From the IMG/VR virus record IMGVR_UViG_3300015301_000001, positions 1 through 40,567 of that record: DNA of 40,567 nucleotides. One strand, written 5' to 3'. The position numbers were made by a program, and so were the translations under genes. Shown piece after piece: positions 1 to 40,567 of this stretch. The stretch comes from a virus. The notes beneath the pieces were generated by a model that was not told the DNA's origin, did no database searches, and was given only the letters and a program-made list of their open reading frames with translations. Within the stretch, counting starts at the first letter, position 1, and every line of letters starts with the position of its first letter.

Positions 1-123
1 GCGCGAAGCCGACCCCGTGTATCGGCTGGGCTACGTCCGTGGCTACCGCCGTGGGCTCGACTTGGGGCAGCAGCAAAACGAGCGCCTGCTGAGTCTGTAC
101 GCGCAGTACGCCATCCTAGTGCC
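1..123 (+). repeat. Terminal direct repeat, copy A (identical to 40445..40567)
   Basis: Base-by-base identity read from both ends of the window. Confidence 0.95.
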
Positions 124-274
124 CCCGCCCAGCTACCAGCCTTCGGCCGTGATTCTGCGCGCCCAGCGGGCGCTTGATGAGAACTACGAGCGGGTGCCCC
201 TGCCCTTGGAGGCGCGCCAAGATTTGGCGGCCATTTCTGCCCACCACTTGCCCCTCTCTGACCGTGCAGCCTAA
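1..274 (+). CDS. 3' part of a hypothetical protein whose 5' part is 40095..40567 (gene spans the contig junction)
   Basis: ORF 17..274 is in the same frame as ATG 40095 after subtracting 40,444, with no intervening stop. The stop is TAA at 272..274. Confidence 0.7.
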   Translation, partial: READPVYRLGYVRGYRRGLDLGQQQNERLLSLYAQYAILVPPPSYQPSAVILRAQRALDENYERVPLPLEARQDLAAISAHHLPLSDRAA

Positions 275-374
275 GGACTTTCAACGCTTCACCACTGAGG
301 CCAGCCAGAGCGCCAAAAAGAAGCCAGCGCAGCCCGCTGAGGCGCTGCTGGGTGCTGCTGATGTGCTGGCGCAG

Positions 375-1367
375 ATGGAGTACTCGTGGTTCAACGACGA
401 CCCCAACGGCCTGCCCACGCACTTCCCTTGCATCGCCCCCTATTGGTCGTGGCTGCCCGGTGAGGTTACGGCCGTTACTGGCTGGCCGGGCAGCGGCAAA
501 AGCGAGTTCATGCTTCAGCTAATGCTTATCAAAAGCGTGTACGAGCCTGCTTGGAAGTGGGCGCTGTACGTGCCTGAGAATATGCCCGCTAAGAGCGTGA
601 TTACGAAGCTCGTGCAAAGCTACGTCGGGCAAACGGCCAACCCCAAAAGCTCGTTCCGCATGAGCTTTGCGCAGTACCAGGAGGCTGCCAAGTGGGTGCT
701 GGCTCACTTCGTCCTTATCAACCCGCGCAAGGTCACTTCACTAGCCGAATTGCTGGCCGCGTTGAAGCAGGCCGTAGCAGACCACAAAGTGAAGGGCGGG
801 CTTATTGACCCCTGGAATGCCCTGGCTAGCAACCTCAAGGACTACGGCGGGCGTGAGGATGAGATGCTGCGCCACCAGCTCAACGACGTGCTAGACTTTG
901 CCGAGGATTTCGAGCAGTGCGTGGTTATCTGCGCCCACCCAGCCGGACAGGCCCGCGACCAAGGCACGGGAGCCCTGAAAGTGCCCGACCAATACAGTAT
1001 CAGCGGCGGCCGGATGTGGCCCAATAAAGTGGACAACTTCCTAGTAGTTCACCGCCCGAATGCCGACAGCGACCCGCGCGACCAAACAGTTGACTTCTAC
1101 GCCCGCAAAATCAAGCAGGAGAGCCTCGTGGGCATGAAGACACCAGCCGAGGGCGTGCGCTTCAACTTCGACCGGGTGCTGGGCCGCTACCTCGACCCCA
1201 TTCTAGGCCACGCCCCGCTCGACGTGAAGGCCCGGCAGCACTTCGAGAAGTACGGCACCAACAACCCCAAGGACTTGCCGCCCGCCGCTAGGGGCACACT
1301 GCCAGCCAGTACCGAGTTCAGCGACGCGGCATTTTTTCCCCACAACCCCACACTGCCCGGCCGATGA
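375..1367 (+). CDS. DnaB-like (RecA-fold) replicative DNA helicase
   Basis: Walker A motif GWPGSGKSEF and Walker-B-like GGLIDPWNAL; size and position next to the replication initiator fit. The start is uncertain: ATG 375 avoids a 100-nt overlap, with ATG 174 and GTG 363 as alternatives. Confidence 0.7.
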   Translation: MEYSWFNDDPNGLPTHFPCIAPYWSWLPGEVTAVTGWPGSGKSEFMLQLMLIKSVYEPAWKWALYVPENMPAKSVITKLVQSYVGQTANPKSSFRMSFAQYQEAAKWVLAHFVLINPRKVTSLAELLAALKQAVADHKVKGGLIDPWNALASNLKDYGGREDEMLRHQLNDVLDFAEDFEQCVVICAHPAGQARDQGTGALKVPDQYSISGGRMWPNKVDNFLVVHRPNADSDPRDQTVDFYARKIKQESLVGMKTPAEGVRFNFDRVLGRYLDPILGHAPLDVKARQHFEKYGTNNPKDLPPAARGTLPASTEFSDAAFFPHNPTLPGR

Positions 1368-1753
1368 ACTGCCCCCACCTACACCCCGACACCATAGCCG
1401 AGTGCAGCCGGGCCGCCTACGACTACCACCCAGCTTGTTACTGCGTCTTCGCCTGGCTGTATGCCGAGCCGCCACCGGGCCGCAAGTACCTGGCTTACCC
1501 GCCCAAATGGCTGCAAGTGAATACGTGGTGGGCGATGGGGGAGGCCGCCGACCAGCACCTGCTCACGGTGCAAGGTGATACCGGCCCCGAGCTACTGCGC
1601 AACCTACGCGGCGCACTCGCCGGCCTCGGCCCCGCCCGGCCACCGGCCCCAACGCCACCCGTGGGCCGCCCGCTACGGCCTGAGCCGGGCAACGGCTGGA
1701 TACCCTCAGCACCACAGACGACCCAACCACTGACCGCGTGGCCCGCCTGCTAA
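1364..1753 (+). CDS. Hypothetical protein (Cys/His-rich N-terminus, Pro-rich C-terminus)
   Basis: ATGA start/stop overlap with the helicase gene; the stop is followed directly by a hairpin plus T-tract. Confidence 0.5.
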   Translation: MNCPHLHPDTIAECSRAAYDYHPACYCVFAWLYAEPPPGRKYLAYPPKWLQVNTWWAMGEAADQHLLTVQGDTGPELLRNLRGALAGLGPARPPAPTPPVGRPLRPEPGNGWIPSAPQTTQPLTAWPAC

Positions 1754-1775
1754 ATGTGCCCAGCAGGCACCTTTT
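1752..1775 (+). terminator. Stop-proximal hairpin (GTGCC-CAGCA-GGCAC) followed by CTTTT
   Basis: Dyad read from the sequence immediately after TAA 1751..1753. It is homologous to the hairpin at 3078..3102. Confidence 0.5.
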
Positions 1776-1903
1776 AAATGTCACTGAGAATGACCTTTTA
1801 AATGTCGCCAAAAACGATATTTTAAACCCCCCAAATTAGGGGTATTTGAAAAAGTGGGTAATGCCCACCTTTTTAAAAGGTTGCCAAATCCGACCTTTTA
1901 GCC
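1769..1903 (+). promoter_or_regulatory. Array of (A/C)CCTTTTAAA boxes in an AT-rich spacer
   Basis: ACCTTTTAAATGTC occurs at 1769..1782 and again at 1793..1806. Degenerate copies lie near 1817, 1866 and 1893, several forming weak AAAAGG/CCTTTT dyads. Confidence 0.5.
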
Positions 1904-1936
1904 ACACCACAACCACTTCACAATCACTTCAAAACC

Positions 1937-2839
1937 ATGTTCGACATCCTGAAAAAAGTAGAAGGCGATGATAGGCTGGCCCAGCTATTCAACGCCTACC
2001 TCAAAGGACTTTCAACGCCCGCCATTATGTGCGAGCCCACCTACTACACCATGCGCGAGCTGCGGGAATTGCGGGAGGGTACGCTTGAGAAAAAGCATAA
2101 GAAGATGCTCAACCACAGCATCAAAAACTTCTACTACCTGACCGTGCTGGGCAACTCGCTGCACCAGATTCACAGCCACGTATTGGGAGCCATTGCCGAG
2201 CTAGAAGGCTTCTTTGCCCAGTACGGTGATAACCTGCTCGACTACGCCGCCGACAAGCGGGTGAAGTCTTTGATGGAGTGCGGCAGCAATGACGACGAGG
2301 AAGCCCTCACGGATTGGTACCGCGACAACGAAGCCGACGAAACAGAGGAATGGAAGGCGGTGCGCAAGACTGACCCCGAGAGCCTGAGCCACTACTCCCT
2401 TCACAGCGAGCTTGATTGGCACTTTGGCGGGGAGGGTGCTGGGCGCGGGGAGTACGTCGGCACCAGCTCAGAAAGCGATTTCTACCCCTACACCACGCTC
2501 GTGGAGAACCAAAGCGCCTTCTCCTTTCGCAAGATGTTTGAGGGCTTCACGGGCAAGCCTGTGGCCGTGAGCAGCCTGCAACCCGATGGCACCCTAGTCC
2601 CCATGTCGCTGGGTGACCAAGTAGAGCAGGAACTGAACGAAGACCTGCGAGGCGAGCGGGTGGTGGTCGGCTTCAATCTGTCGGTGGGTATGTGCCGGCT
2701 GATAAGGGAGCGCCACCAGCAGATGCAGCACGACGACATCGCTGGCTTCCGCGTGCAGTTGGCCCTCCTGCGGATGGTGCGCGACGTGGATTTCCCGCCC
2801 GAAACTGTCGCCCAGTACCTCAACCTCAGCGGCGAATAG
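1937..2839 (+). CDS. Hypothetical protein (acidic central region)
   Basis: Long ORF with C-ending codon bias, preceded by the conserved CA-rich leader. Confidence 0.75.
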   Translation: MFDILKKVEGDDRLAQLFNAYLKGLSTPAIMCEPTYYTMRELRELREGTLEKKHKKMLNHSIKNFYYLTVLGNSLHQIHSHVLGAIAELEGFFAQYGDNLLDYAADKRVKSLMECGSNDDEEALTDWYRDNEADETEEWKAVRKTDPESLSHYSLHSELDWHFGGEGAGRGEYVGTSSESDFYPYTTLVENQSAFSFRKMFEGFTGKPVAVSSLQPDGTLVPMSLGDQVEQELNEDLRGERVVVGFNLSVGMCRLIRERHQQMQHDDIAGFRVQLALLRMVRDVDFPPETVAQYLNLSGE

Positions 2840-2850
2840 GCCCGTGCGTT

Positions 2851-4158
2851 ATGAATGAAGGACTAGATGCCGCCCTCGTGCTCGATACCGAGGGCGGCAA
2901 GCCCAGCAAGCAATACCGCACCAGTCCCTACACGGTGCGCGACTACTGCGGGCTACCCTACGCCCAGCGCGTGGCCGTGGACGCTGCTTGCGATGCTCGG
3001 GCGGGCATTCAGCGCACCGCCTACGCAGACGATACCAGCGTGCAGCCCTACACCGTGGGCCGCGCTACCCAAAAAGTAAAAGGTGCCCAGCCGGCACCTT
3101 TTAAAAGCGCCCAGCAGGCGCAATTACCCTCAACCACTTCACAACCAATTACTGCCATGTCTACCGCCACCGCCTACGTACACCCCGCCCCCTCGCCGGC
3201 CCTGCACACGCTCAACACCCCCGAGGGCATCGACCACAACGCCGCCCACCCCGACAGCCTGGCTACCTACGCCACGCCTGCCGACCAGGAGGCGACCCAC
3301 GGGGACTTCGCTTTTACCCCGGCCGGGCTGCCCGAGGGCGCGCCGCTGGCTGCCCTGGCTGATGCGGTGGACCTCGCCAGCACGCCACCCGCCCCGCCCG
3401 CCCCGGTGGCGCACCCCGGCACGGTGTACGAAACGACCAATTACGACCTGTTTCACCTGCTGCCTGAGAATCGGCCCGTTGACAAGGCCCACGTTCGCAA
3501 GCTGATGGCCTTCATCACCGAGCGCAACCTGCTGCGGGTGCAGCCCTTGGAGGTGACCGCCGACATGGGCCTGATTGATGGGCAGCACCGCCTCGCTGCG
3601 GCTCGTGAGCTGGGCCTGCCGGTGTACTACAAGATTGGTGAGCAGCTGAGGGAGGAAGACATTACGGCCCTCAATATGGCCCGCAAGAACTGGCAGGCCA
3701 CCGACTACCTGCACATGTGGACCATGAAGCGCAAACCCGCTTACGTGGCCTTTACCGACTTCCGGCAGCGTCACCCGCGCATTAGCTTCTCCAACGCCAA
3801 GATTCTGCTTAGCGGCGGCACGGGCGGCTCCAACGCTGAGGAATTTCGCCGTGGGCTGTGGGATGGGGCCGATGATGCCGATGTGGCCCTGGCTGATGAG
3901 GTGGCCGCCCTCGTGGAGCGCATCGCCGACGAGGTGCCCACCTTCAAGCAGGCATTTCACACGGGCTTCGTGGGTGCCCTCTACCACTGCGCTACCCGCG
4001 TGGAGGGCTTCGACGCCAAGGAGTTGATGCGAACCATCCTAGCCCAGCCGCTGAGCCTACTGCCCTGCGCTAGCCATAAGCAGTGGCTGCAAATGCTGGG
4101 CAGTATCTACAACTACCGCAAGAACGAGGGTAACCGCATTCGCTTCAGCAATGACTAA
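2851..4158 (+). CDS. ParB/Srx-fold (ParB N-terminal nuclease-like) domain protein; possible internal start at 3157
   Basis: C-terminal half has PLEVTADMGLIDGQHRLAAARELGLPVYY, the ParB-like DGxHR motif. The frame is open from ATG 2851. A hairpin plus leader cassette precedes ATG 3157. Confidence 0.7.
   Translation: MNEGLDAALVLDTEGGKPSKQYRTSPYTVRDYCGLPYAQRVAVDAACDARAGIQRTAYADDTSVQPYTVGRATQKVKGAQPAPFKSAQQAQLPSTTSQPITAMSTATAYVHPAPSPALHTLNTPEGIDHNAAHPDSLATYATPADQEATHGDFAFTPAGLPEGAPLAALADAVDLASTPPAPPAPVAHPGTVYETTNYDLFHLLPENRPVDKAHVRKLMAFITERNLLRVQPLEVTADMGLIDGQHRLAAARELGLPVYYKIGEQLREEDITALNMARKNWQATDYLHMWTMKRKPAYVAFTDFRQRHPRISFSNAKILLSGGTGGSNAEEFRRGLWDGADDADVALADEVAALVERIADEVPTFKQAFHTGFVGALYHCATRVEGFDAKELMRTILAQPLSLLPCASHKQWLQMLGSIYNYRKNEGNRIRFSND
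3078..3102 (+). terminator. Perfect 10-bp hairpin AAAAGGTGCC-CAGCC-GGCACCTTTT inside ORF 2851..4158
   Basis: Perfect dyad with an A4 tract upstream and T4 downstream, read directly from the sequence. Confidence 0.45.
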
Positions 4159-4831
4159 GAAAGCTGACCGTGACACCCGCCACCTGGAGGCGGTGGGTGT
4201 CTACTACCAAACCGGCGACGAGGCCGCCCTCGGGCCGATGCTGGGCGAGCTGCGCGAGTTGGCGCTGGCTTACCTGCGCGGGCGGCTTCGGGTGCGTGAC
4301 ACTGAACGGGCCGAAGACATAGCGCAAGAGGCATTATTGAAATTGCTGGGCCGCTTGCAGCGCCGCAAATTCAAGATACCAGGCCGCCCGCCCGGCGTGC
4401 TGCTCTGCATCATCTGCCAGCAAAAATTTAGCGCGAGCGCCCGCCACAACCCTAGCGAGCCCAGCCGAAGCGAAGACCCCTTTTTGCTCCTGCCACCCAG
4501 CACCGCCACGCAGGCGCAGGAGCTACCAACCGGCGAGGTGATGGCCGCCGCCACGGCCGCGCTGAGCGCCGCCACGCAGGCCGTGCTTGCCCTTGACCAG
4601 CACGCCCGTGCGGCCGTGGTGCTACACTACTTCCACGGCCTCGACGCGCCGGCCGCCGCCGCGAAGCTGGGCATTGCCGAGTCAGCATTTCGGGCGCGCT
4701 TGCGCCGGGGCCTGGCTGACCTGCAAGCCTGGGGCCGCACAGTGCCCCGCCCCGCTGCCGAGGTGTACGCGGCCCTGAATGGGGTAGACAGTGGCGACCT
4801 GTTCCGTGAGCCGCTCAGGATGGTGGGCTAA
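4151..4831 (+). CDS. Phage-encoded sigma-70 family (ECF-like) RNA polymerase sigma factor
   Basis: Region-2-like ERAEDIAQEALLKLLGRL and region-4 HTH-like ARAAVVLHYFHGLDAPAAAAKLGIAESAFRARLRRGLADL. The start overlaps the upstream stop in ATGACTAA. Confidence 0.7.
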   Translation: MTKKADRDTRHLEAVGVYYQTGDEAALGPMLGELRELALAYLRGRLRVRDTERAEDIAQEALLKLLGRLQRRKFKIPGRPPGVLLCIICQQKFSASARHNPSEPSRSEDPFLLLPPSTATQAQELPTGEVMAAATAALSAATQAVLALDQHARAAVVLHYFHGLDAPAAAAKLGIAESAFRARLRRGLADLQAWGRTVPRPAAEVYAALNGVDSGDLFREPLRMVG

Positions 4832-4880
4832 AACCAAAAGGACAAAAATCCTACTGACTGATAATCAATAAAATACTGCA

Positions 4881-5093
4881 ATGAAAGCCCCAAAGCAACA
4901 ACTGCGCCCTGCTCGCTATATCGGGCAAACGGCGGCCGAGAACCGCGCTAAGCGCCGCGCCGCGAAAGGTCTGCCGCCCAAGGTCGAAAAGGCAAGCAAG
5001 TGGAAGGAATGCGACGAGTGCGGTATGCCTTGTAGCCCAACCGAATACGAATACAATGGCGGCCTTTGTGCGGGCTGTGTTGTCAACTCCTAA
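4881..5093 (+). CDS. Small zinc-ribbon protein (CxxC...CxxC)
   Basis: CDECGMPC...CAGC motifs with a basic N-terminus. Confidence 0.6.
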   Translation: MKAPKQQLRPARYIGQTAAENRAKRRAAKGLPPKVEKASKWKECDECGMPCSPTEYEYNGGLCAGCVVNS

Positions 5094-5103
5094 CTAAACT
5101 CTC

Positions 5104-5802
5104 ATGCCCGAAATCCTAGTTTTCCCGCCCCATATCAACCGCGCCAAGGCGGCCCTCATTAGCGCCGGTATTTCCGTTTCGCAGGATAGCCCAGCCTACG
5201 CCGCCCTAATGATGGTAGCCATTGCCTGGGAGCGCACGCCGCAGGCAAACCGCGCCGAAGAACTACGGCAGGAGGTCGTAAAGACCCAGCACGAGCTTGA
5301 GGACGTGAGCGCCGACCTACTGACCGCCCGCAAGGACAACGCCCGCCTCGCGGACTTGCTTACTGAGAAGGAGCAGCCACCGCAGTTGCTTTCTTCAAAG
5401 GCCAGTAAAGAGGTAGCCAACCTATTGAAAGCCAACGCCCGCCTTCGTGAGCAACTGGAAAACGGCGGGGTTACGCCGCCCCATAGTCGGAAGCAGGAGC
5501 TAAATAACCTGAAAAGCCAAGTAGGCTCGCTTCGGCAGGAGTTGGCGAACCGCCCGGCCCACAACGACGAGAAGCTGGCCGCCATGTGGAAGGACGCGAG
5601 CGGGCAGAAAGACCGGCTGCGCAGGTCGCTGCGGCGCATCAATAAGGTGCTGGCCGATGTGGACCTGCCCGCCGACGAGAAGCTGGCGCGGGTAGCGGCT
5701 TTGACTGCCCACGGCCTGGAAGTAGGCACCCCAGCCGAGGCCGCCCGAAATGCTGAGTACGAGGCGCGCCAAGCAGAAGAAGCACTCGGGCAAGCCGCAT
5801 AA
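5104..5802 (+). CDS. Hypothetical coiled-coil protein
   Basis: Long heptad-like E/K/R/L/Q-rich sequence, followed by a terminator. Confidence 0.7.
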   Translation: MPEILVFPPHINRAKAALISAGISVSQDSPAYAALMMVAIAWERTPQANRAEELRQEVVKTQHELEDVSADLLTARKDNARLADLLTEKEQPPQLLSSKASKEVANLLKANARLREQLENGGVTPPHSRKQELNNLKSQVGSLRQELANRPAHNDEKLAAMWKDASGQKDRLRRSLRRINKVLADVDLPADEKLARVAALTAHGLEVGTPAEAARNAEYEARQAEEALGQAA

Positions 5803-5822
5803 AACCGGAAATTTCCGGTTTT
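5801..5822. terminator. Bidirectional intrinsic terminator AAAACCGGAAATTTCCGGTTTT
   Basis: Perfect palindrome flanked by A4 and T4, lying between convergent genes. Confidence 0.75.
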
Positions 5823-5845
5823 ACCACAACACGCTGAAAACCAGC

Positions 5846-5885
5846 GCTCCCCCATGACCCGAGATTTCGGAGTTTATGGGGGAGC
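5846..5885 (-). terminator. 10-bp stem (GCTCCCCCAT/ATGGGGGAGC) with a 20-nt loop, downstream of the minus-strand gene
   Basis: Inverted repeat read from the sequence; on the minus strand it is followed by GCTGGTTTTC. Confidence 0.35.
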
Positions 5886-5926
5886 CTGCAAATGAACTAC
5901 TTCGGTGAATACGTGAAAACGCGCTT

Positions 5927-6547
5927 TTATGAAATCCCCATCTTTGCCACCTTCCGGAGTACCTCCTTAGTAAATGCCTCCACCTCGGCCCCGTTGAGCG
6001 GCCGGGCATCTGCCGGCCGGCGCTCATAGAGTTCAGGGTGGGCGCATTGGTAGAGCGCCGTGAGTAGGAAATAGTGAAGGTGGCCGGGCTCGTTCGGTAG
6101 CCCGTCCGGTATCGTGCAGCCGGTGAAGCTGCGGCGGGCCGTGCCGAAGCGTTGCAGCGCCATGTAGAGGTTCCCACTCTCGTCGTCGTCGGAGATTATG
6201 AGCGCCCAGTGGTAGGCCGCAAACCATTTCGTTTCCTCCTGATACTCGGGCAGCAGCAGCCGCCGCGAGGGACTGGCAAAGCACATTTCCCCAGCTACCT
6301 CATGGGTGAGTAGCAGCCGGTTGCTGCCCCAAGGCGTGCGCAGCACCAGACGCCCGGCTTCCTCGCTCACCACCCAGTAGTAGCTCGGCTCCAAGGCCAC
6401 GAGCGCCGCGCCCCCGTAGCGCCACGAAAGCCAGTCGCCTACCTGTATCGGGCGCACGGCCTTGCTGAAGTCGTGGGTGGCGTGGCGGCCGTTCCCTTCT
6501 CGCGTGACTAGCGAGAAGTCTATGGTGGTGAAGGTGGGACTGGACAT
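5927..6547 (-). CDS. Hypothetical protein; lone reverse-strand gene in the early/middle block (moron-like)
   Basis: Coding-like ORF. ATG at 6547 (MSSPTFTT...) is preferred over the TTG at 6580 in the track. Confidence 0.65.
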   Translation of the reverse strand: MSSPTFTTIDFSLVTREGNGRHATHDFSKAVRPIQVGDWLSWRYGGAALVALEPSYYWVVSEEAGRLVLRTPWGSNRLLLTHEVAGEMCFASPSRRLLLPEYQEETKWFAAYHWALIISDDDESGNLYMALQRFGTARRSFTGCTIPDGLPNEPGHLHYFLLTALYQCAHPELYERRPADARPLNGAEVEAFTKEVLRKVAKMGIS

Positions 6548-6579
6548 AAAGTAAACGTAAGACAAAGAATATAAACACA

Positions 6580-6864
6580 ATGCGAACCGCCGCCCGTGTC
6601 GATGCGAACCAACCTGAGATAGTGAACGCGCTGCGTGCTATCGGGGCGTATGTGTTGCACCTGCACCAGCTAAAAAATTGTTGCGACCTACTCGTGGGCT
6701 TCCGTGGGCGCACCTACCTGATGGAGATAAAAGACCCCGCCCAGCCGCCCAGTAAGCGACAGCTGACCCCCGGCGAAGCAAAGTTTCGGGATGAGTGGAA
6801 AGGCACCCCTTACCACATTGTCGAAACCATCGACCAGGCCCTGAAAATCATTACTACCCCCTGA
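6580..6864 (+). CDS. VRR-NUC / PD-(D/E)xK family small nuclease
   Basis: CDLLVGFRGRTYLMEIKD matches a D...ExK nuclease core; the ~94-aa size is typical of phage VRR-NUC proteins. Confidence 0.6.
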   Translation: MRTAARVDANQPEIVNALRAIGAYVLHLHQLKNCCDLLVGFRGRTYLMEIKDPAQPPSKRQLTPGEAKFRDEWKGTPYHIVETIDQALKIITTP

Positions 6865-6874
6865 CTTCTGCACC

Positions 6875-7084
6875 ATGTACCTTGTCCCTGCTACTGCCTG
6901 CGCCGCCCCCATTACGCCGCGCGTCTTCCTAGCCAGCGAGATAACCGCCGCCGCAAAGGGCGTCGCTGAGCTTACCCAAAAGCATCCGTCTTGGCCGGCT
7001 GCCCGTGTGCGTGCCCAGGTTGCCCGGCAACTGAATGTAAGCACTGTACAGCTTCGTTACCTGCTCCGTCAGGCCAGTAATTAA
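6875..7084 (+). CDS. Hypothetical small protein
   Basis: ORF tightly packed after the nuclease gene. Confidence 0.5.
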   Translation: MYLVPATACAAPITPRVFLASEITAAAKGVAELTQKHPSWPAARVRAQVARQLNVSTVQLRYLLRQASN

Positions 7085-7088
7085 AATC

Positions 7089-7123
7089 CCGTTACGCTTT
7101 TCGCAATCTCGTTACGCTTTTGG
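7089..7123 (+). promoter_or_regulatory. Candidate late promoter/activator site: tandem GTTACGCTTTT (7091..7101, 7111..7121)
   Basis: 31 of 35 positions are identical to the reverse complement of 24376..24410. It lies 44 nt upstream of the first ATG of the rightward late operon. Confidence 0.55.
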
Positions 7124-7167
7124 CCCCTCGCGTTTGTGAGGGGCTGAGGCGGTTCGGAATTTCGGGA

Positions 7168-8661
7168 ATGCCCAACGCCATTGAATCGCGCATACTGAAA
7201 ACCGAGCCCGCCGACTGGCGCTCCTTTCAGTTCGTGCAGCACGACAATTTCAAGGAATTCACCGCCGAAGCGGAGCAGAAGCTCACGGGCTCGCTGCTGG
7301 GTAATAATTTCATTCAGGCCTTCAACGTGTGGGAGGATGAGGCCGGCGCGCTGTGGTGCCTCGATGGCCGCCACCGCGTGCGCGTGCTGGAGCAACTGGC
7401 CGCGAAGGGTACGGAGGTGCCCGCCCGGCTGCCTGCCAACTTCATAGCCTGCGCCAACCGGCAGGAGGCCGCCAAGCTCACGCTGCTCTACTCGTCAGCC
7501 TACGCCCGCACCACGCAGGAGGGCCTCGCCGACTTCCTGAATTACAACGACCTCGACCTGGGCGAGTTGATGGGCGAAATCGACCTGCCCGGCCTCGACC
7601 TCACCAAACTGCTGGAAGGCATAGCCGACCCCGCCCCGATGGAGAAGGCATCACTGGCCGAACGCTTCGGGGTGCCGCCCTTCTCGGTGTTGGATGCCCG
7701 CCAAGGCTACTGGCAGGAGCGGAAGAATGATTGGCTGGCGCAGGGTATCACCAGCGCCGATGGCCGCGCCGACGACCTCACTTTTGGGGGCAGCGCCCGC
7801 CCGCCTTCCTTCTACGACCTGCGCAACACCATGCGGGCGCAGGCCGGTGGGGTAGACCCTACTTGGGAAGCCGTGAACGCGGAGGCCGCCAAGCGTGGGA
7901 TGATGAGCGCCGGCATTGAGGGCACCAGCATTTTCGACCCCGTACTCTGCGAACTGGCCTACCGTTGGTTCTGCCCCACCGCGGGCTCCATTCTTGACCC
8001 GTTCGCGGGCGGCTCAGTGCGTGGCCTTGTGGCGGCGCTGCTGGGCTACACTTACACGGGTATCGACCTACGGCCCGAGCAGGTGGCCGCCAACCAGGAC
8101 CAGGCCGCCGCAGTGCTGAAAAGTGAGCAGCAGTCGCCGGTATGGCTGGCCGGCGACTCGCGCAACCTGCCCGACATGCTGGGCGTGCGCGGGCTGCTCT
8201 ACGACCTCGTTTTCTCCTGCCCGCCCTACGCCGACCTCGAAGTATACAGCGACGACCCCGCCGACCTCTCGACCATGGACTACCCCACGTTCGTGCAGGT
8301 GTACCGCGAAATCATCGCCAAGGCCGTGGCTCAGCTCAAGCCCAACCGCTTTGCCTGCTTCGTCGTGGGGGAGGTGCGCGACCCGAAAGGTATTTACCGC
8401 AACTTCGTCGGTGACACCATCGCCGCCTTCGAAGCAGCGGGGGCACGCTACTACAACGAGATTGTTCTCGTCACCCCGGCCGGCAGCCTGCCCGTGCGCG
8501 TGACCAAGCAATTCCAGAGCGGCCGCAAGGTGGGCAAGTCCCACCAGAACGTGCTCGTCTTCTACAAGGGCGACCCCCGGCAGATAAAAGCCGAGTTCGG
8601 CGAGGTGGCGGTGACGGTGGGCCTGGGTGATGATAGCCCCGACATTTGCCCCGACCCCTAA
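7168..8661 (+). CDS. ParB-like domain / N6- or N4-DNA methyltransferase fusion
   Basis: N-terminal LWCLDGRHRVRVLEQL (ParB-like). C-terminal AdoMet motif ILDPFAGGSVRG and catalytic VFSCPPYADL (SPPY). ATG 7168 is preferred over TTG 7120. Confidence 0.8.
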   Translation: MPNAIESRILKTEPADWRSFQFVQHDNFKEFTAEAEQKLTGSLLGNNFIQAFNVWEDEAGALWCLDGRHRVRVLEQLAAKGTEVPARLPANFIACANRQEAAKLTLLYSSAYARTTQEGLADFLNYNDLDLGELMGEIDLPGLDLTKLLEGIADPAPMEKASLAERFGVPPFSVLDARQGYWQERKNDWLAQGITSADGRADDLTFGGSARPPSFYDLRNTMRAQAGGVDPTWEAVNAEAAKRGMMSAGIEGTSIFDPVLCELAYRWFCPTAGSILDPFAGGSVRGLVAALLGYTYTGIDLRPEQVAANQDQAAAVLKSEQQSPVWLAGDSRNLPDMLGVRGLLYDLVFSCPPYADLEVYSDDPADLSTMDYPTFVQVYREIIAKAVAQLKPNRFACFVVGEVRDPKGIYRNFVGDTIAAFEAAGARYYNEIVLVTPAGSLPVRVTKQFQSGRKVGKSHQNVLVFYKGDPRQIKAEFGEVAVTVGLGDDSPDICPDP

Positions 8662-8675
8662 CCCCAACCCCGAAG

Positions 8676-8885
8676 ATGGAAGACCAGAAAATAACTGCGG
8701 CCCTCGTGAAGCTGCTCGAAGCCAAACTGAAAGACAAAAAGGAGGAAATGGATGGCCTCTCTCAACCCATCCTCGAACGCACCCCCGAATACAACCACCG
8801 CAAGTTTCAAGTCGAAGTAGAGTACTGGCATTTACACGGGTTGCTGACCGATATCCGCAGCCTCGTGGAGAGCCTCAGCAGCTAG
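8676..8885 (+). CDS. Hypothetical small helical protein
   Basis: ATG 8676 (MEDQKITAALVKLLE...) lies within track ORF 8646..8885. Confidence 0.55.
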   Translation: MEDQKITAALVKLLEAKLKDKKEEMDGLSQPILERTPEYNHRKFQVEVEYWHLHGLLTDIRSLVESLSS

Positions 8886-8894
8886 TGAGCCAGC

Positions 8895-8945
8895 CGGGGT
8901 TTTGCGGTCAAAAATCGCCCACCATAAGGGCGGCCCGCAAAACCC
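8895..8945 (+). other. Nested stem-loop (GGGGTTTTGCGG ... CCGCAAAACCCC) upstream of terS; candidate pac or RNA element
   Basis: A 12-bp outer stem encloses a CGCCC/GGGCG inner stem. A third GCCGCAAAA copy abuts the terS ATG. Confidence 0.3.
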
Positions 8946-9017
8946 CAAAAAGGCCACAGGCGGGCTACTCAGCGCCTTCGACGCACTTGCGGGCTACCCT
9001 AGCCGGAAAGCCGCAAA

Positions 9018-9455
9018 ATGAGCACCTCAGCCGCCGAAAATCAGCCGGGCCGCCCGCCCATCGTCATCAACCTCTCGCAGGCCGAATCCCTGTGCCAACT
9101 GGGTTGCACGCTGCGGGAGGTTGCCGGCCATTTCAAGTGCAGCGAGGACACCATACAGCGGGTAATAAAGACTGAGCGCGACCAAACTTTCAGCGAGTTC
9201 TACGCCATGCACTCGGCGGCCGGCAACGTGTCACTGCGGCGCGTGCAGATGCAGCGGGCACTCGCCGGCGATGCGAAGCTGCTTATCTGGCTGGGCAAGC
9301 AGCGGCTGGACCAGGTAGACAAAAAGGAGGTTGACATTACTAGCAAGGGCCAAGGCATCGGCCCGGCTGGCGTGCTGGCTGGCATGTCGTTGGAGGAAAA
9401 GAAGGCGCTGCTGGCGAAGCTGCAAGCCGGGAAGGAGGGGCAGGGTAATGGCTGA
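9018..9455 (+). CDS. terS: Terminase small subunit
   Basis: GRPP...HTH-like LCQLGCTLREVAGHFKCSEDTIQRVIK, immediately upstream of and overlapping terL. Confidence 0.7.
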   Translation: MSTSAAENQPGRPPIVINLSQAESLCQLGCTLREVAGHFKCSEDTIQRVIKTERDQTFSEFYAMHSAAGNVSLRRVQMQRALAGDAKLLIWLGKQRLDQVDKKEVDITSKGQGIGPAGVLAGMSLEEKKALLAKLQAGKEGQGNG

Positions 9456-10986
9456 GCTACTGGCTGACACTGAGGCCGCCATTGACGCGGCGTTACTTGA
9501 AGCGTTGGGCGGGATGACCCCCGACGAGGTAGAGGCTGACATCTGCCGCGAATCGTTTTTCGAGTTCTTTTGCGCGTTCTGGCACACCATCGAAGCCGTT
9601 GAGCTGAAGCTCAATTGGCATATCGAATACCTGTGCAACCAACTGCAAGAGGTCTACGAGCTATGGGAGCAGGGCCGCGCGCAGCCCGACGTACTTATCA
9701 ACGTGCCCCCTGGCACCAGCAAAAGCACGACGGTCACGCAGCTATTTCCGGCCTGGCTGTGGGTGCGCAAGCCCAGCATTCGCCTTATCAGCAGCTCGTT
9801 CAACGCGGGGCTCTCTATCAGCCACAGCACCAAGACGCGCCTGTGCCTCAAGTCGCCGAAGTTTCAGCGGCTATACCCCGGCCTCGTGGAGTTTCAGCAG
9901 GACCAGGACGGTAAAACCGACTACCGGAATACGGCGCTGGGCCAACGCTACAGCACCTCGACCACGGGCGGCCCCACCGGCAACCACGCCGACTTCATCA
10001 TTATTGACGACCCGCTGAACCCGCAGAAGTCGGCGAGTGAGGCGGCGCTGGCCGCAGCTTCGCAGCACCTCAAGACGCTGGCGACGCGCACCACCGACCC
10101 CGAGCGCACCGTGACTATTATGGTGATGCAGCGCATTTCGGACAAAGACCCGGCAGGGGAGTGGCTAGCCAGCGGGCGCAAGCTGCGCCACATCTGCCTA
10201 CCTGGCGAGCTAACCAAGGACGAGAAGACCGGCGAGGTGGGTAAGCAGGTGCGCCCGGCCTACTTGAAAGAGGAATACGTCGACAACCTGCTCGACCCCG
10301 TGCGCCGGCCCCGCTCGGTGTTGCAAGACCTGAAGGTGGTGCTGGGTAGCTACGGCTACGCGGGGCAGATTCAGCAGATGCCAGCACCCGACGAGGGCGG
10401 TATTGTCAAAAAGGCATGGTTCCGCACGATGCCCTACCCCGAGTTCCTCAAGCTGCCCGGTGCCTCGGCTGCCGTGTGGCATGGGGACGCGGATACGGCC
10501 TACACCGACCAGCAGAAGAACGACCCCAGTGCGCTGCTTATCAGCTGCTACATCGGGCAAACGCTGTACGTGAGCTACGTGGACGAGATGTGGCTGGAGC
10601 TACCCCAGCTAAAGAAGCGGCTGCCTCTCGACCTGGCTACCCACAACGCAGTCACGGCCCGCAGCAAGCTGTACGTGGAGCCCAAGGCCAGCGGCAAGAG
10701 CGTGGTGCAGGAACTGCGGGACATTACCGAACTCAACATTGTGGAGGCCCCCACGCCCGATGGCGACAAGCGCAGCCGCGTCAACACGGCCAGCCCCTTC
10801 ATCGAAGCCGGGCGGGTGGTGCTGATTGATGGCAGTTGGAACGAGAAGCTAATCAACCAGGCCGCCGCCTTCCCCAACGCCGCCCACGATGATATGCTCG
10901 ACTGCTTGACGCAAGCCATACGCCGCTATCAGCCCAACGGCTCGAAGCCCATCACTACCTACCAAACATACAGCCCCGCCCCATAA
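9448..10986 (+). CDS. terL: Terminase large subunit
   Basis: Walker A-like NVPPGTSKSTTV and Walker B ADFIIIDDP, with nuclease-half acidic motifs. ATG 9448 overlaps the terS stop. Confidence 0.85.
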   Translation: MAELLADTEAAIDAALLEALGGMTPDEVEADICRESFFEFFCAFWHTIEAVELKLNWHIEYLCNQLQEVYELWEQGRAQPDVLINVPPGTSKSTTVTQLFPAWLWVRKPSIRLISSSFNAGLSISHSTKTRLCLKSPKFQRLYPGLVEFQQDQDGKTDYRNTALGQRYSTSTTGGPTGNHADFIIIDDPLNPQKSASEAALAAASQHLKTLATRTTDPERTVTIMVMQRISDKDPAGEWLASGRKLRHICLPGELTKDEKTGEVGKQVRPAYLKEEYVDNLLDPVRRPRSVLQDLKVVLGSYGYAGQIQQMPAPDEGGIVKKAWFRTMPYPEFLKLPGASAAVWHGDADTAYTDQQKNDPSALLISCYIGQTLYVSYVDEMWLELPQLKKRLPLDLATHNAVTARSKLYVEPKASGKSVVQELRDITELNIVEAPTPDGDKRSRVNTASPFIEAGRVVLIDGSWNEKLINQAAAFPNAAHDDMLDCLTQAIRRYQPNGSKPITTYQTYSPAP

Positions 10987-11738
10987 TGCGCTCCATCACC
11001 CTGCCCAATGCTCCTACCTCTACCCCCCTCCCCGAAAGGTGGGGGGAGCTTACCCTTGGGCAAGCGGCCCGCATTGCGGAGCTGCCCGAGGGCGCAGACG
11101 TGTACAGCTTCCTGAGCATCCTGCTTGACCTCGGCCCGGTGGAGGTGATGAACCTGCCCACCGACTTCGTGAACGAGCAGGTGCTGCCGGTGCTGAGCTT
11201 CGCCAGTGACGAAATGCCCAGCTTCTCGGCCGCTGCCCTGCCGGCCACCATCACCTTGCCCCTTGCTGCCTGCACCAAGGAGCTACCCGTGCCGCCCTCT
11301 CTCGATATTACCACCTTCGGGCAGGCCACCGACCTGGGCGCGCTGCTACAGAACGCCGCCGTGCCCGTGGCTCTCAAGCGAATCAAGGCGCTGGCAATCA
11401 TCTTCTACCCCGCCTACTACGCCACCAAGAAAGACGGTGAGGATGAGAAGGATGCAGACTATGATACCGAAAAGGTGGAGGAATTCGCGGAGCGGGTATG
11501 CAGCGAGGCGCTGATGGAGCAAGCGGTGCCCATTACGGATTTTTTTTTGCGAGCTACGACCGCATTCGGCGCGACCACCACGCCGGCCTCAAGCGCATCC
11601 CCGTCACCTCAGACGAGTACGCCGCTGGCCTCGAAGCCCTCGTGGCTGAGTGGGATGCGCTGGCTGTGGTCAACACGCTGGCCGGTGGGGACAAAACCCA
11701 GTGGGGCTACTTCTTCGGCCGCACCTGGGCCGAGATAA
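10986..11738 (+). CDS. Hypothetical protein, frame-0 reading; only sequence up to the T9 tract (11540..11548) looks genuinely coding
   Basis: TAATG coupling to terL. After the T9 tract, the frame-0 product becomes P/S/T/A-rich and looks like off-frame sequence. Confidence 0.55.
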   Translation: MRSITLPNAPTSTPLPERWGELTLGQAARIAELPEGADVYSFLSILLDLGPVEVMNLPTDFVNEQVLPVLSFASDEMPSFSAAALPATITLPLAACTKELPVPPSLDITTFGQATDLGALLQNAAVPVALKRIKALAIIFYPAYYATKKDGEDEKDADYDTEKVEEFAERVCSEALMEQAVPITDFFLRATTAFGATTTPASSASPSPQTSTPLASKPSWLSGMRWLWSTRWPVGTKPSGATSSAAPGPR

Positions 11739-11818
11739 ACACGATGATACTCTTTGAGAATCACCAGGCACACTATCGCTACCAACTCCACAAACGCCAG
11801 CAGCGCAATCAGAAATGA
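11498..11818 (+). CDS. The -1 frame continuation of the preceding gene (coding-like from the T9 tract onward)
   Basis: From 11540 the -1 frame gives FFFASYDRIRRDHHAGLKRIPVTSDEYAAGLEALVAEW... and is coupled by ATGA to the next gene. Confidence 0.55.
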   Translation: MQRGADGASGAHYGFFFASYDRIRRDHHAGLKRIPVTSDEYAAGLEALVAEWDALAVVNTLAGGDKTQWGYFFGRTWAEINTMILFENHQAHYRYQLHKRQQRNQK

Positions 11819-12009
11819 AACGGATACACCCCGCCTCCCTGGAAGACCTGCGGCTTGAGCTACTCGACGCCCAGGCCACGCTATTCACCTTCCCGCCCGG
11901 CAGCTACACCGGGCAGCAGGCACTCGCCACGGCGGGCCGGCTGCGGCACGAAATCAAAGAAACTGAGGGCGCTATTGCCTCACTCACCACCAGCTTGCCC
12001 ACACCATGA
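11815..12009 (+). CDS. Hypothetical small protein (tail/connector module)
   Basis: ATGA overlaps at both ends. Confidence 0.6.
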   Translation: MKRIHPASLEDLRLELLDAQATLFTFPPGSYTGQQALATAGRLRHEIKETEGAIASLTTSLPTP

Positions 12010-12473
12010 AACTGCCCCACGACACCGTAAAAGCCTGCGCTGAGGCGCTGCTGCCCGGCTGCCATTACGTGCATGGTGAATCGGATTTTGGCAACATCAA
12101 GCTCGACGGGACAATGGCCGGCCAGCGCGTCGTCTACCTCGATGACAACATGCCCCTGCGCTTCAACACGAACAAGTACGGCCAGATTACGGGGGCTACC
12201 TACTCGTGTCTGCTGATGCTCTTGGTACCCTCGAAGCTGGGCGACACGCCCGACCACCGGCAGCCCATCGTTGAGGAAATGGTGAACGCCAGCGCCCACA
12301 TGATGGCCGCGCTGGGTAAGGATAGCCGCGTGAAGGAGGTGAAGATGCAGCGCCCGGCTGACATCGTTTTTAACGAGTTCGACCTCAACGCCGATGGCGT
12401 GGCGCTCTACCTCGACATTACCATGAACGGCGCGCTGAACCCCTGCCTGCCCATTGTTGAGGCTCAGGTATGA
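12006..12473 (+). CDS. Hypothetical virion-module protein
   Basis: Translationally coupled ORF with normal protein composition. Confidence 0.7.
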   Translation: MKLPHDTVKACAEALLPGCHYVHGESDFGNIKLDGTMAGQRVVYLDDNMPLRFNTNKYGQITGATYSCLLMLLVPSKLGDTPDHRQPIVEEMVNASAHMMAALGKDSRVKEVKMQRPADIVFNEFDLNADGVALYLDITMNGALNPCLPIVEAQV

Positions 12474-12919
12474 TAACCTTCGAGCAGCTCCTGTCCCGGC
12501 AGATTCTCAAGCTGCATGAGGACGTGGCCGATACCATGCAGGCCAACGGCCAGCGGGCCACTGGCAAGACCATCGCGGCCCTGCGCAGCACCAGCGGCCC
12601 CGAGTACGCCGCCCTGCTCGGCCCCGCCCACTCGCGCTTCCTGCGTGACGGGCGCGGGCCTGGCAAGGTGAGCGTGAATGCTATTCGGGAATGGATTCGG
12701 GCCAAACGGCTCAAGCTCGACCCCTTCGCTGTGGCTGAGAAAATCAGCCGCGTGGGCACGCTGCTTTTCCGTGGCGAAGACCCGCGCTTTACCAAGCCCA
12801 CCGACACGTTCAGCGGCCCCATTGCGGCAGCCCTGCCTCGGTTTCGCGCCGGCCTGGCTGAAGCTGCCCGCTCGGGCCTGCGCTCCGACCTCGTAAACCT
12901 CACTACTACCCGCCTGTAA
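12470..12919 (+). CDS. Hypothetical virion-module protein
   Basis: ATGA overlap upstream and TAATG overlap downstream. Confidence 0.7.
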   Translation: MITFEQLLSRQILKLHEDVADTMQANGQRATGKTIAALRSTSGPEYAALLGPAHSRFLRDGRGPGKVSVNAIREWIRAKRLKLDPFAVAEKISRVGTLLFRGEDPRFTKPTDTFSGPIAAALPRFRAGLAEAARSGLRSDLVNLTTTRL

Positions 12920-14268
12920 TGAATCCTCCCGGCAGCGGCGCACAGCCCACCATTATCAGCCTCTCAAGCACCTGCGCGACGACTGGCGAGAGCATCATCT
13001 TCTTCACCTGCAACAAGGCCATTTCCTCGTCAGACTTGGGCCTGGAGCTAGTCAACTCGGTTACGGGTGACGTAGCATGGTCGGGTGGCTTCGGCGGTGC
13101 GACCAATGCCCAGTCGTTCACCATTAAGGGCACCAAGAACGGCGATTACCTGCTGACTGCTGATAACGGTGAGGCCACCAAGTCGGTCAACGTGTCAGTT
13201 GACTGCGCGGGCAGTACGCCCAACTGCGACCTCGTGTTGGTAAGCGCCACCCCGACGCCCCCGACTACGGTTGGCGGCTTCGGCTACGTCAATTTCAAGT
13301 ACACCACGGCCACGCAGTTTGTGCTTGGCGTGACCGTATCCGGCCCCGTGACGCGGGCCGCCAACTTCACCAACACGGGCGAGGCGCAGGTGGACAACCT
13401 GCCGGCCGGGGCCTACCTCTACACCATTGCCCAGTCGGCAAATCCCGATTGCCAGCTGAACGGCTCGTTCACCATCGCCGCGCCCGCGGCTCCCATCGAC
13501 CCCAGCCTGAACCAGCCGGCCCGCTGGGAGCCGGTCGGCGGCGTGCTACCCAACCCGGTGCTGCTGAAGGTGGAGGCTGCCCTTACGGATGCCCTGGGCG
13601 CGGCGCGGCCCGGCCTGCATGTGGAGGTAGAGCTGTGGCGCGTTGGGCTGTTCGTGCCCTTCGCTGAGTTTAGCGCGACTATCCGCACGGCCACCCAGTA
13701 CGTGAACGCTGCGCCCTACCTGCGTGCTGAACTGCTGGCAGCCGCCCGCTACCCAGGCAGCCAAGCCACGCCCCTGATTGACAGCGACAGCAGCCTTGAA
13801 TTTTACTACCGCTACCGCATCACCGACGCGGCCGGCTCCGAGCCCTGGGTGAAGCGGGCGGGCCTGCGCTATGCGGTACTGGCTGCCCTGCCTGCCGCCG
13901 CCGATACCATGCTGCCCTTCCTCGCCGATGGCGCGGGGCGCGTGGCGAGCATCTTCCCCAACGACGAGGCCACGCAGTTCGTGGGCCTGCCCTTGGAGGT
14001 GAGCGTGCTACTACCCACTGCGGCCACCTTCCGATACGCCGAACTGCGCTACCTCAACGCCTACGGGCAGGAGCTTGAAATCCGCTCGTTTGCCCTGGCT
14101 GACTACCTACCGGCTGGCTACCTACGCATACCACTACCAGCCGACCCGCTGCCCGACGCTACCACCGTTGAGGTCGCCATTGTCGATACTGACCGCGCCC
14201 ACGGCCCTGGCACCCCGCCCGCCGCGCCTGGCTACCTGCTCACCAACACCGGCCGCCTCAAACTGTAA
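12919..14268 (+). CDS. Structural protein with Cys-bounded Ig-like/SprB-repeat-like modules
   Basis: Segment C...GGFGYV...NLPAGAYLYTIAQSANPDC resembles the SprB repeat pattern (LxAGxYxxxxxDxxGC). Confidence 0.65.
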   Translation: MNPPGSGAQPTIISLSSTCATTGESIIFFTCNKAISSSDLGLELVNSVTGDVAWSGGFGGATNAQSFTIKGTKNGDYLLTADNGEATKSVNVSVDCAGSTPNCDLVLVSATPTPPTTVGGFGYVNFKYTTATQFVLGVTVSGPVTRAANFTNTGEAQVDNLPAGAYLYTIAQSANPDCQLNGSFTIAAPAAPIDPSLNQPARWEPVGGVLPNPVLLKVEAALTDALGAARPGLHVEVELWRVGLFVPFAEFSATIRTATQYVNAAPYLRAELLAAARYPGSQATPLIDSDSSLEFYYRYRITDAAGSEPWVKRAGLRYAVLAALPAAADTMLPFLADGAGRVASIFPNDEATQFVGLPLEVSVLLPTAATFRYAELRYLNAYGQELEIRSFALADYLPAGYLRIPLPADPLPDATTVEVAIVDTDRAHGPGTPPAAPGYLLTNTGRLKL

Positions 14269-14271
14269 ACC

Positions 14272-16239
14272 ATGCCCAACCCCGCCAACACCCCCGCGCA
14301 ACAGGATGAGCGCATTAACGGGCTGCCCGCCCTGCCGGCCGGTACTGACCGCGCCACGCTCACCGTTCCCGTTTTCAACCCTGCGACCAACAAGACGCAC
14401 GAGGCCCCGCTCGTGGCCGATGACGGGGCCACCACGAGTAACGCCGTAGTTGGCGGCCACAAGTTCGTGCGCTACCGTGACAGCCGCCTGAACGGGGTGC
14501 CGGCTACGGCTCTCACCCTCGACCGCCTCAAGCCTGCCACCATCGTGCCCCAGACGCAGGCCACGGTCTTCAACCCATCCAATACGCCGCTAACTACCAG
14601 CGAGCCGCCGCGCACCTACGAGGCGAAGGAAGTAGCCCCCGGCACTGCCGGCGCGGTGATGGTGCCTCGCTTTATCGGTGCGGCGGCCAGCGATACCGTG
14701 CCCATCATCTGGCAGGAGCTTGCCACGGCTAGCACGGGCGGGCCGTTTCAGGTACGCACCTATTGGCCGGTTATCTTCCTCACCCATGCCGAGGCAGTGG
14801 CCTGGGGCCGGCCCAACTGCCTCTCACTCGACCAGATACCCAACGAGTTTCTGTGTAGCGGTAGCACCGCCCGCGTTGACCTGCACCCCGACAAATACGG
14901 GCAAAACATGCTGCTCATATATGATGACCGCCCCAACCAGATGGACGGGATACGGGCCTACATCGACGGGAATTTTCAGCGATACTACGACATGACCGTT
15001 GACGGCCTGAACCCGCAAAAGTGGGTGAAGGATGGTAGCCCCGAAGCCGCCACGGCGAGTATCAAACGGTACGACCCGGCTTATGCCAAGTGGGCGAAAG
15101 ACCAGACAATGAAAATCGACATCGGCGGCACCGATGCCTTTTTTAGCGCCATCAACCCTGGCGGCCCCTTCCCTGCACCCACAGCGGCCGGGGTAGCTAC
15201 TGCCGACTGGAAACCCGCCGCCAAGCCGCAGGCTCAGGACCTGAGCCCTATCGTGGCCCAGCACACGCAGCAACTGGCAACCATCGCCACGCAGTCCTCG
15301 CCGGTATATGGTTTCCTCAAAGCGGGCGGTGCGCCCGTTGGCTATACCTCGATTGATGATGCGCTGGCTGACCCTCAGCCCAAAACCTCGCAGACCTTCA
15401 ACACGGCGCTACTCGTGCTCACCAAGAGCAACCCGGCCACTGGCACCGGCTGGGCCTACGCCACGGCTGCGCTCGGGCGCACGTTGCAGTTCGGCAACAA
15501 TGTGGAACTGACGCTGCCCGGCGATGATGCTGGCTCGCTCACCTTCCAAGATTTCTATATTGAGCAAGCCCCCGGCGCGCGCGGCGGCAAGGTGCGCCTG
15601 CTGACCAAGGCCCCCGACACCACCCCGCCCGCTCTGCTGCCGCGTCTCTCGGGCTACTGCGGCAAGCCGTTGGAGTTTGTCAACGGCGGCGCGGCCCTAC
15701 TCAGTGGCTACTATGGCAGCCTGACCGGCACCGGCACCGCCTTCGTGGTGGAGCCCTTCCAAGCGGATAACGTGGCGGCTACGGTGAAGGTGGTACGCCT
15801 GGGAGGTGGTGGGGGAAGTGGCAGCAGCTACACCGATGCCCAAGCCGCCGCCGCCGCGCTGGCCTCGCTCATTGCTGGCAACAATCAGCACCAGGGCGTA
15901 GAAGTGCAGGCCGTGGGCGGGGTGCCCAAGCTGATTGTGGCCGGCCTATTCACGGATATAATCCGCATGCGAATGCCCGCGCCGGGCTCGGGCAACCTAG
16001 CCGAAGGCACGGACTTTCGGGATGCCAACACGGCCGGGCTCTACAAGCTGACCAACGCCACCAACGTGGCCCGCCTGACCATTTTAAAAGACAATGGCCC
16101 GTCGTCGCGCTTTGACGACGCGCTAGCCAACTTCCCCACCACTGGCGTGGGCATTGAGGATAATAGTTATTTCACTTACCGGCTGCTCCCGATTGATGCC
16201 ACGCAGCCGGTGAGCCTGGAGCTTACCCTGACCCGCTAA
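14272..16239 (+). CDS. Large virion structural protein (tail/fibre-like, beta-rich, G5SGSS linker)
   Basis: 655-aa ORF in the structural block; no catalytic motifs recognised. Confidence 0.7.
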   Translation: MPNPANTPAQQDERINGLPALPAGTDRATLTVPVFNPATNKTHEAPLVADDGATTSNAVVGGHKFVRYRDSRLNGVPATALTLDRLKPATIVPQTQATVFNPSNTPLTTSEPPRTYEAKEVAPGTAGAVMVPRFIGAAASDTVPIIWQELATASTGGPFQVRTYWPVIFLTHAEAVAWGRPNCLSLDQIPNEFLCSGSTARVDLHPDKYGQNMLLIYDDRPNQMDGIRAYIDGNFQRYYDMTVDGLNPQKWVKDGSPEAATASIKRYDPAYAKWAKDQTMKIDIGGTDAFFSAINPGGPFPAPTAAGVATADWKPAAKPQAQDLSPIVAQHTQQLATIATQSSPVYGFLKAGGAPVGYTSIDDALADPQPKTSQTFNTALLVLTKSNPATGTGWAYATAALGRTLQFGNNVELTLPGDDAGSLTFQDFYIEQAPGARGGKVRLLTKAPDTTPPALLPRLSGYCGKPLEFVNGGAALLSGYYGSLTGTGTAFVVEPFQADNVAATVKVVRLGGGGGSGSSYTDAQAAAAALASLIAGNNQHQGVEVQAVGGVPKLIVAGLFTDIIRMRMPAPGSGNLAEGTDFRDANTAGLYKLTNATNVARLTILKDNGPSSRFDDALANFPTTGVGIEDNSYFTYRLLPIDATQPVSLELTLTR

Positions 16240-16868
16240 TGAGAGTCGCCCGCATCATCACGAACATACAGTGCGGCCCGCGTAGCATCGTGGACCTGCT
16301 CACTAAGGACTACCTGCGCCTGAATGCCTCGGCTGACCCTACCACTCCCTACTCACTGAGCTTTCCCATACCAGCCGGCAAAAACGGCCTGACCATCGCC
16401 TTCTACACCCGGCAGGTGTCTGGCAACTTTGAGGGGTACTACCCCATACTCGAAGGCACCAATGGCTTGGATGGTGGTTTTGGCGGCTCGCAATTCGTGT
16501 ACGGCATTTTTCAAACGGCCGGCTTGTGGGTCGAAGGCTCAAATTTTGGCTATGGCCCCCGCTACCTCTATTCCTACCGGCGCTTCGTGCCGGTGGTAGT
16601 CCGCACCGCCCCCGGCGCGAGTTACGGGGCTGGCCGAATTGTTTTGAATGCCCCGGCCAATTCATCAATTCCTCGCAGCAACCTACTTGGTGACGTGGAT
16701 TTGGCCTACATGCCAGTGTACTATCGCCGCCTGACCGATGCCGAACTGGCGGCCCCCATGCTGCCCAGCGACTACGACCAGCTTTACACCTTCGCCAGCT
16801 ACACAGTCGGCGACACCACCGTGATTGAGCAGCTGGGCACCGGCCTTGATGCCACCCTTGTTTTCTAA
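16239..16868 (+). CDS. Hypothetical tail-module protein
   Basis: TAATG coupling to the upstream gene. Confidence 0.65.
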   Translation: MRVARIITNIQCGPRSIVDLLTKDYLRLNASADPTTPYSLSFPIPAGKNGLTIAFYTRQVSGNFEGYYPILEGTNGLDGGFGGSQFVYGIFQTAGLWVEGSNFGYGPRYLYSYRRFVPVVVRTAPGASYGAGRIVLNAPANSSIPRSNLLGDVDLAYMPVYYRRLTDAELAAPMLPSDYDQLYTFASYTVGDTTVIEQLGTGLDATLVF

Positions 16869-16894
16869 TTGCCTCACGCTACCACTCTCTGCAA

Positions 16895-17317
16895 ATGAAC
16901 TACCTAGCGGCCCCCCTACGCCTCACCCTTGCCCCCGCCTGCGGTAGCCCTGAGTACCTGCGCTGGCTTTCCCCGCTCGGCACATGGGAGGGCTGGGCCT
17001 TCTCGGGCGACGTGGACACCAAAACCGACGTCACCGAATCCAGCGACATCAGCACCGCCGACGCGCGGGTGAGCGTGGCCGTGCGCCGGGCCGCCACTGA
17101 CACCCTCACGGTGCGGGCCGGCGACCTCAGCACGGCCCAGCACACGGCACTCACCACCTTGCTCGACTCGCCCCAGGTGTACCGGCAGGAGGCAGACGGT
17201 AGCCGCGTGCCGGTGCTGATTCTGCCAAATTCCAGCGTAAGCCGCACCAGCTCCGATGGCCGCCACGAGTTGGAGCTAACGCTGAAACTTCCCGCCCGCA
17301 ACGCCTTGACCAACTAA
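16895..17317 (+). CDS. Hypothetical tail-module protein (distal-tail-like by size and position)
   Basis: 140-aa ORF directly before the 730-aa tail protein gene. Confidence 0.6.
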   Translation: MNYLAAPLRLTLAPACGSPEYLRWLSPLGTWEGWAFSGDVDTKTDVTESSDISTADARVSVAVRRAATDTLTVRAGDLSTAQHTALTTLLDSPQVYRQEADGSRVPVLILPNSSVSRTSSDGRHELELTLKLPARNALTN

Positions 17318-17320
17318 CCG

Positions 17321-19513
17321 ATGGCCTACCAACTCACGTACCCCGATGGCAGCGCCCAGCCCCTTACGGGCCGCGTGGCTATCACGCGCCAAGACAACGA
17401 CCTGACGAAGCCCGAGACAATTCAGGCCGCGTTCTCCACCTCGTTCGCTTTGCCGGACGACATGGAAACCCACAAGCGCCTCAGGCTGCCCAACGTGGGC
17501 ACCAGTCGCAGCACGGCCCCGTACAAGGGCGCTACGGCCTGCCTCGAAGCCAGTGGGGTGGAGGTGCTGCCCGGCGCTCGCCTTTACTTGGACGACCACA
17601 CGCCGCGCGCCGGCTACACCGGCAAGCTGCTGGCTGGCAACCGGGGATTTTACGACCTGCTCGTGAATGAAGACGGGAGCGATAAGACACTGCGGCAACT
17701 TGACCTTTCGGCCTTCGACCACGATTGGACGCTGGGCACGGTGGCGCAGGGGGCCGGGCATAGCAGTTGGGAGCAGGGCTACGTGTACGACCTCTACGAC
17801 CGGGGCCTGGGCGCGCCCCCGCTGCCGGCTGCCGGCTCCAGCAAGTTGTTCGAGGCGGGCTACTGGCCTAGCACCTACGCCCGCGCTGTACTCGAAGCTA
17901 TCTTTTTGGGGGCTGGCGTGAAGCGCAAGGGCGAACTGCCCGCCATTTTCGACACGGCCCTACTGCCTGCCGTTCAGGCCTTCGGCTACTCCGAAGCCAC
18001 GCGGGCGGCGCATGAGCTTGTGGCCGGCTACAGCCCCACCGATGGCCGGCGCAAGTTTGAGGATGAGCAGAACAACGCCGTGCCCTACTCCTGGGTGCTG
18101 CCCTACCGGCACGCGCCAGCGGTGGGCATTGACGAGGTGGACAATAGCAACCTGCACCAAGGGGCAGCGGTCAGCTTCAACGCCGCCACCAGCACCTACA
18201 CCGTCACCACCCCCGGCTTCTACGACATCAAGGCCGAGCAGCAAGTGGCGATTTACTGTAACTCGGTGCTGAACGGCGAGGTGGCCGCCGCCCTGGAAAT
18301 CAAGATAAACGGCACGCGGGTAGACGTGGACAGCATCCGGGGCAACGGCAACCAGGATACGGTTCTCACGGCCCTGGCTGAGCGCCAACTGCTGAAGGTG
18401 GGCGACACCATACAGGCCCGCTATCTGTTCGATGGCTTCGGCGGCGGCTTCGCCAGCACCGGCCCCTTCGATGAATCTTGGACCCTGATACCGGTGGGCC
18501 AATTCTCCATTCAGCTGCTCGGTGACTTCCCGCCGCGCGGGCGCGTCCACCTGGCTGATTGGCTGCCCGAGATGACGCAAAAGGAATTCGTGAAGCACGT
18601 CATTCAAACCTACGGGCTTACCCAAACCACCAACCCCTACACGGCCGCCGTTACCCTGCGGCTCACCTCGCAGGTAGTGACCGACCCGCGCACCACGGGG
18701 CAGGATTGGACGGAGCTGCGCGACGGTAGCCAGCCCGCTAAGCGCAGTTGGAAGCTGGGCGACTACGCCCTGCGCAATTGGTTTCGGTGGAAGGACGACG
18801 ACACAAATACCGCCTACGCGCAGGCCGTTTTTGAGCAAAGCCACGCCGGCCAACTGTGGAACGACGAGGCCGCCAAGGCAGCGGCCCAGGCCTTCGGCGC
18901 GGGCTACCTCGACAACGGGGCCGGCGACACCAGCCTGCCAGCCACCAAGGACGTGCTTACCCTGCCCTTCGCCGCCTCGCCGGTAGGGGCCGAGGGGCTG
19001 CTGCTCGTGCCCTACTGGAAACCGAAGGCTGGCACCAACTACGCCGACGACCTGGCTACCATTCAGCAGGCGCTCAATAATGGCACCTACACCCCCGAGG
19101 AAGCGCAGGCCGCCCGCGTGAAGGCCCTGGGTGATGATTTTGAAACGCAGGAGCCGGGGCCGCGCTTCGTGTACCAGTTACTGGCTACCCGTGAGGTACT
19201 GCTCGAAGATGATGCCGGCCAGAAGCAGCGCGTGCCGCTGCGCCTGAGCTACTTCGTGAGCCGCACCCAGCCCGAGGACCTGGACTTTACCCGCTCGCTG
19301 CTGCCCCATTATTACCCGCACCTGGCTGCGGCCCTCGTGCGGCCGCTCGTGCTACGGCCCAGCGTTTACCTGAGCCCGGCCGAGTTGGTAGCCTTCGACC
19401 AGCTTGTGGCCGTGTGGCTGAACGACGAGCAAGCATGGTTCTACGTCAACAAAATTGACGGGTGGGAAGATGGCGAGCCCAGCACGACAGTGGAGTTAAT
19501 CCGGATATCGTAG
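17321..19513 (+). CDS. Large tail/baseplate protein (candidate host-recognition protein)
   Basis: 730-aa ORF and last gene of the rightward structural operon. Confidence 0.7.
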   Translation: MAYQLTYPDGSAQPLTGRVAITRQDNDLTKPETIQAAFSTSFALPDDMETHKRLRLPNVGTSRSTAPYKGATACLEASGVEVLPGARLYLDDHTPRAGYTGKLLAGNRGFYDLLVNEDGSDKTLRQLDLSAFDHDWTLGTVAQGAGHSSWEQGYVYDLYDRGLGAPPLPAAGSSKLFEAGYWPSTYARAVLEAIFLGAGVKRKGELPAIFDTALLPAVQAFGYSEATRAAHELVAGYSPTDGRRKFEDEQNNAVPYSWVLPYRHAPAVGIDEVDNSNLHQGAAVSFNAATSTYTVTTPGFYDIKAEQQVAIYCNSVLNGEVAAALEIKINGTRVDVDSIRGNGNQDTVLTALAERQLLKVGDTIQARYLFDGFGGGFASTGPFDESWTLIPVGQFSIQLLGDFPPRGRVHLADWLPEMTQKEFVKHVIQTYGLTQTTNPYTAAVTLRLTSQVVTDPRTTGQDWTELRDGSQPAKRSWKLGDYALRNWFRWKDDDTNTAYAQAVFEQSHAGQLWNDEAAKAAAQAFGAGYLDNGAGDTSLPATKDVLTLPFAASPVGAEGLLLVPYWKPKAGTNYADDLATIQQALNNGTYTPEEAQAARVKALGDDFETQEPGPRFVYQLLATREVLLEDDAGQKQRVPLRLSYFVSRTQPEDLDFTRSLLPHYYPHLAAALVRPLVLRPSVYLSPAELVAFDQLVAVWLNDEQAWFYVNKIDGWEDGEPSTTVELIRIS

Positions 19514-19522
19514 CTTGGTGGC

Positions 19523-20020
19523 ATGAAAAAGGTACTACTCCCTCTGCTTGTGCTCATTGGTTGCAAAAGCGCGCCCGTGGAAGACCCGGCGCATAGTGCT
19601 ATAAGTGCCCTGCTGAAAAAGAGCATGGACGACCCAGCCAGTTACCAGCCAGTGAGTTGGAGCAAGCCCGAGGTGAGGTCGGTGCATGACAGCGTGGCCG
19701 CCTATAAGTACACGCTGGCTTCACAGATTATTACTAAAAATAAATTAATTTATATTGACTCGTCATCGGTAGCCCAAAACGGCGGGCGGGGCAGCTACGT
19801 GGAGAGCATGTTGAAAAGCACCCGCGCAAGTCTTGCCGCCGCCCGCCGTGAGCGAGATTCTTTATACCAAGCACTGCACCAGCCCTTTCCCAGCCCTGAC
19901 ACGGCGCGGCTGGGCTACTCAGTAACCCATGCGTTCAGGGCCAAGAACAAGTTTTCGGCCCTCGTCCTGGATAGTGCTGAGTTCTTTGTTGACCGGAAGG
20001 GCCGCATCTACCCGCGCTAG
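19523..20020 (+). CDS. Lipoprotein (moron; candidate superinfection-exclusion factor)
   Basis: Signal peptide with lipobox MKKVLLPLLVLIGC. Contains a locally AT-rich stretch. Confidence 0.75.
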   Translation: MKKVLLPLLVLIGCKSAPVEDPAHSAISALLKKSMDDPASYQPVSWSKPEVRSVHDSVAAYKYTLASQIITKNKLIYIDSSSVAQNGGRGSYVESMLKSTRASLAAARRERDSLYQALHQPFPSPDTARLGYSVTHAFRAKNKFSALVLDSAEFFVDRKGRIYPR

Positions 20021-20274
20021 GCGGCCACGTTCAACTCCTGCTCCATCTCCTTGATTGAAAGGTACACGGTAGAGCGCGCAACGCGGCACGAGGCGGCGGT
20101 GGCCTTCGCCGCGTTGCTGGGCCGGTCAACGTAGGCCGGGGTGGCGCGCAGGGCCTTGTAGGTGTTGTAAATATCCCGGCGCGAGTACACGGCCAGCGTC
20201 ACCGCCCCCGCCTTGTAGAGCGGAAACAGGATGCCGGCCTGCTCCATGTTGTTCAATAAATCGACTAGCCTCAT
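20017..20274 (-). CDS. Small HTH DNA-binding protein
   Basis: C-terminal AASCRVARSTVYLSIKEM is HTH-like. It starts 2 nt after the tape-measure stop, and its stop overlaps the lipoprotein stop (CTAG). Confidence 0.55.
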   Translation of the reverse strand: MRLVDLLNNMEQAGILFPLYKAGAVTLAVYSRRDIYNTYKALRATPAYVDRPSNAAKATAASCRVARSTVYLSIKEMEQELNVAA

Positions 20275-20276
20275 GG

Positions 20277-23200
20277 TTAAATGTCGGTTAAGGATTCGCG
20301 CTTCTCAATGTCTTTATTTTTCTCCCGTAGCTCGGTCAGATTCAGGTTCTGAGCAGGTAGTGCCTGCGCACCAGCCACGAACGCCGGCCCGAGCTTGGCG
20401 GCCAGCGTGTCGGCTAGCTGGGTGTAGTCGATGGCCTGCCCAGCATCCTGCACCACGCCCCCGGTGCGAACGGCCGGCAGGTACATGGCGCTGCTCGACA
20501 CCACGCCCCCGGTGGCGTAGTGTGCCCACTTGCTGGCTGGCAGCGAATCCGTGTAGAAGGCCCGGCCCCCGGCCGCCACGTTCAGGGCTGAGGCGGCGGC
20601 ACGCAGCACGGGGTTGCGGTGTACGCCCTTGGTCAAAATAATTTCTTCGCCTTCCATCTCCCCGAGGTGGGCACCGGACTTGTGGAACAACTGCACGCCC
20701 CCGGCCGCGTGGCTCGGGCCGTACACCACGCCACCGCGGGCGAATTTTGCCGAGTCGATGGCGCGGAACTGTGCGGCGGCCGTGGCCGTGGCGGCGGCAA
20801 TCTGCAAGCCACGCACCAGCGAGGCGGCCGGCTCGATGAAGGGCGCGGTGGGGCTTTTCAAAATCATAAGGATGGCCGCGCCCAGATTCACTACCGCCTC
20901 AGCCTTAGCTATTTTTCGGCGCTGTTCGGCGGCCTGGGCTTCAATGCGCGTCTTCTGCTTCTCCAGCACCGCCTTCTTGGTGGCGCTCACGCCCTCCTTG
21001 TTCATCTGCGCATCAATCTGATTGAGGCGGTCCTGGCTGGCCGCGTCTTGGATGGTGGCGATGGAGCTGACCGACTGCGAAATGATGGAGGCCACCCGGT
21101 CATACTTGGAGGCGATGAGGTCGATTTGGGCCTGGCTGCTGTCGCGCTCAATGTTGGCGAGGTTGATGGCGTGCTGCTTTTCGACGTTCTCCCGCGCCGT
21201 GGTGCCCTCCTTGGTGGCAGTCAACCCAGCGGAGTAGTTGTCAATTTCGGCGCGCAGCACCTCGTTGTAGTACTCTTTCGAAGCCTGAACCCGCTGCTGC
21301 TGCCCGGCATCGAGGCCGGCGAGTAGCTTCTGCTGATTCAGTTCGGCCCCGCGCTGCTGCTCGCTGAGTTCGGCGACGACGTTCTGCGTGTCCTGCTCGT
21401 TGAGTGCCCGGCGCTTGGCTACGGCATCGGCCCGAATGCCTGTCACCTGCGTTTCGTAGGCCAGCGTACTCATGGCCCGCTTGTCGAGGCCAGCAATGGC
21501 AAGCTCCTGCTCTTGGTCAATCAGCTTGATTTCCAAGTTGCGGCGCTCCACCGTGCCGGCTTTCGTGAGGGCGAGCTGGGCCTGATTGGTTTCGACCTGC
21601 GACTGAATCACCAGGGCATTCACTTGGCGCTCGAAGTCCTCGCGCAGCCTCAGCTCCGCCGCGTTGGCCTGCATCTTCCGCAGGGGGATGTTGGCAACCG
21701 CTTCCTGTGCTGCCTTGAGGTCGTACTTCTGCTCTACCTCAAAACGCTTCTGCGCGTAGTCGGCAGTGATTTCGGTTTTCTGCAACTCGGTCAGGCCCTG
21801 CGCATCAAGGGCCTGCTGCTGCTGGGCCTTCAAGCTGCCCAGTTCCTTGGCGTAGCCCACCGCCCGCAGGCGGGTTTTCTCAGCCAGTGCGTCGGTGGCC
21901 TGCTTGTTTTCGAGGGCGGCCTGGGCCTGAACTAGCTGCTGCTGCAACCGCAGTTCCTCGGTGGTGCCCTTCTGCACCGTGGAGAGGCGCAGGTTGATGC
22001 GGGAGATATTGCGCTGAAGCTGGGCGTTCTCGGCCGCGTCCTGCTGCTCAATGCGCCGGGCCAACACCTGAACGGCACGCTGGGCATTGGTTTGCACATC
22101 GGCCGCCGACTGCTGCCGGGCGGCGCGGTCTTTCTCTATGCCCTCCGTGAGTAGGCTGGCGCGCTCGTTCAGCAGGTTCACGAGGGTAAGCTCGTTCTTC
22201 TTGGCATCCTCGTTTATTTTCTTGTCGCTGTCCGACAGGGTTTTATTGGCCGCCTGCCGTTCCCGAATGCGGGCCAGCTCCTTGACGTGGGCCAGCTCGT
22301 TCTTCTCGTTGAGGTCTTGCTGCTTGGCAATAAGCCGGTCGATGTTGGCGATACGCTCCTGCGCCACCTGCCGGGCCGAAGCACCAGCCAGTTCCGTGGC
22401 TCTTATTTCGGCGTCGGTTTGCTCGCGTAGGGCCTGGGCGCGCTCCAGTTCTATAGCGGCCAACTTGGCGGCCTTCTCCGCTGTGGTATCGAGCAATCCA
22501 ATATATTCACCCAGGGCAACCAGGTTGGTTTTCACTGCGCCAGCCACCTTGTTGAAGGTGTTGATTACTGGGTCAAGAATGGCGCGGACTGCGGCGAATT
22601 TCTCGTACAGCTTTTGAATACCGAAAACGGCCAGCCCGATGGGATTGGTAAATAGTAGCAGCGCCTTGGTGAATTCCTTTACTTTGGCCTGGGTCTGCTC
22701 GCTGGCGTTGCGGTAGGCAAAGAAGCCCGCCACAAGCGCCGCCACGAGTGTGATGATAATACCGATAGGGTTGAGGCGCAGCACCAAGTTGAGCCCGCGC
22801 TGGGCAATGGTGGCCCCTTCCGTGGCAACCACCTGGGCCTCGGTGGCTACGGTGCTGCTGGCCGTGGCGGCGGTGCTGGCTGCCTGCCCCTCGGCATTGA
22901 GGGCGGCGGCCTCGGCCTGGGCAGTTATCGCCACCGCGTCGGCACCAGCTACGGCCGCGTGCGCTTCGGTGCTGACTGCGGCGGCGGCCGTGAGCGTAGC
23001 CTCTTCTTTTAGGAAAACGCTCTTAATCTTCATCAACACAATGCCGGCCGCGTCTTTGGCCGAGTCGATGCCGATGGCGATGGCCCGCGCATTCTGCGCA
23101 ATGGTCATCAACTGCAATGCTTTAGCCTGGGCCGCTGCTGCGTCGGTGTTATCGCCCAGCACCAGCGTAGCCACCGAGAACGCGCCGACCATACCCTGCA

Positions 23201-24326
23201 CGGCATCGGTCACGGTGTCGAAATTCTCCTTTTTGATGTTCTTCTGCACCTTCTCGCCGAACTCGTCAATCTTACCCTCGGCCTGTTGGATGTTGGTGCG
23301 CAGTTCGAGTATCTCCGTGTTGAGGTCCTGGGCCTCCTGCGTGGTGGGGTCGAGGGTTTCGCGGGTATTGAGTAGCTGAATGAGCTGCTCGCGCAGGGCA
23401 GCGAGCGAGCCGGCCGCCGCCGTGGTGGCCTGGGCCTGCTGGCCGGCTGCCGTGGCTGTGCCCTGCGTTGCTTTCTCGGCCGATACCTGGGCGGCCACCA
23501 CCTCGTCAAGTGCTTTCTGCGCACCAGCCACGCGGAAACCTAGCTGCTGGAATTGCTCGCTGCTTTCGCCGGCTGTCTGCCCTACCTGCTGCTGCTCCTG
23601 CTGCAAGCGCACCAGGTTCTCCACGGCTGGCGTGAATGCCTGGGTGTATTGGTCGATGGTGGCCTTCGCCTGGGTGAAGTCGGAGATGCCGGCCTGCGCG
23701 GCGGCGCGCTGGGCAGCGGTAAGGAAGCCCACGCGGGCGCGCTCAAGCTGGCCGCCCTGCTCGCTTTGGGCATCTACGCCTCTTTGGGCCACCTGAATCT
23801 TGGCTAGCTCGGCCACGATAGGGGCGAGGCCCTGCTTAAACGAGGCGGCATAATTTCCGACGTTACGCCCGGTACTGCCCACGCTGCCCTCAATGAGCTT
23901 GAGGGCATCCGACACCTGAAGCGCCTGCTTCTGAATGGCTTGGCCTTCGGCTGACTTACGCTCGGCCTCACCCATCGCGTAGTAGGCGGTGGTAAGCTCG
24001 AAAAGCTGGGCGCGTAGTTGCTCAGCTGAGCCAGCCGCAGCGTTATACGCCCTCTGACCCATAGCCAGCCCCTTTTCTAGTTCGCGTTGGTCAGCAGTTT
24101 GCCCGCGCAGTTGCTCGCGCAGCTTCACGGCTTGCTCTGAGTATTGTTTATCCGTGAGCTTGCCGGCCTCGCGCTCCTTTTTTAGCGCGGCCTGGGCGGC
24201 TTTTGTCTTCTCAATGTCAAGGAGTTGCTGTTGCAACGCCTCGCGTATAAGTTTCTGCTCTGCCTTGTACTGCTCCGCGTTTATTTTGACCTCAAAAATG
24301 ACGGTCTCGGTGGTTTGGTCAGCCAT
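20277..24326 (-). CDS. Tail tape-measure protein
   Basis: About 1350 aa, Ala/Gln/Glu-rich and coiled-coil, with internal hydrophobic segments (LNPIGIIITLVAALVAGFFAY). ATG 24326 (MADQTTE...) is preferred over the track start at 24503. Confidence 0.8.
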   Translation of the reverse strand: MADQTTETVIFEVKINAEQYKAEQKLIREALQQQLLDIEKTKAAQAALKKEREAGKLTDKQYSEQAVKLREQLRGQTADQRELEKGLAMGQRAYNAAAGSAEQLRAQLFELTTAYYAMGEAERKSAEGQAIQKQALQVSDALKLIEGSVGSTGRNVGNYAASFKQGLAPIVAELAKIQVAQRGVDAQSEQGGQLERARVGFLTAAQRAAAQAGISDFTQAKATIDQYTQAFTPAVENLVRLQQEQQQVGQTAGESSEQFQQLGFRVAGAQKALDEVVAAQVSAEKATQGTATAAGQQAQATTAAAGSLAALREQLIQLLNTRETLDPTTQEAQDLNTEILELRTNIQQAEGKIDEFGEKVQKNIKKENFDTVTDAVQGMVGAFSVATLVLGDNTDAAAAQAKALQLMTIAQNARAIAIGIDSAKDAAGIVLMKIKSVFLKEEATLTAAAAVSTEAHAAVAGADAVAITAQAEAAALNAEGQAASTAATASSTVATEAQVVATEGATIAQRGLNLVLRLNPIGIIITLVAALVAGFFAYRNASEQTQAKVKEFTKALLLFTNPIGLAVFGIQKLYEKFAAVRAILDPVINTFNKVAGAVKTNLVALGEYIGLLDTTAEKAAKLAAIELERAQALREQTDAEIRATELAGASARQVAQERIANIDRLIAKQQDLNEKNELAHVKELARIRERQAANKTLSDSDKKINEDAKKNELTLVNLLNERASLLTEGIEKDRAARQQSAADVQTNAQRAVQVLARRIEQQDAAENAQLQRNISRINLRLSTVQKGTTEELRLQQQLVQAQAALENKQATDALAEKTRLRAVGYAKELGSLKAQQQQALDAQGLTELQKTEITADYAQKRFEVEQKYDLKAAQEAVANIPLRKMQANAAELRLREDFERQVNALVIQSQVETNQAQLALTKAGTVERRNLEIKLIDQEQELAIAGLDKRAMSTLAYETQVTGIRADAVAKRRALNEQDTQNVVAELSEQQRGAELNQQKLLAGLDAGQQQRVQASKEYYNEVLRAEIDNYSAGLTATKEGTTARENVEKQHAINLANIERDSSQAQIDLIASKYDRVASIISQSVSSIATIQDAASQDRLNQIDAQMNKEGVSATKKAVLEKQKTRIEAQAAEQRRKIAKAEAVVNLGAAILMILKSPTAPFIEPAASLVRGLQIAAATATAAAQFRAIDSAKFARGGVVYGPSHAAGGVQLFHKSGAHLGEMEGEEIILTKGVHRNPVLRAAASALNVAAGGRAFYTDSLPASKWAHYATGGVVSSSAMYLPAVRTGGVVQDAGQAIDYTQLADTLAAKLGPAFVAGAQALPAQNLNLTELREKNKDIEKRESLTDI

Positions 24327-24375
24327 AATGCCCCGAATTTCCTGCCGAGGTTGGCACGTCTGCAAGCCTGCATAC

Positions 24376-24410
24376 GCAAAAGCGTAACAGGATTGCGAAA
24401 AGCGTAACGC
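24376..24410 (-). promoter_or_regulatory. Second copy (minus orientation) of the tandem GTTACGCTTTT late element
   Basis: The reverse complement matches 7089..7123 at 31 of 35 positions. It lies 49 nt upstream of the tape-measure ATG. Confidence 0.55.
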
Positions 24411-24483
24411 AATTCCGTATGTGTCCGATTTTGCTTGGCTAAAACCCCGAAAACCACCTGCGTAGCGGCTGAAACTTTGCGCT

Positions 24484-25644
24484 ATGCAAGAAGCCAAAGT
24501 CACTATCGCGGGGCCAATCGTCGCCGACAGCAGCGAAGCCGGCGACGCGTGGCCCTACTGCACCCTCGAAGACGTGCAGGCGCAGCTCGAATATCAAAAG
24601 CCCTACGACACGGTGCGCGTTACCATCAACTCGCCCGGTGGGCGTGTCGATAAGGGCATGGGCCTGTATGATTTGTTCCGCAGCCTGCCGAATGTAACCG
24701 TTATCACTGAGGCGATTGGGCAGTGCAGCAGCATCGCCACGGCGGTATTCCTGGCCGGCTCCCAACGCATCATTCACCCGCACACCGAGAGCCTCGTCCA
24801 CCTGCCCACGGGCGGTATCAATGGCGCTACGGCTGAGCAGGCGCAAACCTGGGCGGCCGAGATGGCCCGCTGCGAGGCTGACCTGCTTTCCCTGTACGCG
24901 GAACGGGCTGGGGTAGACCCGGCCACCTTCACCGACATCATGCGGGCCGAAACCACGCTGACCGCTCAGCAGATGCTCGACTACGGTTTTGCCACGCGAA
25001 TCGTGCAGCCGACCACCGCCCTGGCAATCATGCCCTCTACTGCCTCCACCTCGGCTGATGCCGACCAAGCGCCCGGCTGGGCGAAACAATTTATGTCAAT
25101 TTTCAACCAAGGCATCGCCGCTATGACGGCCGCCATGAAACGGCCAGCCACCGCGCAGGCCCCCGAGAAAGAGGCGGCTACCGACCTCGATGTAACTACT
25201 GATACCGGCGCAGTGCTGAGCATCGACACCGGCGACCGCGACACCTACGCGGTAGACGACACCGTGAGCGACAGCGACGGGAACCCGGCCGCTGATGCTG
25301 ACTACCTGCTGACCGATGGCAATACCATCACGGTGGCCAGCGGCGCTATCAGCACCATCACGCCCCCCGCTACTGATGCGCAAGCCAATGCTGGCGAGAC
25401 AGCCGTGGCCCTCAATAAAGTAATTGAGGTAGTTACGGCCCTGGCTGGCAAAGTGAACGGCCTGGAAAGCAAGCTCGCAGCTACTGCCAAGGTCGCTAAC
25501 CGTGTAGCGGCTACGGCTGGCAGTTCTGCCACGGCTCCCCGCGCTGCGGCTGCCGCTGGCGACAAAGAGCCTGACACCGACCCTACCAAGACCGCCGCCG
25601 AAAATCGCGCCGCTCGTCGTCAAGCCCGTTTCGCTAAGGCGTAG
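24484..25644 (+). CDS. ClpP-like (S14) prohead protease fused to a scaffold-like C-terminal region
   Basis: TINSPGGRVDKGMGLYD, GQCSSIATAVFLAG and VHLPTGG match ClpP motifs. The C-terminal half is low-complexity and coiled-coil. Confidence 0.85.
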   Translation: MQEAKVTIAGPIVADSSEAGDAWPYCTLEDVQAQLEYQKPYDTVRVTINSPGGRVDKGMGLYDLFRSLPNVTVITEAIGQCSSIATAVFLAGSQRIIHPHTESLVHLPTGGINGATAEQAQTWAAEMARCEADLLSLYAERAGVDPATFTDIMRAETTLTAQQMLDYGFATRIVQPTTALAIMPSTASTSADADQAPGWAKQFMSIFNQGIAAMTAAMKRPATAQAPEKEAATDLDVTTDTGAVLSIDTGDRDTYAVDDTVSDSDGNPAADADYLLTDGNTITVASGAISTITPPATDAQANAGETAVALNKVIEVVTALAGKVNGLESKLAATAKVANRVAATAGSSATAPRAAAAAGDKEPDTDPTKTAAENRAARRQARFAKA

Positions 25645-25679
25645 CCCACTCCCTTCTCATCTTTTTTCTGCTTTCTGTT

Positions 25680-26780
25680 ATGGCTGATACCATCGTAGCC
25701 GACAACGTTAACAACCTGGGCCTGCTCTACGGCCCTGACCAGTTCCGCGAACTGATTCTGGAGCCCGTAACCACTGCGCCTGAGCTTCAAGGGCTACTCA
25801 CCATTACGGACGATATCAAGGCGAAGAAAGATATTCTCTTTGCCAAGCGGTTCCGTAAAGTGACTCAGCTAGACACCGGCTGCGGCACGGTGCCCAACAC
25901 GCCTGGCATGGACGTGGAGAAGCTGACGTGGGACCCGGTTCCATTGGAGGCATGGATTAAGGAGTGCGGCGCTGAGTTTGAAGGCACCTTCATGGCCTGG
26001 GGCCTGGCTGCTGGCTATAACCGCCACGACCTGCAACAAGCCAGCATCAAGATTTCCAACGGCATCACCGACACGGTGCAGCTTCAGAATTATTGGAACG
26101 AGTTTGTTCAGACGACCCTCGAAGAAGCAATGATGGAAGACATCTTCCGCATCGGCTACTTCGGCGACCCAGCTATTACGGCTGGGCAACTGACGAGCGG
26201 CGCAGCCGATGTAAAAAACTACAACCAACTGCGGGGCCTCTGGCCGCAGATTATCGCGTTGGCTACGGTCTACCCCAAGGTGCGGGCCTACACGATTACC
26301 GCCAACCAATCGGCCACGCAAGAGCTAGCTGATGGCGAATCGCGCGACATCTTCCGCCGCCTGCTCGTAGGCGCTGACCCGCGATTGCTCAGCGGCAAGT
26401 TTGGCACGCCGGTAATTCAATGCACGCAGTCGATTATCGACAACTGGGCCGACTACCGCGAGTCGAAGAACTTGGAAACCAGCTTTAAGCTGGAGGAAAT
26501 TGGTCTTGTTGGGCCGAAGTACCGCAATACGGTAATTCGCCCAGTGCCTGAGTGGGACCAGATTCTGATGGAGGACTTCCTCATCAATGGCAAGGTAAAC
26601 CTGCCCCACCGCGCCGTGCTCACGACGCAGGCCAACATGCAACTCGGCTTCGATTCCTACGATGCCGCCACCAAGACCGAAGGGTGGTTCAACCGCGAAA
26701 CCAAGTACACGCACCGCCGTGGCAACTACAAGATGGACGCCAAAGTAATGCGCCCCTTCCTGACGCGGGCGGCCTTCTAA
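25680..26780 (+). CDS. Major capsid protein
   Basis: 366-aa ORF directly after the protease/scaffold gene, followed by the strongest terminator in the window. Confidence 0.7.
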   Translation: MADTIVADNVNNLGLLYGPDQFRELILEPVTTAPELQGLLTITDDIKAKKDILFAKRFRKVTQLDTGCGTVPNTPGMDVEKLTWDPVPLEAWIKECGAEFEGTFMAWGLAAGYNRHDLQQASIKISNGITDTVQLQNYWNEFVQTTLEEAMMEDIFRIGYFGDPAITAGQLTSGAADVKNYNQLRGLWPQIIALATVYPKVRAYTITANQSATQELADGESRDIFRRLLVGADPRLLSGKFGTPVIQCTQSIIDNWADYRESKNLETSFKLEEIGLVGPKYRNTVIRPVPEWDQILMEDFLINGKVNLPHRAVLTTQANMQLGFDSYDAATKTEGWFNRETKYTHRRGNYKMDAKVMRPFLTRAAF

Positions 26781-26803
26781 GTCAGCAACATACCGAATAT
26801 GAG

Positions 26804-26850
26804 AGGCCCGGCCGCACCGGCTGGGCCTTTTTCTTTTCTCCCTTTTTTTC
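26804..26850 (+). terminator. Intrinsic terminator after the capsid gene
   Basis: AGGCCCGGCC-GCACC-GGCTGGGCCT stem followed by TTTTCTTTTCTCCCTTTTTTT. Confidence 0.8.
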
Positions 26851-26859
26851 TGCTTTTCT

Positions 26860-27441
26860 ATGGCCTCCCCACTTTCCTGCGGTCAACTCAAAAAAGGCGT
26901 TGCCGCCCCCTGCGAGCCGGCAGTTGGCGGCTTGCAAACCACGCTCGTGCAGCTCCGCAAGGACGACATCGCCAGCGTGGTGCGTGATGCGCTCAATCCG
27001 AAGCTCGTGGTTATCACGATGAAGACCGGCAAAAAGGGCTTCGTGTTTCAGGGCCTGGGCGAAAGCACCAACGCCCGCGCCAAGCTCACGCCGACCAAAT
27101 TTGGCTCGCCCCTCTACACCCACGAGGTGGACCTTGTGGCCTTCACCAGCGACCCGGCCGACTACGCCACCTGCGAGGATTTGGCGAAGGATACCACCGT
27201 TTCGGTGGTGCCCGACAACAACGGCAATTACTTGGTATACGGCCTGAACGCTGGCCTGAAAGCCACCAAGAACGACACCGACACGGCCAACGCCGATACC
27301 GGTGGCTCGCCCGAAATCACCATCGCCTCGACCAAAGAGAAGGGCCTCGCCGACTTCTTCGCCGTGATGGACAATTCAGGTGCTACCCCCGTGGTGGACC
27401 CAGTAGCCACGAAGGCCGCCTTCACGGCGCTCTATCTGTAG
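26860..27441 (+). CDS. Virion structural protein (possible major tail/tube protein)
   Basis: 193-aa beta-rich ORF; the assignment rests on position only. Confidence 0.6.
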   Translation: MASPLSCGQLKKGVAAPCEPAVGGLQTTLVQLRKDDIASVVRDALNPKLVVITMKTGKKGFVFQGLGESTNARAKLTPTKFGSPLYTHEVDLVAFTSDPADYATCEDLAKDTTVSVVPDNNGNYLVYGLNAGLKATKNDTDTANADTGGSPEITIASTKEKGLADFFAVMDNSGATPVVDPVATKAAFTALYL

Positions 27442-28280
27442 TGGGCAACGAGTTGCTAGAACGGGGCCGCCGGCTTATTGCCAGCGGCCCCCACTCGCCC
27501 AACACCAGCGAGATAGCCGAGGTACACGCGGCCTTGTACCCAACCCGTGACGCGGTTTGTCAGACCTGCCCCGGCGAGCTAGGCCGAGCCTACTACGCAA
27601 TTCAGCGGTGGGTAAACCAGCAAGAAAATTCCTCTACCAATTCCCCTACCAACGTGAAAAAAGGAACCACCGCCCGCTTCCATAGCGACTCGCTTATCTA
27701 CACCCCGCACGGCCTGGGTGTAGCCTACTCCAACGCCAACCTGACCGACAAGGCCGCGCGCGACATCATCGCCGCCGACCCTGACGCAGCCCAGCACTTT
27801 GCCGTTCTGCCCCCCGAGGCTGAGGCTGGCGAAGATGCTGCCCCCGAGGCCAGCGCCACCCAGGCTACCGCGCCGGCTGCTACGCCCGCCCCTTCGCCAG
27901 CACAGCCCGCCCCGGTTATCGATTACGCCCAACTGGCTAGCGCCATTTTGGACGAGCAGGGCCGCCGCGCTGCGCAGCCTGCCGATACCCAAAAGCCCGC
28001 CGAAGCCCCTGCTCTTACCGCTTCTGTCGGTGGCGCTGCCGACACGGCCGAGGTGACAAAGGAAGTACTGGGCAACGGCGTGGAGGTCACCACCGGCAAG
28101 ACCGACACGACCACCGAGGAAGACCCAAAGCGCCCGGCTCCGCTCTCGCGCATGAAGCACGACGAGCTCGTGGCTACCTACCGCGCTGAGCTGAACCTGG
28201 AGCCGGTGGCCGACCTGACCAACGAGCAACTGCGCGACGCCATCGCTGAGAAGCGGGCCAGCGTGCAAGACCCCGAGTAA
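27441..28280 (+). CDS. Hypothetical protein with a low-complexity Ala/Pro linker and a C-terminal HeH/Rho-N-like motif
   Basis: GTG start overlapping the upstream stop (TAGTG). C-terminus reads MKHDELVATYRAELNLEPVADLTNEQLRDAIAE. Confidence 0.55.
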   Translation: MGNELLERGRRLIASGPHSPNTSEIAEVHAALYPTRDAVCQTCPGELGRAYYAIQRWVNQQENSSTNSPTNVKKGTTARFHSDSLIYTPHGLGVAYSNANLTDKAARDIIAADPDAAQHFAVLPPEAEAGEDAAPEASATQATAPAATPAPSPAQPAPVIDYAQLASAILDEQGRRAAQPADTQKPAEAPALTASVGGAADTAEVTKEVLGNGVEVTTGKTDTTTEEDPKRPAPLSRMKHDELVATYRAELNLEPVADLTNEQLRDAIAEKRASVQDPE

Positions 28281-28305
28281 ACCACCCAGCTAGCAGCCTT
28301 TCCCC

Positions 28306-29643
28306 GTGCCCGTTACCCGCCAAGCCATTACCGCCATTGATTCGGCCCCAAAGCGCCGCGTAGTCGATACCAAGGACTACGTGCGCTGGGGCGATGATGA
28401 CCAACGGCCGCAGCAGCAGCTTGCGCTTCTGTCGGTTTCGGGCACGGGGAAAGTCTGCGCAGCTACCAAAGCCAAGTTTATTGAGGGTAACGGGTTCAAG
28501 GATGCCGACTTCTACAAGGCGGTTATTAACCCGAAGGGGCAGACCATGGACGCGCTGCTCAAGCTACTGGCTGACCGTGAGGCCAAGCTGAGCGGGCACG
28601 CGCTGCTCGTGAACATCAACCTGCTGGGCAATCCGTGCAGCGCCTACTTTTTGCCCACCGAGAACCTGCGCCTGGGCCTGCCTGATGATGCGGGCATAAT
28701 TGACCACGTCTTTATCCTGCGGCCGAAGGTGCCCGGCTCGAAGGGCCGCGCTCAGAAGCCGACGCGCCACCTGACCTACGACCCCAACGAGCCCGCCGAA
28801 GAACGCGCTGAGCGCCTGGCTACGTGGGAAGGTGGCCCCGATGCTTACCCCGGCGAGGTGTATTGCTCTTTCCTTGATGGAGCCGGCTACTACCCTGACC
28901 AGGTGTATGAGCCAGTAGAGGTTGACATGGAAACCGAGGCCCGGCTCAAGCGCAGCCGGCGCACCGATGTTCGCTCTGGCTACTCGGCTCAGGTGATGAT
29001 TACCGAATACGGTAACGACACGCCCAGCGAGGAAAAGATGGCGGCTGACCGGCTAAAGTTCGGCACTTTTATCGGCGAGGATGGCGCGCGCGTGCTGCAT
29101 CAGTACGCGGCCAGCAAGGACATGAAGCCGGACGTTGATACGCTGCAAGCCCCCGATGCTTCGAAGCGTTACCAGACCGACGAGGAAAGCCTGCGCACCA
29201 ACATCCGGGCAGTGTTCCAAATCCCTAACCTGCTGTATGGGGAGGCCACGGCCGGCAAGCTGGGCACGAGTCAGGAGATGGACGACGCCACCAAGTACGT
29301 GCAGAACATGGTCGTCAACACCAATCAGCGCAGCATTGAGCGCACGGCTGAGGTGGTGTTTAGCACGTTCCAACGGCCCGACCAGCCCGACGTTCCACTT
29401 TGCCCCTCGGGGGATTATTCGATTGAGAACCTGAGCCTGGCCCCGGTGCCCAGCACGGACCAAGAAACCCCGGCGCAGAAGGCCCTCAAGGTGCTTACTA
29501 CCCTCTCTCCCTTGGTTCAAAACAAGGTGCTCGACTCCCTCAGCCAGCAGCAGATTCTTGACTTCATCGGCTTAAAAGCTGATGGCCCACCAGCCGCTAA
29601 GCCCACCACCCCAGCCAATGGAAACGACGCTGCTACTGAGTAA
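28306..29643 (+). CDS. Putative portal protein
   Basis: 445 aa with N-terminal YVRWGDDDQRPQQQLALLSVSGTGKVCAATKAKFIEGNGF, resembling portal N-termini. GTG start. Confidence 0.5.
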   Translation: MPVTRQAITAIDSAPKRRVVDTKDYVRWGDDDQRPQQQLALLSVSGTGKVCAATKAKFIEGNGFKDADFYKAVINPKGQTMDALLKLLADREAKLSGHALLVNINLLGNPCSAYFLPTENLRLGLPDDAGIIDHVFILRPKVPGSKGRAQKPTRHLTYDPNEPAEERAERLATWEGGPDAYPGEVYCSFLDGAGYYPDQVYEPVEVDMETEARLKRSRRTDVRSGYSAQVMITEYGNDTPSEEKMAADRLKFGTFIGEDGARVLHQYAASKDMKPDVDTLQAPDASKRYQTDEESLRTNIRAVFQIPNLLYGEATAGKLGTSQEMDDATKYVQNMVVNTNQRSIERTAEVVFSTFQRPDQPDVPLCPSGDYSIENLSLAPVPSTDQETPAQKALKVLTTLSPLVQNKVLDSLSQQQILDFIGLKADGPPAAKPTTPANGNDAATE

Positions 29644-30199
29644 AGAAGATTTTAAAGACCACGCCGACCTAGCCGAGTCGCTCGACATGGACCGGCTGCG
29701 GCCGCACATCATAGCCACCCAGCGCCACCGGCTTCTTCCGCTGCTTACTGCGCCGCTGCTTACTGAGCTGCTGCGTTTGGTGCAGGCTGAGCGCACGGCC
29801 GCCGCTGGCACAGTTGCCCCCGCGCCCCTTGTGGCACCGTGGGACGAGCTGCGGCCGTTGGCCGTGGCTGTAGTCGCCAGTGGCGCAATGGCGCGGTACA
29901 CGCCGTTCTCTCCCATTACCCAAACCTCGCACGGGCCTCGGGTGAAGGACACCAAGGACAGCCAGCCGGCCGATGGCCGCGACCTCGCCCGACAGGCGAA
30001 GGTGTACGATGATGAAGCATTCAGCTACGAGGAAACCCTCGCGGCGTGGCTCAGGGTCAACGGCAAACGATTTGGCAGTTTCTACACCGTGGCCTCGTGC
30101 TGCGGCGCAAATGATACCGGCCGGCAGCCCAGCACGGTAGTGCAGGCTATTGGCCGCCCCGACGATTACTCTCCTAACCGCATCCCTTACGGCCGCTAA
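29618..30199 (+). CDS. Hypothetical head-tail connector-like protein
   Basis: ATG 29618 (METTLLLSKEDF...) within track ORF 29582..30199, positioned after the portal gene. Confidence 0.5.
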   Translation: METTLLLSKEDFKDHADLAESLDMDRLRPHIIATQRHRLLPLLTAPLLTELLRLVQAERTAAAGTVAPAPLVAPWDELRPLAVAVVASGAMARYTPFSPITQTSHGPRVKDTKDSQPADGRDLARQAKVYDDEAFSYEETLAAWLRVNGKRFGSFYTVASCCGANDTGRQPSTVVQAIGRPDDYSPNRIPYGR

Positions 30200-30218
30200 G
30201 CCTATCGAATAACCGCCC

Positions 30219-30716
30219 ATGTTTGCCCTCCTGATTCAACTGCCCGCCGCCAACCACTACGACACCATCACGGTGCTTGAGTTGGTGGGGGTGCTGCTGC
30301 TTTTCATCCTCTCCACAGCTACGGGCCTGGAAAAAGTCTATGGTTGGTTCACGGGCGGCGTGAAAAAGAAGGATGCCGCGGTGGAGCAGCGTTTTGCGGC
30401 AATAGAAGAAAAGCAACGGCTTCATAGTGCGGAGCAACTCAATCAGCATAATACCCTCCACGAATACGAGCGCGAGCGCGAGCGCCTGGCGGGCGGGTTT
30501 CGCGCCGAAATCACGGCGCTGCAAAAGTCGGTGCTGGCATTGGAGGCCATGCCCGGCCGCGTCAATACCCTGGAGGCGAAGCTCGACAACCTCACTACGC
30601 AGATTACCGACCTCAAAACCGGCCAGCACCAGCTCAAGCAGGAGATGCGCGAGGATATGCGCCTCAACAAAAACGAGGTACTAGACGCCATCAAAGGCTT
30701 GCGCCCTAATCCTTAA
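30219..30716 (+). CDS. Membrane-anchored coiled-coil protein (one N-terminal TM segment)
   Basis: VLELVGVLLLFILSTATGL followed by about 110 aa of coiled coil. Confidence 0.65.
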   Translation: MFALLIQLPAANHYDTITVLELVGVLLLFILSTATGLEKVYGWFTGGVKKKDAAVEQRFAAIEEKQRLHSAEQLNQHNTLHEYERERERLAGGFRAEITALQKSVLALEAMPGRVNTLEAKLDNLTTQITDLKTGQHQLKQEMREDMRLNKNEVLDAIKGLRPNP

Positions 30717-30734
30717 CCTCTTTTCTCTGCAATT

Positions 30735-31232
30735 ATGCTTACCTCCATTCGTACCTTCTTCCACCACCACGGCGCACGCATCGCCTGCGTGCTGCGCCAG
30801 CAACTACGGCGCTGGCTGTGGCTGCTGCTCTTTGTGGCCGGTGCCCTCAGCTACCCCGTGCAACTGCGTTGGATGGTCAACTACGTTACGGCCGGGGCTA
30901 ACCGCGCCGACCTGCTAGCCATGCGTGCAGCGGCCTACGCCAAGATGGTGAGCCCGCTTTACTTCTTCTCCAAAACCAGCCTGAGCATCGGCATCTTTTG
31001 CCTTGTCAACCTGCTGGGCTGGGCCGCCCTGCTCGTGGTGCCCGTGCTGATTGACTGGGCCACCGGCTACTACAAGAAGCAGCGGGCTGACTTCCCCGAA
31101 ACGCGGGGCTTCAAGGGCACTTTTCTACTGGGCCTCACCGACTGGCAGCGTATGCTCGTCTTCGTGGCCGTGTGGGCGCTGGAAATCTTCACGGCCGTGG
31201 AAAGCGTGAAGGCCGGCTTTACTATTCAGTAG
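30735..31232 (+). CDS. Multi-pass membrane protein (holin candidate)
   Basis: About 4 hydrophobic segments, immediately upstream of the endolysin gene. Confidence 0.6.
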   Translation: MLTSIRTFFHHHGARIACVLRQQLRRWLWLLLFVAGALSYPVQLRWMVNYVTAGANRADLLAMRAAAYAKMVSPLYFFSKTSLSIGIFCLVNLLGWAALLVVPVLIDWATGYYKKQRADFPETRGFKGTFLLGLTDWQRMLVFVAVWALEIFTAVESVKAGFTIQ

Positions 31233-31233
31233 G

Positions 31234-31815
31234 GTGAGAAAGCTATTAGCTTTTTACTTATTACTTGTAACTCACAACTTACAAGTAAGCGCCCAGCCAG
31301 CGCCCAGCCGCGCCGTGCAGGCGAAGCGGGCGCAGCTGACCATCGACTGGCTGACCGGCCGCTTGTGGGTGCGCGAGGCCACCGGCCGCAACGATGGCCT
31401 AGCCGTGGCCGAGATTATCCGCGCCGGGGGCGGGGTGCCTGCCCAGCGGCCCGAGTGGTGCGGCTTCACCCAGGCCGCCGACCAACGGGCCAATGGCCTG
31501 CCCATACCAGCCAAAGGGATGCAGGGCGCGGCGCGGGCGTGGTTTGAGCCTGGCAGCCCGCGCACCTACTTCCTGGCTGGCCGACGCGGCAGCCTCGACA
31601 GCATCAAGCCGGGCCACATGCTGGGCTTCGACTACGGCCGGGGCATCCACCACATTGCCCGCGACAAGGAGGTGGCCCCGCCGCTACGCAAGGGCCGCCC
31701 GCCGCGTGGCTTCTGGAGCATCGCCGGCAACGAGGGGCGCGGCACCAAGGCCGGCGTACATCTGACCTACTACCCAGCCGCCAACATCGCCGGCGCTTCC
31801 AACTGGCTGTACTGA
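31234..31815 (+). CDS. Secreted cysteine-peptidase-type endolysin (CHAP/NlpC-P60-like)
   Basis: GTG start. Signal-like MRKLLAFYLLLVTHNLQVSAQ, a catalytic-type PEWCGFTQ Cys and a GIHHIA His. Confidence 0.6.
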   Translation: MRKLLAFYLLLVTHNLQVSAQPAPSRAVQAKRAQLTIDWLTGRLWVREATGRNDGLAVAEIIRAGGGVPAQRPEWCGFTQAADQRANGLPIPAKGMQGAARAWFEPGSPRTYFLAGRRGSLDSIKPGHMLGFDYGRGIHHIARDKEVAPPLRKGRPPRGFWSIAGNEGRGTKAGVHLTYYPAANIAGASNWLY

Positions 31816-32156
31816 TGCTGTTCGCCTCCCTCTTAGCCAGTAAGTGGCGATGGCCGGCCGCTGCCCTTGCGCTCGTGGTGGTGGTCTACTTCGGTGCCCA
31901 GCTATGCGACTACGCCGCCTCGTGGTGGGGCCACCGGCAGGCCGTGAAGGCAGCCGAGGCCACCGTGCAGGCCCACGACAACCGGGCCGCCGCTGAGGTC
32001 CACCAGCAGCACCATTTCGACAGCCTCCTTTTTACTCGCATCGGCGAGAGCCGCGAGCTTGCCCGCGCCCGCGCCAAAATCAAGCACCTCGATGATTCGC
32101 TCAACCACCGCCTGCCTGCTGCTCCTGCTTTGCCTGCTGACCCACCCAGGCAGTAG
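31815..32156 (+). CDS. N-terminally anchored helical protein (i-spanin-like)
   Basis: TM segment WPAAALALVVVVYFGAQL followed by a charged helical region. TGATG coupling to the endolysin gene. Confidence 0.55.
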   Translation: MLFASLLASKWRWPAAALALVVVVYFGAQLCDYAASWWGHRQAVKAAEATVQAHDNRAAAEVHQQHHFDSLLFTRIGESRELARARAKIKHLDDSLNHRLPAAPALPADPPRQ

Positions 32157-32553
32157 CCAAGCCATTGCCCCGCTACCGCCTGCCGTGGTGCGCCTGGAAG
32201 TGGGGGAGGTGGTGCGCCGCCCGCTTATTGGCATCGACACGGCCACCTACCGCACCACCAGGCAGTACGTGGCCGCTGCCGGGCAACTGCTGGGCGTGCG
32301 CGCCGCCCGCATCGCGCAGCTCGAGCGCAGCACCCAGCTAGCCGACTCAACCACGACAGCCGTGCTAACCGAGTTGCGCCGCTCGAAGGTTACGGCCGCC
32401 GCCAACGAGGCCGATTTTCAGAAGCTCGTCGAAAGCACCCGCGCGCTGGGCAAGCCGCCCGCCCCGCCGCTACTCCTTGACCCGCATTTCTACCAGGGCA
32501 CGCTCGCCGGTGCCGTGGCCGCCGTGCTGCTGAAGCTCTTTGTTTTCCACTAA
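32092..32553 (+). CDS. Secreted protein with a C-terminal hydrophobic anchor, overlapping the previous gene out of frame (spanin-like)
   Basis: ATG 32092 gives MIRSTTACLLLLLCLLTHPGSSQA. The C-terminus is GTLAGAVAAVLLKLFVFH. There is a 65-nt out-of-frame overlap with 31815..32156. Confidence 0.5.
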   Translation: MIRSTTACLLLLLCLLTHPGSSQAIAPLPPAVVRLEVGEVVRRPLIGIDTATYRTTRQYVAAAGQLLGVRAARIAQLERSTQLADSTTTAVLTELRRSKVTAAANEADFQKLVESTRALGKPPAPPLLLDPHFYQGTLAGAVAAVLLKLFVFH

Positions 32554-32565
32554 CACACTGTTAAT

Positions 32566-32745
32566 ATGCTAATTCGCATTCTGCTGCTCGTCCTCGCCGT
32601 AATTATCTGGCTGGCTTTCTACCTCACTGGCACCGAAACCCACGCCACCGATGGGATTATCTTCTTCGGCCTCGTGGCTGCTGAGGCGCTCGTAATTCTG
32701 CTGCAAAGCCGAAAAGAGCGCCCAAAGCCCGAGCTTATCAAGTAG
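32566..32745 (+). CDS. Small two-TM membrane protein (59 aa; below the ORF-track cutoff)
   Basis: My translation is MLIRILLLVLAVIIWLAFYLTGTETHATDGIIFFGLVAAEALVILLQSRKERPKPELIK, followed by a terminator. Confidence 0.55.
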   Translation: MLIRILLLVLAVIIWLAFYLTGTETHATDGIIFFGLVAAEALVILLQSRKERPKPELIK

Positions 32746-32772
32746 CTCGTCGAACCTGCCTAGTAAACTGAC

Positions 32773-32802
32773 AAGCCCCGGCCGTATTGGTCGGGGCTTT
32801 TT
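32773..32802 (+). terminator. Intrinsic terminator ending the lysis operon
   Basis: AAGCCCCGGCC-GTATT-GGTCGGGGCTT stem running into a T5 tract. Confidence 0.75.
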
Positions 32803-32815
32803 GTTGCCCCTGAAA

Positions 32816-32862
32816 ATAAACTTACACATTACAACAAATAATGTTGTAATGTGTAAGTTTAT
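32816..32862. promoter_or_regulatory. 47-bp palindrome (21-bp perfect arms, 5-bp centre); candidate HigA operator
   Basis: ATAAACTTACACATTACAACA / TGTTGTAATGTGTAAGTTTAT verified base by base. It abuts the -7 box of higB. Confidence 0.6.
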
Positions 32863-32866
32863 GTGC

Positions 32867-32874
32867 TACCTTTG
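32867..32874 (+). promoter_or_regulatory. Bacteroidota-type -7 promoter box TACCTTTG for higBA
   Basis: Exact TAnnTTTG, 4 nt before ATG 32879 and 13 nt before ATG 32888. Confidence 0.5.
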
Positions 32875-32878
32875 GGAC

Positions 32879-33181
32879 ATGATAGTGATGCACAAAAAGA
32901 CGGTAAGGGAGTACGGCGAGGCCCACCCCCCGGCCGCCGAGCCCTTAAAAGAATGGTTCGCCAAAGTAGAAGCCGCCGATTGGGCCAACTTCTCAGAATT
33001 GAAAAACGACATGAGGCCCACGGATTTGATAGGCGGCGACCGCTACATTTTCAACATAGGCGGCAACAAATACAGGCTACTAGCCGCCATAATGTTCAAA
33101 ACCAGAACCATACTAATAAGAGGAATCTACACCCACCGCGAATACGACAGGCTCACGAATCACCAACTACTCACCCTCTAG
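32879..33181 (+). CDS. higB: HigB-family (RelE-fold) mRNA interferase toxin
   Basis: KKTVREYGEAHP...WFAKVEAADWANFSELK...FNIGGNKYRLLAAIMFKTRTILIRGIYTHREYDRL matches the HigB pattern (F-N-I-x-G-N-K-Y-R-L...THxEYD). Alternative start at ATG 32888. Confidence 0.85.
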   Translation: MIVMHKKTVREYGEAHPPAAEPLKEWFAKVEAADWANFSELKNDMRPTDLIGGDRYIFNIGGNKYRLLAAIMFKTRTILIRGIYTHREYDRLTNHQLLTL

Positions 33182-33247
33182 GGGGTGAGTAGTACCCGGC
33201 TCCACTATCATACCGCCGCATCAATCACTTCAGCCACCACCACTACA

Positions 33248-33739
33248 ATGTCCACGCTCACCATCCCCACCATCACCAACGACGACGAGCTTGCCCGCGC
33301 CATTGATGAATACTACCCGCTCGCTGCGGCCCTCGAAACCTCCGACGCTGAGCCCAGCCCCTACGTGCTGGGCCTGCGCGATGCCATCGACGCTTACGAG
33401 CGCCGGGCCGGCCACGCGCCCGAGCCGCCCCAAACGGTGGCCGGGCTGCTGGAGGTCGAAATGTTCAAGCGCAAGCTGCGCCAGCGCGGGCTCGCCGAAG
33501 TGCTGGACGTGCCCGAAACCCGCCTGAGCGAAATCCTGCGCGGCAAGCGGGGCATGAACCTGGACTTTGCGCGGCGGCTGTTTGTGCGCCTGAGCGTGCC
33601 GGCCGAGGTGATATTGAAACTGCAAGACGTGGGCGAAGGGGTCGCCATGTCGGTGACCCCTTCGCGCCGCAAGCCCGCACCCAGCAAGAACAAAAAATAT
33701 CCCCGTTCACTTTCCCCCTTACCCCATGACCGAGCTTGA
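33248..33739 (+). CDS. higA: HigA-family HTH (XRE) antitoxin
   Basis: LLEVEMFKRKLRQRGLAEVLDVPETRLSEILRGKRGMNLDFARRLFVRLSVPAEVIL is typical of HigA. ATG 33248 is preferred over GTG 33185. Confidence 0.8.
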   Translation: MSTLTIPTITNDDELARAIDEYYPLAAALETSDAEPSPYVLGLRDAIDAYERRAGHAPEPPQTVAGLLEVEMFKRKLRQRGLAEVLDVPETRLSEILRGKRGMNLDFARRLFVRLSVPAEVILKLQDVGEGVAMSVTPSRRKPAPSKNKKYPRSLSPLPHDRA

Positions 33740-34229
33740 TAATAAACTGCGCGCCCTGACTGATGCCCAGCGCGACCTCTACCAGTATTTAGGCGTTACG
33801 CGGCGCGAGGCTGACGACGCGGGCGATTTTCACAGCGCCAAGTTTTATGCCCACAGTACCGGCCTTTCTGATATTCCAGCCCCGTTCCCCGAGGTGCTGG
33901 ATTACCGAGGCAACAAGTGGCGTATTATTGATTCCGTTATTGGCCGAGGTCAGGAAGTAATACAAGTGCTGCCCTTCGACGTGACCGAGTGGGATTCTGA
34001 GCAGGTGATTACGTTTCACATCTACTCTATCAAGGATGGCGACGACGGCCTGACCTATGCCATCGGCAACCACTTTCCCAAGGCCCACGAGTTAGAATAC
34101 GGGTTTCCTGATGAGGTCGCCAAGGTAGAGGCGGGGGAGCCGTTTTTTGGTGACCGCTGCTTTCTGCTGCTCAACCCCAGCAACGGCTCAACCGAGCTAG
34201 AAGATTACCAGGCTTATTTTCAGAAGTAG
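33726..34229 (+). CDS. Hypothetical 167-aa protein co-transcribed with higBA
   Basis: 14-nt overlap with the higA 3' end. No motif recognised. Followed by a strong bidirectional terminator. Confidence 0.65.
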   Translation: MTELDNKLRALTDAQRDLYQYLGVTRREADDAGDFHSAKFYAHSTGLSDIPAPFPEVLDYRGNKWRIIDSVIGRGQEVIQVLPFDVTEWDSEQVITFHIYSIKDGDDGLTYAIGNHFPKAHELEYGFPDEVAKVEAGEPFFGDRCFLLLNPSNGSTELEDYQAYFQK

Positions 34230-34244
34230 CACCCAGCGCCCAGC

Positions 34245-34283
34245 AAAAAGCCCACCCCTCAGCTTTGAGGGGTGGGCTTTTTC
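34245..34283. terminator. Bidirectional intrinsic terminator
   Basis: AAAAAGCCCACCCCTC-AGCTTT-GAGGGGTGGGCTTTTT, a 12-bp perfect stem flanked by A5 and T5. Confidence 0.85.
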
Positions 34284-34299
34284 ATTCTTGCCCGTGGGG

Positions 34300-34537
34300 T
34301 GTTTTAGCTGGGCGCATCGGCATGTTTTACCTATGTTTTACCCAGGTAAGCATAAAGGCCCGCTAAGTGCTTGACTTAGCGGGCCTTTATGTACTCATGT
34401 TAGAGGTAACGGGCGTACTTCGCACTGTGACACAGGCCCAGTAACACGCCCACTGTGTCACGAATCTAGGGCGTTTCTGCTGAATTACCCGAGTCTTCCG
34501 CCTCCGTGTGGCGGTTTTGTTTTACCCCTGTTTTACC
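34300..34537. other. Candidate attP region (arm-type repeats, long hairpin, core-like repeats)
   Basis: TGTTTTACC at 34323, 34334, 34518 and 34529, plus TGTTTTAGC at 34300. An 18-bp perfect hairpin at 34351..34391. CACTGTGACAC at 34423 and CACTGTGTCAC at 34451. The region is adjacent to int. Confidence 0.5.
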
Positions 34538-35833
34538 AGCGCCCAGGGCGGCGTACACGGTGCGGGCGGCGGCGTCTACCTCGAAGGTATCATGGTCGCG
34601 CAAATAGACCTCCGTGGTGCTCGTGCGCTTGTGGCCCAGCAGCCCGCCGGTGGCCCGTATGTTGCCGGCCAGCGCCCGCTCGCCCAGCGTTGCCAGCGTG
34701 CGCCGCGCTACGTGGCTGCTCATTTTCTTGTCGATGCCCAGGCGCGTCATGCACCGCTTGAGGTTGGCGTTGATTGACGAGGTTTCCCGGCGCGTGATTA
34801 CCAACTGGGCACTGGGGTGCAGCTTCTCAAAATCGGCCGGCAGGTAGGGCAGTATATAATCGCCTGGCTTCGGCTTGCCGATGGCCGGCAGCAGCGAATC
34901 AAGTAGGGCCGTTAGTTCCGGGGTTTCCTCCACGTCCTTCTCGTGGCCGCCCTTGTCCATCACGAACTTGAGCCGGCCGTGGGCGCGGTCCTTCCATTTG
35001 AGGCGCAGGATTACACCGATACGCGAACCGTGGGCGTAGTGCTGAATGAAGTACACCACGCGCGCCAAGTGCTGCCGAGGTGGCAGGGGCACGTTCTCGA
35101 AGTCGATTACCTCCCCTTGCTCCAACCACACCCGCTTCGTTTTGCCGGTGGGGTAGTCGTAGTACTGCATGGGGTCGTCCTGCGGCTTCATCTTCTTGGC
35201 GCGGATGGCATCCGTTATAAAGATGTGCAGCGTCTTGAGGTTCTTGGCGGCCGTGCTGGGGGCGTTGCCCAGCGTGCCCAGCAGGTAGCCCTCGTACTTT
35301 TTGACCAGCTCGGCAGTCAGCAGGGGGAAGGGCAGGGGCTTCGGCTTGCCCTTGCTGTCGGTGCCGTGCCAGTTGGCGAACTTCTTCACCACCGGCCGGC
35401 GCACGTCGATGGTGCCCTGCGCCAGCCCCGTGGTGGCCTGCCGTTTGGCGTGGGCCTCATCGACCAGCTTCTGCTCAGCTGCGAGCCGCTCGTAACAGAA
35501 GGCGATAAAGTCGGGCGCGGCGGGGTCAATGTCGCCGTTGCGCAGGGCCGCCTTGAGTTGGTCGGCACCCCACCGCGGATTCTCCTGCGCCAACGCCTGC
35601 GCCCGGTCATGCCAGCGCAGCAGCGCGCTATTGTGGGCATCGTGCAGGCGCTCAGACGTGCGAACCCAGTTTTTAGTTAATAGGCTGGCCTTGGGGTTCC
35701 AATGCTTCTGAGACAAAGAAATACCCGTGTTTTGGTAACGAACAACGCGGTCGGCGATTATACGCAGGCGCACATCATAAAGCCCGTCACTGTCGGCCTT
35801 CGCGGCTAGAATCAGTTTGAAGGTGGCGGGCAT
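34466..35833 (-). CDS. int: Tyrosine recombinase / phage integrase (Bacteroidota type with N-terminal arm-binding domain)
   Basis: N-terminal FKLILAAKADSDGLYDVRLRI and SAM-like middle region. The C-terminus has SHVARRTLAT...LLGHKRTSTTEVYL, matching the R-H-R-Y catalytic pattern. Confidence 0.9.
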   Translation of the reverse strand: MPATFKLILAAKADSDGLYDVRLRIIADRVVRYQNTGISLSQKHWNPKASLLTKNWVRTSERLHDAHNSALLRWHDRAQALAQENPRWGADQLKAALRNGDIDPAAPDFIAFCYERLAAEQKLVDEAHAKRQATTGLAQGTIDVRRPVVKKFANWHGTDSKGKPKPLPFPLLTAELVKKYEGYLLGTLGNAPSTAAKNLKTLHIFITDAIRAKKMKPQDDPMQYYDYPTGKTKRVWLEQGEVIDFENVPLPPRQHLARVVYFIQHYAHGSRIGVILRLKWKDRAHGRLKFVMDKGGHEKDVEETPELTALLDSLLPAIGKPKPGDYILPYLPADFEKLHPSAQLVITRRETSSINANLKRCMTRLGIDKKMSSHVARRTLATLGERALAGNIRATGGLLGHKRTSTTEVYLRDHDTFEVDAAARTVYAALGAGKTGVKQNRHTEAEDSGNSAETP

Positions 35834-35849
35834 GGTTGCAGTATTCTCA

Positions 35850-35857
35850 CAAAGTTA
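35850..35857 (-). promoter_or_regulatory. The -7 promoter box TAACTTTG for int
   Basis: Exact TAnnTTTG on the minus strand, 16 nt upstream of the int ATG, within an AT-rich spacer. Confidence 0.5.
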
Positions 35858-36177
35858 TTTCTCAGACTATCAGGAGCTAGTAAAATGCAATAGCCCCAAG
35901 CGTATGTAGTTGATATGTGGATTGCATCTATTGCGTTGTGACCTGCTTCATTGTGGGTACATTTTACTATTATTTTTAGCATTACCTTCGCTACACGCTT
36001 CTATTATACTTAGCACTCCTACCACCTTTCCGCAATGCCTGCACGTCCTGAGCCCAGTATTGAAGCTATTTGCGCGGCTGCGGCCGTAGTTGAGTACATC
36101 GCCAACCCAAAGCAGCCGGGGCTTATTGTGCGCCCCAAGGGGGATAAGTCGCCGGCCCAGCTACGCGTCGGCGCTAA

Positions 36178-36708
36178 CTAGCCTTTATCTACGCGCTCCT
36201 GAAGCGCCGCGAGCTGCTCCTGTAGCTCCTTGACCACGGCGGCAGTATCGGCCACCGTTTGCAATAAGTCCATCCCTGGCAGCGCCGGGGGTGCGGGCTT
36301 GTGCGTCTTCCTGTTAGCCGCCGAATAAGTCGGGACTATTTGCCCGTGCTGCTCGACTACATCCCCCCTCACCAGGCCGGGGCTCGGGGGCTCGTGCGCC
36401 GTTAAATTTTCAGGGAAAAGTTCGGCGGCATTATACGACAATCTTTTTTGTGTGTCAGCGTCCGGCGGCGTCGGTTTGAGCATTTCACCCTCGCCAAGCA
36501 GCAGCCACGATGTACTGACTTGCGGATATGCCACCAGGATTTTGCGCACCATATCAATACCGGGCTTATTCTTCCGCTCGCTGAAAAGGTCGCTAATCAT
36601 GCCTGCGCTCACGCCAATCTTGAGCGAGAAGCGCCGCTTCACCCCCTTCTCGTAGTGGTCAATCAGTAAATTAATCCGCTGATTAATAGGGTCTTGTGTG
36701 TCGGACAT
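36178..36708 (-). CDS. CI-like phage repressor (HTH)
   Basis: RFSLKIGVSAGMISDLFSERKNKPGIDMVRKILVAYPQVSTSWLLLGEGEM matches the phage CI-repressor HTH pattern (...WLLxGxGxM). The gene is divergent from the early operon. Confidence 0.75.
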   Translation of the reverse strand: MSDTQDPINQRINLLIDHYEKGVKRRFSLKIGVSAGMISDLFSERKNKPGIDMVRKILVAYPQVSTSWLLLGEGEMLKPTPPDADTQKRLSYNAAELFPENLTAHEPPSPGLVRGDVVEQHGQIVPTYSAANRKTHKPAPPALPGMDLLQTVADTAAVVKELQEQLAALQERVDKG

Positions 36709-36763
36709 GCGCAATTCAGTAAATTTATTCGCGGTTTAGTAGCTTCGTATCGTGCGCTGCGTA

Positions 36764-36771
36764 TACCTTTG
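36764..36771 (+). promoter_or_regulatory. The -7 promoter box TACCTTTG for the rightward early operon
   Basis: Exact TAnnTTTG, 44 nt upstream of ATG 36816, followed by a G-free CAA-repeat leader. Confidence 0.55.
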
Positions 36772-36815
36772 CAACACCAACAACAACAACAACCGAAAGA
36801 TAAGGCAATCAAACT

Positions 36816-37043
36816 ATGGCCGATACCCAAAATCCCCCAACCATGCGCGAAGTGCTGGGAAAGGGCTGGATGACGCCGCTAGCTCTGAGCGGCGGCCCCA
36901 AAGACTCCGCAGCCCTTTCGCGCCTCGTCAACTACGAGCACACCACGAGCAAATACTGGCCGGCTGTCGAAGCCCTCGCCAAGACTGTCAACCCCGAGGG
37001 CTTCGCCCGCTGGGAGGCCGCCCGCTTACCGCAAGCTGCCTAA
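36816..37043 (+). CDS. First early gene (Cro-like by position), hypothetical
   Basis: 75-aa ORF divergent from the repressor gene. It supersedes the N-terminal part of track ORF 36752..37531. Confidence 0.6.
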   Translation: MADTQNPPTMREVLGKGWMTPLALSGGPKDSAALSRLVNYEHTTSKYWPAVEALAKTVNPEGFARWEAARLPQAA

Positions 37044-37081
37044 TCCTTTTCCTCCACACACTTCACAACCACTTCAACCTC

Positions 37082-37531
37082 ATGCGCCCTAACGCATCAA
37101 TTCCGGCCCCCTTGGTGCCTACGCTGCCCGACCTGTTTAATAAGCGCCGCCGCCACAATGCCACCGAGCTACAAGGCGGCGACCAACTGCACGCCACCAG
37201 TTCCTTGCTGGGCTTCAAACGCGGCGCGGTGCTGCCTATCTACGGCTACTGCGTCCTGACTGATGAGCGCGGCCAAGTCTACTCGGTGCGCGCCTACGTG
37301 CGGCCCGTGAGCATGGACCACGCCGTGGCCTTCGATAGCCGCGAGGCCGTGCGCTACCCCTCCAATGGCCTGGGCACCCAGCAAGAATATTGGTTCGGTG
37401 CCTACCTGATGTACCTGACCGAAATCGACCTGACCGACTACGCCGATTGCCTGCGCCTGGAGCGCCTCAGTGCCCGCGTGCTGCCCCTGCTAGTCGAAGC
37501 CACCGAATACTCCTACGTCGAAGCCGCCTAG
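37082..37531 (+). CDS. Hypothetical early protein
   Basis: ATG 37082 is preceded by the conserved tandem CACTTCA leader. Confidence 0.65.
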   Translation: MRPNASIPAPLVPTLPDLFNKRRRHNATELQGGDQLHATSSLLGFKRGAVLPIYGYCVLTDERGQVYSVRAYVRPVSMDHAVAFDSREAVRYPSNGLGTQQEYWFGAYLMYLTEIDLTDYADCLRLERLSARVLPLLVEATEYSYVEAA

Positions 37532-37535
37532 CGCC

Positions 37536-37844
37536 ATGCCGGTCATTGCTTTTATATCAGTCGAAGAACATGAGGCAGCTATTAGCGGCTTGCGGGCTGA
37601 GTTCCGCGATATGCTGAGCGCCTACGTGACCGACCACGAGCAATGGGTGACCACCGAACGGGCCGCTGAACTAGCCGACATCTCCCGCTCCACCCTTGTG
37701 AAGTTCGCCCGTGCCTCGGCACCCGATACGAAGCAGGAGGGGCGCATTACCTACAAAAAGGAGGGTACTAAATCCCTCTACTGTCGCAGTAGCTGCATCG
37801 ACTACAAGCGATTAAAAGCCGGCCGCCCGGCGCTGGCGGCATAA
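37536..37844 (+). CDS. HTH DNA-binding protein (excisionase/MerR-like)
   Basis: WVTTERAAELADISRSTLVKFAR helix-turn-helix. Confidence 0.55.
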   Translation: MPVIAFISVEEHEAAISGLRAEFRDMLSAYVTDHEQWVTTERAAELADISRSTLVKFARASAPDTKQEGRITYKKEGTKSLYCRSSCIDYKRLKAGRPALAA

Positions 37845-37881
37845 AAAAAGGAACCCCGACCACTTCACCTGTCGGGGTTCC
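37843..37881 (-). terminator. Intrinsic terminator functional only on the minus strand
   Basis: 11-bp perfect stem GGAACCCCGAC/GTCGGGGTTCC. The run of 7 A at 37843..37849 reads as a T7 tract after the stem on the minus strand. There is no T-tract on the plus strand. Confidence 0.6.
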
Positions 37882-37918
37882 CAATTAGCCAGCCCGCCCC
37901 TAAGCGAGCCAACCACTT
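37843..37918 (-). ncRNA. Candidate ~75-nt antisense/trans-acting sRNA carrying two anti-leader motifs
   Basis: A minus-strand -7 box lies upstream and a U7 terminator downstream. The 5' GAAGUGGUUGG and the loop AGGUGAAGUG are complementary to the AACCACTTCA(CC) early-gene leaders. Confidence 0.35.
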
Positions 37919-37923
37919 CGGTG

Positions 37924-37931
37924 CAAAGATA
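37924..37931 (-). promoter_or_regulatory. The -7 promoter box TATCTTTG on the minus strand (no CDS downstream)
   Basis: Exact TAnnTTTG, seen as CAAAGATA on the plus strand. Confidence 0.45.
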
Positions 37932-37960
37932 GACAGCCAACTCACAACCACTTCAATTTT

Positions 37961-38425
37961 ATGAAAATCGCCACCGCCACCACCGCCCCCGATTTCGCCG
38001 CTATCAAGGCCGTTGCCTCTGTCGTTGACCTCAACATGGAGGCCCGCAAGCTGGCCCGTTTGCGCCTTGAGTTTGGCGCGCTTTATCAGCAGTATCAAGA
38101 CGTGCTGCAAGCCGACGACGAAGGCATGGAGGTGACTATTACCATCCGCAGTACCACCAAAACGCTCAAGTTGCGGGACACCGGCCTTGACTATTTCAAT
38201 ACGGGCGACTACTACCAAAATGTGGGCACCTACCTCGACCACTTGCAGAAGCAAATCATAGAGCTACACGAGAAGGCGCAAACCACGGGGCTTGACAAGG
38301 GCGGAAGCGCCGCCGACCAGCAAGACCAAGCTATGGGCGTTCACGCCTTGGCTCTCTGCCTGCCTGAGCAGCCCACTACGGCTGAACCTGTATTGCACAC
38401 CAGCCGCGCCGCCCGCGCCGCCTAG
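37961..38425 (+). CDS. Hypothetical early protein (paralog A)
   Basis: Preceded by the tandem leader. Shares MK..T.TAPDF, L.HL and ALxxCLP features with the next gene. Confidence 0.7.
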   Translation: MKIATATTAPDFAAIKAVASVVDLNMEARKLARLRLEFGALYQQYQDVLQADDEGMEVTITIRSTTKTLKLRDTGLDYFNTGDYYQNVGTYLDHLQKQIIELHEKAQTTGLDKGGSAADQQDQAMGVHALALCLPEQPTTAEPVLHTSRAARAA

Positions 38426-38468
38426 CCTTCCTTTTTTAATTATTCAATTGCTTTTCAATCACTTCACC

Positions 38469-38990
38469 ATGAAAGTTAATAAAACCCCCGCCGCTGCTAC
38501 TGCCCCCGACTTCGGCCACGCCACCATCCCACACTTCGGCCACGGCTACGAGAATAATCTTAATTACGTGCTGGCTGAGCAGCACCGTGAACAGTACCTC
38601 GCCCACTACATCACAATGCAGAAGGTGAGCGCAGCCTTCATTGAGGGCATCCAATCCGTGACCCTGAACACCCCGAGCGGCAGCGTTACCGTGGCCCTGT
38701 ACAGCAGCACCGGCGAAGACCTGCATAAGCGGGCGGGCAATCTGTACACCGACCTCTCCGAAGTAATTGGCGCGCGCCTGGCGCACCTGGAGCGGCTCAT
38801 TGCCCAGCATGAAGAGGACTCTCGAAAGGAGGAAGCCGACGAGCGCGAGGGTAAGGGCCGCCGAGCAGACGCGCTCACCTTCTGCCTGCCCATGCGCAAG
38901 ATGAGCGATGCAGAATACGACGCCTTGCCCCCCGAGGCCCAGCGCGCACATCTGCATTACGGCGCTATGGTACGAGACGAAGCTGCCTAG
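38469..38990 (+). CDS. Hypothetical early protein (paralog B)
   Basis: ATG 38469 is preceded by CAATCACTTCACC and lies in frame within track ORF 38292..38990. Confidence 0.65.
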   Translation: MKVNKTPAAATAPDFGHATIPHFGHGYENNLNYVLAEQHREQYLAHYITMQKVSAAFIEGIQSVTLNTPSGSVTVALYSSTGEDLHKRAGNLYTDLSEVIGARLAHLERLIAQHEEDSRKEEADEREGKGRRADALTFCLPMRKMSDAEYDALPPEAQRAHLHYGAMVRDEAA

Positions 38991-39002
38991 CCCACCTAGA
39001 GG

Positions 39003-39028
39003 GGGTCGGCCCAGATTTGGGCCGACCC
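39003..39028. other. Perfect 11-bp hairpin GGGTCGGCCCA-GATT-TGGGCCGACCC upstream of the initiator gene
   Basis: Dyad read from the sequence; no U-tract on either strand. Confidence 0.4.
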
Positions 39029-39093
39029 AGGGGGTACGCTCAAATCTGAGCACACCCTACCACTAGGCTGCCCACCGCTTACCCACCCGCCCT

Positions 39094-40083
39094 GTGACGC
39101 ATCTTGAGTATTTCCTTTTTTTAGAAGAGCGCGACCAGCATTGCGAGCTGTCGGGAAACGACTATAAAGTTTTCCATAAGCTCGTGGGCATTGCTAAAAG
39201 TGCTGGCTGGCCGACAACGTTCGCCCGGTCAGATGCCTCCCTAAAAAAGGTCTGCAACATTCAAGAAAATACGATTCGGGAGAGCCGGAAGCACCTGGAG
39301 GCGGCGGGGCTTATTACGACTACTCAGACCGGGAAAGGCCGTAATGCGGCCACTGTTTACCAGTTAGTAAATGCCTCAATTTTTGAGGCATTACCCAAAA
39401 AGAATACCGCAAAAATTGAGGCATTACCTGAGTCGAATACCTCAAAAATTGAGGCAATAGAAGCGGTAAATACCTCAAAAATTGAGGCAATACCCGAATT
39501 AAATACCTCAAAAATTGAGGTGCTTACTATAGATAATAAAGAAGTAGTAGATGCGGCTAGCGCCGCCACCCCCCCCCAAGATTTGATTTCTGAAAAATCG
39601 GAAATCAAAGAGCCAACTGACAGCCCTAAAAAGCCAGCCGGCAAAAGAGCAAAGGGAGCCAAGGCCAGCCCCGAGGACATCGCGGCCCTTGCCTTACCTC
39701 ACCCCGGCCAAAAGTTTGCCGAACTGTGGGCCGGCTTCGTGGCTGGCCCCAAGCAGCAAGGCAAGTCACTACTCGCTTTCAATCTGCTGCTGGGAAAGCT
39801 AGCCAAGTACGCTGAGGGCTTCGCCATTGTGATGCTGGAGAAGGCTATCGAAAGCAATTGGTCGGGCGTGGAATACGAAAGCACGCCCGACGCCTACACC
39901 AAATGGCAAGCCCAGCAGGCCCGCAGCCACGCCCAGCCTGCCCAGGAGCCCACGATTGACCACGCCGCCCTATTCGGCTACGCTCAACCCGCTGCGGCTG
40001 GCCTCGCAGAAGCCCGCAGCGGCCCCGACTACCAAGCCTACCTAGCCCAGCAAGCGGCTAAAGCCCAAGTAACCACTTCATAA
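39094..40083 (+). CDS. Replication initiator / replisome organizer (winged-helix N-terminal domain) containing the origin iterons
   Basis: N-terminus LSGNDYKVFHKLVGIAKSAGWPTTF...ESRKHLEAAGLITT is wHTH-like. There is an in-frame 11-aa repeat NTSKIEA(I/L)PE. GTG start. The helicase gene lies downstream. Confidence 0.65.
   Translation: MTHLEYFLFLEERDQHCELSGNDYKVFHKLVGIAKSAGWPTTFARSDASLKKVCNIQENTIRESRKHLEAAGLITTTQTGKGRNAATVYQLVNASIFEALPKKNTAKIEALPESNTSKIEAIEAVNTSKIEAIPELNTSKIEVLTIDNKEVVDAASAATPPQDLISEKSEIKEPTDSPKKPAGKRAKGAKASPEDIAALALPHPGQKFAELWAGFVAGPKQQGKSLLAFNLLLGKLAKYAEGFAIVMLEKAIESNWSGVEYESTPDAYTKWQAQQARSHAQPAQEPTIDHAALFGYAQPAAAGLAEARSGPDYQAYLAQQAAKAQVTTS
39370..39525 (+). repeat. Five iterons (33-bp period), each AATACCTCAAAAATTGAGGCAAT-like with an internal 6-bp dyad
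   Basis: Copies start at 39370 (centre inverted), 39403, 39436, 39469 and 39502. An AT-rich stretch follows at 39521..39555. Confidence 0.85.
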
Positions 40084-40094
40084 TTACTTCGCCC

Positions 40095-40567
40095 ATGTCC
40101 ACTTCCTTACCGCTACTGCTGCCGGCCGTTGATACCGGCCCCGTAGAAGCCCAGGCCGAGGCCACCGCCACGACGCTGTACAATACCCTACTGCACCTGC
40201 ATACCTACCGGGAAGAGCAGCGCGGCCGTGCCGACCTCACGCCCTGGCAGTTTGAGCACCTGCGCAAAATTGAGAACGTGCTTGATGCCGTAGCTGCCGA
40301 CAAAATCCAGACCGCGCAACTGCTCACCGTCTTGCACGCCAACGTCGAAGGCCTGAACGGTCAGCTGCACGCGGCCATCAACCGGGGGGATGCCCCGGCT
40401 TGGATGCTGAACCCCAACGCTACCCCGGCCGAGGTGCTGGCCGAGCGCGAAGCCGACCCCGTGTATCGGCTGGGCTACGTCCGTGGCTACCGCCGTGGGC
40501 TCGACTTGGGGCAGCAGCAAAACGAGCGCCTGCTGAGTCTGTACGCGCAGTACGCCATCCTAGTGCC
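40095..40567 (+). CDS. 5' part of a hypothetical protein continuing at 1..274 (about 207 aa in total)
   Basis: ATG 40095 is preceded by AACCACTTCATAATTACTTCGCCC. The frame stays open to the window end. This ORF is absent from the track because there is no stop inside the window. Confidence 0.7.
   Translation, partial: MSTSLPLLLPAVDTGPVEAQAEATATTLYNTLLHLHTYREEQRGRADLTPWQFEHLRKIENVLDAVAADKIQTAQLLTVLHANVEGLNGQLHAAINRGDAPAWMLNPNATPAEVLAEREADPVYRLGYVRGYRRGLDLGQQQNERLLSLYAQYAILV
40445..40567 (+). repeat. Terminal direct repeat, copy B (identical to 1..123)
   Basis: Base-by-base identity. Confidence 0.95.

Follow-up and report, generated by a model that had tools for sequence, protein, structure and literature searches.

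The closest analogues in mechanism of the locus described here would be the antisense RNAs of the c4 and sar/OOP types and the Bacteroides small RNAs that act on initiation regions. The c4 immunity antisense RNA of phages P1 and P7, reportedly characterized by Citron and Schuster in 1990 and 1992, acts on the icd-ant leader; it is processed from the transcript of its own target and has that one target. The OOP RNA of lambda and the sar RNA of P22 are small, terminator-ended RNAs directed against an early operon, made from a constitutive host-type promoter and acting only on the transcript that they overlap. At the DNA level, OmpR/PhoB boxes and 11-bp iterons such as those of R1 parC are sites placed relative to a promoter, and the OmpR/PhoB-type boxes have a geometry of 7-bp repeats with 4-bp spacers. 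We are aware of no sRNA regulon described before in a Bacteroidota phage, nor of the usual RNA chaperones in this phylum. In Bacteroides thetaiotaomicron, the small RNA GibS uses a 5' seed against the initiation regions of mRNAs that have no Shine-Dalgarno sequence (PMC7366714). Finally, Cluster K mycobacteriophages carry start-associated repeats (SAS), 13 bp long, present in 11–19 copies and containing the Shine-Dalgarno core AGGAG; their function is unknown, and the authors left open whether the partner is an RNA or a protein (PMC3203893).

The window that we analyzed is a viral DNA of 40,567 nucleotides, whose terminal 123 bases are identical (1–123 and 40445–40567), so that it closes into a circle of 40,444 bp with 61% G+C. 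In contig searches, exact protein matches were found only to the phage's own contig (Logan assembly SRR6986446_4129). The phage is temperate: it has genes for a tyrosine integrase of the Bacteroidota type (34466–35833, minus strand) and for an HTH repressor (36178–36708, minus strand). Its early block runs rightward across the contig junction and comprises genes for a replication-initiator-like protein (39094), a DnaB-like helicase, a ParB-like protein (3157; phrog_12305, E 5.7e-24), an ECF-like sigma factor (4151–4831, plus strand; Sigma70_r4_2, E 1e-8) and a methylase; the structural genes follow at about 7 to 32 kb. The sigma factor gene, which lies directly 3' of the ParB-like gene and forms with it a pair kept in all relatives, presumably switches on the later genes. 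A search for tRNA genes in this phage found none. Within the otherwise rightward structural region lie a minus-strand open reading frame (20277–24503, 1,349–1,408 amino acids) and a small one beside it (20017–20274).

The original prediction placed the phage in a host of the Bacteroidota, and this guess holds. The relatives of the phage are Hymenobacter prophages (in H. setariae Fur1 and in Hymenobacteraceae MAGs), its leaders are unstructured, and no Shine-Dalgarno sequence was found before any of its start codons, which is consistent with the absence of Shine-Dalgarno use by Bacteroidia ribosomes (PMC6847099, PMC7797042).

A repeated CACTTCA core had been noticed before at least six early genes, and counting confirmed its presence there. 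The decamer AACCACTTCA occurs five times exactly (1911, 3132, 37067, 37946 and 40071) and five more times with one mismatch (1922, 33223, 37858, 37911 and 38457), always on the plus strand. CACTTCA itself has 11 copies, all on the plus strand, against 3.4 expected, a count that none of 100 shuffles reached. All five exact decamers lie 5–16 nt upstream of an ATG, and when one mismatch is allowed, eight copies out of ten end 2–16 nt before an annotated one; the binomial probability of ending no more than 30 nt upstream of a start is 4.6e-8 for the exact copies (5/5) and 7.8e-11 for the wider set (8/10). Enrichment upstream of starts also emerged from a de novo k-mer count over the 30 nt before all starts, in which k-mers of the motif came top (CACTTCA, z 9.7; ACTTCA, z 8.6; also CTTCA). 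The only copies with at most one mismatch outside leaders, those at 37858 and 37911, both fall within a single intergenic stretch, 37843–37919. As predicted, the late genes are devoid of the motif, no copy being found across the structural region (about 7–32 kb).

The position of the core relative to the start codon takes few values: it ends at about -6 before the genes starting at 1937, 37082 and 37961, at -3 before the 38469 gene, and at about -15 to -17 before the genes starting at 1937, 3157, 37082, 40095 and 33248. A distance of exactly 11 nt is the sole recurrent short spacing of ACTTC[AG] and is observed three times; an 18-nt tandem pattern with at most three mismatches has six matches against 1.9 expected. 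The claim of five 11-nt tandems stands in part only. The tandems at 1914/1925 and 37059/37070 are perfect, but the second cores at 3146 (CAATTAC), 37938 (CAACTCA) and 40085 (TACTTCG) each carry three mismatches, and the corresponding variant decamer units (3143, 37935 and 40082) differ at 3 of 10 positions.

Seven genes carry the motif in their leaders, namely the ParB-like gene, a HigA-like gene and five genes of unknown function. The 1937 gene (300 amino acids) has a perfect, G-free tandem in its leader (1902–1936), made of AACCACTTCA (1911–1920) and AATCACTTCA (1922–1931), and the ParB-like gene has AACCACTTCA (3132–3141) followed by the variant AACCAATTAC (3143–3152) in a leader spanning 3121–3156. 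Before the 37082 gene (149 amino acids; leader 37039–37081), ACACACTTCA (37056–37065) precedes AACCACTTCA (37067–37076), and before the 37961 gene (154 amino acids; leader 37935–37960) the variant AGCCAACTCA (37935–37944) precedes AACCACTTCA (37946–37955). The 40095 gene (207 amino acids), which continues at 124–274 across the junction, has AACCACTTCA (40071–40080) and the variant AATTACTTCG (40082–40091) in its leader (40068–40094). Single units, AATCACTTCA in both cases, precede the 38469 gene (173 amino acids; leader 38451–38468, unit 38457–38466) and the HigA-like HTH regulator starting at 33248 (leader 33220–33247, unit 33223–33232), the latter being a seventh carrier in addition to the six first listed. 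All these leaders are on the plus strand. The adjacent genes 37961–38425 and 38469–38990 are distant paralogues (29% identity, E 3e-7), and a search for family matches of their products found none. There is little or no room for a promoter at two of the sites, since AACCACTTCA at 40071–40080 overlaps the final codons and the stop codon of the replication-initiator gene before it, and the 37082 gene follows the upstream stop after a spacer of only 38 nt, which has no terminator. A promoter for the phage sigma factor was considered and rejected, because the 11-nt centre-to-centre spacing does not fit a -35/-10 geometry and because the sigma factor gene is itself in a motif-bearing operon. We know of no convincing match of the motif to the 16S rRNA of other species. 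At the HigA-like locus, the antitoxin gene (33248–33739) follows a HigB toxin gene (32861–33181); a 53-nt near-perfect palindrome lies upstream of the pair (32813–32865), and a TACCTTTG box is found at 32867, just inside the called higB start.

The repeat is best explained as a start-associated sequence that marks the initiation regions of early, replication and regulatory genes. Like SAS (PMC3203893), it is short and asymmetric, occurs in a single orientation a few nucleotides before mostly ATG starts, is confined to non-structural, unrelated genes and is absent from the host. Unlike SAS, it contains no G, belongs to a phage of a host that does not use Shine-Dalgarno sequences, is often in tandem with an 11-nt period, has fewer copies and has a candidate RNA partner in the same genome. 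As it has no Shine-Dalgarno core, we regard it as SAS-like and not as a member of SAS.

Absence of G, the other property of these leaders, proved to be real but not specific to early genes. Runs of G-free sequence do cover 1902–1938, 3121–3153, 37039–37083 (45 nt) and 37937–37962; however, late and host genes are alike in this respect. Indeed, many late genes have at most three G between -30 and -1, and 7 of the 14 host genes sampled next to the attachment site of a related prophage have at most two G before the start; the motif is absent from this small sample of 14 host leaders, G-poor as they are. Over 55 nt, the motif leaders have almost no structure (0 to -4.7 kcal/mol), and in a genome of 61% G+C an initiation region can easily be kept free of pairing by omitting G. 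Most plausibly, therefore, the absence of G follows a general rule of the host, only the sequence-specific repeat requiring a special explanation. The first early transcript also has a G-free (CAA)n start (36772–36794), directly after the early rightward promoter box TACCTTTG (36764–36771, plus strand). This box faces a near-consensus box, TATCTTTC (36799–36792, minus strand), which would serve the repressor gene, with the (CAA)n between them; such a face-to-face pair is also found in the relatives L001 (1563–1577) and L006.

The region 37843–37931 had been pointed out as encoding a possible sRNA partner, and it does have the anatomy of an sRNA gene, on the minus strand and with two complements of the motif. 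The gene lies in the spacer between a gene ending at 37844 and the gene starting at 37961. A predicted Bacteroidota-type -7 promoter box, TATCTTTG (37931–37924, minus strand; consensus from PMC7366714), precedes a candidate RNA of about 75 nt (37843–37919, minus strand) that would begin with GAAGUGGUUGG and continue through a stem-loop, SL1, and a terminator hairpin to a U7 tail. TAnnTTTG has only seven matches in the genome; besides TATCTTTG, three of them are at sensible promoter positions, namely the early promoter (36764), the integrase gene (35857) and the higBA region (32867). The terminator hairpin (37850–37881, minus strand) is GC-rich, with 11–12 bp, and only on the minus strand do seven U follow it (A7 at 37843–37849 on the plus strand); the plus-strand hairpin is followed by CAAUUAG. 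A TAnCTTT[GC] box that has both a hairpin and a T-run no more than about 75 nt downstream was observed only once in the genome, at 37843–37931. The candidate RNA folds into two hairpins (-40.4 kcal/mol, z -5.5); because 7 of the 25 pairs are G.U, the plus strand cannot form this fold and reaches only -26.5 kcal/mol. An Rfam scan of this phage found no family at the gathering score, the sRNA locus giving sub-threshold noise only.

The first of the two complements of the motif in this RNA is the predicted 5' end, GAAGUGGUUGG (37909–37920, minus strand), which is partly buried in SL1 in the predicted fold; it is complementary to CAACCACTTC, a sequence that the leaders of the 1937, 3157, 37082 and 37961 genes contain. 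The second complement is the 10-nt terminator loop AGGUGAAGUG (37861–37870 in plus-strand coordinates, minus strand). Written as target sites, CAACCACUUC is complementary to the 5' end and CACUUCACCU to the loop. By our own estimate, the chance of both non-leader copies falling within one unit of 77 nt is about (77/40444)^2. In all, 9–10-nt matches connect the candidate RNA to seven leaders: the 5' end is complementary to the ParB-like leader at -26 to -17 as well as to the other motif leaders, and CACTTCACC in the 38469 leader agrees over 9 nt with the loop's complement. Computed with the seeds alone, pairing yields -12 to -17.5 kcal/mol at each seed, and the seven motif leaders rank 1–7 of 51, a ranking that is circular and serves for quantification only. 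When the cost of unfolding was included, the motif leaders were not singled out. Thermodynamic rankings of targets were discarded: unrestricted duplex folding gave meaningless long duplexes, scans confined to the unpaired segments were dominated by GC-rich coding sites, and cofolding, which cannot model loop contacts, placed the C-rich late leader of the 10986 gene first.

To place these features in context, we compared the early region with those of related phages. Nucleotide and protein searches of published phage genomes found no relatives, but searches using the helicase and a ParB-like protein alignment yielded about 20 distinct related loci, with best identities of 64% for the ParB-like protein and about 70% for the helicase. 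They share a gene order (repressor, two small early genes, HTH gene, ParB-like, sigma factor, replication initiator, helicase). Phages that share the integrase (75–81% identity) have unrelated early regions, with neither the motif nor the sRNA unit. In L043 (11400–13700) and L045 (11400–12100), prophages with integrases 74–75% identical adjoin a cyanophycin synthetase gene, which is likely to flank the attachment region of this type of integrase. On the same Hymenobacter-like contig, L043, the leader of a host DUF885 gene (16470–16507) contains ACTTCT twice, 11 nt apart and 10 nt before the ATG; it is a single case, the leader of the orthologue in L045 having no such pair.

A minus-strand unit of the same build was found in 17 loci, the TAnCTTTG box being its sole invariant block. 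In all 17, the minus-strand fold is better than the plus-strand fold, with 3–8 G.U pairs each, an asymmetry that does not depend on the covariance-model alignment. The latter was used because the initial sRNA alignment was off by one column between subgroups, so that a consensus fold failed. A covariance model built from four units detected 14 minus-strand copies in relatives (E <= 3e-5). In the model-guided alignment, 96.4% of cells are paired, 9 of 20 pairs have changed on both sides and one G.U pair does not vary. Covariation scores 0.407; shuffles score 0.214, none of 500 attaining the observed value, and slid partners at most 0.158. All these figures come from an alignment fitted to the covariance model, which favours structure. 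Judged from such comparisons, the relatives carry at the equivalent place a predicted minus-strand RNA that is conserved and covarying. It matched no Rfam family. The covariance model did not detect the candidate sRNA of our phage, which is thus an analogue of the relatives' RNA by position and architecture, not a proven homologue. At the place of the relatives' sRNA gene, upstream of the ParB-like gene, our phage has two hairpins (3073–3130), a two-way terminator, AAAAGGTGCC...GGCACCTTTT, and a small one made of GCGCC/GGCGC, with no -7 box (TAATTGCG instead); this may be the remnant of an ancestral sRNA site.

In most relatives, the sRNA gene abuts the ParB-like/sigma operon and is antisense to the spacer before it; there, provided that transcription reads through, its RNA would be antisense to the intercistronic one. 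Complementarity to leaders in trans was observed only in the two phages in which the sRNA gene does not abut this operon, the present one and L001, and none above background was found in 14 relatives. In L001, the sRNA gene lies at a distance of one gene from the ParB-like gene (5.7 kb in our phage), and the 5' end of the RNA, UGAAAAGGGGUGAGAA, is perfectly complementary over 16 nt to the phage's own ParB-like leader, from -28 to -13, although this leader is completely different in sequence from the motif. Thus two phages have unrelated leaders, each mirrored in the 5' end of the phage's own RNA, in a configuration in which cis-antisense action on the ParB-like/sigma operon is impossible, and this is the strongest argument for RNA–RNA pairing. 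The terminator loop of the relatives' sRNA, AUGACAGC, is conserved while its stem covaries (L003 6810, L004 3713, L013 861 and others), which suggests a function for the loop; a search for complementary sites in the relatives' loci found none.

The motif itself is conserved in part: its CTTCA core and 11-nt phasing are found in relatives, but the exact decamer is absent from all those found, whether in viral, genome or metagenome contigs. Indeed, 11 relatives have kept CTTCAT-N5-CTTCA, with its 11-nt phasing, in the ParB-like leader, the first core being 19–20 nt from the minus-strand box and the second 6–8 nt from the ATG. Single CTTCAC units recur before other starts, and ACTTCA and TTCAC are enriched in the relatives' leaders, with counts inflated by homologous leaders. 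Since the core is kept in relatives whose sRNA has no complementarity to it, it must have some role beyond pairing; probably this role is older, whether in translation in cis, in protein binding or as an upstream part of the divergent RNA promoter, and the sRNA in the lineage of our phage came to match the core later. In L016 (about 5620–5646) and L018 (about 5690–5712), whose ParB-like proteins are 55–59% identical, the CTTCA tandem and the sRNA are replaced by a palindrome, TTGACAAATCTGTCAA, directly before the ParB-like ATG, which suggests a protein operator in this lineage.

Our tentative reading, to which we give slightly less than an even chance, is that a phage sRNA docks on the motif and so gates the translation of early genes. 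The motif, the build of the sRNA gene and its complementarity to the leaders are well supported, and from these we infer that the RNA is made and that it pairs with the leaders in vivo. An RNA of about 75 nt would be transcribed leftward from the host-type promoter at 37931–37924 and would end at the terminator at 37850–37881. Its 5' end and its loop would pair with a long (CAACCACUUC) and a short (CACUUCA[C]) form of the motif, respectively, most targets offering both. The resulting duplexes, spanning -27 to -6, would cover the 30S binding site in a host where Shine-Dalgarno pairing is not used, and a single RNA could in this way set the translation of about seven genes together. The likeliest direction would be a coordinated repression of early, replication and regulatory proteins; a positive effect is also possible.

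The candidate sRNA resembles c4 in its size of about 75 nt, in its two short exposed segments, in the two sites around the ribosome-binding region, in its proposed action in trans and in that the matching sequences differ between related phages (here, our phage and L001). It differs in having its own promoter box, in being on the opposite strand and in having about seven candidate targets; moreover, it has no sequence relationship to c4, the Rfam C4 family not being among the weak matches. With OOP and sar it shares a small size, a terminator end, a host-type promoter and an orientation against the early operon, but its complementarity, like that of the L001 RNA, is to distant leaders. GibS likewise has a promoter of the -7 box type, ends at an intrinsic terminator and pairs through a 5' seed, but it is chromosomal and AT-rich, has metabolic targets without a common repeated motif and shows no sequence similarity to the candidate (PMC7366714).

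Docking of an sRNA would not by itself demand so tight a register to the ATG (-6 in three unrelated genes, about -16 in five), and the motif might instead be a signal in cis: the host initiation machinery, for instance bS1 or another component of the 30S platform, would recognize CACUUCA at -6 and -17 directly, and the copies within the sRNA gene would have a secondary role (as a competitor, for example) or be unrelated. A fixed register across non-homologous genes, the recurrence of CTTCA(C) upstream of starts in relatives with sRNAs that are not complementary to it, the A that the motif puts at -6, and leaders that are unstructured and G-free, as Bacteroidia initiation favours (PMC6847099), all speak for such a signal. 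Yet the late structural genes, presumably the most translated, do without it, as do the G-poor leaders of the small host sample. Furthermore, in Flavobacterium the known positive determinants are not a sequence-specific repeat but adenines at -3, -6, -12 and -13 (PMC6847099), and the motif leaders mostly have no A at -3. A cis signal also leaves unexplained the two antisense copies in one small-RNA gene and the L001 16-mer. We consider it rather unlikely as the explanation, but it is compatible with the sRNA model. In a combination of the two that we find very unlikely, the phased CACUUCA would be a Shine-Dalgarno substitute for early genes, and the sRNA an anti-signal that titrates or masks it.

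Alternatively, the repeats could be protein sites, in DNA or RNA. Like OmpR/PhoB boxes and R1 parC, they are 7-bp direct repeats with an 11-bp period, which is about one helical turn, and they could bind a dimeric phage regulator on one helix face, candidates being the ParB-like protein, the small first early protein and the HTH proteins; in the relatives they would also form the upstream element of the divergent sRNA promoter. The 4-bp spacers match OmpR/PhoB-type geometry as well, the first core of the 11 relatives is always at the position of a -33 element or activator (19–20 nt from the -7 box), the copy at 37911–37920 is on the predicted sRNA start, a possible operator position, and the tandem is conserved where sRNA complementarity is absent. 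However, the distance of 19–20 nt from a minus-strand box is found in our phage only at 37946, in the 37961 leader, which overlaps the upstream region of the predicted sRNA promoter; the six other motif leaders have no minus-strand box. By contrast with OmpR/PhoB boxes, the motif is registered to start codons, inside operons, and mirrored in an RNA gene, and a DNA operator needs no fixed distance from the start codon. Nor does the L001 16-mer have internal repeats or symmetry; one copy is exactly in a hairpin loop, which matters for RNA and not for duplex DNA; and the search of the early proteins found no winged-helix or response-regulator gene. A protein site is improbable in our judgement. 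As for functionless relics, that is, leader segments copied by gene duplication or short-homology recombination and helped by composition bias, the paralogy of the 37961 and 38469 genes, the G-free, CA-rich composition, which raises the odds of similar short words, and the failure to find a close relative with the same decamer that would show purifying selection could be invoked. But five exact decamers were found where we estimate about 0.08 expected (81 kb, both strands), in one orientation, at two fixed distances from the ATG and mostly before unrelated genes. The flanks and the ATG spacers differ, so that leader blocks were not simply copied, and phages with a protein identity of only about 63% still share the core and its phasing. 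We judge a relic highly improbable.

If the motif is indeed the docking site of a phage sRNA, several implications follow. Start-associated repeats have been known in mycobacteriophages since 2011 without a known partner or function, and the similar motif described here has a candidate RNA partner in the same genome, so that the question of the partner can be addressed directly by compensatory mutations. The locus also bears on how translation starts are chosen and regulated in Bacteroidota without Shine-Dalgarno pairing. The comparison with relatives suggests how an antisense RNA acting in cis can turn into a trans-acting one once its gene has moved. Lastly, the reading of the motif as a Shine-Dalgarno substitute, if true, would mean that a phage of the Bacteroidota carries a self-contained system for addressing translation.

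Follow-up and report, generated by a model that had tools for sequence, protein, structure and literature searches.

Comparative analysis of a 40,567-nucleotide stretch of viral DNA (hereafter, the window; IMG/VR record IMGVR_UViG_3300015301_000001) indicates that tandem GTTACGCTTTT repeats located upstream of two late operons are probably an upstream activator site for a 69-amino acid helix-turn-helix protein, denoted here HTH69, which is encoded next to one of the two copies and would act on late promoters of the -33/-7 type that yield leaderless mRNAs. From the arrangement and covariation of the sequences, we infer the binding of HTH69 to the repeats, activation rather than repression, the position of the transcription start and the sigma factor that is used.

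The ends of the window overlap by 123 bp in a circular assembly, so that it represents a complete genome of ~40.4 kb; the G+C content is 62%. Judging from matches in Hymenobacter genomes, the phage belongs among the temperate phages of Hymenobacter (Bacteroidota); its capsid protein is only 22% identical to that of a Bacteroides phage in the GenBank phage set. The genes and operons relevant for the present analysis are the following:

Early cluster: replication gene with iteron-like repeats, helicase, ParB-like protein, ECF-like sigma factor (4151-4831) and small ORFs
[quoted passage not shown]
6875-7084, plus strand: HTH69, 69-aa basic helix-turn-helix protein, last gene of the early/replication cluster
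7168-20020, plus strand: late operon 1, with methylase, putative TerS, TerL and tail genes
7168-8661, plus strand: first gene of late operon 1, ParB-N-like plus N6/N4 DNA methylase
9018-9455, plus strand: putative TerS
9448-10986, plus strand: TerL, with tail genes reaching 20020
20277-24326, minus strand: late operon 2, putative tape-measure gene (1349 aa) with syntenic homologues
20017-20274, minus strand: small ORF that comes after the tape-measure gene
24472-24486, plus strand: start of the head operon, with a near-consensus -7 box AAACTTTG (24472-24479), 4 nt and the ATG at 24484
From 24484, plus strand: head/lysis operon, beginning with a ClpP-like protease
Accessory and lysogeny genes: higBA, tyrosine integrase (34466-35833) and cI-like repressor

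The tape-measure gene has no Pfam match and is assigned on the basis of size, composition and position.

The initial annotation of the window described a tandem element of 35 bp shared by two late operons, and the underlying observations hold: positions 7089-7123 on the plus strand and the reverse complement of 24376-24410 are identical at 31 of 35 positions, and the distances to the start codons are 44 nt (ATG 7168) and 49 nt (ATG 24326, minus strand). The two sites and their repeats are located as follows:

7090-7122, plus strand: site A, 33 nt, reads CGTTACGCTTTTCGCAATCTCGTTACGCTTTTG
7091-7101, plus strand: site A, repeat 1, GTTACGCTTTT, with a conserved AATCCC (7085-7090) just before it
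7111-7121, plus strand: site A, repeat 2, GTTACGCTTTT, 20 bp from repeat 1, with a conserved GCAA between the two (7103-7106)
24377-24409, minus strand: site B, 33 nt, the reverse complement of which reads CGTTACGCTTTTCGCAATCCTGTTACGCTTTTG
24398-24408, minus strand: site B, repeat 1, GTTACGCTTTT
24378-24388, minus strand: site B, repeat 2, GTTACGCTTTT

Within these boundaries, sites A and B differ only at the two bases that precede the second repeat. The 20-bp period of the repeat unit is likewise borne out, with exactly four perfect copies in the whole window, at 7091 and 7111 on the plus strand and at 24408 and 24388 on the minus strand. With up to one mismatch allowed, 0.42 matches are expected by chance; four matches were reached in none of 100 shuffles, and the full 33-mer never appeared in shuffled sequences. 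A search of the window with two mismatches for additional or degenerate sites yielded a single further match, at the chance level. Both copies are oriented with their own operons, as originally described; the statement that the element heads both divergent late operons is nevertheless only partly accurate, because the head operon (24484 rightward) is a third late unit, which is transcribed away from the tape-measure gene and is not headed by a separate repeat element. The start of the head operon and site B occupy the same intergenic region, and the distance between the head ATG and repeat 1 is constant, at 73-75 nt, in 9 diverged relatives.

Dozens of Hymenobacter phage and prophage sequences share the element, again at these two positions. 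A scan with the exact pattern detected it in 16 IMG/VR stretches, and a partly degenerate pattern in 17 metagenome stretches; matches to the degenerate pattern were also found in Hymenobacter sp. H14-R3, H. ginkgonis, a Hymenobacter MAG and a probably mis-binned MAG. The degenerate form GTNNCGCTTTT-N9-GTNNCGCTTTT is represented in IMG/VR solely in this phage family, apart from one AT-rich chance match, and in Hymenobacter genomes solely in phage contexts; the ~59 matches in other taxa are low-complexity or chance occurrences unrelated to the element. As shown by tblastn searches with the window proteins, the copies fall into two syntenic contexts, one immediately after the HTH69 stop codon (H-type) and the other between the divergent protease and tape-measure genes (T-type). 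Many of these loci were retrieved via the motif itself, and others via protease alignment or via HTH69 homologues; the element or a class variant of it is present in every close relative that was retrieved through proteins. Some relatives carry additional copies, namely, a third full site that lies after a terminator-like hairpin and before a tail gene (L016) and single-repeat versions with the same downstream boxes (L018:7200 and L154, in the latter case upstream of an HTH69 paralogue); by sequence context, these extra copies appear to behave like promoters. Taken together, the sequence comparisons support a role of the element as a phage-specific, conserved cis-regulatory signal that is located at the head of late operons and oriented with them.

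Between the repeats and the start codons, each of the two late operons carries a further pair of boxes:

7133-7136, plus strand: TTTG, proposed -33 element of the late promoter of site A
7156-7166, plus strand: GGAATTTCGGG, 20 nt past TTTG and 3 nt before the ATG, holding the proposed deviant -7 box GAATTTCG (7157-7164)
24363-24366, minus strand: CTTG, proposed -33 element of the tape-measure promoter
24332-24342, minus strand: GGAAATTCGGG, proposed -7-like box, 5 nt before ATG 24326

The presence of GGAA(A/T)TTCGGG ahead of both ATGs had been noted in the initial annotation and is correct (GGAATTTCGGG at 7156-7166 and GGAAATTCGGG at 24342-24332), but this sequence, considered a leader motif at the time, is better read as the -7-like box of a core promoter. 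In an alignment of 42 unique sites, the order of the elements is AA-N4/5, repeat 1, nGCA(A/G)-N4, repeat 2, G, 10 variable nucleotides, (T/C)TTG, ~19 variable nucleotides, GGAAnTTCG(G/A)(G/A), 1-7 nt and ATG. In every one of the 42 sites, GGAA follows repeat 2 at a distance of 34 or 35 nt; TTG is invariant or near-invariant at its exact offset, with variable flanks; and in the GGAAnTTCG box, G, G, A, T and T are invariant whereas A, C and G are at least 90% conserved. Elsewhere in the window, GGAAnTTCG occurs at the chance level only.

In the original descriptions of Bacteroidota promoters, the -33 TTTG is located ~19-21 nt upstream of the -7 box. The (T/C)TTG of the 42 aligned sites stands 20-21 nt before the 8-mer GAAnTTCG, in agreement with this spacing. 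In comparison with the promoters of the Bacteroidota primary sigma factor, TTTG and the 20-21-nt spacer are alike whereas the 8-mer, embedded in GGAAnTTCGGG, is different: it agrees with TAnnTTTG at 4 of the 6 specified positions (A2, T5, T6 and G8) and is found in this deviant form throughout the family. Exact TAnnTTTG boxes do exist in the window, as stated previously, at higB (32867, plus strand), int (35857, minus strand) and the early rightward promoter (36764, plus strand). The canonical higB promoter at 32867 reads TTG-N20-TACCTTTG-N4-ATG, a layout shared by the late TTTG-N20/21-GAAnTTCG-N3-7-ATG arrangement and by the head-operon start, AAACTTTG-N4-ATG. The primary sigma factor of Bacteroidota reads a -33 TTTG and a -7 TAnnTTTG (PMC2483708), with the -7 box at -12 to -5, and ~5% of the mRNAs in these bacteria are leaderless (PMC9723704). 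By this geometry, which also assigns the transcription start, TTTG and GGAAnTTCG would constitute the core promoter, and the late mRNAs would be leaderless or nearly so. If TTTG/GAAnTTCG is read in the Bacteroidota -33/-7 scheme, the repeats would lie near -55 and -75 and would not be the promoter as such but an activator site upstream of it. An alternative assignment, in which a -7 box would have TTTG as its 3' half, the leader would be ~30 nt long and the repeats would be at -25 and -45, is less probable, as it leaves no TA-like positions at all. A promoter that is simply weak for the primary sigma factor would not need to conserve a deviant -7 box, and this conservation may hint at a different recognition factor.

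Several other assignments of the sequence around the repeats were considered and rejected: 'TAAgCTGG' as a -7 box is found in just some of the sites; in a sigma-54 reading, TGGCAC...TTGC, GG and GC (as judged by eye) are 12 nt apart rather than 10; and TTTG as a degenerate third repeat would be at an offset of 14 nt rather than 20.

The gene that ends just before site A encodes a basic protein (pI 10.9), and its stop codon precedes the first repeat in the window by 6 nt. In the AlphaFold model of HTH69 (pLDDT 83.5), the N-terminus is disordered and three helices are predicted, at residues 20-36, 42-53 and 57-68. Sub-threshold HTH_8/MerR matches cover residues 45-65, where 37 of 47 homologues give matches to Fis-type HTH_8 that are likewise sub-threshold. 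A Foldseek search retrieved generic three-helix DNA-binding folds (TnpE, homeodomains and DeoR; E>0.2), with no significant match to sigma region 4 or Q; the protein has no Pfam or PHROGs family and no match to RinA, ArpU or Sigma70_r4 even at E<=10, and a sequence-profile search of the PDB returned nothing relevant. The HTH69 family is small, with 20 clusters at 50% identity among 1.84 billion representatives; there is no homologue in a set of 50,697 GenBank phage records and no paralogue within the window. Homologues are encoded immediately upstream of the element in 26 contexts, and in 23 distinct protein-site pairs, the first repeat begins 0-6 nt past the HTH69 stop codon. In seven loci (L139, L144, L145, L147, L149, L150 and L152), the HTH69 gene is located directly upstream of a Terminase_2 (TerS) gene. 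The early regions of these phages are mosaic, with orf6580 and HTH69 as the only genes that remain linked to the late module.

Evidence on the specificity of HTH69 comes from the comparison of its predicted recognition helix with the repeats in the 23 distinct protein-site pairs, which include sites retrieved through the protein rather than through the motif. Across the 47 homologues, helix 3 (T57-Q66) is invariant except for residues 58, 63 (conservative L/M/I), 65 and 66, and the variants are distributed among the repeat classes as follows:

V58 and R65: repeat core GTTACGC, 12 of 12 pairs
R58, Q65 and Q66: repeat core GTG(T/A)CG, 6 of 6 pairs
V58, S65 or Q65, and K66: repeat core GTTGCG, 2 pure pairs and 1 mixed
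V58 with N65 or T65: repeat core GTTACGC, 2 pairs

Thus, Val58 is associated with T at repeat position 3 (GTTACGC or GTTGCG) in 17 of 17 pairs and Arg58 with G at this position in 6 of 6, whereas Arg65 is associated with A at position 4 in 12 of 12 pairs, and Ser or Gln65 together with Lys66 with G at the same position. In the AlphaFold model, residue 58 is at position 2 and residue 65 at position 9 of the predicted recognition helix, both of them classic base-contact positions, and the replacement of Val by Arg in conjunction with T to G is chemically sensible. The Arg class was predicted from a single genome, L063, and then upheld in five more independent proteins that were fetched via the protein; it also includes the 47-kb contig Ga0540648_0000637 and may have a single evolutionary origin. 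Most of the covarying pairs are physically adjacent, and the test of the Arg class at an unlinked site comes from one genome, the prophage of Hymenobacter sp. H14-R3 (on NZ_JASITD010000028), which encodes Arg58 and has GTGACGC twice at the adjacent site and GTGGCGC twice, also class G, at the tape-measure-side site, which is on the same contig but in a distinct 8-kb stretch. As to other sites that are not next to the gene, eight genomes of the Val type have GTTACGC at both sites, class-G tape-measure sites co-occur with Arg-type genes in two metagenome samples, and a Thr58 subfamily is located 0.7-2 kb from its GTTACGC sites.

These observations are compatible with the following scenario. As HTH69 accumulates, two copies or two dimers of the protein would bind both direct repeats, which, being 20 bp apart, would face the same side of the DNA, with their centres at approximately -55 and -75. 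The bound HTH69 would recruit the host RNA polymerase with the primary sigma factor to the weak core promoter just downstream, which has a proper -33 TTTG and a conserved non-consensus -7 box (GAAnTTCG in place of TAnnTTTG). Transcription would begin at the start codon or a few bases before it, yielding a leaderless or near-leaderless mRNA. Site A would switch on the methylase/terminase/tail operon and site B the tape-measure operon on the opposite strand; site B may serve the divergent head operon as well.

Some of the evidence can be explained differently. The helix-3 codons are only ~40 nt from the adjacent site, so that co-inheritance of the two as a block could mimic functional coupling; accordingly, the repeats might be bound by a host factor, a Hymenobacter activator or the holoenzyme of an alternative (ECF) sigma factor, with the covariation of HTH69 reflecting linkage and HTH69 itself doing something else. 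The conserved non-consensus GGAAnTTCG could suit a non-primary sigma factor, and the unlinked Arg58 genome is a single one. However, the element is found in Hymenobacter genomes only beside phage genes, whereas the targets of a host regulator should include chromosomal sites. Furthermore, the repeat classes differ among phages that infect one host genus, with a concerted change at the two sites in H14-R3; this calls for a specificity determinant that is borne by the phage, and the changes in the protein occur at canonical base-contact positions of an otherwise invariant helix. Hence, we regard a host factor as an unlikely reader of the repeats.

Another possibility, to which we assign a low probability, is that HTH69 does bind the repeats but is not a simple recruiter of the polymerase, acting instead as an antiterminator of the lambda Q type, as a protein that replaces sigma region 4 or appropriates sigma so as to redirect the polymerase to the GGAAnTTCG box, or as a repressor or timer of the late genes. 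The location of the gene immediately upstream of its site, as in the case of lambda Q and qut, and the conservation of the -7-like box in a non-consensus form would fit such a role, and so would a strong hairpin in the window (7122-7145, -21 kcal/mol) right after the repeats. This hairpin is not conserved, with 59.5% of the alignment cells paired compared to 59.1% in column shuffles; RNAalifold predicts no consensus fold between the repeats and the ATG (-0.42 kcal/mol, no covarying pairs), and there are neither Rfam matches in the window nor a terminator-like site downstream. A structured RNA leader, hairpin or terminator was accordingly rejected as an explanation of the element; the combination of strict spacing with the lack of conserved RNA structure implies that the constraint acts on DNA geometry. 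Antitermination is further disfavoured because the start codon directly adjoins the promoter, so that there is no leader in which a pause or loading site could lie. Repression is disfavoured because the sites precede the core promoter instead of overlapping it, an arrangement atypical of repressors, and the Foldseek results, limited to generic three-helix folds, do not point to sigma region 4 or Q. Recruitment of the polymerase by HTH69 thus remains the preferred reading.

The initial annotation favoured a phage sigma factor as the reader of the element, with a late activator as the alternative; the element does seem to be a late-operon control element in which a late activator is involved, so that this earlier reading was partly right. 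The ORF at 4151-4831 is indeed a sigma factor by its domains, with sigma-70 region 4_2 (Pfam, E 1e-8) and a weak region 2, and the 20-bp distance between the two boxes is close to the -35/-10 spacing of ECF sigma factors. One could therefore take the 35-bp element for the promoter itself, its two boxes being read as -35 and -10 by this protein. However, no homologue of the sigma factor was detected, by tblastn or with IMG/VR peptide patterns, in any of the relatives examined, although the element or one of its class variants is present in each of them. None was found even in the closest relative, L134, with a TerL 96% identical to that of the window, late genes 87-100% identical and 10 kb of upstream sequence. 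A Pfam scan found no sigma-70 domain in 35 ORFs from L017, L019 and L021 that lie in the 10 kb preceding the element, and precomputed Pfam annotation shows no sigma domain in the early regions examined of L139 (from the integrase to the activator gene) and L145. In addition, the two boxes are identical and change in concert (GTTACGC, GTGTCGC, GTGGCGC, GTGACGC or GTTGCG, each in two copies, that is, TA/TA, GT/GT, GG/GG, GA/GA and TG/TG), with L132 as the sole mixed pair; such behaviour is unlike that of elements read by two domains and is explained by one reading head used twice rather than by separate -35 and -10 domains of a sigma factor. Recognition by the phage sigma factor is therefore very improbable, whereas the late-activator alternative fits both the linkage of HTH69 with the late module and the covariation between the helix and the repeats.

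That the copies, which are mutually inverted and 17.3 kb apart, with one just ahead of the terminase genes, serve to invert the intervening 17-kb segment, which the initial annotation mentioned as a less likely option, or function as packaging (pac) sites or replication iterons is hardly credible: the flanks are never exchanged in ~26 H-type and ~16 T-type contexts, the homology is limited to 33 bp, no invertase is adjacent to either copy (the only recombinase, the tyrosine integrase at 34466-35833, is far from both), the extra copies in relatives are co-oriented with the downstream genes, a separate iteron-like array is present in the replication gene (39383-39520), and a role in packaging or replication would leave unexplained the two to four gene-oriented copies and their fixed spacing to promoter-like boxes and start codons.

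Our literature searches returned no description of how late genes are controlled in Bacteroidota phages. The present analysis provides a concrete candidate regulator-operator pair, with predicted specificity residues and a predicted architecture of the late promoters, and Hymenobacter sp. H14-R3 is an isolate lysogen that carries such a prophage. For annotation, the motif marks the starts of late operons, and the ECF-like sigma factor of this phage would be an accessory gene rather than the late switch. As a tentative and rather speculative generalization, HTH69-type proteins might be minimal (7.5 kDa) late switches specific to Bacteroidota phages, which reprogram the polymerase to promoters consisting of a -33 TTTG and GGAAnTTCGGG, with leaderless mRNAs and with specificity conferred by residues 58 and 65/66. 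In some phages, such proteins may be chained into a cascade, given the HTH69 paralogue that follows the single-repeat site in L154. If the proposed role of HTH69 is correct, the regulatory logic of a small activator and direct repeats by its own gene, familiar from phages of Gram-positive bacteria, extends to an unrelated protein family and another phylum, and these proteins would be compact orthogonal transcription switches for Bacteroidota.

Among the known regulators of phage late genes, several share individual features with HTH69. Lambda Q is encoded directly upstream of its site and is an antiterminator that requires a pause site and a downstream terminator; the location of the regulator gene is alike in the phages analysed here, whereas the pause site and terminator are not seen. 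The Ogr protein of P2 and Delta of P4 are activators of ~70 aa that act at several late promoters, Ogr doing so via an upstream element that is conserved and located near -55. Ogr has a zinc finger and recognizes a dyad element. The size of the candidate activator and the proposed position of the upstream element are similar in HTH69 phages, but neither the zinc finger nor the dyad is seen. The C and Mor proteins of Mu bind as dimers to inverted repeats that overlap the -35 region. Similarly to what is proposed for HTH69, these are small phage activators with a C-terminal helix-turn-helix, and there are several late promoters with one shared site, a defective core promoter and use of the host polymerase (PMC2582627, PMC4461284). 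The late promoters of Mu have a recognizable -10 but no typical -35 (PMC2582627), whereas in the phages analysed here, direct repeats are apparently located upstream of an intact -33 and it is the -7 that deviates; there is no sequence similarity between the proteins.

The greatest resemblance is to the Ltr superfamily (RinA, ArpU and LtrA-C) of siphoviruses of Gram-positive bacteria, the members of which activate the terS/late operon by binding to direct repeats that come right after the regulator gene itself and precede terS (PMC3753634). In both cases, a small basic protein is the product of the last gene of the early cluster, the repeats are distal to this gene and upstream of the terminase/late operon, and the protein is a master switch for packaging and morphogenesis genes, this being the proposed role in the case of HTH69. 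The differences are that HTH69 shows no detectable homology to these proteins, with weak matches only to Fis-type HTH_8; is half their size (69 aa compared to ~130 aa); comes from phages of a Bacteroidota host, with -33/-7 promoters and probably leaderless late mRNAs; has putative sites built of two 11-bp repeats with a period of 20 bp, where those of the Ltr proteins have three or four repeats of 7 nt; and is found in phages with two to four target promoters per genome, one of them on the opposite strand. Thus, although membership in the Ltr superfamily is not demonstrable, the organizational features of its members are found here as well and, by analogy, this superfamily appears to be the closest functional counterpart of HTH69.

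The promoter of the higB toxin gene served as the template for reading the geometry of the late promoters; it is listed here with the start of the head/lysis operon, which is divergent from the tape-measure gene:

32839-32881, plus strand: higB promoter, with the layout TTG-N20-TACCTTTG-N4-ATG
24409-24486, plus strand: start of the head/lysis operon, ClpP-like protease first, with the near-consensus -7 box AAACTTTG

From its promoter layout, the higB toxin mRNA is predicted to be leaderless. At the head/lysis operon, the -7 box is located 4 nt 5' of the ATG; this operon start has no conserved, properly spaced -33 element, and the operon lacks its own repeat element. The distance between the head-operon ATG and repeat 1 of site B, the two-repeat element heading the tape-measure operon, is constant (73-75 nt) among diverged relatives, and because of this fixed spacing, site B may serve the tape-measure and head operons alike, acting bidirectionally. 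On the strand opposite to all other structural genes lie the tape-measure gene and a small ORF (20017-24326, minus strand), an unusual arrangement that is kept across the close family.

Directly 3' of site A, the other two-repeat element of the window, a strong GC-rich hairpin (7122-7145, plus strand; 10 bp, -21 kcal/mol, no T-run) encloses the TTTG box. This hairpin is not conserved among relatives; it may function as a local terminator or attenuator against read-through from the early operon. Two genes of the early region and a repeat array were delineated as follows:

4151-4831, plus strand: ECF-like sigma factor, with a region 4_2 match at E 1e-8 and a weak region 2 match
6580-6864, plus strand: 94-aa ORF, a PD-(D/E)xK-type nuclease suggested by eye
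39383-39520, plus strand: tandem array, period 33, 4.2 copies, 77% matches

The sigma factor, which has no homologue among the related phages examined and none in IMG/VR according to a pattern search, is an accessory gene within the mosaic early region. The 94-aa ORF, a candidate nuclease judging by its sequence, is the sole other early gene that accompanies the late module and HTH69, the basic helix-turn-helix protein proposed as the late activator, across mosaic relatives; in L152/L153, its place is taken by an ORF of 154 aa that matches Pfam VRR_NUC. The tandem array sits within a replication-initiator-like gene (39094-40083), where it encodes NTSKIEA peptide repeats, and probably represents a set of origin iterons. 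The first 123 bases of the window recur exactly at its end (1-123 = 40445-40567); the contig is a complete phage genome of approximately 40,444 bp, in a circular or terminally overlapping assembly.

Among the relatives, contig IMGVR_UViG_3300045450_000143 (stretches L016 and L018) carries four late-type sites in total, two of which are the syntenic pair; further sites and a distant HTH69 paralogue are:

L016:874-904, minus strand: third full two-repeat site, 3' of a terminator-like hairpin and 5' of a tail gene
L018:~7130-7200, minus strand: one-repeat late-type site with intact TTTG and GGAAATTTG boxes
L154:2440-2700, plus strand: HTH69 paralogue P0059, recognition helix QTWVVRYLLRR

Upstream of the P0059 gene lie a one-repeat GTTACGCTTTT late-type promoter and a terminator, an arrangement suggestive of a regulatory cascade with two steps in some phages. 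In more distant relatives (L027, L034-L038), the protease gene has no adjoining tape-measure gene, and a covarying palindrome, e.g. CTGACGCAG-N4-CTGCGTCAG, is located ~60-100 nt 5' of the protease gene beside one G(A/G)CG(C)TTTT-nCTAC motif; together, these elements may constitute a different operator.

Follow-up and report, generated by a model that had tools for sequence, protein, structure and literature searches.

A conserved minus-strand module in the early operon of a temperate Bacteroidota phage predicts a small antisense RNA whose 5' end matches the leader of the adjacent gene

The DNA analysed here, referred to as the window, comprises the 40,567 nucleotides of IMG/VR record IMGVR_UViG_3300015301_000001, a temperate phage of Hymenobacter-like Bacteroidota hosts. 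In its early-right operon, 5' of the O-like initiator and helicase genes and two genes from the former, a short spacer separates two plus-strand genes encoding proteins of 102 aa (37536..37844) and 154 aa (37961..38425). The 102-aa protein shows weak HTH_17-like similarity, with a match below threshold (E = 0.039), and no relative of it was found in the PDB. The 154-aa gene is a paralog of the next gene (38469..38990), and belongs to a family which usually adjoins the small RNA (sRNA) module described below; the 24 clusters of this family carry no functional name at all, every member being unnamed or 'hypothetical protein', and no Pfam or PHROG matches were obtained. The AlphaFold model of the 154-aa protein is of moderate confidence (pLDDT 64.7), and structural comparison yielded only one weak likeness, to a prefoldin-like helix-hairpin-helix, with a Foldseek E of about 0.09 and no match at or below 0.001.

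An initial annotation of this DNA had placed a sRNA gene on the minus strand of the spacer, with a promoter box and a terminator of its own, and reading of the sequence bears out these elements. The plus-strand letters CAAAGATA at 37924-37931 give TATCTTTG on the minus strand, a -7 box of sigma-A type matching the consensus TAnnTTTG. Further to the left, a hairpin (37850..37881, minus) is formed by an 11-bp perfect stem, whose arms GGAACCCCGAC (37850-37860) and GTCGGGGTTCC (37871-37881) are 100% complementary, and a 10-nt loop (37861-37870) reading CACTTCACCT on the plus and AGGUGAAGUG on the minus strand. It is followed on the minus strand by a U7 tail (37843..37849), which overlaps the TAA stop codon (37842-37844) of the 102-aa gene. 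As annotated, this hairpin would terminate leftward transcription only, the A7 tract lying 5' of it on the plus strand and the sequence 3' of it, CAATTAGCC, having no T tract. The energy of the hairpin with its T7 (-20.6 kcal/mol) was among the strongest of the window in our scan for terminator-like hairpins; a standard terminator scan missed it only because loops were limited to 8 nt.

Since the -7 box of Flavobacterium psychrophilum occupies positions -12 to -5 (PMC9723704), the start of transcription was set 5 nt past the G of the box, that is, at 37919, 42 nt 5' of the ATG at 37961. With this inferred start, TAnnTTTG lies at -12..-5 before the 5' end, as in canonical sigma-A sRNA genes of Bacteroidota, and their 3' intrinsic terminator, a GC-rich hairpin plus U tract, is likewise present, although weak in the U-poor tail of one relative (AUUCGUUCU in L016). 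On the basis of box position, fold and terminator, the predicted sRNA, 5'-GAAGUGGUUGGCUCGCUUAGGGGCGGGCUGGCUAAUUGGGAACCCCGACAGGUGAAGUGGUCGGGGUUCCUUUUUUU, would span 77 nt (37843..37919, minus), close to the approximately 75 nt first proposed. Its minimum free energy (MFE) is -40.4 kcal/mol, that of the plus strand being -26.5 kcal/mol, and the minus-strand fold of the 81-nt stretch 37843-37923 has z = -4.84. In addition to the terminator, folding and covariation support a first hairpin of 13 bp (37886..37915, minus) with the tetraloop UAGG and many G-U pairs, which, folded alone, reaches -17.7 kcal/mol (z = -4.4) on the minus strand versus -5.5 kcal/mol on the plus strand. No -33 element could be recognised at constant spacing across the compared loci, and no repeat resembling a repressor operator overlaps the sRNA promoter. 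Rfam 15 gave no match at gathering score over the whole window, and in 37700-38100 only terminator-driven matches below threshold (the best at 24.1 bits, with a 55-bit cut-off); no tRNA or tmRNA was found.

In the window genome alone, the pairing of box and terminator could be due to chance (roughly p = 0.1 by our estimate), an explanation ruled out by the conservation of the module in relatives. The module is shared by seven other sequence lineages (L004, L007, L008, L012, L016, L040 and L048), which come from metagenomes, a MAG and IMG/VR, so that box, terminator and fold all recur; box and terminator were among the features whose conservation the initial annotation had asked to be checked. 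TATCTTTG is exact in the window, L007, L008-10, L012 and L016/17, though the sequences flanking the box differ, while in L040 and L048 the box is TACTTTTG, with the consensus positions kept and both 'n' positions changed; seven lineages, including the window, thus have an exact or consensus-keeping box. The same TATCTTTG is the box of the relatives' main early promoters, in repressor/cro-type divergent regions (L001 2717, L004 3415). In L004 both hairpins and the U7 tail are present while a good box is lacking, TAACTTTC being the best candidate. The terminator is kept in all module-bearing lineages, with tails of U6-U7 in L008, L012, L004, L040 and L048; the predicted RNA length varies from 45 to 77 nt across box-bearing loci, and hairpin 1 is present in some of them and absent in others.

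The fold is conserved in a manner that points to the minus strand. The terminator stem covaries in L008/L012 (AGAGCCCGGC/GCCGGGCUCU) through compensatory changes, and the hairpins of L004, L016, L040 and L048 contain G-U pairs valid on the minus strand only. For the 12-bp core of hairpin 1, aligned over five distinct sequences, all 60 cells pair (100%, none broken), against 20-52% when the partner columns are slid as a control and 58% which, by our count on the same table, would pair on the plus strand; three pairs differ in both partners and six in a single partner, always in a wobble-compatible way. The consensus fold reaches -33.1 kcal/mol with 25 pairs on the minus strand versus -13.5 kcal/mol with 13 pairs on the plus strand, and every folded lineage has z between -4 and -6 on the minus strand. 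This strand comparison rests on plus-strand MFEs, the energies of 'mirrored' plus-strand structures having been set aside as they include non-canonical pairs; the shuffle-based covariation statistics are to be read as indicative only, because the lineages are few and partly related. Moreover, the body of the predicted RNA is far more conserved than the synonymous sites of the flanking genes, a sign of strong purifying selection: window and L007 are identical in 77/77 positions, compared with 87% and 77% of the third codon positions of the flanking genes, and L008 and L012 in 71/73, compared with 69% of the adjacent third codon positions. Altogether, comparative sequence evidence gives good support to an independent leftward transcription unit that combines a Bacteroidota sigma-A -7 box, a leftward-only intrinsic terminator and a structured RNA of about 77 nt.

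Homologs of the 102-aa protein occur with the sRNA spacer in L007, L008, L012, L016 and L040, and without it in L001, L002, L011, L014, L015 and L039. Members of the 154-aa family (33-87% identity) lie 3' of the sRNA in the window, L007, L012, L016, L040, L048 and L004; L008 is the exception, with an unrelated gene downstream, and L006 has an 87% homolog of the downstream gene, yet no sRNA. A covariance model of the sRNA revealed no second copy in the window or in the relatives without the spacer. In wider searches, blastn of 36000-40567 against the phage GenBank collection gave no match, first passes with the 154-aa protein family over IMG/VR, JGI metagenome contigs and GTDB genomes returned nothing, and the exact spacer pattern CAACCACTTCGNNGCAAAGATA was found in one metagenome contig (L012) and in neither IMG/VR nor GTDB genomes. 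The loop pattern CCACTTCACCTGNCGGG had 20 matches in IMG/VR, all discarded as chance occurrences in unrelated coding DNA; the seed-plus-box pattern had 23, 22 by chance and one real (L048).

In every box-bearing lineage (window, L007, L008, L012, L016, L040 and L048) the predicted +1 falls on (U)GAAGUG(G/U)UUG, a sequence able to form duplexes of 11-13 bp with the leader of the gene that follows directly, 2-13 nt ahead of the AUG of that gene. In the window this 5' seed, GAAGUGGUUGG (37909..37919, minus), starts at the predicted +1 and is complementary to the leader motif CAACCACUUC. Its best-supported target site is leader copy B, CAACCACTTC (37945..37954, plus), 6 nt before the ATG at 37961; copy B is a direct repeat of the seed template at 37910-37919, and the promoter sits between the two. 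The seed-leader duplexes have energies of -16 to -20 kcal/mol in six loci, and the match of the seed GAAGUGGUUG with CAACCACUUC at 37945-37954 is conserved or co-varying in six loci. The initial annotation had named random change of seed relative to leader as an argument against its proposal; in L016 a change of GGUUG to GUUUG in the seed goes together with one of AACC to AAAC in the leader, and in L008/L012 a C to U change in the leader retains a G-U pair. Such co-variation could, however, also stem from duplication or gene conversion instead of selection for pairing, because copies A and B are direct repeats. The proposal of an 'anti-leader' sequence in the predicted RNA, fitting the leader of the adjacent downstream gene, is regarded as supported in its core.

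The annotation had gone further, proposing two displays of the anti-leader sequence and asking for the conservation of the seeds to be checked. The predicted RNA does start with GAAGUGGUUGG and bear AGGUGAAGUG in its loop, and the 5' seed is kept in all box-bearing lineages; nevertheless, the terminator loop is identical only in the window, L007, L008 and L012 and differs in L004, L016, L040 and L048. Furthermore, the 5' seed would not be freely displayed in the window phage, because RNA positions 5-17, which include most of it, form one arm of the 13-bp hairpin. The lower stem of hairpin 1 is weak and rich in G-U pairs, yet opening nucleotides 1-10 would still cost 7.5 kcal/mol; in L016, L040 and L048 the seed is single-stranded at the 5' end.

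We consider it probable, at roughly 0.6, that the spacer between the two early genes is a free-standing sRNA gene of about 77 nt, directed leftward against the early operon and acting by antisense pairing on the rightward early mRNA. Judging from the conserved promoter, host sigma-A RNA polymerase would start at about 37919 from TATCTTTG, and the transcript, according to sequence, folding and covariation, would fold into two hairpins and end at the hairpin and U7 overlapping the upstream stop codon. Its predicted 5' end, (U)GAAGUG(G/U)UUG, finds its complement a few bases before the AUG in the right-hand gene's leader, which is free of G, and pairing of this seed could keep the Bacteroidota ribosome, with its Shine-Dalgarno-independent initiation, off an otherwise unstructured leader. 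As the initial annotation also stated, the RNA is perfectly antisense to the intercistronic region; this complementarity of all 77 nt to read-through early mRNA could expose the paired RNAs to cleavage by RNase III, as for lambda OOP, and the CACUUCA motif in six other leaders may offer secondary trans targets. Since no operator-like repeat overlaps the promoter, the predicted RNA might, speculatively, be transcribed during lysogeny as well and reduce early expression that is leaky or comes from a superinfecting phage.

The leader motif itself is over-represented in the genome. CCACTTCA has 6 copies in the window, all on the plus strand, against 0.95 expected, and none of 100 shuffles reached 6; five precede ATG start codons and the remaining one forms the hairpin loop. 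The distance of 2-5 nt to the ATG given by the initial annotation holds only if degenerate second copies are counted, the exact copies lying 5-16 nt before the ATGs. The best seed duplexes in the whole window are two cis sites and four sites 5-16 nt before real ATGs. Candidate trans targets, all on the plus strand, include the leader of a 149-aa gene (37056..37076, ATG 37082), with two CACTTCA copies, a seed duplex of -17.4 kcal/mol and 22 nt that are 86% identical to the leader of 37961, together with the leaders of a 300-aa gene (1911..1931, ATG 1937; two motif copies), a ParB-like gene (3132..3141, ATG 3157), a 207-aa gene (40071..40091, ATG 40095; motif copies) and a HTH regulator gene (AATCACTTCA at 33223..33232, ATG 33248). 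For the terminator loop, the best match is the leader AATCACTTCACC (38457..38468, plus) directly before the ATG at 38469, with a duplex of -14.8 kcal/mol ending at the start codon. CACTTCA leaders are restricted to a subset of genes, other G-poor leaders being without the motif, and in relatives without the sRNA the motif is absent from those leaders that are visible; seed-leader covariation is limited to the adjacent gene. On this sequence evidence a six-gene regulon is plausible, and weaker than the adjacent-gene pairing because the 5' seed is half buried in the window phage and the loop match is lineage-specific. A broader role as a trans-acting phage 'anti-leader' riboregulator can be put forward only tentatively: the 5' seed, and here also the terminator loop, might pair with CACUUCA 2-16 nt before early-gene AUGs (of the 149-, 154-, 173-, 207- and 300-aa proteins, the ParB-like protein and the HTH regulator), switching an early or replication-linked regulon as a whole on or off through Shine-Dalgarno-independent initiation and possibly providing RNA-based immunity against superinfecting phages that share these leaders.

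Part of the same evidence would also fit a pure cis-antisense RNA of the OOP type. This RNA would work solely as the perfect complement of the spacer and of the 3' end of the 102-aa message, with RNase III cleavage or transcriptional interference as the mechanism, and the likeness of its 5' end and loop to other leaders would be a by-product of a leader duplication that gave rise to the spacer. The perfect 77-nt complementarity, a position 5' of the O-like initiator and helicase genes recalling that of lambda oop, the direct repeats of leader sequence in the spacer and the partly buried seed all agree with it; nevertheless, such an RNA need not have its +1 coincide with the anti-leader in lineages of differing RNA length and architecture, nor a single-stranded 5' seed as in L016, L040 and L048, and its overlap with the upstream coding sequence amounts to the stop codon only, which makes this explanation rather unlikely. 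It is quite improbable that the functional element belongs to the plus strand, with hairpin and CCACTTC repeats working in the early mRNA, for instance in its processing or stabilisation behind the 102-aa gene or by offering additional sites to a factor that binds the leader motif, the minus-strand box being incidental. Although the motif is strictly plus-stranded genome-wide, the window hairpin is equally perfect on that strand and L004 has plus-strand promoters just 5' of the hairpin, which would place it in a 5' UTR there, the G-U pairs of hairpin 1 and of the L004, L016, L040 and L048 hairpins become A-C mismatches on the plus strand, where the L004 fold is no better than shuffles (z = -0.1); moreover, the A tract stands upstream with no U tract downstream, and it is on the minus strand that the consensus of the -7 box is maintained.

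A mere insulator, in which hairpin and U7 would stop stray antisense transcription into the regulatory genes and the P_R region while a weak or spurious box gave a product of no role, might account for the terminator without clear box in L004 and for the lack of enrichment of TANNTTTG in the window (7 found versus 11.3 expected). This is very improbable, as over 8 kb of DNA to the right of the hairpin, continuing past the circular junction, show no evident leftward gene or promoter, and strong purifying selection on the region from box to terminator, with a covarying hairpin, is nothing an insulator needs. The statement of the initial annotation that the minus strand holds no coding sequence in this region has to be qualified, since a mechanical ORF of 129 aa (37865..38254) exists, for which the hairpin and U7 might serve as terminator; its reading frame is uninterrupted in the window, L004 and L006, and ends within the loop of the hairpin in the first of these. 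However, it is antisense to a conserved plus-strand gene, of which it is a shadow: substitutions relative to the relatives favour third positions of the plus frame (25 versus 15), GC3 favours the same frame, the C-terminus is different in every relative, and the sRNA module is retained in L008 in spite of an unrelated downstream gene, which entails an equally unrelated antisense ORF. Substitution pattern, unconserved C-terminus and L008 context led to its rejection as a gene, a real protein product being hardly credible.

Returning to the antisense sRNA, the classic phage antisense regulators of the lysis-lysogeny decision are OOP, Sar, c4 and P4 CI, among which lambda OOP overlaps the cII coding region by about 50 nt. 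To our knowledge, all phage antisense regulators described so far come from phages of phyla other than Bacteroidota. A 2025 review of phage-derived sRNAs contains neither of the word stems 'Bacteroid' and 'Flavobacter' (PMC12197685), and for Bacteroidota phages the predicted RNA would be the first regulator of this sort on record. It is of the same general kind as lambda OOP, P22 Sar and P1 c4 and yet a member of none of these classes. OOP is a leftward RNA of 77 nt with two stem-loops, a constitutive-type promoter, an intrinsic terminator and RNase III dependence (PMC5415839, PMC12197685). The likeness, known here from sequence, consists in a predicted leftward transcript of similar length (about 77 nt) that has two hairpins, a separate promoter and an intrinsic terminator and lies in the early-right operon of a temperate phage 5' of replication genes and antisense to early mRNA. 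Unlike OOP, which lies over the 3' coding part of cII, the window RNA covers at its 3' end (37843) only the TAA of the 102-aa gene; it is separated by two genes from the O-like initiator, its conserved feature is the 5' seed matching the next gene's leader, host phylum and promoter type are different, and no sequence or Rfam similarity was found.

P22 Sar (immI) is a true cis-antisense RNA covering the ribosome-binding site of ant. Like Sar, the predicted molecule is a small antisense RNA with its promoter in an intercistronic region, aimed at a downstream translation start and facing convergent transcription (PMC12197685). In contrast to Sar, it does not overlap the downstream ribosome-binding region as a perfect complement and matches the start only via the 10-nt repeat at 37945-37954; because the promoter lies between seed template and target site, the start region would be reached through a duplicated motif and not through overlap. 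The c4 RNA of P1/P7 is processed from a transcript of the operon on the same strand and, through short repeated complementary elements exposed by its fold, pairs with and represses a gene not far downstream. With c4 the predicted RNA shares short repeated elements complementary to the leader of a downstream gene, and its location 5' of the target (PMC12197685); structure, promoter and terminator of the window RNA are, however, on the opposite strand, and its transcription is predicted to be separate. Among Bacteroidota, a transcription start site plus a terminator is the signature of high-confidence sRNAs in B. thetaiotaomicron (PMC7366714). The predicted RNA agrees with intergenic and cis-antisense sRNAs of Bacteroidota, such as the GibS and DonS class of Bacteroides, in the TAnnTTTG -7 box, the intrinsic terminator and a length of 45-130 nt, whereas those sRNAs are chromosomal and unrelated in sequence, none being phage-encoded or aimed at phage early leaders.

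The module represents a covariation-supported sRNA family from temperate Bacteroidota phages, for which promoter, start, fold, terminator and a candidate target are predicted to the base. Bacteroidota ribosomes initiate without Shine-Dalgarno pairing and depend on unstructured leaders, and an RNA pairing with a G-free leader would therefore offer a direct route to study the control of initiation in this phylum. If the box drives the predicted sRNA, changing TATCTTTG to TATCTCCG should abolish the RNA. Finally, the placement of the promoter between two direct repeats, one being the seed template and the other the target, illustrates a route by which leader duplication can produce a trans-type seed.

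The minus strand between the early genes for a 102-aa protein (37536..37844, plus strand) and a 154-aa protein carries what we predict to be a real, conserved and previously undescribed small RNA (sRNA) gene, belonging to temperate phages of the Hymenobacter type. Read on the plus strand, the spacer is ...GGCGGCA TAA AAAAA GGAACCCCGAC CACTTCACCT GTCGGGGTTCC CAATTAGCC..., with the stop codon of the 102-aa gene within an A7 tract (37843-37849), next to a perfect 11-bp stem (37850-37860 with 37871-37881) that encloses a 10-nt loop; no T tract stands 3' of the hairpin on this strand. On the minus strand the hairpin is GC-rich and followed by U7, and it ranked with the best terminator-like structures that our own scan of both strands gave for the window (-20.6 kcal/mol), the standard terminator scan having missed it because of a loop limit of 8 nt. 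A -7 box occupies 37924-37931 on the minus strand (CAAAGATA on plus, TATCTTTG on minus). When box, stem, loop and U tract were re-read in the sequence, all coordinates of the initial annotation proved correct. Its statement that no minus-strand coding sequence exists here needs a qualification: a mechanical minus-strand ORF, 37865..38254, overlaps the region but is a shadow ORF.

With 7 copies observed against 11.3 expected, TANNTTTG shows no enrichment in the window, so the box could be a chance occurrence in one genome taken alone. Relatives were found by tracing homologs of the two flanking genes to their contigs (numbered with L). The module is present in L007 (Logan SRR13512898), L008, L009 and L010 (JGI 3300055143 and others), L012 (Ga0308164), L016 and L017 (NCBI MAG GCA_050954845.1), L040 (Logan SRR30758778) and L048 (IMG/VR 3300028586_000753), is present without a clear promoter in L004 and L005 (JGI 3300055084), and is absent from L001, L002, L006, L011, L014, L015 and L039. 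The box octamer is TATCTTTG in the window, L007, L008, L012 and L016, with different flanking bases, and TACTTTTG in L040 and L048, where the TA and TTTG of the consensus are kept and the two free positions have changed. Relatives have the same TATCTTTG as the box of the main early promoters in their repressor/cro-type divergent regions (L001 2717, L004 3415). As the sigma-A box of Flavobacterium psychrophilum spans -12 to -5 (PMC9723704), the predicted +1 is at 37919 and the RNA 77 nt long; no -33 element was found at a constant distance from the sRNA box. The sequence (U)GAAGUG(G/U)UUG stands at the predicted +1 in all box-bearing lineages, and the predicted RNA measures 45 nt in L048, 58 nt in L016, 71 nt in L040 and 72-77 nt in the rest, a first hairpin (hairpin 1; 37886..37915 in the window) being present or absent by lineage. 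Conservation in relatives, proposed earlier as a check, was found for box consensus, terminator hairpin and 5' seed in the box-bearing lineages; the terminator loop, the second proposed seed, is different in L004, L016, L040 and L048. L004 has no good leftward box. Three close plus-strand TAnnTTTG boxes (TACCTTTG, TAACCTTTG, TATCTTTG) lie there at 3839-3869, just upstream of the leftward terminator hairpin, which places that hairpin within a long A-rich 5' UTR. The L016 contig, JBPBQK010000032.1, is labelled Janthinobacterium lividum, yet its prophage has a Bacteroidota-type integrase and a Hymenobacter-phage gene set, and the binning or label of this MAG may be wrong.

The fold favours the minus strand. 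The predicted RNA forms two hairpins (-40.4 kcal/mol; z = -4.84 for the 81-nt stretch 37843-37923), and the plus-strand fold of the same region reaches -26.5 kcal/mol; the consensus fold of four sequences gives -33.1 kcal/mol and 25 pairs on minus vs -13.5 kcal/mol and 13 pairs on plus. Hairpin 1 has a 12-bp core that recurs in three variants of differing architecture (window type, L040, L004); across five distinct sequences 60 of 60 cells are paired, with three pairs changed on both sides and six on one side only, always wobble-compatible. Sliding the partner columns lowered pairing to 20-52%, and on the plus strand pairing would be possible in only 35 of 60 cells (manual count from the alignment table). 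The terminator stem shows compensatory changes in L008 and L012 and, in L004, L016, L040 and L048, G-U pairs that form on the minus strand only; in L004 the plus-strand fold does not surpass shuffled sequences (z = -0.1), against z = -3.6 for the minus-strand hairpin. Moreover, the RNA body is identical between the window and L007 (77/77), while the two adjacent genes are 87% and 77% identical at third codon positions, and it is 71/73 identical between L008 and L012 vs 69% at third positions, so that constraint on the spacer is much stronger than at neutral sites; the segment from box to ATG is less conserved, box and motif excepted. What the sequences show directly is a promoter consensus, a terminator, a fold with its strand, and purifying selection; an independently transcribed minus-strand RNA is a prediction that we hold to be highly probable.

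The 5' seed, (U)GAAGUG(G/U)UUG, is the complement of one copy of a direct repeat (copy A, 37910-37919). The other (copy B, 37945-37954) lies beyond the promoter, within the next gene's leader (ATG 37961), 2-13 nt before the AUG among lineages. The seed is complementary to the adjacent leader, and the whole RNA is perfectly complementary to the intercistronic mRNA. Predicted seed-leader duplexes have 11-13 bp (-16 to -20 kcal/mol); in L016 both copies are AAACACTTCA in place of AACCACTTC, and in L008 and L012 a C-to-U change in the leader preserves a G-U pair. The next gene to the right encodes a member of one protein family (154 aa in the window) in seven of the eight lineages, so sRNA and leader travel together. 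Among 5.8 billion proteins the family forms 24 clusters, and no cluster carries a functional name, each being unnamed or a 'hypothetical protein'; its AlphaFold model (pLDDT 64.7) shows helix, beta-hairpin and helix with a weak prefoldin-like resemblance. The genes at 37961-38425 and 38469-38990 are tandem paralogs (29% identity, E = 3e-7).

Transcription from 37919 would yield an RNA whose pairing could occlude the Shine-Dalgarno-independent start region, and the 77-bp duplex might be cleaved by RNase III. Expression in the lysogen may also occur; candidate repressor operators at 36663 and 36716, which bear on this, have no counterpart at the sRNA promoter. These are 27-nt direct repeats, TCAGTAAATT.A.T.CGC.G.TTA.TAG (36663-36689, 36716-36742), located where the cI-like gene and the first early gene diverge, with a weaker copy at 35847-35873 and none at the sRNA promoter. 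To this complete explanation, regulation through the adjacent leader included, we assign a probability of about 0.6.

The initial annotation had proposed such regulation for a set of early genes sharing one leader motif. CCACTTCA occurs six times in the window, all on the plus strand (0.95 expected), five copies ahead of ATG starts and one as the hairpin loop. In a seed scan of the whole window the two cis sites gave the best duplexes, followed by four plus-strand sites (-17.3 to -17.4 kcal/mol), each 5-16 nt ahead of a genuine ATG (1937, 3157, 37082, 37961); sites with weaker duplexes lie before 38469, 40095 and 33248. The spacing of 2-5 nt claimed for the motif applies to degenerate second copies only, exact copies being 5-16 nt away. 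Of the two anti-leader sequences said to be displayed, the terminator loop AGGUGAAGUG is fully open and matches AUCACUUCACC directly before AUG 38469 (-14.8 kcal/mol), but the 5' seed is mostly paired, forming the base of hairpin 1, which is weak and rich in G-U pairs, and opening nt 1-10 costs 7.5 kcal/mol; it is single-stranded at the 5' end in L016, L040 and L048. The motif was found neither in the other G-poor leaders of the phage nor among the leaders visible in relatives without the sRNA. All this agrees with the idea of the initial annotation. Since the loop varies among lineages and seed-leader covariation was seen for the adjacent leader only, a multi-gene regulon is the more novel but less certain reading, and we consider it somewhat less likely than not.

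The closest known systems are lambda OOP, P22 Sar and P1/P7 c4. OOP is a 77-nt leftward RNA of the early-right operon and RNase III-dependent (PMC5415839, PMC12197685); the present RNA has no homology to the OOP family and does not overlap the upstream coding region, and so is not of that family. It is not of the Sar type, since the start region is not overlapped, nor of the c4 type, since it lies on the opposite strand with its own predicted promoter. With a TAnnTTTG box and an intrinsic terminator, it has the sequence features of a canonical Bacteroidota sRNA gene (PMC7366714), and would add a variant to the phage antisense-RNA theme.

The window holds the complete genome of a temperate phage (61% G+C). 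Positions 1-93 are identical to 40475-40567, which implies a circular or terminally redundant assembly of ~40,474 bp, where the gene from 40095 continues at position 94; an identical 40,474-bp contig exists in Logan SRR6986446. A Bacteroidota-type tyrosine integrase (34466..35833) and a cI-like HTH protein (36178..36714) are encoded on the minus strand, and the rightward early genes (starts 36816, 37082, 37536, 37961, 38469) are followed by an O-like replication initiator (39094..40083) and, across the junction, by a DnaB-like helicase, a ParB-like protein and a sigma-70 region 4 protein. The latter (4151-4831; Pfam Sigma70_r4_2, E = 1e-8) ends the early operon and might serve late genes as their sigma factor. 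Hymenobacter cheonanensis (Bacteroidota, Cytophagales) has an annotated homolog of the 102-aa protein (58% identity).

The leaders contain little G and lack a Shine-Dalgarno sequence; many on the plus strand (e.g. 37044-37081, 25650-25679, 26830-26859) are G-free or nearly so over at least 30 nt despite the 61% G+C, which fits structure-free, Shine-Dalgarno-independent initiation in Bacteroidota. The O-like initiator gene contains TTGAGGTAT / AATACCTCAA as several repeats, both direct and inverted (39400-39650), which probably mark iterons or the origin, by analogy with lambda ori inside O. Repeats of TTAAAAGGT(G/C) cluster on both strands (1754-1905 and 3070-3110; exact or one-mismatch copies at 1769, 1793, 1867, 1873, 1893, 3076 and 3096), in the spacers that immediately precede two genes with CACTTCA leaders (ATG 1937, 3157); some form hairpins flanked on both sides by A and T tracts, resembling bidirectional terminators, and they may be protein-binding sites or terminators. 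Finally, where the structural region ends, a perfect 16-bp AT-rich palindrome at 32814-32864 (CTTACACATTACAACA...TGTTGTAATGTGTAAG) has a plus-strand TACCTTTG box immediately after it, at 32867; the arrangement resembles a promoter under operator control.
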